Below, piece by piece: positions 1-64,000 of a stretch of DNA of 64,000 nucleotides. The translations under genes and the position numbers were made by a program. Below the pieces are notes generated by a model. That model ran no database searches. It was not told the DNA's origin and saw only the letters and a list, made by a program, of their open reading frames with translations. This DNA comes from Lingula anatina (taxonomy: Eukaryota > Animalia > Brachiopoda). Where the stretch lies: positions 48,490,401 through 48,554,400 of the forward strand of contig CM120641.1 of the NCBI GenBank assembly GCA_051362555.1, in the 5' to 3' direction. Within the stretch, counting starts at the first letter, position 1; each line of letters starts with the position of its first letter.

Positions 1-119
1 AGTAGTCTAGTAAGCATGTCTGGTACATGTACACTGTTGATTTTGTTTTCCTGGTTGAATTAAAGCCTAAGGAAAGGAACTTTTATTAAGTTCATTGATA
101 TTTTAAAGTATCTTTTTGT

Positions 120-402
120 CTGGTTATAGTACAAGACTGGTTCAGTATTCCTTTACTTAAAGTACAAGGCTGGTTCAGCACAATCTTCAGTTAGTACACA
201 ACTGGTTCAATACAAGCTTTACTTAGTACAAGGCTGGTTCAGTACAACCTTTACTTAGTACAAGGCTGGTTCAGTGCAATCTTTGTACAAGTTTGGTTCA
301 GTACAATTTTTTTGTAGTACAAGTTTGGTATAGTACAATCTTTTCTTAGTACGAGGCTAGTTCAGCACAACCTTTGCTCAGCACAAGGCTGGTTCAGTGC
401 AG
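120..402. repeat. Degenerate ~32-bp minisatellite
   Basis: tagtacaaggctggttcagtacaa recurs about 9 times. Confidence 0.85.
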
Positions 403-3400
403 TTTAAAAAGAAGAGATGTGAGCATATATGATATATTTTATGATAAAAATGTATATATATATACATACTTGCATTTCACCACTTCTGTATGCTTGTGTA
501 TCTCTGTTCTAGTGCTTCAAGAGAAGAAAGGTATTACATCTAATTATTACTGTTCAGTTATATTTTAGGTACTTAAAATTATTGCAGACACTTCCTAAGT
601 TGTCTTTGGAATGGATTTTATCACAGGTGTTTAGTTGCATGCGCAGCATGTTGTTAACAGTAAAAGAGAGGAAAATTAAATAACAAACTGGACACTATAG
701 TACAGGTGTTACGAGACGTTTTATGTATCTCCCATAGAACTCTGTAGGGATGGCATGGGATGCCCACCAGGGCCTGTGCCCATGACAACTGTGAGTTACA
801 TCTATTTAAGTTTCCTGAAGAAGTCTTTTAGAAATAGATGAAACACCACAGCTTGTGCTACTTGCTTGTCAATTTTTGTCCAGTTTGTGATTTTATTTAA
901 AATTCTATAATTGTTTAAAACTACAATGAAATAAGTCAAATTATGCACTTTGCACAGCATGGGTTTGGTTAATTTAATTTGATTGAAATTGGTGAAGCCA
1001 CTAAACTTGGTATGAATTTGAGTTCCATACAAATTGTTCTTACTCTAAAAGTAGCAGTTGTGATGGTAATTTTTTGTGTTCTGTGTTCTGCATGGAGTGT
1101 CATTATTAATATTTGCACAAAATATTTGCCAAGTATTATACCAGGAAGTTTTCATTGGTTCCAAACCAAATAACCCGCATGTTTAAAGATGTGAGGAAAA
1201 GTGCCTGATGCTGCAGTGGCCATATGGTAATGGTGTGAGGAATTATTTATTTCTTATTTTACATGGAACTTGTGAAACTTCTTAGGCTGTCTGCACATGA
1301 AGTGATATAGTTTTCTTTATCACATTGGTTATAACATTTACTTACACTGTGTTGTAATTTTGGTGTAATACAGAAAGTAATACTTTTCAATTTGGAAAAG
1401 GTTTTATTCTTACTCTCAAACTGGTCCAATACAGAAAATCATACTTCCACTGGAAAGGCTCTCATTCAGTCTAAGACTGCATTCTCATAAACTCATCGTA
1501 CAAAATGGATCAATCTAAGAGTCTTCTTCAAGTGTTTTCAATATAAACTGCTTAATTCTGTCACGCCCCCTTGAGAAACTAGTAGATAATTGACTATCGT
1601 CAAGTACCCCTTAGCAGTGTAAGTGGGCATGCAAGACATTTAAGCTGCTTACACTGAATGCAATTTATCAAGAGTCCCCACAGAGTTAGATCGATCCAGC
1701 CCATACAGTGGGTTTATGGGAATGCTCCCTGTAGAAAACTACAACTGCATTTGACAGTGTGCAAATGATATATACCTTAATGTTTTCTTGAAGGAGAAAA
1801 AAGTGTGTGGATATGTGTGTGTGCGTAAAAATACCCTAACTTGCATGTTACATTAAAGAGACTAGAATAAGCGGCCTTCAAATAAGTCAGCAATTTTCCA
1901 AAACAAACTCCTCATGCATAATTCTTTTGTACCTTAAATGTATGTTATGTTTCAATCAATTTTTCATAATTGTACACCAGGTTTAACGCCTCAGTTGGAG
2001 GCACTGAGAGTTAGTCCATATGGAACTTACAAGAACTCATTGTCTTGCAAATATTAAGATTTAGATCAGAAGTAAAAAAATCAATTCCTCCCTGTCTGAG
2101 TTGCGATGGTGGGTAGACACAGTCACCATGTGTGGTTCAGTTTACACGTTGATTGTCTGCTGCTTTGTTGTTTGTAGATAGTGTGTCAACAACAGAACAC
2201 TGTATTAACATTCTGGAGAAAAACTGTAAGGAATCATTTCCTGTTACACACAGCGGTAGTGAAGTAGCATTTATGTCGAATACCTCAATCAATACATCTC
2301 TTATTTTATCTAATAGGCCTTGCTGCTTTTTAAAGCTATAAAGAATGAAGTTGTGTAATGAAAAAAGCAATGTTTTTTTGTATGTGGTGTTACACAAGGG
2401 GCTATCACTTTCATTTATTTCAACAAATATCACTTAGCCATTCAACCATTTTATGGGTTTTTTTCTAGAAATGGCATCAGATTGTGAAATGAATTTATGT
2501 AAGGGAGAGAGGCTTTTAGATATTCGTATTTGATAGATCTGTGATATATAGTGAATTATACAAAATGTTTTGACTAAAGCTTCTATATTGATTCTTTTCA
2601 AGTATAGTGACAGTAATACTTTTAGGTGTAAGCAATTTGGCTTGCATCTGCCCTTATACTTTCTTAAATGAAATGCCAAATCTTTACCACTGGGTAGAGA
2701 GAAGTACTTTCAGCACTTACTGATTCTCTACAGGCTAATTCTTATTTCAACTCTTTTCCCTTTTCTTTTAGCTTTCACACAGGATTTTAAGTAAATATGA
2801 GGTTTATTCCTATAAGGCATAGCAACCTTTTGTTGTTAAATAATGAAAGTTAATGTTAGTCTCAGGAGTGCTGGTAATGTGTTTTGTTCAGTGAATAGCA
2901 GACGCAGTGAAGCGTTAGACACAACTTACTAAACAACGTCTGTCAGTCAGAGCTGTCATATGGGAACCTTTAGAGAATAGAAGAAGAGCCATTGCTATGG
3001 GAATGTGTCTGTTTTTTTAATAAGTGTCTTGTGACATTCGTTGGCAAATGTTGCCTGGATGTGGTTTTAGCAATTTCCATTGTGTTCCATATTTTATGCC
3101 TGAGATAATCCTACCCTAGGGACCAGGGGAGGGAATCTGCAATTGATATCAGCATTCAGAGAGAATATCACTTTTAAGTTCTATACATAATTCTTCTGTC
3201 TCTGTGTTGATTGTTGGCAGGTACTTGAACATGTTTCAACCTAGACCCTTTGTAAAGACATGTTGTGTAAAATATATATTTGTACTTAAAGAGTGAGATA
3301 AAAAATTATAGATATTAGATATATATGCTTTTTGTGCTATAGATTTCTCTTTATACATTTTTATGAAATAAAAATGTAAAAATGTGTTTGATTTTTAAAG

Positions 3401-4267
3401 CTAAAGGTATATGTTTTCGGAACACCGACATAATGATTGTATCTCTTCAAACATTTAAAGCTTCTTTGCTCCTTGCAAAATTTTATTAACCTGAAAATCT
3501 ATCCTCTCCAGCTTAACGTAAAATAAAGCCTATTTTTAGGATTGACTTTTTGACTTGCTTGATATTTACAGTTTTCATTTGTATCCCAGTATATTGACCA
3601 TGGAAGCAGCCGAGGGATTAAGGCCTTCAGTCCATTGGACTGTCATTTGTTGTAATGAAGGCAGGAAGACGGCAGGTGATGAATGAGGACATATAGTGAA
3701 CAGGGAGGCTTTTTTCCTAGAAAATAAAAATTCCCATAATTCTTCATCAGTGTAGGGTTCTTTTTGAATTAAAGCTATTTTCTTACCCCAGAAATTTATG
3801 TAAGCAATAAGGCAAAAATTTAGTTTAATTTTTATACATTATACAACATTTTAACAGAATGGGCATGAGATTTGAAGAGAGAACTATTTTTGTCATGATG
3901 CCATGACTACACTGCTGTTGTGGGAAGAACTCTATTCAAGCAATTTGATCAGGGGTATTTCCACAGCAAGTGATTGTAAGTTGTTATGTAAACATAGAAA
4001 AATGCCTAAACTATTTCAAAAGCAAATTGGATTCATGCCAGAAATTGTTTTTGTATTTGATAACTGATTTTTTTTTTTTTTTGTATTTTCACCTAGTGAT
4101 AGCTCTACATCAGGCAATCTACTTGTGTCAGTTTCTTAGATCAAGTAGACTCAATGTAACACTAAAACTAATGAAATCACTTATTTCTCATGGAATGGGT
4201 TTTTATTTGGCATTAGCTTAAATTTATATGAACACTAATCTTTTTCTGGTTTCTTACTCTTGGGAAC

Positions 4268-4978
4268 CAGCTCACCCAGTCTGGCGTTATTTCTAGGGGC
4301 TATTTCACCCAGCCTGGCCTAATTTTTAGGGGCTATTTCACCCAGCCTGGCCTAATTTCTAGGGGCTATTTCGTCCAGCCTGGCCTAATTTCTAGGGGCT
4401 ATTTCGTCCAGCCTGGCCTAATTTCTAGGAGCTATTTCGCCCAGCCTGGCCTAATTTTAGGAGCTATTTCGCCCAGCCTGACCTAATTTCTCGGAACTAT
4501 TTCGCCCAGCCTGGCCTAATTTCTAGGGGCTATTTCGCCCAGCCTGACCTAATTTCTAGGAGCTATTTCGCCCAGCCTGGCCTAATTTCTAGGAGCTATT
4601 TCACCCAGCCTGACCTAATTTCTAGGGGCTATTTCGCCCAGCCTGACCTAATTTTAAGAGCTATTTCGCCCAGCCTGACCTAATTTCTAGTAACTATTTT
4701 CGCCCAGCCTGGCCTAATTTCTAGGAACTATTTTGCCCAGCCTGGCCTTATTTCTAGGAGCTATTTCGCCCAGCCTGACCTAATTTTAGGAGCTATTTCG
4801 CCTAGCCTGACCTAATTTCTAGGAACTATTTCGTCCAGCTTGGCCTAATTTCTAGGAACTAATTCGTCCAGCCTGGCCTAATTTCTAGGAACGATTTTGT
4901 CCAGCCTGGCCTAATTTCTAGGAACTATTTCGTCCAGCTTGGCCTTATTTCTAGAAACCATTAGGTCCAGCCTGGCCT
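4268..4978. repeat. 33-bp minisatellite, about 21 copies
   Basis: ctatttcgcccagcctggcctaatttctaggag. Confidence 0.95.
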
Positions 4979-6549
4979 CTCTCCTTAGAACCAGTCTAGC
5001 CATCTCTGAGAGTGGACACTGTAGTAACTATTAGTGGCCTAGTGTTAGGAAAGAACAGGAAGGATTGCAGAGATAGCAGTTAGTGTTTAATGGCAAATGA
5101 AGTGTGGGGGAAGAGTGCTGTAATTAGTTGATGATGGCTGGAAAACGTCTGCTGTATTTTATGCCTTTTGTCTTCCCATGCACTGGGGATATTCCTCACT
5201 TCATAGTTCTATTTTGTATAAAGTTTTGTTGACTGTGGTTCTTTCAGTACTTTACATAGCTTTTTCCCTTGGAATCCAAATTGGTTTCTTTTATCTCTTA
5301 TTGGAAAAAGATATTGATATTAGAAAGTCTATTTCTCAGTGAACTGGAGTCCTTATCAGATCTCCATATTTATATCTGATCTGTGTAAATGAGAAGAAAG
5401 GTCCACACGGACATGTAAAGCACCTGTCTGTAGCTCAGTATTACTACCTCCTAACACAACATCTAGCTATAAATAACAGATTCTACAGATTGGTGCTGTG
5501 ATTTTATTGAATGGTTTGGTTATATGGTTAATTTGAGTATTTAAAATTAGAAGTACTTAAGAATGCCATCTGTGAAGCCAGTGAAAAGATGATTACAATT
5601 GGTTAAAATGATTGATTTGTGTCAGGCTATATACTGTATGCTTAAGAAGATGCAATTGACCATCCCTTTACATAAAATTTGCTTTAGAAGGCACCTCTTA
5701 GACAGAAGTACTTTTGAAGAAAAACAAAGAGATTCAGATCTTGGTAAGTGTTGAATTCCTAGGGTTTATCTATTGGCTGGCATACTTTGTTGCCTGTAGA
5801 GGTCACTCCCACCATATTACCTTGTAGTTGGGGCAGGTTTCCAGGAAGACACTGCTGCTACTGTGTGATAAAATATAGCCAGTGAATCTAATTGCTCAGA
5901 CAGTTCCAGGGGCAACTGTCCTAATTGTTAGAAAAGAAGAGAAACCATTATCTTTATGGAAGATATGATGACTTTCTGATGTTCCTATCTTGGAGACAGC
6001 TCGTGACTGATGGTTGTATTTTACTTAGGTTAAGTAGGAACAGCTGCCCTGTAGGCAGTCGTGGCGGGAAGGGGGAGGGAGGACAAACTCCTCTTTTAGC
6101 TGCAAAAGGTCCACTCTTAATCAAAATTTGAGCTTGGTCCTATACTATTTGTCGGGTAGGGTCTGCTATGAAGATAAAAAGACTCATTTTGTCATAAAAT
6201 AACCCCCCCCCCCCCCCCCCCCCCTTTTAAAACTATTGCTCCAGGTCTAAGCAGGCTGCGGTGGAGTTGTCTGCTCACTGGAAGACCTTGCACGATTACC
6301 TATTGCTTGGGGAAATTTGCTAAATGATTATGAATAGCGTATAAGAAATGTGTGTTGACTCTTTTTTAGCCCTTGCTTTTTTTAATCTTTATGTCCTCTG
6401 TTTAAATATTTTCTAATTTGTCGCAAACAAACCAACTCTTTGAATTTCACAACACACAGCAGTGTTGCCACGTGATATGAAATCAAAACCTGGACTTAGT
6501 GGTTTGTAGAGAATGCTCAGTTTAGATTGAACACTCCATCTGGGTCTTA

Positions 6550-6786
6550 GGGTCCATTCCCAGACCCTATCATATTAACTGTGGAACGATCTATCTCCAA
6601 GAAGATTCTAGCTAAATTGCAATTGACTGAAGCGGCTTAGATGTCTGTCATGCCTACCATAATTATTTATCTTTTAGCAGCTTCAGTAGGTGTGCCAGAA
6701 GCCGCTTAACCTGAAAGCAATTTAGCGAGACATCCTTCTGAGATGGATCGATCCTGTTAGATCCATCTAAGTATGGGAACCTGTCT
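6550..6786. mobile_element. Tourist-like MITE family A copy
   Basis: Aligns by eye with 23301-23556 and the reverse of 31975-32253. Confidence 0.7.
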
Positions 6787-9700
6787 CAGTTTTATGTACT
6801 GCTCCAGACAGAGAAATGAACACCTTAATAACCTGTCGTGTTATGTAAGAGTGTCACGCAATGGATACCAGGTACTTGGCATGGATAGGTATCCAGATTA
6901 ATCTGATTGGTATATCTGAGTTTGTGAAAGGGAGCAAAAACTGTGCATTGTAATCACATTGGATGTGAAAAGTACCTTAGGCAATTTAAGTCAGTGATGC
7001 CATGGCTTTTATTTTAAAAAAATCCATGTCCTGCACTCTGTGCATTCTTTTTGCTCCAAAACTTTCATTTCACCCCCCCCCCCCCCACCACCACCACCAG
7101 AAAGACAGTGAGTTATGATAACAGTATTTGTATAACAATCTTTGAATGTCAGCATAAGCATCTTATAAAAGAAATCATCTATTAAGTGTGAAGTATCTAC
7201 TCAAGCATGGTAGAAAGCATAGAGTCTATAGTATTACACCATACCTGCTCACCATTGCAATAAAACCTGTAATCTTAAGACAACTATGATGTTTAGTAGC
7301 GTAACCCTGCATGAATACCTGAAATAATCTTACACTAATGTTGAAATATCCATTGTTCATAGTCAGTTCCCCTAATATGTTAGTCTAAGCTTTGCCCAAA
7401 GACCTGAGATTTTTTTGTGAAATAGTATTCAGGATCTGGAGGTTGTCACTTGGGATATGATAAATTAAAGTAAGATACCCAAGAAGCAAGGAGTGGGATT
7501 ACATTTGAAAAAAGGTGATATTAACACAATGGGAAGAAATCTGACTAAGTATGCTGGCTTTGAAAGCCAGACTTCCTTTAACTTTTCAATTAAGGCCCAC
7601 TGTATCTTGAAATCAGCATGGTACTTTTAAACCAGGGGCAGTTCTCATAGATTGATGGCTGTATGGACATTACATTATTTCATATTAAGAATGTTTCAGC
7701 ATGAAGATGGATTAAGTGTTGTGAGATGACATCTGAAGAAGATGATGTGTGGTTTGTCTTGCCATATCATGTTCTGTGCAGTGTGTAAATGTTTAGAAAC
7801 TGTTGAAGTTCTAAGTTGTAAAAGTTCAATGATCCAGTATGAAGCTATTGAGCACTCACTAAAGGGAATTCTCTATAAATATCATACTGCTATTGAAACG
7901 CATCCCTGTGGCTTGTTTTCAGCAGTCTCTGTAAACCTTGGCATTATTTAGGTGAAATATTATTTTGAACATTCTGTCATTGGCTACGAGAAAATGCCAA
8001 TGCTTCAGAACTGTGTATACTATAGAAGAGAGGTCATATTGCGGTAGTTGTGCAGCACACTTGAAGAATGTTAGCTTAGCTACCACACTGAGATTGATGC
8101 GACAACATATGAAAGCTGACAATTTATCTACAGATATTTTTCGGGGGTTTTTTTCCCTAAAAAATTTAAACTTCTTTAGAATTAGTATGTGGTACAAGAG
8201 TACTAATTCACCTTGTTTTGTTTGTTACATTTGCATCGCTTTCTAAGATGACATTCCTGTTGCTTTGAGTTTTACCCTTATCGCTAAAAGGCTAGATTGA
8301 TGCATTCTTAGTCTCCTATGACATCACTCAGTGCCAGCAGCCCAGTTTTATCATGAACAATCCCCACTGAGATTTTGTTGTGAAAACATGGGGATCAGGA
8401 GTGAATGGTGTAAAGGTCAAAACAATTTGATGGTGGTTGGAGAATAAAGAAAATGGAAAAAAGACATTTTGCACCTTTTTTTATACACTATATTAGTCTG
8501 TATGCTCCTGCCAGGGTAGTTTGTAAGTCTCCTTCTCTCTCTCTCTCTCTCTCTCTCTCCCTCTCACACACACACACACTTGTGAACAGAATTCTCCTTG
8601 ACATGAAGAGGATGTGAATTTAATGGTATAAAAAAAGAAATGAAGTATAAGATTGCTTAAGTATTCCCTAGAAAATGGCAGTGAATTCTGAGTAAGCTCC
8701 AGGTCAGAGGTCGTAGCCCAGGGTGACATCTTGGTCTGGGGGGACTGAGTTCCAGATTAACATGGCCATTTCAAAAGAATTCAATGGAGATTTGATTGAT
8801 TAAAAACCAATTTTAAGGCTGAGGTTAAAGATAAAACCTTCATGGTGGGTTGAAGGGCAGGGCCAAGGAAAGGAGATGATGAGGTCAAAATCACATATAA
8901 ATGCCTACACTTTCCTTCCAACATCTTCCATAATTCATGAAGATGAACTTTATTTTCTTGGGAAGATGTATTAAAGACTGCTTCTCTTCATCCAGTGTTG
9001 GCCGTAATTGACACAGAGAGATTAATATGCATTAGCAGTCATGATTTGGTTGTGTGGTAAAAACTGGATCAATAGGAAACATGAGACTGATCAACACTTA
9101 AAAGCTTTTTTGGGGTCCGTTTGGTGGAACAAATGATACAGTTTTAGTGCTATATATATACTGGCTGTTTTGTGCATGGGAACACATTGGTAGCCAAACT
9201 ATGCAAACTCTCTCCAGTGTGGCCAGTGGCTGGCAGTTCTAACGTAAAATATAAGAAGACCTTGAGATCCAAATACAGGTGTCTGTCTAATGGCCCTTGG
9301 TAAATTTATTGGGGGAAAACTCTATTACAGGCATGATCTGTGGCACTGAGGACAAGTTGAAATCTCTAGACTTGGCACACAGATTGGTCTAGGCTGCTGG
9401 AATCAGGGAGGTCTGCCAGACTTGGTTCATATGAAGCCAAAGAGATTGATGATCCTGGACTTGATTTCTTAACTAGGTAGCTCTTCGGTTCTGAGCCATC
9501 AAAGGACTGCGTCTTAATTAAAAAGGTGCCACAGAATGGCCGGATAAAAAATTCATCAGATGGAACAAGATTAGGTTTTAGTTTGCCTCTACACCTATTC
9601 AATGAAACATCACCAGAATGCAAGTTGTTCAAAGATTGGAATTCTCAAGCTATAGCTCTGGAATTTAATTACTCTGAAAAAGAAAAAAAAAACAACAAAC

Positions 9701-10404
9701 TAGGGGCATGATAGCAGTGCATGTGCCAACATAAAAGTCATACAGTTACTCAATCGCATGACTGTTCTGTACTAATTGACCTGTCCTCATCCCAACCAGA
9801 TTGACGGCACTGCTAGTACCGAGTAACGCACCTTGACATCACTGTATGGAGAGACATCCAGGTTACCTTAGATCTCCACACTACCTGGTGCCGAGTAGGT
9901 GATAATTACACCTGTCTCTCAGCTGGCTCAGAAGTGGAATGATTACACAAACCAATCCAGTATCTGCTGCTTATCAGTGGCTGGCAGAGACTGTCTGGGG
10001 AGAAATGAAGGAGGCACCTGCTGGGAGTAATTAGCTGATTTCAAGGACAGAAATATCCAGACTCTGCCCACCTTGATGTGTGTGGGTGAGAGGACAGGAA
10101 GTATTGTCTCCAATGACCACTGAACTAGAGAAGAAGTTTTTTTTTCTCTCATGGCACAATTGTGAAATGAGCACATCTCTCTGTGGACCAATACCAGAAG
10201 CTCTACTATAGACTGTGCAAAGTTACTTCATTGGAAACTGCATGACTATCATATAATACTAATATAATCTGACAGATGCTTGACAGGGCATTGACCAGCA
10301 TGTGAAATTGACAAGAATGGGCTCTCTTCAAGATGGTACCTCTTTGAGCTAAAAAGTTGAACATTTTTAGTCAAGTCATTAAACGTCAGTTCACTGGTAG
10401 TTTT

Positions 10405-11132
10405 AAGTGCTGTTATATCACTGACAGTAGGAAGTGGTGCTGTTATATCACTGATAGTAGAAAGTGGTGCTGTTACATCACTGACAGTATAAAGTGGTAC
10501 TGTTACATCACTGACAGTAGGAAGTGGTGCTGTTATATCACTGACAGTAGGAAGTGGTGCTGTTATATCACTGACAGTAGGAAGTGGTGCTGTTATATCA
10601 CTGACAGTATAAAGTGGTACTGTTACATCACTGACAGTATAAAGTGGTGCTGTTACATCACTGACAGTATAAAGTGGTGCTGTTACATCACTGACAGTAG
10701 GAAGTGGTGCTGTTACATCACTGACAGTAGGAAGTGGTGCTGTTACATCACTGACAGTAGAAAGTGGTGCTGTTACATCACTGACAGTAGAAAGTGGTGC
10801 TGTTACATCACTGACAGTAGAAAGTGGTGCTGTTACATCACTGACAGTAGGAAGTGGTGCTGTTATATCACTGACAGTAGGAAGTGGTGTTGTTACATCA
10901 CTGACAGTATAAAGTGGTGCTGTTACATCACGGACAGTATAAAGTGGTGCTGTTACATCACTGACAGTATAAAGTGGTGCTGTTACATCACTGACAGTAT
11001 AAAGTGGTGCTGCTATATCACTGACAGTATAAAGTGGTGCTGTTATATCACTGACAATATAAAGTGGTGCTGTTATATCACTGACAGTATAAAGTGGTGC
11101 TGTTATATCACTGACAATAGAAAGTGGTGCTA
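10405..11132. repeat. 30-bp minisatellite, about 24 copies
   Basis: aagtggtgctgttacatcactgacagtag/ta. Confidence 0.96.
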
Positions 11133-11976
11133 CTATTATATCTCTACAGCATCCTCAAGTGAGTGTATGACAGTATAGAGAACCTATGGTATCATTGGAG
11201 ATTGGAGTCATGTTATATGACATAAACATGTCAGAATTCAAGAAAAGTGCAAGCAAGATCAAGTTAGCAGGTTTAGCAGTCCAATCTTTCCTTGGAAGGT
11301 ACAGTATGGAAGTCACCAGTATTGTGTTAGTTGAGACTGGAATTGCTTGTAACTAGAGTAAAGTATGACAGTATGTAGGATTCCCACATGTTTTGTAATA
11401 TAGTGATGTGGAAGTGAGTGGGGTCAGAATTAATGACAGAGTAGTGAGTGCAGAGCAAAAGAAAACTAACAGAATTTCATTCAGGGATTATATTGTTCCA
11501 GTATGGTTTAACTCTAGAGTTCTGTAGAAATACATAATGAATTTGCCATTTTTAGTGTCACTTTTATAATGTATTCTAAGGCAAAATTCAGGACAAAGTT
11601 AAAATTTCACCCTGTAAAACCCCACACCAAGCAGATTCTGACATATTTTCTTGTCCCTTAATTATGCCTTATCTGGTATGATTTTTATTAAATGTCTTAG
11701 CTAGTACATTATCCTTAGTATTAGAATGCATGTTTTACTGTTTGATAGTAGAAAGAATGTGTTGGCTGTGTGGTGATTTGCCTGTTTTCAATGTTTTCCT
11801 TGTAACTCTTTATAGATAAACTCTTTTACACCATCCACAAGCTGTATATACTGTTGTCAGTGGTCATCATGTAAACCTACTAAAAACATCCCTCATGAAG
11901 CCTTAAAAAAAAAAAATCATTATCATTGTCTTTATGTGTTAGACATTAAGTATTATTTGTAAATAGAAAGTCAGGT

Positions 11977-12007
<31 letters not shown>

Positions 12008-12296
12008 GGGGGGGAGGTGGAGGGGGGGGGGGCACAACTATACCATCTTTAGATTAAGAGCCCTCCACAAGTTCACCCTGGAAATAATCACAAGAGGTTT
12101 CGGGGTTAAATTTTTGATAACCCATCTTCTCATTAGGGGCCTTGGAGAGCAGATATATAGTCCAAATATATGTAGTTGAGAAGTAGATGTGTAAAGCATA
12201 GGCAGCAAAGTAGGCAATGGCAACTGGAAGGGGGTAGGTCTTACTGGCAGTCTCTCTCTCTGTGTGTTTGTCTGTTGTATCATTATGTCCACATAC

Positions 12297-12455
12297 CAGG
12301 GGTGGATTGAGGCCATCTTCTGGGTCTTCTGGAAGATGATCAGATTTTCAAGTTAACATTGACAGGTATCTATTTTTTTGTCGGAAGAAGGTCAAAAATG
12401 GGGGATTGATCAAAAAAGATAGTTTGGAAGACAAAATATCTCTGGATCCAACCCT
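12297..12455. mobile_element. Small MITE with cagggg-type TIRs; inverted relative at 27356-27530
   Basis: caggggtggatt...ggatccaaccctg; tcttctgggtcttctggaagatg matches the reverse of catcttctggaagacccagaaga at 27489. Confidence 0.55.
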
Positions 12456-12935
12456 GCATACAGTAATGTCTCGATCTTTTCAATGTTGGAAAATTGTGAA
12501 ATTTACAGATCCTATATTTTTATGTCATAATTTCTTAAAATAAGAGCATTCCTATTGAGTAGTTGCAACAAAATTGAAAAGAAAACTGCCTTATGGTTCT
12601 TTTCTATGCATTAAAAGCACCACAAATGCTATATAAAAATATAGTTTTTATGATTTTAAAATGATGCATCTGAAAGTTTGATAATTTTGCCCATTGAGAA
12701 GATCAAGTCATTACTGGACAATGAGGACGCTGACAGAAGCCTTTGACTTGTGGGATACAGTATATATTGTTTGACAGTTTCAGTCTGTTGTAAGAATTTG
12801 GGCAGAGAAAGTTTCAGATGTTGAATTTACTTCCAGATATATTACAAAGGCTATAATATACAACTTTGTCTCTTACCAAGTATGTATATATTTTAGTGGA
12901 TCAATTGAACAATGTCATAAATGTAAAGTGTCATA

Positions 12936-15866
12936 ATTGTACCACCAGCGTTAGCGCTGGCGGTACACATGGTTTCGGTCCCGTCCGGATCGTTCCGCCG
13001 GCTCCGCCGGCTCCGCCGGCTCTGCCGGCTCCGTTGGCTCCGCCGGACGGCTACCGTTACCGCTTCTCCTCCTAGACGGTAAGGGCCCCCGTACCCATCT
13101 CATGGATTTAGGTCACCTATAATCTCAACTCGTTCCACGTAAAATTTGGGCTTTGTCGGTATTGGGGTCTGGGTGTGGCACTCATTGCAATGCACCCTTG
13201 TCTAAAAATGGCAAAATTAAATGCTAATTATCTACCCTACGGAAGGAGTTATGGGAAAAATTTCTATAGACGGCTTTCCAAAAGTCATATGTGTAGATTT
13301 CAAATATACCCTTGGATTTGACCTTTGACCTTTACTTCAAGGTCAAATGGGCCAAAATTTTCAAAAAAATGAAATTTTTTACGAAAAAAATTTTTTTTGC
13401 CCTGTTATTCAGACACCACACAGACTTAACCAATAATATTATTGGAAAGTGTTACTCTTCAGGTCATCTTTCATCTCTATGAATTTGGGGTCAATCGGTG
13501 CATTTTCACGGGAGTAACGGCCATAAGATACCGAAACTGAAAACTGTCTGTAATTCGGGAACCGTTAATGCTAGAGACCCATTCTTTTTTGCATTTTGTA
13601 GAGCATGTAAAGCCCAACACTGGAGGTGGTCTCGGTTTTTTTGTATTCCATACGGTTTTCGAGTTACGCTGTATCAAAAAGTACATATTGGTGGTAAAAG
13701 CAAAATGTGCAGTACGGTAATGGATAATAAATTTTGAACTCTGGAAAAATAAAACATAAGGCTTGGCAAAGCAGACAACTTGTGTTCAAAAATGACATTA
13801 TTTCATCAAATTTGAACTTCTGAAACTTCAGAGCACCTCCTATTTCAAGAATTTTGACCAAAATGACATTTTCTTTATTTTAATTAATTTTTTCTGTACG
13901 AAATTTAAGGCACATTATGGTAACTCCAAAATTATAACATTTAGTCCCTTATATCTCCAAAACTGGCAGAGATAGGTCCATAGTTACTATTGAAGTTGAA
14001 TAGGAAGTCATATACTGGCAATCTTACTATGACCTTGAAAGTGACCTTTGACCTACTTTTCACCATGAACTGAACTTTGCAAATTTTTTTTCCCTTTTAT
14101 CTCCAAAACTGGCAGAGATAGGTCCATAGTTACTATTGAAGTTGAATAGGAAGTCATATACTGGCAATCTTACTATGACCTTGAAAGTGACCTTTGACCT
14201 ACTTTTCACCATGAACTGAACTTTGCAAATTTTTCTTCCCTTTTATCTCCAAAACTGGCAGAGATAGGTCCATAGTTACTATTGAACTTGAATAGGAAGT
14301 CATATACTGGCAATCTAAATGTGACCTTAAAATTGACCTTTGACCTACTTTTCACCATAAACTGAACTTTGCAAAATTTGCTTCCCTTTTATCTCCAAAA
14401 CTGGCAGAGATAGGTCCATAGTTACTATTGAACTTGAATAGGAAGTCATATACTGGCAATCTAAATGTGACCTTAAAATTGACCTTTGACCTACTTTACA
14501 CCATGAACTGAATTTTGCAAATTTTGCTTTCCTTTTATCTCCAAAACTGGCTGAGATAGGTCCGTAGTTACTATTGAACTTGAATAGGAAGTCATATACT
14601 GGCAATCTAAATGTGACCTTAAAATTGACCTTTGACCTACTTTACACCATGAACTGAATTTTGCAAATTTTGCTTTCCTTTTATCTCCAAAACTGGCTGA
14701 GATAGGTCCGTAGTTACTATTGAACTTGAATAGGAAGTCATATACTGGCAATCTAAATGTGACCTCAAAATTGACCTTTGACCTACTTTTCACCATAAAC
14801 TGAACTTTGCAAATTTTGCTTCCCTTTTATCTCCAAAACTGGCAGAGATAGGTCCATAGTTACTATTGAACTTGAATAGGAAGTTATATACTGGCCATCT
14901 AAATGTGACCTTGAAATTGACCTTTGACCTACTTTTCACCATGAACTGAATTTTGCAAATTTTGCTTCCCTTTTATCTCCAAAACTGGCTGAGATAGGTC
15001 CATAGTTACTATTGAACTTGAATAGGAAGTCATATACTGGCAATCTAAATGTGACCTTGAAATTGACCTTTGACCTACTTTTCACCATGAACTGAACTTT
15101 GCAAATTTTGCTTTCCTTTTATCTCCAAAACTGGCAGAGATAGGTCCATAGTTACAATTGAACTTGAAAAGGAAGTCATATACTGGCAATCTAAATGTGA
15201 CCTTAAAATTGACCTTTGACCTACTTTACACCATAAACTGAATTTTGCAAATTTTGCTTCCCTTTTATCTCCAAAACTGGCTGAGATAGGTCCGTAGTTA
15301 CTATTGAACTTGAATAGGAAGTCATATACTGGCATTATAAATGTGACATTAAAATTGACCTTTGTCTTACTTTTCACCATAAACTGAACTTTGCAAATTT
15401 TGCTTCCCTTTTATCTCCAAAACTGGCAGAGATAGGTCCATAGTTACTATTGAACTTGAATAGAAAGTCATATACTGGCAATCTAAATGTGACCTTGAAA
15501 TTGACCTTTGACCTACTTTTTATCATGAACTGAACTCTGCTAATTTCTTTCTCTTTTAACTTCAAACTTGACAGAGATAGGTCCATAGTTACTCTTGAAC
15601 TTGAATAGGAAGTCATATACTGGCAATTTACTGTGACCTTGAAATTGACCCTTGACCTACCTTACGAAGAACTTAAATTTGATTGTACCATATATATTTT
15701 TTGCAATAGTTTAAAAATTCTTGTTGATTGCATTTTTACAGCTTGTCAAGCACAAAACTGGTGGCTGTGTCCCTTATTTTGTGTATGTGGGGGTCTATAC
15801 GAATGCGCTTGCTCCAGCTGGTGGTACAATATTCGGAGGCGGTATCGCCTCTCTGATCCTCTAGTT
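12936..15866 (+). mobile_element. Non-autonomous Helentron-type element (HINE/DINE-1-like) with an internal ~146-bp satellite array
   Basis: 14-bp subterminal inverted repeats attgtaccaccagc (12936-12949) / gctggtggtacaat (15817-15830); 5' hairpin; (cggctccgc)n microsatellite; 3' stem-loop gaggcg-gtat-cgcctc; ends ctagtt. Confidence 0.82.
13940..15660. repeat. About 12 tandem copies of a 145-146-bp unit inside the HINE
   Basis: aaaactggcagagataggtccatagttactattgaa recurs at about 13960, 14106, 14251, 14397, 14543 and onward. Confidence 0.95.
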
Positions 15867-16520
15867 GTAAATGTCTCAAGCATGATTTGTCTTTGTCACC
15901 GATATTAACTTATAAATGAAGCCCCCAGTGCCATAAGATACATGAGAGGTCCATATTGAGAGAGTGTAATTTCACTTTGATATATAATCTGCCAAATCAT
16001 GGCTTGTATTATGTCACTCGGACTCCACAGAGAGAAAATAGTAAAGAAACAAAGAGAAATATACTTGCTGGCTCAAAAGTGAGCTAAAAAGTCTTTTCAT
16101 CCTTTCAGCATCTGCAAATTAAAAAAATGTGGTCTTTCAGATGATTAGGTAATGTAATGAATGAGAGAGAGACTGTTTCTGAATTATTTTCTGCTACCAT
16201 AATCTGTGGTTTCCTTTTCTTTGAAGATTTCCTTCTATGTAATTTGGTTTGTTTTCAGCTCTGCTCCAGTCTTAATATCATCAATGGAAATACATGATCT
16301 TCAGATACGTTATTTGGAAATTGACAATCTGACATACAGATTAATCCAATTTTATTTATGACTAAGTAAATGTAATAGAACTTACCACCCTCTTAAAATA
16401 ATCTTTAAAAAAATAACCCCTTTAGAGTGACAAAAGAAATTGTCGTCCATGTTATTTATTTTGAAATGTCATTTTAGATATAGAATTTGATTAATTTTTT
16501 TGTTCTTTTTTCTTTTCAAG

Positions 16521-16602
16521 GCAATCCAAAGAGAGGAAGAAAGCTGACAAAATCATAGTTGACAGTCAGGAAAAGGCATTCTGGAGAGTTCAGAGACCAC
16601 CG
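16521..16602 (+). CDS. RGS9-like: RGS exon, DHEX C-terminal part (QSKERKKADKIIVDSQEKAFWRVQRPP)
   Basis: ttttcaag acceptor and gtaagt donor; matches the R7 RGS DSQE.AFW.V.RP motif. Confidence 0.92.
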
Positions 16603-19600
16603 GTAAGTAGATATCTACCAACAAAGTACCTGATTTAAGAAGACAATTTTAGTGCTTTAGAAACACAGGAGACCATATATACATGTCTTTACAGAACCAC
16701 TGGGATTGGTGTCGTGGGAGGTATCAAGAATCTGGTAGAATGAAGCTTGATTTTGTTAAGTACAGTGCCCTTGGAGAGATGTTCTGACTTCAGATTTGAG
16801 AAACTCTCCCTTACACGCCCCACTTCATGCATTTCTCCCTCTGAGTCCTGTAACAAGGCCATGACATTGACGCATTTATCCCTCTCTGGCCTCCCCCCCC
16901 AAAAAAAAACAACGGCCAAAAAAGATTATCTACCTTCTGCTTAATTTAATGCATAGAGTTGTTTTAGTCAAGATTGTCTCTTCTCTACCTTATCGTGGTA
17001 CGTAGAATGGAGAGTGGAGTTGCTTTAAAGTAAAAAAAATGATATTGTTTAAATTTTCATGTTCTGTGAAGTCAACAAGAAGTTGAGTTATTTCAAAATA
17101 GCGCTTAATTTGTCATGTGTAATTATGAATTGAAAGAAATCAATATCTGTGTCTGTACTGGTCCATGCTAACATGTATTTTGCCCTTTTTAGCTTCACAT
17201 TTTAGGCTTATGGAAGACTTCGTAATATGTAACTTATTGCCAGGTAGTATTATATCAATTAATTGAATAGTTAATTTATCAATTTACTAAAAAACTCAAC
17301 GTTTTTCTGACCAAACTTTTCAGCTGTCTGAGTAACACAAACACTATTTTATGGTGATTCTTGAAAATAGAGGTACAACTCTTTGATTTTATAATTAGGT
17401 ATGGGAAAATCTTTAAAATTGATAAGATTTTTTAAAACAGCTGCAGATGTATCAGGATATTAAAATAAAAAAGGGGTAAAAAGAGAAAACTTCCCCATCC
17501 TTTTCATGCTTTTCTGTGAAATATCTGTTGAATGTTTTATCGATTCTTTGTAGAAAAAGTTTTTTCAAGGCCTTTAGAGTTGTAGCCAGTGTGATTAATG
17601 AGTATAGGAAAGCCGCATAGTGATTCCCTGATTGGAAGAATAATCTACTGTTTCAACAGTTAGGGGGCAGCCAAGTTAATTTGATACGGTGTACCACGAG
17701 TGATTGGTATTGATTTAAGCAACAAGTCAATGCAGCCGAGGTTACTGCGATGACCTTGAGATTAGATTCATAGAAATCAAATTGCAATGGGGATTAAAGA
17801 ATTGCAGCCTAGAAATGCAATATCTGTTATTCTAAATGGGGATGAAAAAAATAGAGAAAAACTCTTTCCTGTGACCCTGCAAAAGGAACTAGTTGAAGAT
17901 ATTTTTGTCTTTGTGTTGTTGCTTTTCCTAGAATTTTGTCTGAAAATCTTATATTCACTGGTTCTGGCATTTGTAACAATATTTAGTACTCAGACACTTT
18001 CCCATAACTAATAACGTGTTGCCTCTCCAGGCAGACGGCTATATCTACAGACCAAACCAGAGCACCTGTGCCAGGAAGAGCCTCACAATACAATAACAGC
18101 AATCTCAATTACCAGAGTGACTCTCCAGGGAGCCAGCAAAATCTGAATCTTTAATTTTTTTAGTTTTTTTAAATTTAGAATGAAGTGTTGCTTCTATACA
18201 GAATAGTTGCATGTGTTTGATGCTTAGCCGAAAAATTATTTGATGGCCATTGAAATAGTATCTCTGTATCTCAAGCACTGCTCTGAAACATACGTGTAAG
18301 AGCAACATAATTAATGTGGCTTAGTCCCATAGGGATTAGATGTTTGATTTGAGGTAGTAGAAAAAAACATAATGCACTATAGTTTTATGAAGTTATTACA
18401 AAATCCTTAAAAAATGTTGGCTCCCAAGTGCCCCAGTCACGTCCCCTGCACTGTCAGGCTTTCAGTGTGGCCTATGAACAGAGTAACCCTTTTAAAATCC
18501 AAGTAGCGCCATTTATGGATTGGTGGCTTGGACGGCTGGCTTAATGGTATTGACTTGTATTCTGCCATGTTATCGTTGTTATCAGCAGTTGCCACCCAGT
18601 GATCAACATTCAGGCTTTCAGTGGCTTTTGCTTCTGCCAATATAGCAGCGGAGTGGGACTGAGTGAGAACAGTAATTGTGTTACTGGCAGAACTAGAACT
18701 GGAGACATAGTACAGAGATGGTGCTCTGAGAAGACTGCCTATGTTTGTGTTCAAAGTGGCCTGGAGAGCTGTCTGCTGTAGAAAGGTGGGACAGGGGGTG
18801 TCTGCTGTAAAAAGATGGGGACCCAGGACTGGGAGGGGGTGTCTGGTGTAGAAAGGTGGGACCCAGGACTGGGAGGGGGTGTCTGCTGTAGAAAGGTGGG
18901 ACAGGGAGGTGTCTTCTGTAGATAGAGGGTGTGTGTTGTAGTAGGGTGGGACAGAAAGAGCTCTGCTGTAGAAAGGTGGGATAGGGAGAGCTGTCTGCTA
19001 TAGAAAGGTGGGACATGGGGTGTCTTCTGTAGCAAGGTTGGACAGGGGGGTGTCTGCTACAGAAAGGTGGGACCCAGGACTGGGAGGGGGTGTCTGCTGT
19101 AGAAAGGTGGGACAGGGAGGTGTCTGCTGTAGAAAGGTGGGACAGGGGGTGTCTTCTGTATATAGGGGGTGTCTGTTGTAGAAAGGTGGAGCAGAGAGAG
19201 CTCTGCGTAGAAAAGTAGGATAGGGAGAGCTGTCTGCTGTAGAAAGGTGGGACAGGGGGTGTCTGTTGTAGAAAGGTGGGACCCAGGACTGGGAGTGGGT
19301 GTATGCTGTAGCAAGGTTGGACAGGGGGGTGTCTGCTGTAGAAAGGTGGGGCAAGGGGTATCTGCTGTAGAAAGTTAAGACCTGGGCTTGGGGAGGGTGT
19401 CTGCTGTAGAAAGGTGGAACTAGGGGTGCTCTGCTGTAGAAAGGTGGGACAGTGGGTTCTCTGCTGTCGAAAGTTGGGACAGAGGGTTCTCTGCTGTAGA
19501 AAGGTGGGACAGAGGGTTCTCTGCTGTGGAAAAGTGGAACAGGGGAAGAGGGTATCTGCTGTAAAGTTGGAACTGGGGGTGGCTGCTGTGGAAAGGAAGG

Positions 19601-22600
19601 ATGTGGGACTTGGGGAGCTGCTGTAGAAAGGTGGGATCTACCCTTAGGGGGTGTTGTAAAGGTGGGACTGGGAAAGGGGTGTCTGCTGTAGAATTGGCTG
19701 CCTCATTAGAGAAATTTATAACAGTAATTTGCTTAAAAGTAAAATCACTTCCTGAGATATGACACATATTTGTAGTGGTATATGATGGCCATTTAGTTCA
19801 ATTATTGAGGCTTAATTGATCAACAGCACTTCACAAGGTTTGGGTGTTGGTGAGTTGAATGTGGCAGTTTAGCTGTAGTCAATTTTGAACTTTTGAACAA
19901 TTTTGTCTTAATTCAACTAAACTTACAAACAAATGATAATAGTTGATAGCAAGAAGCGAACTGATCCCTGCATCTCCAGTGACGATATCCCCTTGATTCA
20001 GTGATAAATAAAGGAGGGGTTGTTGGGGGGGGGGGGGGGGCATTTCTAGAGGTGCAGATATCTACTCCCACGAAGTAAAAACCTGGCTTGGAGTGGATTT
20101 AGTTTCAGTCTCTGTACAGCACATTAGTTCTGCTGCACTTTTAAGATAAAACCTCAAGTAATTGAGTTCTAGGAATAATATTTTCAGACAGTTTAGTTCT
20201 CTTCATCTGTTAACATGATTGGTGTATTGATTGCTGAATATTTGAATGCCCCGTGGGAACTGACCAATGATTATTTAGAACTCATGGTGCCCTTTGGGAA
20301 CTGACCAATGATTGCAGAGAGCTGTGATATGCTTAGGGAATTGGCCAATGATTATTGAGTACTTGGGTGCATTCTGTGAAACTTGCCAATCATTCCATTC
20401 TGCTGTGACTTGACATTGACCATGCTGATTTGATGATAGTGTCTTGCACAACAATGGGATACTCTTCTGGAAAATCCTAATTATGAGAGTCAGTTCATGG
20501 AATATGTTGTATCTTGGTGGTTACTTGGACATTTAAACCAAAAGTTTTATAAGCTGCCAGGGATATCCTAATAGTTTGTATAAGTTGTTCGTTCTCAGTG
20601 GCCTCAGTAAGGGATGAGATTTTTCAGACTAGCATCAGATTTCCAGCTTTTGGAAAGCCATAAATAACATTGGCCTAGGCAGCCCTGGGGTTCCCTCGCC
20701 ATATTTTTATGTACAGACACAGATGTGTCTGTACATATTGCCATCACCTGCATCTGTCGTCGCCGTCGCCGATGCCGGCGCCGTGCACTTTGCTTGTAAA
20801 CACGATAAGTGGAAGGCAGTTTTACTTTTTGGCTTTATATTTACAGAGCTGATGAATATTCATAAAACGCAAGTCAAGGTCGAAAATCAGCATGATCGGG
20901 CCATTAATGTAGAAGTTATGCTGTTTTTTCACTTTTCAGCATATATGCAACACTGTAAACACATTTCAAGGAAAACCGATAGGCCTGTTGTTATGAAACT
21001 CACAGGAGTAATCGATCTTACTAAAATGCAGGTTGAGTTTGTAAATCAGCATAATCATGCCATTATTTTAGAAGTCATGCTGTTTTTTCACATTTCCTCA
21101 GATCATGTTAACAGTTTCATTATTTAATTAATAAGATACGTAAAAGTGTTTGTTTGACATTTCCTGCATCTTTACAACATTGTTAGTTGATTTTGTAAAA
21201 ATAATGGTATACTTGTTATCGTGTATTGCGTAATAAAGTTTCAAAAATGGAAATAAAATCGTATCATTGCAGTTTGTCAGATTCAATCATTCACAATGTT
21301 CAGAATCTCAGAATGAAAGAAATTGGACATTTAACACTGCTCTATTGATATTTTTCCCATCTCATCAATTTTCTTAGTTGATCATATAAAAATGGCAGTA
21401 AACTGTTAACTTTGTTTTATGTTAAAAATTGTTAAAAATGGAAAAAAAAAACATTTCAGAACAGTGCTGTCTTGTTTAACTTTTTCACCAAATGGCATTC
21501 CTGTCTCTGCATACTACTGGTCATAGCCAGAGATAAGATATACCTAACAACAGAGAAAGTGATACAGAAACAAGTTGCAAAGGGCCAATTTTTCCTTATT
21601 ACTGTGTCATAAGCAAACACATAATAGAGGTAATATGAGTGAGTAAACTAATATTCACAGCTAAGTCAAAAAGTCAAGTCAGTGGCAAACATTACATTCA
21701 TCATCCATCAGTAAAAACTGATCACTGCGTCTGTTCAGTCAATATCAGCAGGCAGTAGATCAAATATGTCATAAAGATGAAAAGCTGGGGGCTCTGTTAA
21801 ATGCAGTGTAATGAATGGATGTTTGATTCTGTGATTTTTCATTGAGGTATTATGTATCATGTGAGAAGCTAAGAGAGCAGGGATATGACCTGTTTGGTAT
21901 GGCCCAATTCATTATTTTTATCACAGAAAGAAAGGAAAGTATGTAATGTCAAGAAGACATGTCCAAGGTATACATTATGAACAGTGTAGAGCTGTTTGTT
22001 ATCCCGTAGCAAAATATCACTCCTCATGCATTATTGCTGTAAACTGCAATTCCTTCTTTCAAATTCGTAGCAAATTTGCTGCAATATGGCTCCAAATTAG
22101 CAGCAATAATTTTTTTCTTGCAAACTCCTGCAAAATCGTTGCAGCAAACTTTTCATTTTGCTAAGGGATGTTCCTGATAGGCAGCATTTACAAACCAGAT
22201 GGTTATAACAAACAGCATTGGCCTTTAAAAAAATAATTAAGTTTTTTTTTCTTTCAGCCTGGTCAGACACGCTGTCTGGATGAAGCTGTGACAAGACACA
22301 TTAAACCAACCTTAAAGAAGAAGACTGTAGAAACATGTCAGCGCGAGGTGGGTTATGGGAAACAATTTTGGTGGTTTTGGTGGTGAAAGAAAGCAGTGAT
22401 AACAAATTGAGTAAACAGACATCAAGTAACACTTTCCTTTTTTTTTATTAAAGTTGATGATTAAGTTTTCTGTTATAAAGACAAAAAGCAAGATGTAATT
22501 TTAAACTAATGAATGATTGAAACAATTCTTTTCTTAATATGTACTCAAACATTCTGTATATTTGCAAGGATTACCGCCTAAAGCTGTTGTTCTTCTAAAT

Positions 22601-24021
22601 GATGGTTTGTGATATAAAATTTTGTATTTTTAGATTGCATTTCTACAAAGGTCACAAAAAAGGCCAAGATTAAAAATATCAAAAGCTGCAGAGAGGTATG
22701 TATTGTTAGCTTAAGTGATTTTATCTTTTTAAAAAAAATTTTTCCATGTACAAAAAAGTAGACATATGGGTAATGCAGCAGACTTGATTTTTTTTTCATT
22801 TTTGCCATCAAATTATATTATCGATTATTCATCTGATGCTTTCAAAGCACTTCCAAATCCCAAATCTGGATAAAACATGGATTAAACAAATCTTGGCTTC
22901 ATTGCCAAGTACTTGTCACAAATAATATCTTCATACTTTTGACCTGCTACCCATTTAATAAGATGATTGTTGTAAACAAAGCAGTAGGCAAGGCCATGGC
23001 ATGGGGAAAAGAAATAATTTAGGTTCACTGATGGAGATGGGGTCTTGTTTTTTAAAATGTTTTAGAAATTATATAATTAGCAAAGATGTATGTTATAGAT
23101 GTAGTGACCAAGTTGACTTCATAATATAATCCAGCCAGGCCTGAGATTTATTTTTCTGGCTAATTCCAGCATTCTCCTGTTCAGCGAGCAGTACTACTCC
23201 CATGATCCTTTTCTCTCTGCGGTCCCACCGTCCAATCCGTGGCTGTCTGACGACACACTGTGGTGGGAACTGAACACGCCTCTGTAAGTCTTGGTTCACA
23301 GGACCATTCCCAGACCCTATCGTATTTACTGTGGATCGCTCTATCTCCAAGGGGATTCTCACTAAATTACTATCAATTGAAGCGGCTTAGATGTCTGGCA
23401 TGCCTACTGAAGCTGCTAGGGGGTAATTAATTATGGTTTAACAGCTTCAGTAGGCGTGCCAGACATCTAAACTGCTTAAGCTGACATCAATTAAATGAGA
23501 AACCCCTTGGAGATGAATGGATCCTGTTAGATCAATCAAGGTATGGGAACCCAGTCTAACACCCCATTTCCATAGATTAGATCGACCTACTTTAGATCGA
23601 CCTAACTCCCTGGGGGTTCACGCTAAATAGCTGTCAGCCGGGCGGACACGAAAGTTAATTATCCCCTTACAGCTTGTAGTAGGCAGGACGGACATTTAAG
23701 TCGGATTATCTGAAAGTAATCTAATGAGACTCCCCGCGGGGATAGATCGATCTAAAATCTATGGGAATAGAGCCTAAGTCTTGGTTTACAGGAATGGCTG
23801 CTTGATTCAGCTTGTCTGTTACCATTCCCACATAGTAACTCCCCTACATCAACACTCTTTAGCATCATTACCTCCCACGTTATTACTCCTGTACAGTAAA
23901 GTTATGATATAACCCACGTCAATGGGCCACCATATCCATATGATAACATGATGGGGGAGAGTTACTGTGCAGGGATGTACTGGGCAGCCACTTGAGGTGG
24001 TCAAATACAAAATATGACAAT

Positions 24022-24071
<50 letters not shown>

Positions 24072-27000
24072 CTTTTAGAATTGTTTTGGGGAATGAAGCT
24101 TTCAACTTTATTGTTTAAATGAAGAGAAAAATTATACATTGTGTCCTTGAAAAAAAAATACAGAGAGTACATTCTTTATTTTGCTCCATTCTAGAAATGA
24201 AGAGCTAATATTTAAATTATCTTTGCATTTGATAATAAGAACCAGGTATATGGTAAGGATTAAAAATTGTTTGCTTCATGAATAACATAAAGCTGACCAA
24301 TTTTTTTAATCTGTAGGTAATGGTGAAAAAGTTCATAGATAATAAGAATTTGACCTATTTTTGTAGAGTTGACACCCCATCTGAGTTGCGTATACGGAGA
24401 TGGGGCTTTAGCCTGGAAGAACTCCTCAAAGATCCCACGGGGATTGCAGAATTCGAAGAGTTCCTGAAGAAGGAGTTTAGTCAGGAAAACTTGCATTTTT
24501 GGTTAGCGTGTGAAGAAATCAAATACCTCCCAAAGTCCCTGGTAACAGAAAGGGTGCAGGCAATATACAGGTAAGCATCACTGGCTGTCTTTAAAAACAT
24601 GCAGAGGAAGGGAAATAGAGATCCTCTTCTGATTTTTTTAAGACTTAAGTGATTTTTATCATGTGACATTGAATATACATGTATATTTTGTGTATTGACT
24701 TGATAAAACTGTAGGGTAGAATGCAAGAGAGTCAACTACAGTGACTGATTCTGTCTATATATAATACACAGGGGCATATTTAGAAGACTATGAAATGACA
24801 GCACTTGTTAGTGCAGAGCTGATATAGACCTTGCTTTCAAACCTGTTATCAAACAGACTGATAATTGAAATTTCTCAGAAAGTCAGTTTTCCTGGAATAC
24901 CAATCTGGCACATGATTGAGCAAGTTTCCTTATTAACTGTGTGTTGATCAGATTATCTGTGTATAAACTGGTGCTGGAAATGTCTTCTTGGTGTGAGCTG
25001 TCAATATCCATGTAGCTAATGATGTCAACCCTAGGCCAGATAGGGACATGAAGCTATGTTGTTACTGAAGGTCAATGGGTCAATATCCATGTAGCTAATG
25101 ATGTCAACCCTAGGCCAGATAGGGACATGAAGCTATGTTGTTACTGAAGGTCAATGGGTCAATATCCATGTAGCTAATGATGTCAACCCTAGGCCAGATA
25201 GGGACATGAAGCTATGTTGTTACTGAAGGTCAATGGGTCAATATCCATGTAGCTAATGATGTCAACCCTAGGCCAGATAGGGACATGAAGCTATGTTGTT
25301 ACTGAAGGTCAATGGGTCAATATCCATGTAGCTAATGATGTCAACCCTAGGCCAGATAGGGACATGAAGCTATGTTGTTACTGAAGGTCAATGGGTCAAT
25401 ATCCATGTAGCTTATGATGTCAACCCTAGGCCAGATAGGGACATGAAGCTATGTTGTTACTGAAGGTCAATGGGTCAATATCCATGTAGCTTATGATGTC
25501 AACCCTAGGCCAGATAGGGACATGAAGCTATGTTGTTACTGAAGGTCAATATCCATGTAGCTAATGATGTCAACCCTAGGCCAGATAGGGACATGAAGCT
25601 ATGTTGTTACTGAAGGTCAATATCCATGTAGCTAATGATGTCAACCCTAGGCCAGATAGGGACATGAAGCTATGTTGTTACTGAAGGTCAATGGGTCAAT
25701 ATCCATGTAGCTAATGATGTCAACCCTAGGCCAGATAGGGACATGGAGCTATGTTGTTCCTATGGAGCTGTGTTGTTACCATGGAGCTATGTTGTTTTTG
25801 AAGGTCAATAGGTCAATGTGGAGAATTGGAAGTGTTACCATGGTGATGTTCTGCCATGTTCACTATCAGTTACTTCAGTGGAAAGTGATATAAATGTGAT
25901 CGTGGCTAATGTAGTTGGATTTGATTGGATTAGATTGGTTTTTAGGTAGTGATAATCTCCATGCTTTGATTGTATTACAGTACATTACAGAAGAATTAAA
26001 GTATTAGGTCAGGGGCCTAAACTTACACTGATGGGTATCTTATTTCTTCTTTCTGAAGATGGTCAAAAACGGAGAATGAATCAATAAAGATACTTTGGAA
26101 AACTGTCAGAAAATATCTGTGGATCTGCCTCTGTGGGTGAAATAGTCAAAGGACTGGAAATAATTAGATTTCAGTCTATTTTATAAAGACAAAACAAATT
26201 TGATGAATTTTGCAAGGACCAAAGTATAAATATCAAATTGTTTTGTAAATTAAATGTTTAATTAATTTATTCCCTCACTGTGTTTCAGTGCATTTCTGGC
26301 TCCTGGAGCCCCCCATGAAGTGAATGTAGACGGCAAGACATACGAGTTAACCCAGAAAGCTATAGAAAATCCAGACAGGTATATCAAGAGCTTTCTGCTT
26401 TTCCAAAGTTCTAAATTTCTATGGAATATCTGATATCTAACATAGTTTATGTCAGCAGATAAAAGATGTATTCTTTCCAGATGTTGAGATGTCATGATTC
26501 CAACAATTAATGGGCTGTGAATTAAGTTAGATCTTCAGAGCTGTAACTCAAATGTGACACCCAACTATTAGCAAACACATTATTTTTAAAAATTTTTAAT
26601 TCAAATTCTTTAATTCAAGACCTGTTATTTGCGTATTTAGGTTCACCTTCGATGCAGCTCAAAGTCACATCTTCCTCCTAATGAAAAAAGACAGCTATCA
26701 GCGTTACATGCGTTCAGAAGATTACCGGAATCTTCTAGAAACTGCTGCTCTACAACCTAATGCAAGGAAAGGAAGGCAAGTGATCCGTTTATTGATGTAT
26801 CATTTTGTGGTTGGTGTGAATGTGATAAATGCAGGCACTGGAATAAAAATGATGTGATTGTGAGAAAAGTTGGGCTTTTTCATTAGTATAACAGAGTAGT
26901 GTGGTTATTAATGGCTGTTAAACTTTCTATTCCAAACAAACTTGTTAATTTGCAGATTTTTCAACTTTGGAAGCACCAAATCCAAGAAGAGTCCCCAGCC

Positions 27001-29661
27001 CAGTCCCGGGTATGTGAGGCGAAGGGGAAGTGAGATCAGCGACAGTTCTACCAGTGATGCAGCACCAGTATTAGGGGTCAAAGGTCACCACTCATACAGC
27101 ACAGGGAACCTTCAGTCTCTCCACCAGGCTTCACTCAGGTCAGTGTGGGCAGAATTGGAACTGCCAGTAGCTGAGGCTATTTGGAACTGTCAGTAATAAA
27201 CTGTCATTAATAAAGTCATGAACTTGAATTAATAATGAAACTTCCTAGATTGGAAGTTATAAGCTCAGAGAGTACCTTCTCAAAAAGGAAAAATAATAAG
27301 AGTTACTTAGTCCAATAAATAACAAATTACAATGGTTCTATATATCTATTTATAACAGGAGTGGATCCCAAAGAAATTTTCTGACAGTCTTCCAAGTTAT
27401 CTTTATTGTTCCATCATTTATTTTGACCATCTTCTGGGATGGGGGGGGGGATTAGATGCCCATCAATGTAAACTTGAAAAATTTTGACCATCTTCTGGAA
27501 GACCCAGAAGACAGCTCCCGTTCACCCCTGCAGAAAGTCGTGAACTTTTTTTAATGAAATTGCTTTATCTTTATAATGTAAAAAGCATAAATGAACTCCA
27601 AAACAAATGTTTAAAAAAATATACATTATAAGACAGCCTTTGGGGATATGATAATTTGACAGCAGACTGCTGCTTGTTAAGATCATATCTTTTTGAGAAA
27701 GTACAGTTTTTCAACTTGATTGTTCTAGATGGAAATTATCAACAGAGAAAGTGAACACGTTGTTAAGGTTGGAGGCAGGGTAAGGTTGGAGAGCACTCCT
27801 TCACACCCACAGCTTTGGTAACACACACTTTAACTGTCACCCTCAGGTTAATATCCATACTAAACTGAGGGCCATCCTCTCACAGGTGTTCTAATTGTTC
27901 CTAACAGGGACATTACTGCACATCTGATGACACTTTCCAGTTTAAACTATGGACCTGATATTATAATACCTCCTTTGCCACTAGTGGGTTATCTTTTGTT
28001 GGCCCAGCTCCACAGCTTTTGGCACCTAACACAGACATTTTTTTTCAACTTATGTGGCCTTCACACCCTTTGTTGCAAGGCCACTGAGGCATTTTTTTCA
28101 AACTTTTTCCATATAACCCCAAACCATGTCAATTATCAACTGTTATTATGATTGAAAAACTCTTTTGTCACAAACTTATAAAATACTAATCATTTCTGTG
28201 AAATATTTTGACCTGATATCGGACATCTTCATCAGTCTCAGAGTGACACTGGTGACATGGTGTCACTTAACAAGAGTCCTTGGAGCTGCCACCCCCCACC
28301 CCCCTTCAGTGCCGCAGCTGCAGTGCTAAGTTTATGACAAAAGAGCTGTTGCCCTCTCTCATCTACCAAACTGATGAAAGTATCTAAACAAAAATTATGA
28401 TTATTGTTTTGATACAACATACTCCTCACGCGCTGTATTTTCTGGTATCACAATGGTGCCCGCTGCAGACACCTGTGTGTTTCTTCACCTCAAGTGTGAC
28501 TGCATTCCCATAAATCCTTCGCACTAGCTGGATCAAACTTACTCTGTGGGGCTTCTCTCTACAGTACTCTCAGTGTAATCAGCATGGTTGTTTGGCATGT
28601 CCCCTAGGGGTAACTAGACAGTTTAGTTAATTGACTATGGTTAATTACCCCCTACCACCTTGAGTAGGCCAGACATGTAAGCCGCTAATACTGAATGCCA
28701 TTTAGCGAGAATCTTTTCAGAGTTAGATGGTTCCAGCTAGTAAGATGGGTTTAGAGGGAACAGTCCTAATGTATACCTTATACATCACAGCAGGCTTTCA
28801 CATCCAATGTCCCAGGGCTGCTTTTTTTTTTCTGAATGTTATGAAAATCTGAATAAAATGATGTTTTAATGGAAATTCCACCTTTCAAAATGTACAGCTA
28901 TTTTGGCACATTTGTGAAGTTACCTCCGCCAAGGAGGTTATGTTTTCACCCCTGTTTTTTTGTGTGTCATCAACATAATTCAAAAAGTTCTGGACCGATG
29001 TTGATGAAATTTTCAGGAACTGTTAGAAGTGGGCCAAGCAACAGATGATAAGATTTTGGTAGTGATCTGGAAAATTAATCAATAATAATCAAAAATTGCT
29101 GCCTTGGCGGAGGTCTGCGCTCTCGGAGTGCTTTTCTGGTTTTATCTGTAGCCAGCTAGGGCTTATCCCTATTTTTGTTCTATTTCAGAGGTGACCTCTC
29201 TAAAAAGAGGAGTAGTGTAGACAGCAAAAGGTATAAGTCTGATTTTGTTGCACTGACACGTTATTAAATTTAACCAACATGGAGTAGCTTGCTATTTTTC
29301 AGTATTTAATATTTTGACTAGAAATAAGTCTGGGGGAATGTAGCATGTGATGTCCATATTTCGGTTAATGTCACTTAGTTTAACTTTCCACTAGGAGCAC
29401 CCTCCACAGAATCCTGCTTACACTGATACCTCATAAAACTGCTTACTTTCCAGAACAACTTCAGGAACAGTGTTACCGAAAAGAATTGAAAAACTGGACC
29501 TGTGCAATTCTCCCAGTGGAGGAGGAGGAGGACAGACTTCTAAAGACACACTTGAGGTGCCATCAGCCCATGGTTCCTCAGAGGAGAGTGAGGAGAACCC
29601 TTGCATGGCGCTGGCGGTACCCAGTAAGATGAATGTGGTGGCACCGTGGGAGACTGCATAG
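16521..29661 (+). CDS. RGS9-like: R7-family regulator of G-protein signalling (RGS9/RGS11/EAT-16-like), 3' part; 10 coding exons; DEP/DHEX 5' exons lie upstream of or were not found in the window
   Basis: Exons 16521-16602, 22258-22347, 22634-22695, 23170-23283, 24367-24570, 26289-26378, 26641-26775, 26956-27138, 29189-29230 and 29454-29661 join in one open frame with matching intron phases. Motifs: DSQEKAFWRVQRPPPG (DHEX end), HDPFLSAVPPSNPWLSDD (GGL), WGFSLEELLKDPTG...EFSQENLHFWLAC...FTFDAAQSHIFLLMKKDSYQRY (RGS box). Confidence 0.93.
18765..19693. repeat. G-rich composite minisatellite
   Basis: gtctgctgtagaaaggtgggacaggg core with variable spacers. Confidence 0.92.
20704..21490 (+). mobile_element. 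HINE-like family 2, truncated copy
   Basis: ttttt + palindrome atgtacagacaca-ga-tgtgtctgtacat + (cgtcgc)n; body is the reverse complement of 47780-49060. Confidence 0.75.
22258..22347 (+). CDS. RGS9-like: RGS exon (PGQTRCLDEAVTRHIKPTLKKKTVETCQRE)
   Basis: ctttcag acceptor, gtgggt donor, phase 0/0. Confidence 0.88.
22634..22695 (+). CDS. RGS9-like: RGS exon, GGL domain start (IAFLQRSQKRPRLKISKAAE)
   Basis: tttttag acceptor, gtatgt donor; Ggamma-like R.K.SKAAE. Confidence 0.9.
23170..23283 (+). CDS. RGS9-like: RGS exon, GGL domain (ILLFSEQYYSHDPFLSAVPPSNPWLSDDTLWWELNTP)
   Basis: ttccag acceptor, gtaagt donor; DPFL...SNPW GGL signature. Confidence 0.93.
23301..23774. mobile_element. Two adjacent Tourist-like MITEs (family A 23301-23556, family B 23560-23774) separated by TAA
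   Basis: Family A matches the 6550 copy; family B is the reverse complement of 51429-51635. Confidence 0.72.
24367..24570 (+). CDS. RGS9-like: RGS exon, RGS box part 1
   Basis: ttgtag acceptor, gtaagc donor; WGFSLEELLKDPTG, EFSQENLHFWLAC. Confidence 0.96.
25000..25817. repeat. 79-bp tandem repeat, about 10 near-identical copies (two are 71 bp)
   Basis: gtcaatatccatgtagctaatgatgtcaaccctaggccagatagggacatgaagctatgttgttactgaaggtcaatgg. Confidence 0.96.
26289..26378 (+). CDS. RGS9-like: RGS exon, RGS box part 2 (AFLAPGAPHEVNVDGKTYELTQKAIENPDR)
   Basis: tttcag acceptor, gtatat donor; FLAPGAP..VNVD RGS motif. Confidence 0.94.
26641..26775 (+). CDS. RGS9-like: RGS exon, RGS box part 3 (FTFDAAQSHIFLLMKKDSYQRYMRSEDYRNLL...), ends at a GC donor
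   Basis: atttag acceptor; only AAG|gcaagt keeps the frame with the next exon. Confidence 0.92.
26956..27138 (+). CDS. RGS9-like: RGS exon, Ser-rich C-terminal tail (FFNFGSTKSKKSPQPSPGYVRRRGSE...)
   Basis: ttgcag acceptor, gtcagt donor; frame continuous. Confidence 0.85.
28496..28766. mobile_element. Degenerate Tourist-like MITE (a similar relic lies at about 1473-1705)
   Basis: gactgcattccca...gggaacagtcctaa; shared taattacccc and aagccgct core. Confidence 0.55.
28920..29141 (+). mobile_element. Short HINE-like element (ttacctccgccaaggaggttatg family)
   Basis: 13-bp subterminal IR acctccgccaagg (28922-28934) / ccttggcggaggt (29102-29114); 3' hairpin gcgctc-tcg-gagtgc; TT flanks. Confidence 0.78.
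29189..29230 (+). CDS. RGS9-like: RGS 42-nt exon (GDLSKKRSSVDSK)
   Basis: tatttcag acceptor, gtataa donor, phase 2/2 symmetric. Confidence 0.7.
29454..29661 (+). CDS. RGS9-like: RGS last coding exon ending ...KMNVVAPWETA*
   Basis: ctttccag acceptor, in phase with the preceding exon; TAG at 29659-29661. Confidence 0.82.
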
Positions 29662-30638
29662 TACTTTAGAATGACTGCAGAGGACTTGAGAATAATTGCA
29701 TAGTAGGACTGGAGAATGACTGCATAAGATTGGAGAAGGACTGCAGAGGACTTTATGATGCAATGAGTCTATAGGGTAAAATAGACATAGGATAAATACA
29801 TAGAAATATATGAGGAAATAGAATTATACAATGTACAATTTCAATAACTGTGTATGACAAGGATGAAAAAGGGTTTGATGATGACTTCACAGGACTGTGT
29901 GTTGACTGTGAAGGACTGTGTGACTGTAAAGGACTGTGACTGTGAAGGAGTATGTTGTGACTACAAATGACAGTGGTTCATTGGACTGTGTACCATCTCA
30001 CTGGTGAAATTTACCATAAAGACAGGCTGCTCATGATAATTTGATACAAAGGGCTTCATGATGGACTTCAAAGAATGATGTTCAAGAGGTGGCTAGAAGT
30101 ACGTAAAGGCTTCCTGGGGCCCAGAAAAGTGAAGACTGACTATAACATGTGGTTATGTGATAAATGCAGGAGTTCTGTACATGATGTAACAGACTGTAGT
30201 GATTATATAGAATTGTATTCATAGAATTATTAGAAAACTGATGTTACATCACGGGATGAGATGTTATGGAGTGAGAAATTGAAACGTGGGAGCCAGTTGC
30301 AGTCTGTTGTTGGAAGATGGCCAGTGTTCTTCCCTTTGTGTGAGATACTGTAACTGTGGCACCATCATAGAAGATACCCTGCATTTTTTTCTTTTGACAT
30401 ACCTTTCATGAAAGCAGTGTGAGCTAAAGATACCAGTGCATCATATGGAGATATGTCACTATTTCATGATAGTCATTACTCATGTGGACAAAGACATTTG
30501 ATGAAAGTGGGTTGCTGTACTCTCTGGAGTTGTCAGCTATAAGTGATACAGTGTGACTCATAGAAACCTTTCCTTTTATCAACAGGATCTTTCCATTTTG
30601 GGTGATGCGCAGTTGTGTGTGGTACAAGTTCTTTACTG

Positions 30639-30968
30639 GAGTTTAATCAAGTCTGCCTAGGACTACTGTCACGGGTGACTATAGAGTTCAGTCAAGTCTG
30701 CCTAGGACTACTGTCACGGTATGACTATAGAGTTCAGTCAAGTCTGCCTAGGACTACTGTCATGGGATGACTATAGAGTTCAGTCAAGTCTGTCTAGGAC
30801 TACTGTCATGGGACAACTATAGAGTTCAGTCAATTCTGCCTGGGACTATGCCATGGGATGACTATAGAGTTCGGTCAAGTCTACCTAGGACTATTGCCAT
30901 GGGATGACTATAAGAGTTCATTCAAGTCTACCTAGGACTACTGTCACAGGATGACTATAAGAGTTCAA
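30639..30968. repeat. ~46-bp tandem repeat in the presumed RGS 3' UTR, about 7 copies
   Basis: gagttcagtcaagtctgcctaggactactgtcatgggatgactata. Confidence 0.92.
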
Positions 30969-31974
30969 GATAACTGCACAGAGCTGGGTATTGACTGCAC
31001 ATTAGGAAATTGACTGTTTACTGGATTTCACTACCTGATTATGGAATGATTTCTTTATTATGTCTTGTTATGCATGTATGTAAAGGAGGAGCAATCCTCT
31101 GCCATAAGTGGTGCCTGTTGAGAGACAGCAACTGTTGGTCTGTTGTTTTGGAATACTAAGTGACTGTGTGTAGACCAGTCTACTGGGCTACCTGTTGTCG
31201 TGGCAACACTCAGTGTGATGGGATACCAGCTGGGATGTGTTGGATGTGTAGTGATTGCGTTAGATGAGATGATGCAGTGCAATGGTCTTGTCCAGTGGAG
31301 GAGATCAGAGCCCGTTGTTAATTGTGGTAGATGAGATGTCCAGCCTTTGAACCCACGGACCTCACTTTACATTGCAGCTCTTCAGCATAATATCTGGTTG
31401 TTCACATCGTAGGCAACATTCTGCCAGTTATGCTTTGTAGTTCACTGAATAATGTGGATTTGAGGAACTTGGTGATTTGAAAGTGTATTGAATTTTGGAA
31501 ATGATCTTTTAATGGCTTGGTTGCACTTAACTTATCCCCAGCATCTCATTTATATGAACATATAAAGATATACTGATGAGAAACATTTCAAAAACTGCTA
31601 GGTAGGAGAAAGTGGGGAAAGGCCTCAGTATAAAAGGGAAGCACAAGGAGTTAATGAAACTGCGTCTCCTAATTCCGTCTCAGTTGTGGTTTCTACTTCA
31701 GTCAGTTCACCACTTTCAGCTACTTTGACAGACTTGGCCCTCTTACTGAACAAGCTTGACTTTATTGGACAAGGTAGTGAAGACGAAATGTGTAACCAAA
31801 CAGATTTTGTATGGAAAATAACAATGGTAAATTTGTAAATAAGACCGTTGATGTCCTTTATTATTATTGGATGTGCATAAGATGGGATTACCTTCATAAT
31901 GTTTTAGAAACTCTAAAATTCAGGGGGAAATGTGTTGTAGGTTGATCCGCCATGTTGTGTTTTATTTCATCTAA

Positions 31975-32253
31975 GACTGGGTTCCCATGCCTAGATCGAT
32001 CCAACAGGATTGGTCTAGCTCCATGGGGATTTACGCTAAATTGCTATCAAGTTAAGCACCTTTAATGTCTGTCATGCCTACCAAATCAGCTAGGGGGTAC
32101 TTTACTTTCATGCACGCTCGGCCTCTATTAGTTAATTACCCCCTAACAGCTTTAGTAGGCGTAACAGCCATTTAAGCTGCTTACGTTGATAGCAATTTAG
32201 TGAGAATCCAAAGTCGATCCAAAGTTAGTAAGATCGTCTCTGGGAATGGTCCC
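31975..32253. mobile_element. PIF/Harbinger (Tourist-like) MITE, family A
   Basis: TAA...TAA TSD; imperfect TIR gactgggttccca / tgggaatggtccc; foldback body. Confidence 0.72.
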
Positions 32254-34857
32254 TAAGGTCAAGTGACATCACAGGGATAGCAGAGTTTGCAGAGAACTAC
32301 TTTGCTTAGATACCATGTTGTTGTCTGCTTCCATAACTTAATCAACATGTGCAATATATATGTAGGATCACTTTACAGCTGCTAACTTCCCACCATTGCA
32401 ATAATGTAAAAATGCTGAACAAAGTTCCAATTTTAGTTTATCACTTGATAATGTCAATCAACTGTGCTACCACATATTGTTGTTCATGTTTAATCTACTG
32501 TAAATAACATTGTCATGTTTTGACCTTGTTGTTGTAGAAGCTTTGTCTTACCTTTTAGACAACTTATCCAATAACGGAAGCATTAAATATGCATTGTTCT
32601 TGAAATTTTAAAGCTGCACAAATTTGTCAAGATTTCTCTAGTTTCCTGTTGCTGGGACATGTACATTATACACTTTTTGTTACATATATATATCTAGCTG
32701 GTATATTCATATAAACATATAAGCCTTATTGTTTCCATGCGGGTCATGGGTGTTTCTGAGGTATAAGCATAATATAATTGACACCATTATTTAGTATTGT
32801 TTTCGAGCTTTGATAAATACACATACATGGACCATAGTCTTTAGGTGGATATATCGATTGTAGTGATTGTTAAGTGAAAGGTTAGATTTGTTACTTCAGT
32901 GATAAGTTTAAAATTTAGTGAAATGTTCTGTGTGTAATTTTAGAGACAACCATGTACCTGCAGCTTGGTAGGTATCCCACCAGGTGTTTTATAGTTTATT
33001 TCATGTTTTGGTGGCAATAAAAGGAGTTCAACATCAAAATCATGCTCTTTATGTTGCTTTAACAGCAGTGTTAGGTACAAAGTTTCATTCTAAAATATTG
33101 TGATTAATTTGAATAATTTTTTTCCATATCCATGTACCTTTATTAAAAATATCTACAGATATCTACAGATAAAATGGCTTATGGGATTTGTTACGAAAAA
33201 ATAACAAAACAATCAATTTTGAAGGCATCATTGCCACTTTCTTAGTTGTCACATTGTACCAGCTGTCTGTGTGCCGAATCTTGGTTTTAGATGAGCTTAT
33301 TGGATCAGCATCTAAAACCTATAACTCACTGGAGCTATGACTTTTCATTAGCAATGTCCTTGTGAAACTTGTGATGTTGACTTCTTTTATTGCTGAAATA
33401 AACTAATTTTTTTTTTTTGAAAATTAAATAAATAAGTTTTTTTTAATTGCTTGTTAATTACATGTGCAAAGATCTTTTTTTCCCAATGACCTCCATCTTG
33501 TACTGCAGGTAAAGAGGAGTGGAATCTCCAGTACATCCACCATTTGTAAATGTAATTGGCAAAGTTGATGGAGAATTGATTCAGCTGTTATTTATGCCCA
33601 CCACCGCTAAAGACTTGCATGTTAAGTCACAGGTCTATTTTTTGGAAAAGCAGCAACCTACTGTACTTTGTTAAGAATTGTTTTGAAGGTATTGGAAGAG
33701 TTTGGCATGTTGGTTGAAAATATTGAGGAGTGGAGGGAGAGAATTCTAGCTGGTACAAACACTAAGTGCAGGAAAACTATGGATCCAGGGTCACTCACAT
33801 CTCTAAATACAAGTAATTTATCTCTACTTTGAACTGATGTAATTGTTCTGAGAGTCTGTGTGATCTGGCATTTATTTATGATTAAGCAAATATGTTTGAA
33901 CACTTTTCCATCTTCTCATTATATAAAACAGCACAATACTGTACACGTAGATAGAGACAATATCAGCCCCACTGCCATAGAACCAATGGTCATGTAAGAA
34001 AGAAGTGATCTGACATTTTAACAAGTGATCTGACATTAACTTAAATAAGATCTGACTGGTATAATACATTTTATTTCTGAACTTTTCTCATACAAATCTA
34101 TATAAATGTAAATATTTAAAATATTGTTACTATGATCATCTCATTAAGTAAAGGGTAAAATATTGATGTACACTTTGGGTTGTTTGTTGAATACCTCATG
34201 CATTTTTGAAAGGGACTGTATGTGGGATTTTTATCCCTTTTTATCTTCCAATTTTCTTTACCTCTTTTATATCCTCATAATTCAATGAAGAGATAATGCA
34301 AGGTTGTTTAGACATACACTTTATACACTGTAGATCTTGGTCAAATAAGGAAAAAGGCATTAAAAAAATTTTTTTTGCAGCTATAAGTGAGTTTAGCAAG
34401 GATACCTTGAAAATTAATGATCATCCCTTAGCAAAATGAAAAGTTTACAAGAAAAATTTTACTGCTGCTAATTTGCAGCCATAATGCAGCAAATTTGCAA
34501 GAACGAATTGCAGTTATTTCACATTTTATTGTGGCAAGGCCCACATACAGTTCCTTCATCTTGACAACAAAACATGGTTCTCTGTGAATTTATATGGAAC
34601 ATTACGGAGATGAAAGCATACTTAGTACTGTAGAACACTACAAACCTGAACTCGGCTGACCTGTACACCATGGATGCTGATTGTACTTTATGATGTGATC
34701 AACATCTGCAAATCTTTAAAATTATATCACCATACTGATAAGATTGTTTCCAGCTTCTTATTTCTTACATTTTGATTATAGTTGTATATGTATACCTATG
34801 ACAAAGAAATGTCTATTTGATGGTGTAATAATGAACAAAACTTGTGTGTATAACATG

Positions 34858-34863
34858 AATAAA
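34858..34863 (+). terminator. Candidate distal polyadenylation signal of the RGS gene (long 3' UTR); another AATAAA near 33016
   Basis: AATAAA followed by GT/T-rich gtggttttcttat. Confidence 0.35.
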
Positions 34864-35601
34864 TTTTATAAAAGTGGTTTTCTTATCATTATCGGATTTA
34901 TCCATTAATACTGACATAAATAGCAGACATTGACTATAATATTATGGAATATTTTAAGACCAGTTATGTTAAAACAAATGGCTGAGCAAGATACCGTTAG
35001 TCCACATGTTAAAAATATAAATTTATATAAAATGCATAACAGTCGATAAGAATGCCATCTGAACATTGATTTCTTTAGGAAGAGTATATCAAATTAAAGA
35101 AATGTAAATGCCTTGAAATTAAGAAAAAGCATCTGAACTGATGAGCTAGGTATTGCAGTTTTACCACCTTATAATATGATCTCTAGCTAATGCAACAAAA
35201 GGACAGTATCCATATGTAGAGCGTATCTTGAGAGTCTTAGGCCCCATTCAGAATGGATGATCTGAGTATGTACTTACTGATCCGCTGACTAAATATGGCC
35301 GACCACAGTTCAAAGCGACCATCAGGAGACCAGCAGGAATCACAATTAGTTGGCAGATCAGTAAGTATGCCGATCATCCATATTAAATGGGGTCTTAGTC
35401 CCCTAGCCTCATTGCACACTGTCACAAATCAGATCTGAAGCTTGGGGAACAAATCTTTGCAGTCCTGTTCATAAGTCAAAGAACAAATATTTGCAGTCCT
35501 GTCATAAACCAAAGAATCTTTGCAGCCCTGTAATAAACCAAAGAACAAATGCTTGCAGTCCTGTCGTAATTAAACCAAAGAACAAATCTTTGTTGTTCTT
35601 T

Positions 35602-35735
35602 TTAATAGCCAAGTGCCGTCTGTTCCTCTTTGACAATCCAGTACAGGTGTTCCTGGGCCTCCGTGACCTTGACTTTCACCAGGTCTGCAAGGTCACTCAA
35701 GGTCGTCACCTTCTCTTGCTCCAGGTCCACATAGA
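35602..35735 (-). CDS. CARD11-like: CARMA last exon (...LSDLADLVKVKVTEAQEHLYWIVKEEQTALGY*)
   Basis: ctttcag acceptor; typical MAGUK terminal helix VK..I.EEQ...IWV; TAA stop. Confidence 0.88.
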
Positions 35736-38700
35736 CTGAAAGTTAAATGACTGAAAATGTACAATTTTATTCTTTTGACAGATCTCCATGGATTTTTTAT
35801 CAAACTTTACAAACTGGCAGTAGCCTTGATAAAATATTTCACATCCTCTTCTGAACAATTCCTACTGTGGCATGTCCATTGTGTAAGCAAAGTAAGTTTC
35901 TGAGCACCAGTTTCTTTGTATCATTTAACTTTTAGCACTGACAGTTAACAGGACTTCCTTCTTAATCTTGTTCTACACATTAAGTTAATATTACACCTTT
36001 CACAAATTTCTTTTCATTAAACAAATGGTGTTTTCATGACAAAAATGGACCCCAGATTGAACAGCAAACCAATACCATACCATATTCATCGTAGTAGAAC
36101 TCTTTTACAATTAATTCCCATTCAGCAGCATGATTAGTAAGGTCATCCTTCATGGTAGATTGTTCATTTCCATACAACTTCTGCCTGCAAATATATAATG
36201 ACTTCTTAAAACTGTGGTGATTGACTGTCACTTAACTTGAAAATATATGCTATTTCTACATAATTTCCTAACCAGTACTACCAGTATCTTAGGATAATTG
36301 CTACTAATTATTTGCTTTAATTGGTATTTCTAAATGTTATCAATATTTTTCAAAAGAGTAGGGTTACTGCTTAAATAAAGACTTACCAACTTTCAGGCAG
36401 ACTATCCAATGGTTTGAATACTATAATTATGGGATGGATGTTTGCCCCCACCATTCTCTTGATGCAAACAGACGGGAAACTGTGGACTGAGTGAAGGTTC
36501 TGGGGGAAAATAAACCACTGTGATCTTATCTTCACTTCACAAAACATTCTATTACTAGTGTATTTTCACCTTAACTTATAATTTACATTTTGAGAAAAAC
36601 GGAGAATAAATAAAGCACTCTTGTTTATACAGTTCAATTAAACTTCTACAGGTAGAAGTTCATTAAGTTGCAATACCATTATGTAAATCCATCTTGACTT
36701 GAATAAAACTGTACACATATATCAATTAAAATATCAAAATATGTCCTACATTTTCCATTGCTGTTTTGATTGCTTTGACAGTTATGCAGGAATATCCACT
36801 GTTATCTTTACTGTACCAGACCAGCTCATGGTTCAGAAGATGAGAGGCGACCTTGGCATGACCTTGCTCCACAGATTTGTCTATCTTCAGGTCTGAAAGT
36901 ATCAGAAATTTTGGAATTCCGGGAATTGAAGATACAAACAATGCACACATGTCAAAGAGACAACAACAGTTTCTTCAAACAAAAGTTAAACATATATTTT
37001 TCGACCCAATATAAGTCTTCTTTGAAGACAACTTATTTAGGGAATGAAACATCAAAACAGTATTGTGCATACATTTGTTGTAATTGTGAAGAATCTATTA
37101 TTGTAACTATCATATCATGGCTGATTTTTTGCTGTACACATAATAATGCCCCTGTATTAGATACTAGGTTATTAATGTATAAATTCATTACCAAATGTGG
37201 CATAAAGGTAGCATTAATGATTTGTTGAATGGTTACATACATGTACCAGTATTACCATGCAACAACACGGGGCAATTGTATATATGTCTTGAGAGATTAC
37301 ACAATGTATGCTTGGCACACTAAACTGTCATGGTTTTGCTTTTACTGGCATGCCCTTTTATTTACCTGGTTTGCAATGAATAAATTGCTGCCTCCCCGAG
37401 AGAATTTTTTTGATCAAGTGGTCCATCAACACAGGGGGTCCTATCAGCATTACTGGCCTGGGTTTTAAATCTGAAATTGAGAAAAATACTTTATACATTT
37501 AAGACATTTTTATTTGCAAAACGTAAAATGATTATTCCAAAAAATGAAATTCAGACACTGCTGTAGAAAATATCTACAAAGAATTTTCTGTACAACCCTG
37601 TAAAATTTTTTAAGAACACTAATTAGAATTAATTTAACAAAGACCAGCAGAATGCTGTTCTCTACTCACATTTGACTGGCTGAACTTCTGAGTATGGATT
37701 CCATGTGTGGAAATCACAGGTAAACTTGTCTGAAAGATAATTATGGACAGCTTTGATCTTGAAAATATAATCCTTTCAAAAACATTTGTTTGGCATTTAT
37801 ATTGCTTTTACACACTCTCTCTTTCTGAAGAGAGAGGGAAAAAGTAATTCCACTGTCAATCTTTTATTTCATTTTACTTAAAATTAGGAATAGAGAAAGG
37901 AAACCTGTTAAGGTTTGGCCCGTCTTAGCTGTTATGCACATCGGTGGAGATAGCGTTTTACTTTTTTGACTAGAGCACGCGCTTATAGTTAGTTATGTTC
38001 TGATCATTAAAAGTCACTAATTCCCGCAATGAGGTAAGACTTTATGAATCATTTAGTAATTTAAACAGTTAATAAGAACTTTATAAGTTGTAATTGTAAC
38101 ATAATTTAAGGATAATTTCTTAATTTGATGTATTTTGTTCATTTCAGTTTCTACGTGACAATTTCAATGACAAGCAAATAAAATAGATGTGAAAAAGACT
38201 AAAGAAGTTTGCTTATTCGTAACAGTAGAAACTCAGCGACGATTTAGTGAAAGATAATAGAAACTGAGCGACGATTTAGTGAAAGACGATCAGCATAGTA
38301 TTTAGAAAAGATGGCAACACAAGCGGAAATGTTACTGCTGCAAGCAGAACTGAAAAGGGTAGAGTCGGATATAGACCAAACCATGTGTGAGTTGGAAAAG
38401 CATTTTAATTTCACAAAGTCAAATATAAAAAAGACATCTACTCCCAAAAATGCACTAACATCTTGTGCCCCACTCACTTTGTGTGAGCAAACTACGATAG
38501 CAAAGGAACTCAGTAAACCAAGAATTCAGATTCAAGTATTTGAAGGTGACCCGATCAAATATGTGCTGTTTAAGAGACAGTTCAAAAGTAGAATCATAGA
38601 AACATGCGACTCTGACGATGAAAAACTGAACTATCTACTGCAATACACCAGAGGTGAGCCTCATGAAATTACGCTAGGATTCGCTCACTTAGATGCATCC

Positions 38701-41700
38701 ATTGGTTTCAAGGCCACATGGAAGGAATTTGAGAGAAGGTATGGGGACCAAGAACAGATTGCGACATCGTATATAAACCGTGCCTTACAGTGGCCAGTGA
38801 TAAAGCATGATGATTATGTCGCATTAGACAAATACGGCATATTTTTAAGGGAATGTGAATATGCAGTAAAAGAAATAGATGCCATTCCAGTCCTCGAGTA
38901 TCCCGATAACCTTAAGAGGCTAATGACGAAGCTGCCGCTCAAATTGCATGATAAATGGAGAAGCATAGTATATGAAAGGAAGGAAAGGGGACAGAAGATA
39001 ACCTTTCAGGTTTTCGTCGATTTTGTGCAGAAAGAAGCACGAAAATTGGCTGACCCCATTTTTGGAAAGGTTCCACCGCCACCAGAGAGACCTATACCAG
39101 CACCAAGGAGAAGAGTTCCAGCACAAACAGTACTGTCTAGTGCCTCTGCATCCAGCAACGAAAGACACGTTCACAAGTGTATATTATGCAAGGAACAACA
39201 TAAACTTCACCAATGCCCAGAAATGCAAGAAAAGACAATGGATGAAAGAATCGGCATTATAAAGAATAATGGGTTATGTTTTGGGTGCCTTGCATATGGT
39301 CACAGAAAACATGAATGCAGAAGTAAAATGAAATGCCAAAAATGTAACTCTTATCATCCAACAATTCTACATGATGACAATTACACTAGTAAAGTAGTGG
39401 GAGCAGCTGTATGCCATACCACCCACAGTTCTGAGAATGTGCATTCCATGATAGTGCCAGTTGTAGTACACCACGAGGGTAATCCAGACATTTATTCAGT
39501 GGTATATGCAGTGCTAGACGAGCAGTCAGATGCCTGCTTTGTAAAGTCCTCGACCCTCAGTGAACTCGAATGTAAAGGGAAGCATGTAGACATCAGACTT
39601 TCAACCATACTTGGAGAAAAAACCGTCCCGAGCAGGAAAGTTAGAGGACTTGTTGTGAGAGGTCTGAACCAAGAGACATTGATTGAGCTCCCAGATACAT
39701 ACTCCAGAGACTCCATTCCAGTTAAGCGATCACAGATACCCAGACCAGAAACTGCTAAGAAATGGCCACACTTGCACTCAATTGCTGATAAGATTACTCC
39801 TTATCGCCCAGACATAGAGGTAGGACTGCTGTTGGGAGTAAACTGTATGAAAGCCATTAGAGGTCTGGAGTACATACATGGTAGAGGAGAGGAGCCATAT
39901 GCATACAGATGTAACCTAGGTTGGGGTATAGTAGGGCCAGTGGACAAATCAAGACCCATAGATGAGAACAAGAGCTTTGGAACACATGCCTTTGCCTTTA
40001 GAACACAAGTGACAGAGATCAGCCCCGCTGAGGTTTGCAGTCTCTTTGACCAAGGTTTCGACCAACAGAAAGATGAGAAGTTAAGCCTTCAAGACCAGAA
40101 GTTCATGAAGATTATGGAGGAAGGCATACATTTCAACGAGGGATTTTACGAGATGCCACTACCATTTAAAGATGGACATCCAGCATTGCCAAACAACAAA
40201 CCAGCAGCTGAGATCAGGCTAGAGCAGCTAAGGAAAAAGCTAATCCACAACCCGAAGTATTATGAGCACTATAACAGTTTTATGCAGGACCTCATAGATA
40301 AATGCTATGCAGAAGAATCACCTCATGAAGATGGAGGTTGGTACTTACCACATCATGGTGTATATCACCCCAAGAAACGTGAGAAATTACGAGTGGTGTT
40401 TGATGCCAGTGCAAAACGTGAAAATGTTGCGCTAAACGACTGCCTGTTGAAAGGACCTGATCAGAATAACTCGCTCATAGGTGTTTTATTGAGGTTTAGA
40501 GAGCAGCCAGTAGCAATCATGGGTGACATGGAGAACATGTTTCACAGGTTTAAAGTGAAAGAAGAGGATAGAAAGTTTTTACAGTTCCTATGGTGGAAAG
40601 ACGGTGACCTCAGTAGTAATCCCATCACACACAGAATGACGTCTCATATATTTGGAGCGATAAGTTCACCAGCATGCGCATTGTATGGACTGAGGAAATT
40701 AGCAGAGGACTACCAAGATGAGTATTCACCAGACGTCATTGCCTTTCTTAAGAATGACTTCTATGTAGACGATGGACTCAAGAGCATCGAGTCAAGTGAA
40801 GAAGCTATACGTCTTGTTAGAGAAACAAGAGAGCTGCTGAACAAAGGTAACCTAAGACTTCACAAGCTAGTATCAAACAACCGTGAAGTGATGAATACAA
40901 TCCCAATGTCAGAGAGAGCCAAAGAAATGAGAAACATTGACCTTAACAGAGACACAATGCCAATATGCCCAGCTTTAGGAGTACAGTGGTGTGTAGAAGC
41001 GGACAGTTTTCAGTTTAAGGTCCAGATCAATGATAAGCCATTAACAAGAAGGGGAATTCTCTCCACTGTAAGTTCCATATTTGACCCTTTAGGCCTTGTC
41101 TCACCATTCATCCTTGCCGGTAAGAAAATTCTCCAAGAGCTATGCAGAGACGGTGCAGAGTGGGATGATCAAGTGCCAGAGAGTATTAGATACAGATGGG
41201 AAAGATGGCGCTCAGATTTGCTGAACTTAACCAAGTTGAATATACCACGGTGCTATAAGCCAAATGATTTTGGTGAAGTGACTACTGCAGAACTTCATCA
41301 CTTCTCAGATGCCAGTGTAGAAGGCCTAGGTCAGTGTAGTTACTTGAGACTTAAAAGCAACACAGGAAGAATAGCAACCACATTAGTTATGGGCAAGTCC
41401 AAGGTAGCTCCCTCTAAACCAGTGACAGTCCCACGCTTAGAGTTGTCAGCAGCAGTGATGTCTATAAAGGTGGGGACCTTTCTTGCCAAGGAGTTAGAGT
41501 ATGAGGACATCACCCATGTGTATTGGACTGACAGCAAAGTTGTTCTAGGGTATGTCAATAATGATGCTAAGAGATTTCATGTCTTTGTAGCAAATAGAAT
41601 ACAACAAATTAGAGAAGTCAGTCAGCCATCCCAATGGAGGCATGTTAAGTCCAGTGACAACCCAGCTGATATAGCCTCCAGGGGAACAGGTGTGACAGAG

Positions 41701-44700
41701 CTACTACAGAATGAACAGTGGTGGAGTGGGCCAGACTTTCTGCGCATTGATGAACCACTATCTACCACTGATACCCAATTCAGACTAGCACCAGATGACC
41801 CAGAAGTACGCAAATCTGAAGTCAATGTATTTGCTACTAAAGTAGAAACCAACCACGATCACTTGTCTGATGTATTGAAAAGGTTTTCTTCCTGGAACAG
41901 AGCAACACGAGTTGTTACGTGGTGTTTACGATTCATACAGAAGCTGAAACAAGCTAAGAACAGGAAATCTACACAGCAGAACACAGTTGAGACCAGCAAT
42001 GAACCGTTGAATGTTCAAGAAATACAAGTGGCAGAAAAGATCATTCTCAAGTCAACACAGACTGCTACATTTGAGAAGGAAATTGCAATACTGAAAGCAA
42101 TTAACAGAGAAGATAACAGTGAACACACAGAGAGAAAACAGGCAAGATATCGCAACAAACAAATCAAGAAAACCAGTTCACTATACCGCCTAGACCCATT
42201 TTTATGTGAAGACGGACTACTCAGAGTAGGTGGTCGTATAAAGAGGGCAAATCTACCCAGAGAGCTTACACACCCAGTGATTCTGCCTAAGCATCATCAC
42301 GTTACAAATCTCATAATTGACCACTATCATACACGATGCGGACATTCAGGAAGTGGCATTACTCTTAATGAAGTCCGAGCTAGTGGTTATTGGATAATTT
42401 CTGGCCGTGCCAAGATTGGATCATATATATGGAAATGTGTGACCTGTCGTAAGCTACGAGCAAACCCACAGAGTCAGAAAATGTCAGATCTTCCAGCTGA
42501 CAGACTGGAACCAGCACCTCCATTCACCTACAGTGCAGTAGATTTCTTTGGACCATTCTATGTGAAGGAAGGAAGAAAGCAGTTGAAGAGATATGGTGCT
42601 ATGTTTACATGTTTAGCATCACGTGCTATTCATATAGAAGTTGCGTATTCACTCAGCACAGATTCTTTCATTAACTGCTACAGACGCTTTGTATGCAGGC
42701 GTGGACCAGTACGTCTACTCAGAGCAGACCGTGGAACCAATTTCATTGGAGTTAAGGAGAGCAAGAAACTGCCTTTATGGATATGGATCAGGACAAGATC
42801 AGGAGAGAACTTCTGAAAGACCATTGTGACTGGATTCAGTTTGAAATGAATGTTCCTCATGCTTCACATATGGGAGGCGTGTGGGAAAGGATGATCAGAT
42901 CAGCCAGAAATGCTTTATCAGGACTTCTCACAGCTCACAGTGACCGTTTAGATGATGATTCCTTGTCCACATTGTTAACTGAGGCAGAAGCCATAGTTAA
43001 CAGTAGACCTCTGACTTACATTGATACACAGTCACCAGATTCTCCAATGCCTTTGTCTCCAAATCAGCTCCTGACCCTGAAAACTAAGGTCGTGATGCCG
43101 CCACCTGGGAATTTCATAAGGAAAGACACATACCTTCATCGAAGATGGCGACATGTTCAATATCTAGCCAATGAATTTTGGAACAGGTGGAGAAAGGAAT
43201 TTCTTCCTACATTACAAGAGAGAAAAAAGTGGATCAAACAACATAGAGATGTACAAGTTGGAGATATTGTTCTCATGATAGATGACAGTGCACCAAGAAA
43301 TCAGTGGCCACTTGGTCGCATAACAGAAACCTTTCAAAGTGCAGATGGATATGTGCGTAAGGTCAAGTTGAAAGTTAGGGACTCTACATATGAGAGACCA
43401 GTGCACAAGTTAATTCTTTTGTTGACCGGAGAAGACCCCGTCGAGGAGCCAAAATAATTATTAACTGTGACCATAATGTCAGTTTGTTATGATTCTATGC
43501 TACAATTTGTGTAGATTTAATGAACACTTGTTTCTAAAGACAGTTACGTTGGACTATTTGTGTTTATGAGATTGCAAGGTATTTTATGTTTAAATACGGT
43601 AATTAACAGTAAGTTTTGATGTTCCTTAAAGGTGTTTAAGGTACGGTAATTCTTAATTTCCGAGCAAATATTTTTTTTATACGTAATGATAAGGTAAACA
43701 GTGTATATTGTGTAAATTGCTTTCACAATTTAGGGGAGCCATGTTAAGGTTTGGCCCGTCTTAGCTGTTATGCACATCGGTGGAGATAGCGTTTTACTTT
43801 TTTGACTAGAGCACGCGCTTATAGTTAGTTATGTTCTGATCATTAAAAGTCACTAATTCCCGCAATGAGGTAAGACTTTATGAATCATTTAGTAATTTAA
43901 ACAGTTAATAAGAACTTTATAAGTTGTAATTGTAACATAATTTAAGGATAATTTCTTAATTTGATGTATTTTGTTCATTTCAGTTTCTACGTGACAATTT
44001 CAATGACAAGCAAATAAAATAGATGTGAAAAAGACTAAAGAAGTTTGCTTATTCGTAACAAAACCCTTCTCACTTCTAAAACCTTCTATGAAATTTTATT
44101 TTTTTAACATTTCCCTGCAAAAACCAGCCCCTTTCATACTGTACCTTACTTCCACACAAAAATAGGAAGATAAAACTTTAAAATTAAAAAAAGAAGAAAC
44201 ATCCAGGCTTGAATACCTGTAAGTAATGTTACACTAGCACATGGATAATATCTATTCATTTATTTATACTTGTATATACTAGTAATAAAAAGTGATATAA
44301 GCATGTAGGCTTCAGCCTGATGTGTTATTTATAAAGCAGTAATTACTTTCTCTTGGATATCCTGTCAATCTCTTAGCCACCCTGATCCCTGCATTGAAAG
44401 GAGTCATGAAACACCTGGGGGGCAGCTGGTGTGTCTGAGAATCCTGGTCGCGCTTAGAACGCCGCATGTCCGGGTAGTTATGGAGTGATGGTGGACACTG
44501 CATTTTCTCCGACTCTTCTACAGCTCTGGAAACAGTGTTTAATGAGAGATAAAGTGACTGTGATATTACAACTTTTTGTTAGGTAAGACACTGTATTAAA
44601 TTTGAACTTGCAACAATCTATTATAGAATTTTGGCTAGTATGCTTTACTAGGGTGGTGCTAGCAATGTTTTTCGTTTAGCCAAATTTATACTTTTTCATC

Positions 44701-46045
44701 ACTTTTTTCTCCAAATGGTTTAAATTTGACTAAAATTAGTCAAATCAACCCTATTTTGCTAGCCAATTTAAGTCAGTTTTAACTTTTGACTAAATTGGCG
44801 GGAGTGTTAGCGCTACCCCAGCTTTATACCTAGGCAGTAGTTTTGTGCTCTTTTCACAAAGTGTGATATGGTTATAAATCTATTTCAAACTCTTACATCC
44901 CTCCTAACACATTACCTCAATGAGGGCAGAAGTGGGAGAGGGGGGGTTGTTCCCTTTCAATAAGCGCAATGTGCAATGTTGCTCAAGGTTCTTTAAAGTT
45001 ATATATTTGAATATCTGATATATGTTATGTATGTCACCTGTTTTTTCAATTCTTTGCAATAAATATTTAGTGTTTATATCACAGCATCGCTTTCCTTAAA
45101 TAAGTAAACAAATTTCTGTGACTGTTCATGTTGACTGACAGAACCATACACTACCTTTTTATATCTGGGATGACAAGAGTTTTAACATGGCAGCCATTGT
45201 GTGGCTGTATGACGGTGGCTCTCCAATCTCGCCCCTCCCCGAGCCATGTGTTATTGACATGGAGAACATCACCAAGGTGACACGAGAGGCTTGGGAAACA
45301 TAAATTTGTCCTGCAGGAGAAGCGAGAGAATATGAATATATTACTCACTATCATAGCACAAAGTTTTTGGTGCTAAAATGGCAAAAAATGTCTAAATCTT
45401 GGAGATAAAACTTCAAAAAGAAAAAATGTTATTTTTTTTTAAGTTTAAAAATAATGAGGCTCATGACAGAAAATTAAACTGCTGGCAAATAGTAACAATT
45501 ATTTACATCTGAAAACTGCCAAAGAGTGTAAATATTTCAATACTGCCAATATATAGTTAGTTCTTAGTTACTATATTTCAAGAAAGAGAATTGTTCCCCT
45601 AAAATAAGCATCTTAAAATTTCATATATATAACAGCACAGAAATAAAAGATTATAAAGACGTCAAATTAAAACATTGACTGCCAAATTTTGTGCTTTTGA
45701 GAAAAGCAGAGCAGATGCAGTATGAAGCAGACTAGATGTAAATAACAGAATAGCTCTATAGTTTGCAACTTTCCTATGTGATGTTATTGCATAGAAACAG
45801 GTTACTGTGTTAAAATGGCAAGATAAATTCTTTCAACCAAGTCAAAAAATATTCATTCAAGCAGCAGAGTATAAAAAAATACACAAAATTGTAATCTTTT
45901 TTGTTTAAATCTAATAGATTTTGCTAGCAATAACTGGCTAAAAATGCTAGCACATACTAAATAAGCAGTGGAAATCATGCATAAAATGAAATCTTAAGAT
46001 CAAATAATTGCTGCCTCTGGTGCTGATAGAAAGAAGACTGTTCTT

Positions 46046-46125
<80 letters not shown>

Positions 46126-47121
46126 TGTTTTATAATTTGTTCAGTGTACTGAAAAGACTGATTAAAAATAAAGATTTTATGAATGGCCACATAAAAAATA
46201 TATGTATAGCCAGTTCAATTTTTACAGTAAACTAACCTACAAAGTACTAGGTAAATATCTACATTGCAGAGACTAATTCAAAGCAGAAATACTGAAACTT
46301 CAGTATTTAATAATTTACCTAATGAAAAAAGCATCTCCATTTTTACCTCTTGACAAAAGTTCTTGCAAAACTTGAAAACCTAAACAAAACAAGGACAATA
46401 TGCATGCAACATAAAAAACAAAGAATATGAAATCAAAGAAATTTCTTAAATTAAAAAAAAACCTTGATATTTAAGCGTGCAGTAAAAATGAAGAAGAGAT
46501 GAAACTGACCTACTGCGTTTCCCTGCACGGTGATTTGAACCTCTCCCTGTAGTTGCTGCAGAGTTTGTTTAGCTTGTGTCAACGTCTGCTCCCCCATCTC
46601 ACAGTGCTGACTGCACCCACTGGAGTCATTCCAACTCACCTGGAGGTACAACAAACTTGCAGGAATCTTAGCTTAAACACTGTCCAACATGTTACGTGTT
46701 AGGAAGGTAATAATTATGATAAGGCCTGAAGCTAGTTATTTCAAAGTGCGTTCTTTATCTTTAAAACAAGGCAGCAAAGCTGTCAAATGTACAGACAAAG
46801 AACAGAAAATAAAGATGCAAATAAGTGAAAAATTAAATTTTCACAAAAAACTGTTAAATTGCCAGAAAAATTTACCAAACAGACTGCGTTGCCTATTGAA
46901 GCTGTATTTTAGTCCAATGTTTCTTTCCTATAAGTTTGAGAACAGTAAGTGACATGATTTTCCTTAAATGTTGTTATTATTATTATTAATAAAATATTAG
47001 TAACATGGACATTCAGAAAATGTGACAAGCAAAAGTCTTCAAGATCATGGAACTTTAAAGTCACACCTTGAAAATGCCAATATGTGAAAAATTAAATTTT
47101 CACAAAAAACTGTTTAACTGC

Positions 47122-47159
<38 letters not shown>

Positions 47160-48976
47160 AAACAGACTGCATTGCCTACTGAAGCTGTATTTTAGTCCCA
47201 TGTTTCTTTCCTGTAAGTTTGAGAACAGAAAGTGACATGATTTTCCTTAAATGGTCATCATGGAAGCAGTGCCCAAAATAGGGGTTTCTTCAAATTTTAA
47301 TGTAACATTACATAATGTTTAACAGCATAATGACCATCAATTTTTAATAATAGAATATTAGTAACATGGACATTCAGAAAACGTGACAAGCAAAGGTCTT
47401 CAGGATCATAGAACTTCAAAGTCACACCTTGAAAATGCCAATATGTGAAAAATTAAATTTTCACAAAAAACTGTTTAACTGCCAGAAAAAATTACCAAAC
47501 AGACTGCATTGCCTACTGAAGCTGTATTTTAGTCCCATGTTTCTTTCCTGTAAGTTTGAGAACAGTAAGTGACATGATTTTCCTTAAATGGTCATCATGG
47601 GAGCAGTGCCCAAAATAGGGGTTTCTTCAAATTTTGATGCAATATTACATAATGTTTAACAGCTGAATGACCATCAATTTTTAATTATAAAATATTTGTA
47701 TCACAGATATTCAGAAAATGTGACTAGCAAAGGTCTTCAGGCCCATGGAACTTCAAAGTCACGCCTTGATAATGCCAAAATGTAAACAAGACAGCACTGT
47801 TCTGAAATGGGTTTATTTCCATTTTTAACACTTTTTTAACATAAAACAAAATAAACATTTTACTGCCATTTTTATATGACCAACTAAAAAAATTGATGAG
47901 ATGGGAAAAGTATCAATAGAACAGTGTTAAATGTCCAATTTCCTCCATTCTGAGATTCTGAACATAGTGGATGATTGAATCTGACAAACTGCAATGATAT
48001 GAGTTTATTTCCATTTTTGACACTTTATTACACAATACATGATAACAAGTTTACCATGTTTTTTACATAATCAACTAACAATGTTGTAAAGATGCAGGAA
48101 ATATCAAACAAACACTTTTAGGCATCTTATTAGTTAAATAATGAGACTGTTAACATGCTTAAGAATTGAATCTGAGGAAATGTGAAAAAAAAAAATTAAC
48201 TTCTAAAATAATGGCCCGATTATGCTGATTTTCGAACTCAACCTGCGTTTTAGTAAGATTGACCACTCCTGTGAGTATAATTACAATTGGCCAATCCGTT
48301 TTTCTTATATTGTGTTATCAGTGTTGCATTTATATTGAAAATAGTGAAAAAACAGCATAAATTCCCTCAAAATAGCCCAATCATGCTGATTTTCGAACTT
48401 GACCTGCGTATTATGAATATTCATCAGTTCTGTAAGTTTCAAGTCAAAAGGTAAAATGGTTTTCCACTTATCGTGTTATCGGTGCTGCTAATATATGCTG
48501 AAAAAAGTGAAAAAACAGCATAAATTACCTAAAAGTGACCCGATCATGCCGATTTTCGAACTTGACCTGCGTATTATGAATATTCATCAGTTCTGTAAGT
48601 TTCAAGTCAAAAGGTAAAATGGTTTTCCACTTATCGTGTTATCGGTGCTGCATATATGCTGAAAAAAGTGAAAAAACAGCATAAATTACCTAAAAGTGAC
48701 CCGATCATGCTGATTTTCGAACTTGACCTGCGTATTATGAATATTCATCAGTTCTGTAAGTTTCAAGTCAAAAGGTAAAATGGTTTTCCACTTATCGTGT
48801 TATCGGTGCTGCATATATGCTGAAAAAAGTGAAAAAACTGCATAAATTCCCTTAAAGTGACCCGATCATGCTGATTTTCGAACTTGACCTGCGTATTATG
48901 AATATTCATCAGTTCTGCAAGTTTCAAGTCAAAAGGTAAAATGGTTTTCCACTTATCGTGTTATCGGTAAAAGTGC

Positions 48977-49008
<32 letters not shown>

Positions 49009-52000
49009 AGACGCAGATGATGGCTATATGTACAGACACATCTGTGTCTGTACATAAAAAGTAGACCTTTAACAAACTTACAGCTTAATTAAATTAAACA
49101 CTGTCCTACATGTTACATGTTAGGAGATTTCTGCTTATGAACAGGGCAGAATCAGTTATTTCAAAGTGGGTCCTTTTTCTTTAAAAAAAACCTTTTTGGC
49201 TGTTAAGTTGACTTATTTTCAGAATTGCAAAGAACCCAGATCAAAACAAAACAATATTTAGTGGTAATATTGGAAAGAAAGGCACAATGACCTAGAAAAA
49301 AATGCATTTTATAAGATTGTAATATAAATATCTTTATCATAATTGTAGTTTTAGTTTAATATTCATTTTATACCATAAATGCAGCCTATCACAGGTGTCT
49401 ACACAGACACAGAGCTGAAGACAGTTGTCTACTCACAGCCAGCAGCTGCTTGTCTTTCAAATCCTGCAGTGTCTGTTTGGTGACGTGGGTGATGAAGATT
49501 CCAGTGTAGTTGCCACCATTGATTTCGCACTCTGTCTGCAGCTGCTCCGCGGACATGGTCTCAGTTGATGACGGGAACGATGGAATGCTGGGAAAAAATT
49601 TTTAAAAATAATGTTATTGGCAAATGTTCAGTGTAATATATATTAACTTCTATTCTGATAATTAAAAGATTAAATAAAAAAAAGAAAGAAAGCTTAATGA
49701 ACAAGGTAAGCAGGCCCGTAGCCAGGGGGGAGTTCGGGGGGTTCGAAAGAACCGCCCCTTTTGCTGGGAAAAGGTCCACTCTGGGTAAAATTTGATCTAT
49801 GTACATGAAGTTTTTATGGAAAAAGGTCCACTTTTTCAGAAAAAGAACCCCCCTATTGAAATTGCTATCTACGGGTCTGGTAAGTAAGGCCCTCAATTAC
49901 AAAGAAATACTGAAGCATGTAGATTGTTGGTGACTTCGCATAGGCTGCCCTATAAAGATGATCTAAAACGTACAATACTGCATATGTATCCAACTCATAA
50001 AACCCAAGTTTAAGAGCATACAACAGTCTTCGTATGGACGTTAATCCCTGTTACAGATATTACCTGTTCAGCTGGGGTAACCCTGCAGTACCAAATCCTG
50101 CAGATTTGTAAAATGGTGTCTTTTGGTTCTCCTCTTGTCCTGACAGTGGCGCCCCCTCTGAGTCTCCTGAATATATGAAAACACATATGTTATCTTAATA
50201 CATATATTGTAGAACTACAAGTACATCTAATATCAACCTTGATATAATTAGTTATGCAGTCACCTAGTAAGGATATATATATATACGTGTAGAATGGCAC
50301 TGTAGGCAAATATATCATGTCAATGTTGGTTTACATGTAACCTAGCTTAAAATAAAAAAATATTTTGGCAATACTTCAAGCCTCATTTCTCCATACTGTA
50401 CAATATTGCTCGTGTGCCTTGTTTCAATTACTGACAGTATGTGACACAATATCAGGCAGAACATTTCCAAAATGACTGAACAAAGTCACCAGTTGCCCGC
50501 TGAATATTGCATCACATAACATCAGTAATTGCACTGAGGCTCATGGGTTGGGGGGGGGGGGGGGGGGGGGGGCAGGGAGGGGTAGAATATAGTCCAACAT
50601 TCAGCACTTCTCAAGCAGTCAAAGTGGACACAATAAAATACGACACAGGTATGTGACTGACACCCTGTATTTCACATGACTATTTAGACGATAAAGTATA
50701 CAGACCTCCAGCCTTCCTGGCTGTCCTGTCATCATGTTCCACAGGTTTGCCTGTATCTTCAAAGTCCAGCCTGGAGAACAGCTGAGGAAACAGAACTCAT
50801 CAATTATCATAGATGATGTACACAAACCTGAATCTGTTTACAGCTGCTCAGATATACTCAGTACTGGGGTCAGTTTATTTGCAGGGTGAATTACAAATAA
50901 TGCTTACAAAATAAGACCAATAACAATAACATGAAATCCATAAATGGTGCTTCATTCTAAATTCTGGGCTATAAATACACATCTCATTCTTAAACTAAAA
51001 AGGGATGTAGAAGGTATTCCCAGCCCTCTACAAAGAGATACTTTTAGTATCTGTATTATGTTTTTTTCCTGACAATACAGCTTAAATCATAACTGAAATA
51101 AAAGACAGGCCACAGACAGTTTGAATAAGAACATTACTCATTAACATCTCAAAATGATAACAAATCTATTTAACAAACCTTTTCTTTCTTGAACACATTC
51201 TCAACAACACTGCATTGGTCTTCTGTATAGGTGGAGCCACTAGTAATCTCTGTACTGTCAGAAGTATAGGTGGCGCCAGCTGTCTCCAGGTCTGAGCGCT
51301 GGATAACGGAGAGTGTACAGGGCTCTACCCAGTGATGTTTATCCTTAATGGAATTTGAGGGCTAAAATATAAAATGCATTCAATATACAGTAAGACACAT
51401 ATAACATTTGCAAGCATAACATTTATTAGGGCGTATTCCCAGAGCTTTTAGATCGATCTATCCCCGTGGGGAGTCTCACTAGATTACTGTCAGATAATCC
51501 GGCCTAAATGTCCGTCCCGCCTACTACAAGCTATAAGGGGGTAATTAACTTTTGTGCCCACTCGGCTGACACCTATCTAGCGTGAACCCCCAGGGAGTTC
51601 TAAAGTAGATCGATCTAATCTCTGGGAATGGGGTCTTAGATTTGTCAACAAATGAGAATATATACATGTGAGTATTTTTAACTAATCCCAATACCGGTAC
51701 AACCATTGTTTAAGACAAATTCCTTACTGCATCTGACGACATTAGAGTAATACAACTGAAATGTATACGAATTACATACCTGAACTGTTGTGCTGTCTGT
51801 TCGCTGTAAGTTTCGACAGAAACGTTGTGTACGATCACAACTTGTTGGTGCTAAAATATAACAGAAAGACAAGCTAAATGCCAAATGATAAACCTAAACT
51901 ATCATTTCTTTTATCTTTTTTATGCCGTGTCATTAAGAACTCCAATTTTGACAATGGCAGGTTCCTTTTCTTTCAGTCTTTTGACATGTAAAAATATCAA

Positions 52001-55000
52001 AGATGGAGTCAAGTCTATCAATAAAATTATTTCTCAATCAATTAATGACCCAGAAACATCCATCAGCCTGGTGACGCTTGCTTACCTAAAGGGAAATCCT
52101 TGAAAGGGTCTGATTTAAAAGTAGCAACCTCTGGAGCAGGCGGGGAAGTCACCATGGCTTTTTTGCCAGGTTTTGTATTTATTATTTTGTGATGTTTCAA
52201 ATTTAGGGTCCGATTTCTCTGAAATATGAAAATGCATTGCAACCATTTAAACCAAATAAACCAAATTCATGGGTAGGATTTAGGATTAGAAAATGCATTG
52301 TGTAACAGCAAAATTTCTTTGTATTAATTGGCAAGAAAATTATCCCAAAAAATCTCACTAACAATAGCACAATGGTACAATTTTCTAAACAACCAAGATC
52401 AACAGTACAATTTCACATCATTCAACTTATTGTGCACTTAATGGGTTTCCACTATATTTTGAATTAAACTCTTTGTTATTCTGAGCCTTATGTTTCTAGC
52501 CACTGTGTCAGACAAGGCAGTATCTTAACATGAAAACCCTTAGAGAGAGCCTTCAAGTTGTTTTCATGGATTTCCAGATTCACATGTTTTAACCCTTAAT
52601 TCTATATATCTTGTATTGGACAGATTATACAACAACAAAAAACAAGGCAGCAAAGCTGTCAAATGTACAGACAAAAAAACAGGAAATAACTATGCACAAA
52701 ATAGGCTACTGTCAATTCTGATGCAAAAGTACATTATGTTGAACTGCAAATTCAACATTAAATTTTAATTATGCTCAACAGGTAATACCAATGTAAGTAA
52801 AATGTGTAACAAGCATAAGGCTTCAGGCCCATGGGAGTTCAAGTTCACACTTTGAAAATGTATAACTTCCAGAAAAAGAAGCCAATTAGACTACTTTTCC
52901 AACTCAGGCTGCATTTTAGCCCTGTATTTCTTTTTTGAAAGTTTGGCAATCATAAATAACATGGTTTTCCCATAATGGTCATCATGGCAGCAGCACCCAA
53001 AATTGTGTTTTCTTCTATTCTGATGCAATATTACATAATGGTTAACAGCATAAAGACCGTCAACTTTTGAAAATAAAATAAACGTATCATGGATTTTCAG
53101 AAAATGTGACTAGCACAGGTCTTCAAGCATATCTTGTGAAAAATTAAATTTTCACAAAAAAAAAACTGTTTAACTGGCAGTAAGAATTACCAAACAGACT
53201 GCATTGCCTACTGAAGCTGTATTTTAGTTGCATGTTTCTTTCCTGCAAGTTTGAGAACAGTAAGTGACCTGGTTTTTCTTAAATGGTCATTACGGGAGCA
53301 GTGCCCAAAATAGTTTTTTTGATGCAATATTACATAACGTTTAACAGCATAATGACCATCAATTTTTAATAATAAAATATTAGTATCATGGATATTCAGA
53401 AAATGTGATATGGGAAGGTCTTCAGGCCCATGGAACTTCAAAGTCACAACTTGAAAATGCCAAAATGTAAACAAGACAGCACTGTTCTGAAATGTTTTTT
53501 TTTAAACATAAAACAAAATTAACAGTTTACTGCCATTTTTATATGATCAACTAAGAAAAATATCAATATAGCAGTGTTAAATAACCAATTTCTTCCATTC
53601 TGAGATTCTGAACATAGTGAATGATTGAATCTGACAAACTGCTATGACATGAGTTTATTTCCACTTTTGAAACTTTATTACACAATACACGATAATAAGT
53701 TTACCATTATTTTTACAAAATCAACTAACAATGTTGTAAAGATGCAGGAAATGTCAAACAAACACTTTTACGTATCTTATTAGTTAACCAATGAGACTGT
53801 TAACATGCCTAAGAATTGAATGTGAGGAAATGTGAAAAAACAGCATAACTTCTAAAATAATGGCCCGATTATGCTGATTTTCGAACTCAACCTGTGTTTT
53901 AGCAGCATTGACCACTCCTGTGAGTTTAGTGACAATTGGCCTATCTGTTTTCCTTATATTGTGTTTACAGTGTTGCATATATGCTGAAAAGTGGGGAAAA
54001 AAGCATAACTACTAAAATAGTGGCCCGGTCATGCCGCTGTTCGAACTTGACCTCAATTTAGTGAGATCCATTACCCCAGCGAGTTTCATGACAACAGGCC
54101 TATCGTTTTTTTCTTGAAATGTGTCTACAGTGTTGCATATATGCTGAAAAGTGAAAACATCTTAAAAATGCCAGTTTGAAAAATTAAAAATTAAAGAAAA
54201 AATTACAAAAATATTCCACTAAAGCTGCCATTCAGTCTAGGTGCATAACCATGATATGAATCATCCAACTTGAGTTTAAACAGTGTAAACAACTCGCAGA
54301 AATATAATATATTTTGTTTTACTACAAAAAGGGCAGTCATAGCTATTATTCTGATATCTGGACTTTTCATCAGACCATGTGACATCCATAGATGGCTATA
54401 CTTTGTAATAATATCTTAAGAGATTATAACAAAAAAAAAAAAAAAAAAAACACTTTTTAGAAAGAAAATTAATTATTTGCCAAAAAGAACAGTCAAGTTG
54501 CAAATATTGCACAACAGGTAGTATCAATAAAAGTTAAATGTTACGTGTCCTTGGGAGTTATAAGTCCCACAATGAAAATTCCAGTACGTGAAAGATAAAA
54601 TTTCACAAAATGTACAACAGAATAACATTGTCAATAAGATTATAGTTTCAGGACCATATGTGAGAGTTTAAATTCACATAATGAAAATCCCAATATGTGA
54701 AAAAAGATGACAGTGCATAAAATAATATAATTACACAATGTTTAAAGACATAAAAACCAACACAACTCCTTATGTGGAAAAACAGAAAATGCACAGTGCT
54801 TCTGGTGGATGGGAGTTGAAAGTGATATCTTGAAGATGCTAGTGTTTGAAAAATAATTAAAAGAAAATGTAAAATAAAACAAAACAAAAAATTCCAATAA
54901 AGCTGCTATTCAAACTTTAAATCTAGCTGTCTAATTACTAACATGACTAACATTTACCTGCACAATAATCATCGCTTCCTAATTATATGACACAGTTAAG

Positions 55001-58000
55001 AGAGATATACCCAGGGGACTTTACAATGAAATCTCATCGTGTGTTTTATGTAATCTCATTTAATGGCCACTTGAAAAATTATTAAGCAAATTACTTTATG
55101 AACGTGTGTTTTATGTAATCTCATTAAATGGCCACTTGAAAATTAATTAAGCAAATTAGTTTGTGACCCTGAATTAATAAACTGCCATATACATTTATTG
55201 CACCATAGTTCACTCTATAGAACTGCATTGCTTCCAAAACAGAAAACAATCACACTGGTTTTCCAACACAAGCTGCACTTCAGTCTTATGAAACTTTTCA
55301 GTAAATTTGAGTATCATAAGTAACATGGTTTTCCCTTAATCGCTATCCTGGCAGCAGTGTCCAAAATACAGGTTTCTTCAACTTTCATGCAATAAACACA
55401 ATACTTAACAGCATAATGACCATCAATTTTTTATTAAAAAAAAAATAAAAGTATCATGGATATTCAGAAAATGTGATATGGGAAGGTCTTCAAAACCATG
55501 GAAGTTCAAAGTTCAAAGTTCAAAATGCCAAAATGTAAACAAGAGATAACTGTACTGAAATGATTTTCTTTCCATTTTCAACACCTTTTTACATAAAACA
55601 AAATAATCAATTTACTGTCATTTTTAAATGATCATCTGGGAAAATTGTCGACATAGGAAAAATATCAATAGAACAATTTTAAATGTCCAATTTGCTCCAT
55701 TTGCAGATTCTGAACATAGTGAATGATTGGATCTGACAAACTGCAATGATGAGTTCCTTTCCATTCTTGATACTTTATTACACAATGCATGATAACAGGT
55801 TTACCATCATTTTTATATAATCAACTAACAATATTGTTAAGAAGCAGAAAATGTCAAAACAACACTTTTACATATCTAATTAGTTCCATATTGAGACTGT
55901 TAACATGCCTAAGAATTAAATCTGAAGAAAAAAAAAACACTTATATACAAAAAGGCTAATAACTTCATCAAAACTTAACTGATCAAGCTTATTTTCAAAC
56001 TTGATCTGTATACTAGTCAGACTAATCACTGCTGTGAGTTGCAAGACAAAAGGCTGATTGGTTTTCCTTAAAATGTGTTATCAGTGTTGCATATATGCTG
56101 AATAAGGAAAAAAACAGCATAACAGTTGTAAATATAGTCCAATCAAGCCAATTTTCAAACTTGAAATGCGTATTATGAATATTCATCAGTTTCAATCCAA
56201 AAAGAAAAACATTTTACACTGATCCTGTTTTCCGTGTTACAAAAATGCTGAAAATTTTGAAAAAAAAAAAACATCATAACTTCCCTAAAATTGGCCGGAT
56301 CATGCTGAATTTCAAACTTGACCTGCGTATTATAAATATTAATCAGTTCTGTAAGTTTCAAGCCAAAAAGTAAAATGATATTTTACTTATCATGTTATCG
56401 GTGCTACATAAATGCTGAAAAAAGTGAAACAAGACAGCACTGTTCTGAAATGGGTTTTTTACCATTTTTAAGACTTTTTTAACATAAAACAAAATAAACA
56501 GTTTACTGCCATTTTTATATGACCAACTAAGAAAATTGAAGAGATGGGAAAATATCAATAAGACAGTGTTATATGTCCAATTTCCTCCATTATGAGATTC
56601 TGAACATAGTGGATGATTGAATCTGACAAACTGCAATGATATGTGTTTATTTCCATTTTTGACACTTTATTACACAATACACGATAACAGGTTTACTATC
56701 ATTTTTACAAAATCAACTAACAATGTTGTAAAGATGCAGGAAATGCCAAACAAACACTTTTACGTATCTTATTAGTTAAATAATGAGACTGTTAACATGC
56801 ATAAGAATTGAATGTGAGGAAATGTGAAAAAACAGCATAACTTCTAAAATAATGGACCGATTTTGCTGATTTTCCAACTCAACCTTCGTTTTAGTAAGAT
56901 TGGCCACTCCTATGAGTATTATGACAATTGGCCTATCTGTTTTTCACTTATCGTGTTATCAGTGTTGCATATACGCTGAAAAAAGTGAAAAAAAACAGCT
57001 TAACTTCCATAAAAGTGGTCCAATCATGCTGATTTTCAAACTCGACCTGTATATTATGAATATTTATCAGTTCTGTAAGTTTCAAGCCAAAGGGTAAAAC
57101 AGCTTTTCATTTATTGTGTTATCAGTGTTGCAAAAATGCTGAAAAAAAGTGAAAAAATAGCCTAAATTCAGTAAAAATAACCCAATCATGCTGATTTTCA
57201 AACTTGACCTGCGTATTATGAATATTCATCAGTTCGGTAAGTTTCAAGCCAAAAGGTAAAATGGTTTTCCATTTATGGTGTTATCGGTGCTGTATATATG
57301 CTGAAAAAAGAGAAAAATAGCCTAAATTTACTAAAAATGACCCAATCACGCTGATTTTCGAACTTGACCTGCGTATTATGAATATTCATCAGTTCTGTAA
57401 GTTTCAAGCCAAAAGGTAAAATCGTTTTCCATTTATGGTGTTATCGGTGCTGTATATATGCTGAAAAAAGAGAAAAAATAGCCTAAATTCACTAAAAATG
57501 ACACAATCACGCTGATTTTCGAACTTGACCTGAGTATTATAATTATTCATCAGTTCTGTAAGTTTCAAGCCAAAAGGTAAAACGGTTTTCCACTTATCGT
57601 GTTATTGGTGCTGCATATATGCTGAAAAAAGTGAAAAAACAGCATAAATTCCCTATCAGTGACCCGATCATGCTGATTTTCGAACTTGACCTGCGTATTA
57701 TAAATATTCATCAGTTCTGTAAGTTTCAAGCCAAAAGAAAAAACAGTTTTCCACTTATCGTGTTATCGGTAAAAGTGCACGGCGACGACGGCAACGACGG
57801 CGACGACGGCAACGACGGCGACGACGGCGACGACAGACGCAGATGACGGCTATATGTACAGACACATCTGTGTCTGTACATAAAAAGCAGAAAACACACT
57901 CTCACACCTACATGTACTGCTAACACACTAGCTGTCACACCTAACACACTGTCACATCTAACACACTCTCCCACCATATATTAGAAGCACACTAGCTGCC

Positions 58001-61000
58001 ACACCTAACACAGTCACACCTAACACACTGTCACACCTAACACACTCTCCCACCTACATATATTAGAAGCACACTAGCTGTCAAACTTAGCACACTTACA
58101 TGACTATGAGTTGTGCCGTATGAGCTTCCACTGAGATTATCAGCAAAGTCATCAGATCTGGAGCTCTCAAAAGATGTTCGTACTGAAAGGTCACTCTGAT
58201 GAAAAAAAAAGACATTTCAGAATCTAATATAGCATATTTTACATCAGAATCCTGAATTTTACCAGTTAAAATACTGTAAGCACAGCAATAAAGCTGCAAC
58301 ATATCAAAAACTGGTCTCTGGTCTGTCTTTACCTCACCATGATTGTCAGTTATAGAGTTCACGGGGTCCCATGGCTGGAACCACACCAGCAAGAGATAAC
58401 TCTCAACTGACTGACATTCTGAATATAGACAAAAAAATTATCAAATATCTCCAAACAACTGCTTCCATTACACTGAAACCTCCATTACCCCAGAGAAACT
58501 TCCAGATCGCCTTGCTTCCTTCATCATGGCTTTCAGAGACGAGCACTGTGCCTCAAGGCGATGCAGCTGAGAACAGAGATCCTCCTTCTCTTTTTCAATG
58601 TCATACTTTTCTTGTAGTACGCGGTCCCTGTCATTAGTCCTGTCTTTACACTGAGACTGGGCCAAGTCACGCTGCCTTGCAATCTGTAAAGGAATTAACC
58701 ATCATCATTTACCGAAAATGTAAAAATTTTCTTTTTCAATTTGAAACATACAGGAATTCCAAATGGAATCATGATTAACCATTGTTACTGATTAAGGAAA
58801 ACAGGAGGAGGCCACAATGGATCTATCCCTACCTCACTTCTCTCTGCCCTGTCATGTCACAGTGGACCTATCCCTACCTCATCCCTCTCTGCCCTGTCAT
58901 GTCACAGTGGACCTATCCCTACCTCATCCCTCTCTGCCCTGTCATGTCACAGTGGACCTATCCCTACCTCATCCCTCTCTGCCCTGTCATGTCACAGTGG
59001 ACCTATCCCTACCTCATCCCACTCTGCCCTGTCATGTCACAGTGGACTTATCCCTACCTCATCCCTCTCTGCCCTGTCATGTCACAGTGGACTTATCCCT
59101 ACCTCATCCCTCTCTGCCCTAATCTGCTGGAGCTGGCCCCAGTACTCCTCCCGCTGCTGCTTGGTCTGGTCCACTTCCTTCAGCAGCTGATTCACTTTGA
59201 TCAAATACTTGTCATTCTCCTCACATAACTGAAATAAAGATGTTATTGTGTTTTCATATGGTGAGTAACAGTGCCATAATACTCCATCCTACAAATAACA
59301 GATCCATGAACAAGCATGTTTCAGAAACAAGCACTCATATTACAAGTAAATACTTTTAACAGTTGAAAGAATCATCTACTGGGAATAAATAATATAAATG
59401 TTTTCATATCAGACATTTCTTACTTTGAGTTTGTCTTTAGCAGCATCATGTTGTGCCTGTCTTGCTGTCATTAGCTCCTGTCCGTATGTTTCATTGGCTT
59501 GTTCCAGATCGCGCACCTGCTCACGAAGGATCTCCAGCTCCATCTCCATTGGGCTGTAGTTCTCGGAGACTGACGGAGCCACGCTGTGCATGACCTGTAC
59601 ATTAAATGATGGTGAGCCCAGTAAATACACTGAGATGATCTTGTTTTATTCACAGATCTATTCTACACCTACTCTACTTTTTAAAATTTATAACAAACCC
59701 AGTCATTTTAAAACCCACTTCAGGGTTTGTTTTATAAGAAACTGAATAGATTCCTCGCAGAAATTACACTGTAAGCTTTCAAGTGGGTCAGCCACTTTTG
59801 AACCGAAGAACTGTTAGTCCATGGATCAACTCTAAATATGAATGTGGCCATACCTGTCTTTTCATCTGGTCCAACTGTCTCCTTAACCCATCGTTTTCTA
59901 TCTTTATCTCGTCCAGCCTCTCTTTGCTTTCCTTGTCCAGCTGGTCCTGAAGAACCTGTGTCAAACGGTTAGCCTGCTTGTACTGGCCTGAAATATAAAA
60001 CTATCAATTTGGTACCAAATATCTCCTTCCTCTGACAGTAACCAAAGCACAGGAGTTCAACTATAATGACCGTTAATTTCATACCACAGCATAGGAAAGC
60101 TTTCAGTTCGGTACTAATTGAACTACACAGAACAGGGATTATAACTAGTATCTTTGGCAATTTCTTAATAACCATGAAAACAACCACTTCCATATCTACA
60201 TCTCTGTGTATGCTCCAATTAAACATAGCCAAAAATAATCTACCTTCACATTGTTCAATGCGCAGCTCATACTGCCGACATTGTCTTACAGCTTTGTCTC
60301 TTTCAATCATGGCCTGGCGACATCTGTCTTCCATCCTCTTACTTTCTTGAGAATATGTCAGACACATTCTACTGGTTTCCGCTGAAGAATTACAACTAAC
60401 TGTTATATATGGTACTTAACACATACTTAACACATTACATGTATGTCACACATAACACATTGTATCACACCTAACACAGTGTCACACCTAACACAATATA
60501 AAATCCATCATAATCCTTAGTGCAATATCTAAAACACATTTTATGATACATACAATGTACAATGTTACCAACAAAGAAAATGACAACCACAGCTTACCAT
60601 TAATTTGTAGAAGATTATTCTTTTCATGTAGTAAATGCTGAACATCCAGTTTCAGTTTATTGTAATCTGCCAGTTTTGTCTGAAGTTGACTGTTCTCTTG
60701 CTGCAAATAAAAGGTCCATGCATCAAAAATAGTTCAAGTTAGATATGGTTTCTGCTGAAAAAACATGCACAAATTGTTTAAGCAACAAATTATTGTAATT
60801 CAAAGTTTAAGTGTATTATGCTTAATTTGTATTAAGTTGGAACAGTAATAATAAAATATATGAACAGAGAATTTCATACTCCCATGAACAGCCAGGAGAC
60901 ACAAGAAACAATAAATAAAACAATAAAAACATTAAAATTCTGTCAATCAACAAACTTGACTAGACTTTAATTCTCCAAGATACCTCCAAGCGATCTGATG

Positions 61001-62424
61001 CTTGTTGTAATTTATCAACCAGTCTCTTCATTTTGTCCATTTCTGCCTTGTTGTTCTTGTTCTCTTTGTTCTCTTGCATAGCACGCATGAGGACTCCGCT
61101 TATTTCCTCGATGAAGAAGGTGTTTCTACTTGTCACCATGCTGTCTATGTATTCTGAAACATAGAAAACACACTGAAATCCCATGCAACAATAATGCATT
61201 ATCCCTTTATTTGTTCTATTATTCACTCCAACAACAGCATATTTTAATATATTTAAAAATATTTTAACACTGATAAGTACACCAGATATAATTTCAACCT
61301 TACTTCACTCTGCTCTGTGAGAGTGATCTCTTAGCTATCACATCAAAACAAGGAAGTACATTTAAAACACATAATTTATGTAAAATACTACTGGATGACT
61401 AATTCATTAAAATTTAATTGATTAGTCATCACGTAGTATTTTAGAGGAATGTTTTTAAAAGTACTTCCTTGTTGTCAGTTATTGTGTTAAACCACAGAGT
61501 GGCCCAGATTACCTTGTGGTGGGGCCCTGGCCTCTGCCCCTGTCACTCTCTGATATGTCTCTGGGTATTCATATTCCAGCACTTTAAGAAAACACTGCAG
61601 GCCATTGGGACCCTTTCTGGCTATGGTATCCAGCAGGAAACCTGTATACAGAAATAGGAGTCAGCAAAGCAAGGTTATCTACATACTCAATAGACCTCTT
61701 TTCTATCTTTTAATATAGAAAGCTGCCTGGCCATCTCTTGGGCATTACCTACATACATGGATAGGACATATTTGAGTGATATCAACAGCAATCTTTTTAT
61801 ATATTTTGTATGCATATTTTCACATAATGGTACTAGATTTTTAATGTCAAAGGATTAACCCTCCCCCCAAGACTGAAAATTCATGTGTTAGCATTCAGGA
61901 CAGTTAGTACTGGTAGAAATGCTAATGCAAGAATTTCTGTGCTATCCCCTACCCAAACAAAAAATCATATTTAAACTTCACTTAATCCTTGAAGACAAAA
62001 CTTTTGGTTCTTACCCTGTCCTATAATACCAATTAAGGTACTGTACTACAACACTGCACCTATTCCTGTCTTACCTAAGGAGGTGATATAATAAGGTGTA
62101 CCTTACCGTCCTACCTGCAGAGGTGATGTATTATTATGGCAGGTAAGTACCCCCTGTACACCTTAATTTAAGGTATACCTACCCGCCCTACCTGAGAAGG
62201 TGCTATTTTAAGGTATACCAGTACCTACCTGCTCTACCTGCAGAGGTAGTATTAAGCAGTTGATTTGAGATCTCTTCCTGGTCGTCATAGGTTAATACCA
62301 TGCGGCTACGAAGAGGCGCAAAGAACTTCTTAACATCTACTGTTTTGACCAGCAGTTCCCTGTGTTCTAATAGACACTGCTGGAGTTTCTCGTATGCAGC
62401 CCAATCTTCTTGCAAGTCTGCCAT
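35602..62424 (-). CDS. CARD11-like: CARMA-type CARD-coiled coil-MAGUK protein (CARD, CC, linker, PDZ, SH3, GuK), 26 coding exons, about 1119 aa
   Basis: 26 exons (listed separately) join with consistent phases into 3360 nt. CARD: RAGFLLDTIARKGPNGLQCFLKVLEYEYPETYQRVTG, like the CARD9/11 AG.LLDIL..G..G...FLESLE.YYP.LY..VTG motif. PDZ: INGGNYTGIFITHV. SH3: GDAFFIRTN...GDVLHVNNT...W.A...IP. GuK: PYSEV...RPVML...CITVKAIK...HPIII...LVKVKVTEAQEHLYW. Confidence 0.9.
36081..36184 (-). CDS. CARD11-like: CARMA exon 25, GuK
   Basis: ttgcag/gtatgg; phase 2/1. Confidence 0.8.
36387..36499 (-). CDS. CARD11-like: CARMA exon 24, GuK (NLHSV...CIKRMVGANIHPIIIVFKP)
   Basis: ccccag/gtaagt; YPIVIF-like motif. 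Confidence 0.87.
36750..36892 (-). CDS. CARD11-like: CARMA exon 23, GuK (...SCITVKAIKTAMEN)
   Basis: ctttcag/gtagga. Confidence 0.83.
37366..37470 (-). CDS. CARD11-like: CARMA exon 22, GuK (LKPRPVMLIGP...FIHCKP)
   Basis: tttcag/gtaaat; RPV..GP MAGUK motif. Confidence 0.87.
37670..37729 (-). CDS. CARD11-like: CARMA exon 21 (KFTCDFHTWNPYSEVQPVK)
   Basis: ctttcag/gtgagt; PY..V motif preceding GuK. Confidence 0.85.
37906..38224 (+). repeat. 5' LTR
   Basis: Identical by eye to 43742-44060; AATAAA at 38177-38182. Confidence 0.96.
38311..42816 (+). CDS. BEL/Pao gag-pol polyprotein (gag with CCHC knuckles, aspartic protease, RT, RNase H, integrase N-part), frameshifted near 42755
   Basis: CFGCLAYGHRKHEC knuckle; AVLDEQS protease; YLPHHGV, KLRVVFDAS and FYVDDGL RT motifs; HHFSDAS and TVPRLEL RNase H; HH-CC zinc finger, VDFFGP and RADRGTNF integrase. 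Confidence 0.95.
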   Translation: MATQAEMLLLQAELKRVESDIDQTMCELEKHFNFTKSNIKKTSTPKNALTSCAPLTLCEQTTIAKELSKPRIQIQVFEGDPIKYVLFKRQFKSRIIETCDSDDEKLNYLLQYTRGEPHEITLGFAHLDASIGFKATWKEFERRYGDQEQIATSYINRALQWPVIKHDDYVALDKYGIFLRECEYAVKEIDAIPVLEYPDNLKRLMTKLPLKLHDKWRSIVYERKERGQKITFQVFVDFVQKEARKLADPIFGKVPPPPERPIPAPRRRVPAQTVLSSASASSNERHVHKCILCKEQHKLHQCPEMQEKTMDERIGIIKNNGLCFGCLAYGHRKHECRSKMKCQKCNSYHPTILHDDNYTSKVVGAAVCHTTHSSENVHSMIVPVVVHHEGNPDIYSVVYAVLDEQSDACFVKSSTLSELECKGKHVDIRLSTILGEKTVPSRKVRGLVVRGLNQETLIELPDTYSRDSIPVKRSQIPRPETAKKWPHLHSIADKITPYRPDIEVGLLLGVNCMKAIRGLEYIHGRGEEPYAYRCNLGWGIVGPVDKSRPIDENKSFGTHAFAFRTQVTEISPAEVCSLFDQGFDQQKDEKLSLQDQKFMKIMEEGIHFNEGFYEMPLPFKDGHPALPNNKPAAEIRLEQLRKKLIHNPKYYEHYNSFMQDLIDKCYAEESPHEDGGWYLPHHGVYHPKKREKLRVVFDASAKRENVALNDCLLKGPDQNNSLIGVLLRFREQPVAIMGDMENMFHRFKVKEEDRKFLQFLWWKDGDLSSNPITHRMTSHIFGAISSPACALYGLRKLAEDYQDEYSPDVIAFLKNDFYVDDGLKSIESSEEAIRLVRETRELLNKGNLRLHKLVSNNREVMNTIPMSERAKEMRNIDLNRDTMPICPALGVQWCVEADSFQFKVQINDKPLTRRGILSTVSSIFDPLGLVSPFILAGKKILQELCRDGAEWDDQVPESIRYRWERWRSDLLNLTKLNIPRCYKPNDFGEVTTAELHHFSDASVEGLGQCSYLRLKSNTGRIATTLVMGKSKVAPSKPVTVPRLELSAAVMSIKVGTFLAKELEYEDITHVYWTDSKVVLGYVNNDAKRFHVFVANRIQQIREVSQPSQWRHVKSSDNPADIASRGTGVTELLQNEQWWSGPDFLRIDEPLSTTDTQFRLAPDDPEVRKSEVNVFATKVETNHDHLSDVLKRFSSWNRATRVVTWCLRFIQKLKQAKNRKSTQQNTVETSNEPLNVQEIQVAEKIILKSTQTATFEKEIAILKAINREDNSEHTERKQARYRNKQIKKTSSLYRLDPFLCEDGLLRVGGRIKRANLPRELTHPVILPKHHHVTNLIIDHYHTRCGHSGSGITLNEVRASGYWIISGRAKIGSYIWKCVTCRKLRANPQSQKMSDLPADRLEPAPPFTYSAVDFFGPFYVKEGRKQLKRYGAMFTCLASRAIHIEVAYSLSTDSFINCYRRFVCRRGPVRLLRADRGTNFIGVKESKKLPLWIWIRTRSGENF
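42756..43457 (+). pseudogene. Integrase C-terminal part in a second frame (ASHMGGVWERMIRS, EAEAIVNSRPLT, WPLGRI)
   Basis: Typical BEL integrase continuation; separated from the main ORF by an apparent 1-nt deletion. Confidence 0.9.
43742..44060 (+). repeat. 3' LTR
   Basis: Identical by eye to the 5' LTR; preceded by polypurine tract. Confidence 0.96.
44347..44525 (-). CDS. CARD11-like: CARMA exon 20, SH3-GuK hook; 3' boundary less certain
   Basis: tttccag acceptor; gtaatt donor chosen because it gives the phase 1 required by exon 21. Confidence 0.68.
45155..45310 (-). CDS. CARD11-like: CARMA exon 19, SH3
   Basis: ctgcag/gtagtg; TNL...LSCHLGDVLHVNNT...DWRA...VIPD. Confidence 0.9.
46048..46121. 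repeat. (AT)n microsatellite
   Basis: Pure AT run of about 74 nt. Confidence 0.97.
46319..46379 (-). CDS. CARD11-like: CARMA exon 18, SH3 start (GDAFFIR)
   Basis: gtttag/gtaaat; GDSFYIR-type motif. Confidence 0.88.
46510..46639 (-). CDS. CARD11-like: CARMA exon 17, PDZ C-part
   Basis: ctccag/gtcagt; TLTQAKQTLQQLQGEVQITVQ. Confidence 0.85.
46762..49060 (-). mobile_element. HINE-like family 2 copy with an internal ~162-bp tandem array
   Basis: Terminal palindrome 49028-49055, (gacggcgac)n, subterminal inverted copy atgtacagaca near 46787; tcatgctgattttcgaacttgacc recurs at 48381, 48544, 48705, 48866. Confidence 0.78.
49437..49587 (-). CDS. CARD11-like: CARMA exon 16, PDZ N-part (ECEINGGNYTGIFITHVT)
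   Basis: ttcccag/gtgagt; GGN..GIF PDZ motif of ZO-1/CARMA type. Confidence 0.88.
49711..49879. mobile_element. Small TIR MITE (related relic at about 6050-6250)
   Basis: TIR caggcccgtag / ctacgggtctg flanked by gtaag on both sides; shared aaaggtccactc core. Confidence 0.65.
50064..50166 (-). CDS. CARD11-like: CARMA exon 15, linker
   Basis: attcag/gtaata; phase 1/2. Confidence 0.75.
50706..50781 (-). CDS. CARD11-like: CARMA exon 14, linker
   Basis: cctcag/gtctgt; phase 0/1. Confidence 0.72.
51179..51361 (-). CDS. CARD11-like: CARMA exon 13, linker
   Basis: ttttag/gtttgt; 61 open codons. Confidence 0.75.
51429..51635. mobile_element. Tourist-like MITE family B
   Basis: TTA...TTA TSD; ggcgtattccca / tgggaatggggtc termini. 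Confidence 0.72.
51780..51850 (-). CDS. CARD11-like: CARMA exon 12, linker
   Basis: ttttag/gtatgt; phase 1/0. Confidence 0.75.
52086..52218 (-). CDS. CARD11-like: CARMA exon 11, linker
   Basis: tttcag/gtaagc; RNRTLNL...DPFKDFPL; phase 0/1. Confidence 0.78.
52638..57886 (-). mobile_element. HINE-like family 2 long copy (about 5.2 kb) with internally duplicated ~1-kb blocks and a 162-bp array
   Basis: Same terminal palindrome (57854-57881) and same aacaaggcagcaaagctgtcaaatgtacagaca end (about 52641-52673) as the 46762-49060 copy. Confidence 0.72.
57893..58095. repeat. CA-rich low-complexity repeat (cacctaacacactgtca); similar stretch at 60417-60496
   Basis: Recurrent acacctaacacac. Confidence 0.8.
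58100..58195 (-). CDS. CARD11-like: CARMA exon 10, Ser-rich linker
   Basis: polyT catcag/gtaagt; SDLSVRTSFESSRSDD. Confidence 0.82.
58489..58683 (-). CDS. CARD11-like: CARMA exon 9, end of coiled coil
   Basis: ttacag/gtaatg; IARQRDLAQSQ...RRSGSFSG. Confidence 0.86.
58813..59120. repeat. 45-bp minisatellite, about 7 copies, overlapping the CARMA exon 8 donor
   Basis: cacagtggacctatccctacctcatccctctctgccctgtcatgt. Confidence 0.96.
59103..59228 (-). CDS. CARD11-like: CARMA exon 8, coiled coil; donor lies in the first unit of a 45-bp minisatellite
   Basis: tttcag/gtaggg; LCEENDKY...YWGQLQQIRAERDE. Confidence 0.86.
59424..59594 (-). CDS. CARD11-like: CARMA exon 7, coiled coil
   Basis: gtacag/gtaaga; MELEILREQVRDLEQANE. 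Confidence 0.87.
59854..59987 (-). CDS. CARD11-like: CARMA exon 6, coiled coil
   Basis: tttcag/gtatgg; ...IKIENDGLRRQLDQMKRQ. Confidence 0.88.
60244..60381 (-). CDS. CARD11-like: CARMA exon 5, coiled coil
   Basis: ttcag/gtagat; ...QAMIERDKAVRQCRQYELRIEQCE. Confidence 0.88.
60598..60700 (-). CDS. CARD11-like: CARMA exon 4, coiled coil
   Basis: tttgcag/gtaagc; QENSQLQTKLADYNKLK... Confidence 0.88.
60984..61153 (-). CDS. CARD11-like: CARMA exon 3, coiled coil
   Basis: tttcag/gtatct; YIDSMV...ASDRLE. Confidence 0.88.
61513..61641 (-). CDS. CARD11-like: CARMA exon 2, CARD C-half (GFLLDTIARKG...VTGAEARAPPQ)
   Basis: tacag acceptor, gtaatc donor; strong CARD9/CARMA-like motif. Confidence 0.93.
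62229..62424 (-). CDS. CARD11-like: CARMA coding exon 1, CARD N-half (MADLQEDW...SAGRA)
   Basis: Kozak acaaccATGG, in-frame TAA 9 nt upstream, acceptor at 62437-62438, gtaggt donor. Confidence 0.92.
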
Positions 62425-62808
62425 GGTTGTTTAAAACTGTAAGAAGACTACAAAGTGCTTTTTTACGCACTTATCCTGCCAAGAAAATACAATTGCACGA
62501 AAATCTAATCATAATAATAATAATGATATAACACACTGTACAGGGGGTATTACCATATTAAAATACATGTATAATATTACTTATCAAAAAGTAAAATTCT
62601 ACTCCTTATTTAAATTCAAACGATAGCGACAATGTTATATTATATGATATGAAATATCAAGCAATCTGTCAAGGGTTTTTGTAAAGTTAAACGATTTGCT
62701 GCACTATCTCTCAACATTGCATGTATGTGTTTGTACATGTGATTATTTAAATTCACAGGTAGGGCCTACTACATGTAGTACTAACAGTAGATTGTTATAA
62801 CAACTTAC

Positions 62809-63100
62809 AAGCACCGGTAGACTCTTGAGTGTTGATTGTTGATGATTCCACTGGATACCTTAAACACAGATAGACTTCTACTTTCCGTCACTTGACTTCC
62901 ACGTTGTGGTTTGTCCTTCCTGTAACCTGGGGCATTTTGATCAGGGTCTCACTATCTGAGACCGCAACCAGGAAGTTGACACAGACCAGGAAAGGTCGAA
63001 GGTCAGAGGGTAAATGGACAACATCTGCGCGTGCGTAATAGGGCCGGTTATGCAGACGGCGCGGCTTTGTGTACTCACTTCCTTGGTCAAACAGAAAGGT
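62809..63100 (-). promoter_or_regulatory. Candidate non-coding first exon / CpG-enriched promoter region of the CARMA gene
   Basis: Minus-strand gtaagt donor at 62808 pairs with the acceptor at 62437; local CpG enrichment (62900-63070) against CpG-poor introns; 5' boundary unknown. Confidence 0.4.
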
Positions 63101-64000
63101 GTAAATTACAGCGCAATTCACCCGATTTATTTTATTTATCACAAAACAACATTCAAATAACACAACTTGCAAAGTTTTCTGTTTAATAGGATCACGTTAT
63201 AATAAAACACTTCGTTTAAAGCCATTTTTTTTTTTGCTTTTTGCATTCACGACAGTGTATTCTTTGTTGATGTCAGTGTGCCTTGTAAGTGGCGGTTTAA
63301 TTTTAAGGGGGGGGGGGTAGTTTAATACCAATTAAAATTGATCTTAACGGATAAGTTTTCAATCTTATTTATTTATTTAATAAACAAGAACAACATGTTT
63401 TATCTTATATAAAACAATTTGCAAACAAGCTTAGCGCAGAGCTATTTTAATATAAAAGGCCCCCAGTTAGACGGCGATATTTTCACCAGTTGATTTTCCA
63501 TTTTCTTGGTCACTCATGTTTCCGTACAGTGTACATGTGCCATTTCTAGTCAAACACCCTCGGATGATTTCACCGATAGTAACAAGAATTAGGCCTACAA
63601 TGACATATATTTTTTGTTTAGGTACGAAAAACCCGGTAATTTTTAATCATTCAAAAGGCGGAAAGCGCGACGAACATGCAGGCTTTTAAAATAGCGGCAA
63701 TGACTACGACTTTATAAAGGTATAGGCCTACTAGGGATTATAGGCCTAATGCTCACTCATTTACTTTCCATAAATTCACTTTTCTAGTTAAATTTAGCAT
63801 TTTGCACTTTTTTTTTTTTTATATATATATTTTGTATTTTTTATACTTAAAAATATAAAATTATTATTTTAAAACTCAACAGTTGTAATGAAAATACTTG
63901 GTGTATTCCTTCGCTATACTCCGATTCTCAACCGCTTCCATGTCCGCATTAACACTGTGTTCCAAGCATGGAAATGGGCATACCGGTATATGTATGACCA

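Follow-up and report, generated by a model that had tools for sequence, protein, structure and literature searches.

We identified, in a BEL/Pao retrotransposon of the brachiopod Lingula anatina, a putative primer-binding site that is not of the tRNA type and is complementary to a splice joint within the element's own LTR. Comparison of related sequences confirmed that the predicted pairing of the first 11 internal bases with the intron joint is a real feature, beyond chance, and a site that matches the splice joint proved to be a real feature of the whole lineage. Taking pairing in cis and in trans together, the spliced joint is very probably the primer of reverse transcription. How BEL/Pao reverse transcription starts has so far been assumed rather than tested, and the junction rule described below names the exact RNA expected on strong-stop DNA, so that the question becomes testable.

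The element and the site next to its LTR

The window (the whole stretch of DNA analyzed, 64,000 nt) holds a single BEL/Pao retrotransposon, spanning positions 37906-44060 (Table 1). Pao-type gag-pol domains are present (Pfam: PF05380, PF03564 and PF18701), PF05380 occurs in all 120 relatives among the matches listed, and the translation contains what we take to be RNase H motifs; a chromodomain was not found in the element with Pfam. The LTR size falls within the 0.2–1.2 kb range of BEL/Pao, and the polypurine tract and the 5-bp target duplication also fit this superfamily. The nearest database protein, labelled Lingula anatina, is 99% identical over residues 600–1100, and the next ones are at most 57% identical. 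Named protein hits came from cnidarians, echinoderms, molluscs, crustaceans and fish, and the element resembles the Sinbad/Sailor lineage by host range only. Because the LTRs are identical and the target duplication and polypurine tract are present, the insertion is probably recent. Despite the identical LTRs, the pol frame shifts inside the integrase (42756-42816); either this young copy is broken in the integrase or the assembly is wrong at these positions.

Table 1. Features of the retrotransposon and its borders, in window coordinates.
Feature	Position	Strand	Basis or remark
Left target-site duplication, 5 bp	37901-37905	+	identical 5 bases at 44061-44065
5' LTR, 319 bp, TGT...ACA	37906-38224	+	100% identity to 43742-44060 (319/319)
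Exon-1 part of predicted primer, 4 nt, TGAG	38030-38033	+	pairs with 38232-38235
LTR-internal GT-AG intron, 114 nt, donor GTAAGA, end TTTCAG	38034-38147	+	RNA reads; homologous introns in relatives
Exon-2 part of predicted primer, 7 nt, TTTCTAC	38148-38154	+	pairs with 38225-38231; inferred 3' end 38154
AATAAA poly(A)-type signal, 3' of acceptor	38177-38182	+	sequence
Non-tRNA primer-binding site GTAGAAACTCA, adjoining the LTR	38225-38235	+	11/11 complementary to splice joint; no TGG
Imperfect second copy of 38226-38254 (site and downstream bases)	38258-38286	+	first G absent, one base different
gag-pol frame: DUF1759, zinc knuckles, protease, RT with YVDD, RNase H, integrase start	38311-42816	+	PF05380 E 1.5e-44, PF03564 E 6.9e-08; translation
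Remaining integrase, different frame	42756-43457	+	ORF list; PF18701 E 1.5e-31
Polypurine tract	43732-43741	+	sequence; same tract precedes 3' LTR in many relatives
3' LTR; second intron copy at 43870-43983	43742-44060	+	identical to 5' LTR
Right target-site duplication, 5 bp	44061-44065	+	matches 37901-37905

The original prediction held that no tRNA site beginning TGG follows the 5' LTR, that the sequence directly adjoining it is instead complementary in all 11 positions to the joint formed by removal of the intron, and that the unspliced LTR still pairs with this site over 9 nt. Each of these points was borne out, down to the coordinates in Table 1, and recomputation again gave 9 nt for the unspliced form. 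Within the 64 kb window the 11-mer occurs unbroken at the site itself only. No tRNA gene was found in the window, and Rfam returned 6 weak matches in the region of the LTR, each scoring far under the threshold, and none at all in 13 relatives. A tandem duplication of 29 nt, with one difference, covers the primer site together with 19 bases downstream of it, and site-like words are repeated after the site also in L060, L044 and L048. Unrelated tandem arrays lie elsewhere in the window (4139-5011, 10257-11276, 13799-15630, 24921-25852 and 46812-57764, with units of 33, 30, 146, 79 and ~161 nt, respectively).

Site and splice joint in related families

A scan of metagenome contigs yielded 79 loci whose RT-RNase H region is 47–57% identical to the query, and the LTR regions of 55 of them were read by eye. 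The 22 loci in which a site could be placed and the donor-acceptor region was visible were curated and, together with the window element, make up 23 families. Set aside were 7 near-duplicates (L003-L005, L007, L008, L026 and L078), 3 intron-less loci, 11 half-visible or unclear loci, 3 with a 3' LTR only and 9 without a usable 5' end or a placeable LTR end. For matching, the site was fixed and every consensus-like donor-acceptor pair was tried. Sites were chosen by eye, LTR ends were set independently by both repeats in some loci only, and one donor spelling was admitted post hoc, for L030.

Covariation of the site with the LTR, which the original prediction had proposed to look for, was found: the site tracks the LTR joint of its own element, and swapped sites fail. 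The element's own canonical junction matches the site over 10–14 nt in 22 of the 23 curated families (10 nt in 5, 11 in 11, 12 in 3 and 14 in 3; mode 11), the match being composed of 3–7 nt of exon 1 and 5–10 nt of exon 2 across introns of 74–536 nt. When sites and LTRs were swapped between families, 12 of 506 pairs reached 10 nt, all of them between families that share or nearly share their sites. None of 100,000 permutations reached the observed mean (11.0 versus at most 5.9), and the exon-1 ends alone gave 106 matched bases versus at most 58 in 100,000 swaps. The junctions of the window LTR score at most 10 against the sites of the 22 other families, the 10 belonging to a family that shares 10 of the 11 bases. 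There are 20 distinct 11-mers among the 22 matching families, and no curated site begins with TGG (0/23), nor does a TGG site occur at any placed LTR end.

Kinship does not explain the match, because in L070, L075 and L079, a supported clade in our quick tree of relatives (which contains no named reference elements), the three sites all differ and each fits the joint of its own locus, and because the L030 site differs from the window site at base 11 and carries a compensating change in exon 1. In the same three loci (L070:1015-1030, L075:141-158 and L079:2154-2166) the site lies 2–4 nt from the LTR end, and the match is 14 nt long in two of them. The one family that fails is L025, with 5 nt; its acceptor reads GG in both LTRs. 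The donor side and exon-2 start of this locus do fit the site (6+5 nt; L025:592-974 and its 3' LTR), and it is either a dead copy or a case of non-canonical splicing. A loose automatic scan, run blind, brought 24 of 54 loci to at least 10 nt versus 269 of 2862 swapped pairs; it is noisy, as among its 24 hits L059 lies off any LTR end and L025 is shifted by one base. Seven pattern hits were obtained in viral contigs, none of which was confirmed.

We also examined 24 previously unexamined loci, 12 of which have a mid-contig LTR and served as a held-out set. Under the fixed rule 4 of the 12 match, over 11, 11, 10 and 14 nt (L016, L021, L038 and L059, respectively). L021 resembles L023 and L059 resembles L065, so that two of the four matches are akin to known families. 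When donors were relaxed afterwards to any GT, five more loci matched over 11, 11, 12, 10 and 14 nt (L024, L052, L034, L049 and L073), giving 9/12 in total; all five have AG|GT donors, and L024 and L052 belong to the same family. L050, L055 and L063 matched under neither the fixed nor the relaxed-donor rule, and L061, like L063, is without a settled joint match. Seven half-visible loci fit on their visible side: in L002, L010 and L023 the donor side brings the match to 11 nt, and in L028, L037, L071 and L044 a stretch of 5–7 nt matches behind the acceptor, although L044 has no fitting donor in its visible LTR. The half-visible L017, L033, L054 and L051 gave no match.

In the helix, counted from the LTR edge, Watson-Crick pairing covers bases 1–10 in 22/22 families (by selection), base 11 in 17/22, base 12 in 6/22 and base 13 in 5/22, and the base beyond the primer 3' end pairs in 0/22. 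In 19 of 23 families the base next to the LTR is the first one paired, and in 3 more the helix begins within 4 nt of the LTR, one LTR end being unplaced. Several pair types occur per helix column, and a core free of G-U pairs would fit a site that is copied anew from the primer in every cycle.

Use and loss of the LTR intron

To observe the intron in RNA, four runs (X1, X4, X5 and X7), chosen by their species label, were mapped on 37700-43741, about 6%, 6%, 25% and 6% of each being read. The junction reads that had been proposed as evidence were obtained in one run of the four: in X4, 12 reads with 11 start places skip exactly the 114-nt intron with GT..AG ends, and no such junction was listed in X1, X5 or X7. 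All of these reads have their first mate on the minus strand, an orientation that corresponds to sense RNA in most stranded libraries. At intron positions 38052 and 38083 no reads of the junction orientation were found, and 8 and 5 reads, respectively, had the opposite orientation. In addition, 16 reads run from the LTR into a different flank, none reach gag, and depth is zero over 38306-39719, which assigns the junction reads to another LTR copy. Since they extend at least 42 nt on the shorter side, the transcript of that other copy does not start at 38030. The 114-nt LTR intron is thus real and its splice sites are used in RNA of another LTR copy. An intron-less genomic LTR copy could yield the same junction reads.

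A separate splicing event concerns the surroundings of the element. Reads in X1 (4), X4 (10) and X7 (9) exit at 37729 and continue as 44347 onward, with GT/AG ends on the minus strand; the entire element lies antisense within this intron (37730-44346, minus strand) of an expressed host gene.

Relatives that have lost the intron provide further information. L029 is missing precisely the intron that its sister L001 carries, the 3' LTR of L026 is missing precisely that of its sister L035, and each holds an unbroken 11-nt match to the site. Since the two LTRs of L026 agree to only 88%, this contig may join two copies. L047 and L042, which form a supported clade placed on long branches, are likewise intron-less, with unbroken matches of 13 and 10 nt. 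An unbroken primer match was found only in L029, L042, L047 and the 3' LTR of L026, and the match is split by the intron in 22 families. Exact loss would be the expected outcome of an RNA cycle in which the 3' LTR copy is spliced, and, at the level of DNA sequence, it confirms the predicted junction in two more lineages. As the intron-less loci show, the intron can be dispensed with, but the match is retained. Two side observations were made in this context. In the element of L047 (L047:55-520), whose LTR is intron-less and has the 13-nt match, a donor-like GTAAGT lies in the leader, 3' of the primer site, and the intron of this element may have moved or been replaced. The 3' LTR of L058 (6269-6290) reads like the spliced form of an L015-type junction, the primer site being outside the contig.

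Candidate priming mechanism and its alternatives

We consider it probable, judging from the sequence patterns, the predicted folds and the analogy with Tf1, that the spliced joint is the element's own primer, which would fold back in cis and be freed by a predicted RNase H-type cut as in Tf1. Transcription would start within the 5' LTR, ahead of the donor, and the host spliceosome would remove the intron, in keeping with the junction in RNA of another copy and the precise loss in the DNA of relatives. With the site, the 3–7 nt of exon 1 and 5–10 nt of exon 2 would then form the predicted helix of 10–14 bp, which stops at the border of the LTR. Cleavage directly behind the last base pair would, as in Tf1, leave a 3' end facing U5, from which RT may copy U5 and the rest of R before jumping to the 3' LTR. 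The intron would be inherited only when the 3' LTR copy is unspliced, as it presumably is in most cases; a spliced 3' LTR copy would give progeny with an intron-less LTR and an unbroken primer, such as the LTRs found here. Because a poly(A) signal follows the acceptor closely, splicing should be favoured in the 3' LTR as well, an outcome that the model of priming in cis must avoid.

Folding predictions agree in part with pairing in cis. In the spliced leader of the window copy the cis helix has a predicted probability of 0.98. Across families it is predicted at 0.6 or more in 13/17 families with a short exon 1, in 8/17 with an exon 1 of 30 nt and in 2/16 when unspliced, and at 0.12 or less in 3/17 families. 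The energy of a 10–11 bp helix is about -8 to -17 kcal/mol.

Of the self-priming originally predicted for this lineage, the splicing-dependent form stood, as argued by the covariation, the held-out loci, the junction reads and the intron loss; the form starting from an unspliced Initiator did not stand as a general rule.

The most serious alternative keeps the same spliced joint as primer and places it in trans: a spliced LTR transcript would anneal to an unspliced full-length template RNA, the primer coming from a short LTR transcript that ends at the LTR poly(A) signal or from a second packaged RNA. We regard this as unlikely, though well short of negligible. Persistence of the intron over long branches of the tree would be explained without extra rules and more simply than in cis; spliced transcripts do exist from a copy that has no such site; in 15/17 families a poly(A) hexamer is present between the primer end and the LTR end, 6–105 nt past the former; and a conserved cis scaffold like that of Tf1 was not found. 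Against these points, a helix of 10–11 bp is weak for intermolecular pairing, most spliced leaders are predicted to form the cis helix, and Tf1, the tested precedent, acts in cis in the parts of its literature covered here (PMC7175516; bioRxiv 10.1101/2022.12.06.519325).

It is improbable that the helix serves regulation or packaging (as a mark of spliced RNA, or in dimerisation or translation control) while another primer is used. Such a role would suit the dispensability of the intron in the L042/L047 clade and in L029; however, the helix starts at the LTR edge, which is primer-site geometry, its length peaks at 11, placed LTR ends carry no TGG site, and the intron-less LTRs keep an unbroken match of 10–13 nt. 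Self-priming over 9 nt by unspliced RNA, starting from the Initiator-like TCAGTT at the acceptor, is highly improbable. Unspliced RNA does pair over 9 nt in the window element and 8 other families, and over 10 nt in one, because exon 1 ends in AG like the intron; but in 10/22 families the unspliced match is 5–7 nt versus 10–14 nt when spliced, and the site there follows exon 1 and not the intron end. Together with the few unspliced helices predicted (2/16 at 0.6 or more), this contradicts the Initiator variant as a lineage-wide rule. The CCA end of a tRNA needs a site beginning with TGG, a start seen in 0/23 curated sites. Priming by a host tRNA or tRNA fragment, with a coincidental LTR match, is what the ICTV profile of the family would suggest (PMC8742986) and is scarcely credible here, as 20 different sites each follow their own LTR joint.

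Returning to the spliced joint as a cis-acting primer, the closest known systems are Tf1/Tf2 of Schizosaccharomyces pombe and the Tf1/sushi group (Ty3/gypsy chromoviruses; plant Tcn1), which, in the parts of the sources covered, also have no tRNA site and use ~11 nt of LTR-derived RNA complementary to a site by the 5' LTR (PMC7175516; bioRxiv 10.1101/2022.12.06.519325); in the elements studied here the complement is 10–14 nt and arises after splicing. The Tf1 primer is given there as 11 bases, with RNase H cutting between bases 11 and 12 (PMC7175516), and two duplexes are described as flanking the primer helix (bioRxiv 10.1101/2022.12.06.519325). In geometry and length, the helix of our families agrees with this primer. 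Two observations bear on a primer at the very 5' end of the RNA: in our families pairing stops sharply after 11 nt, and the shorter side of the junction reads of another copy measures 42 nt or more. Unlike Tf1/sushi, these elements belong to the BEL/Pao superfamily, and their predicted primer is split by a spliceosomal intron and complete only after splicing. Nor was the three-duplex 'pretzel' that the covered part of the Tf1 account describes detected: in a coarse energy test of 17 families, Tf1-like flanking duplexes did not show up (own -8.9 versus swapped -9.4, and -12.7 versus -12.5 kcal/mol). The lineage would work like Tf1 self-priming, yet it is not a member of the Tf1/sushi group.

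Self-priming has been described for Tf1/sushi and Tcn1 and predicted, from unbroken matches of at least 10 bp, for the Ty1/copia elements TAR, Houba and Osr-1 of plants, as far as the covered part of PMC6317226 goes. The latter share with our elements the complementarity of LTR and site, whereas a rule of unbroken matches of at least 10 bp would recover 1 of our 22 families with an intron. In the fungal GalEa copia elements, too, a conserved non-tRNA feature, the Conserved Hairpin Site, replaces the tRNA site; it is a local palindrome or hairpin for which the part of the paper covered reports no LTR complement found (PMC5445492), in contrast to the long-range match with a splice joint. The ICTV profile of Belpaoviridae, which calls replication poorly understood, gives an 18-nt site for the 3' end of tRNA-Arg or tRNA-Gly; our elements agree with it in LTR size, gag-pol domains and polypurine tract, whereas the window site begins GTA and a tRNA-type site occurs in 0/23 curated families (PMC8742986). 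Terms for the PBS or primer site are absent from the main text of four BEL/Pao surveys (PMC554778, PMC3118150, PMC6238403 and PMC8556966). No description of BEL/Pao self-priming or of a splice-built primer appears in the titles and abstract beginnings of the open-licence papers searched.

If the proposed mechanism is true, self-priming arose in a third LTR superfamily, with an exon-exon joint as primer, a form without description in the open-licence literature searched. The host spliceosome would be a required replication step and a possible control point, and the failure of site-finding programs to detect a primer site in such BEL/Pao elements would be explained. The sequence rule would locate LTR ends and introns in unannotated genomes, and the elements would offer a natural model of intron retention and of exact intron loss through an RNA cycle. 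More tentatively, we suggest an animal-wide BEL/Pao lineage whose primer is built by the spliceosome from a first exon no longer than 3–7 capped bases and 5–10 bases of exon 2, where splicing near the cap, but not in the 3' LTR, would license priming and pass the intron on, and where the splicing state of the host would gate mobility.

Sequences upstream of the predicted primer were also analyzed. A predicted fold extends the pairing upstream (38014-38029 with 38236-38251), and this extension was rejected as a family-specific feature: for the first 20 nt beyond the core, own pairs gave -7.97 versus -7.72 kcal/mol for swapped ones, and 6931 of 20,000 permutations were equally good. Because the extension is not family-specific, and marginal at 25–60 nt, the start site was not placed from it. 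A promoter motif conserved at a fixed distance was likewise discarded as a candidate, the search giving only a weak GG/CA bias 3–5 nt before the 11-mer. Across 22 families this weak GG(N)CA-like bias lies 12–16 nt upstream of the primer 3' end and is somewhat sharper when anchored on the primer (3.17 bits) than on the donor (2.46 bits); it is possibly a start-site or splicing signal.
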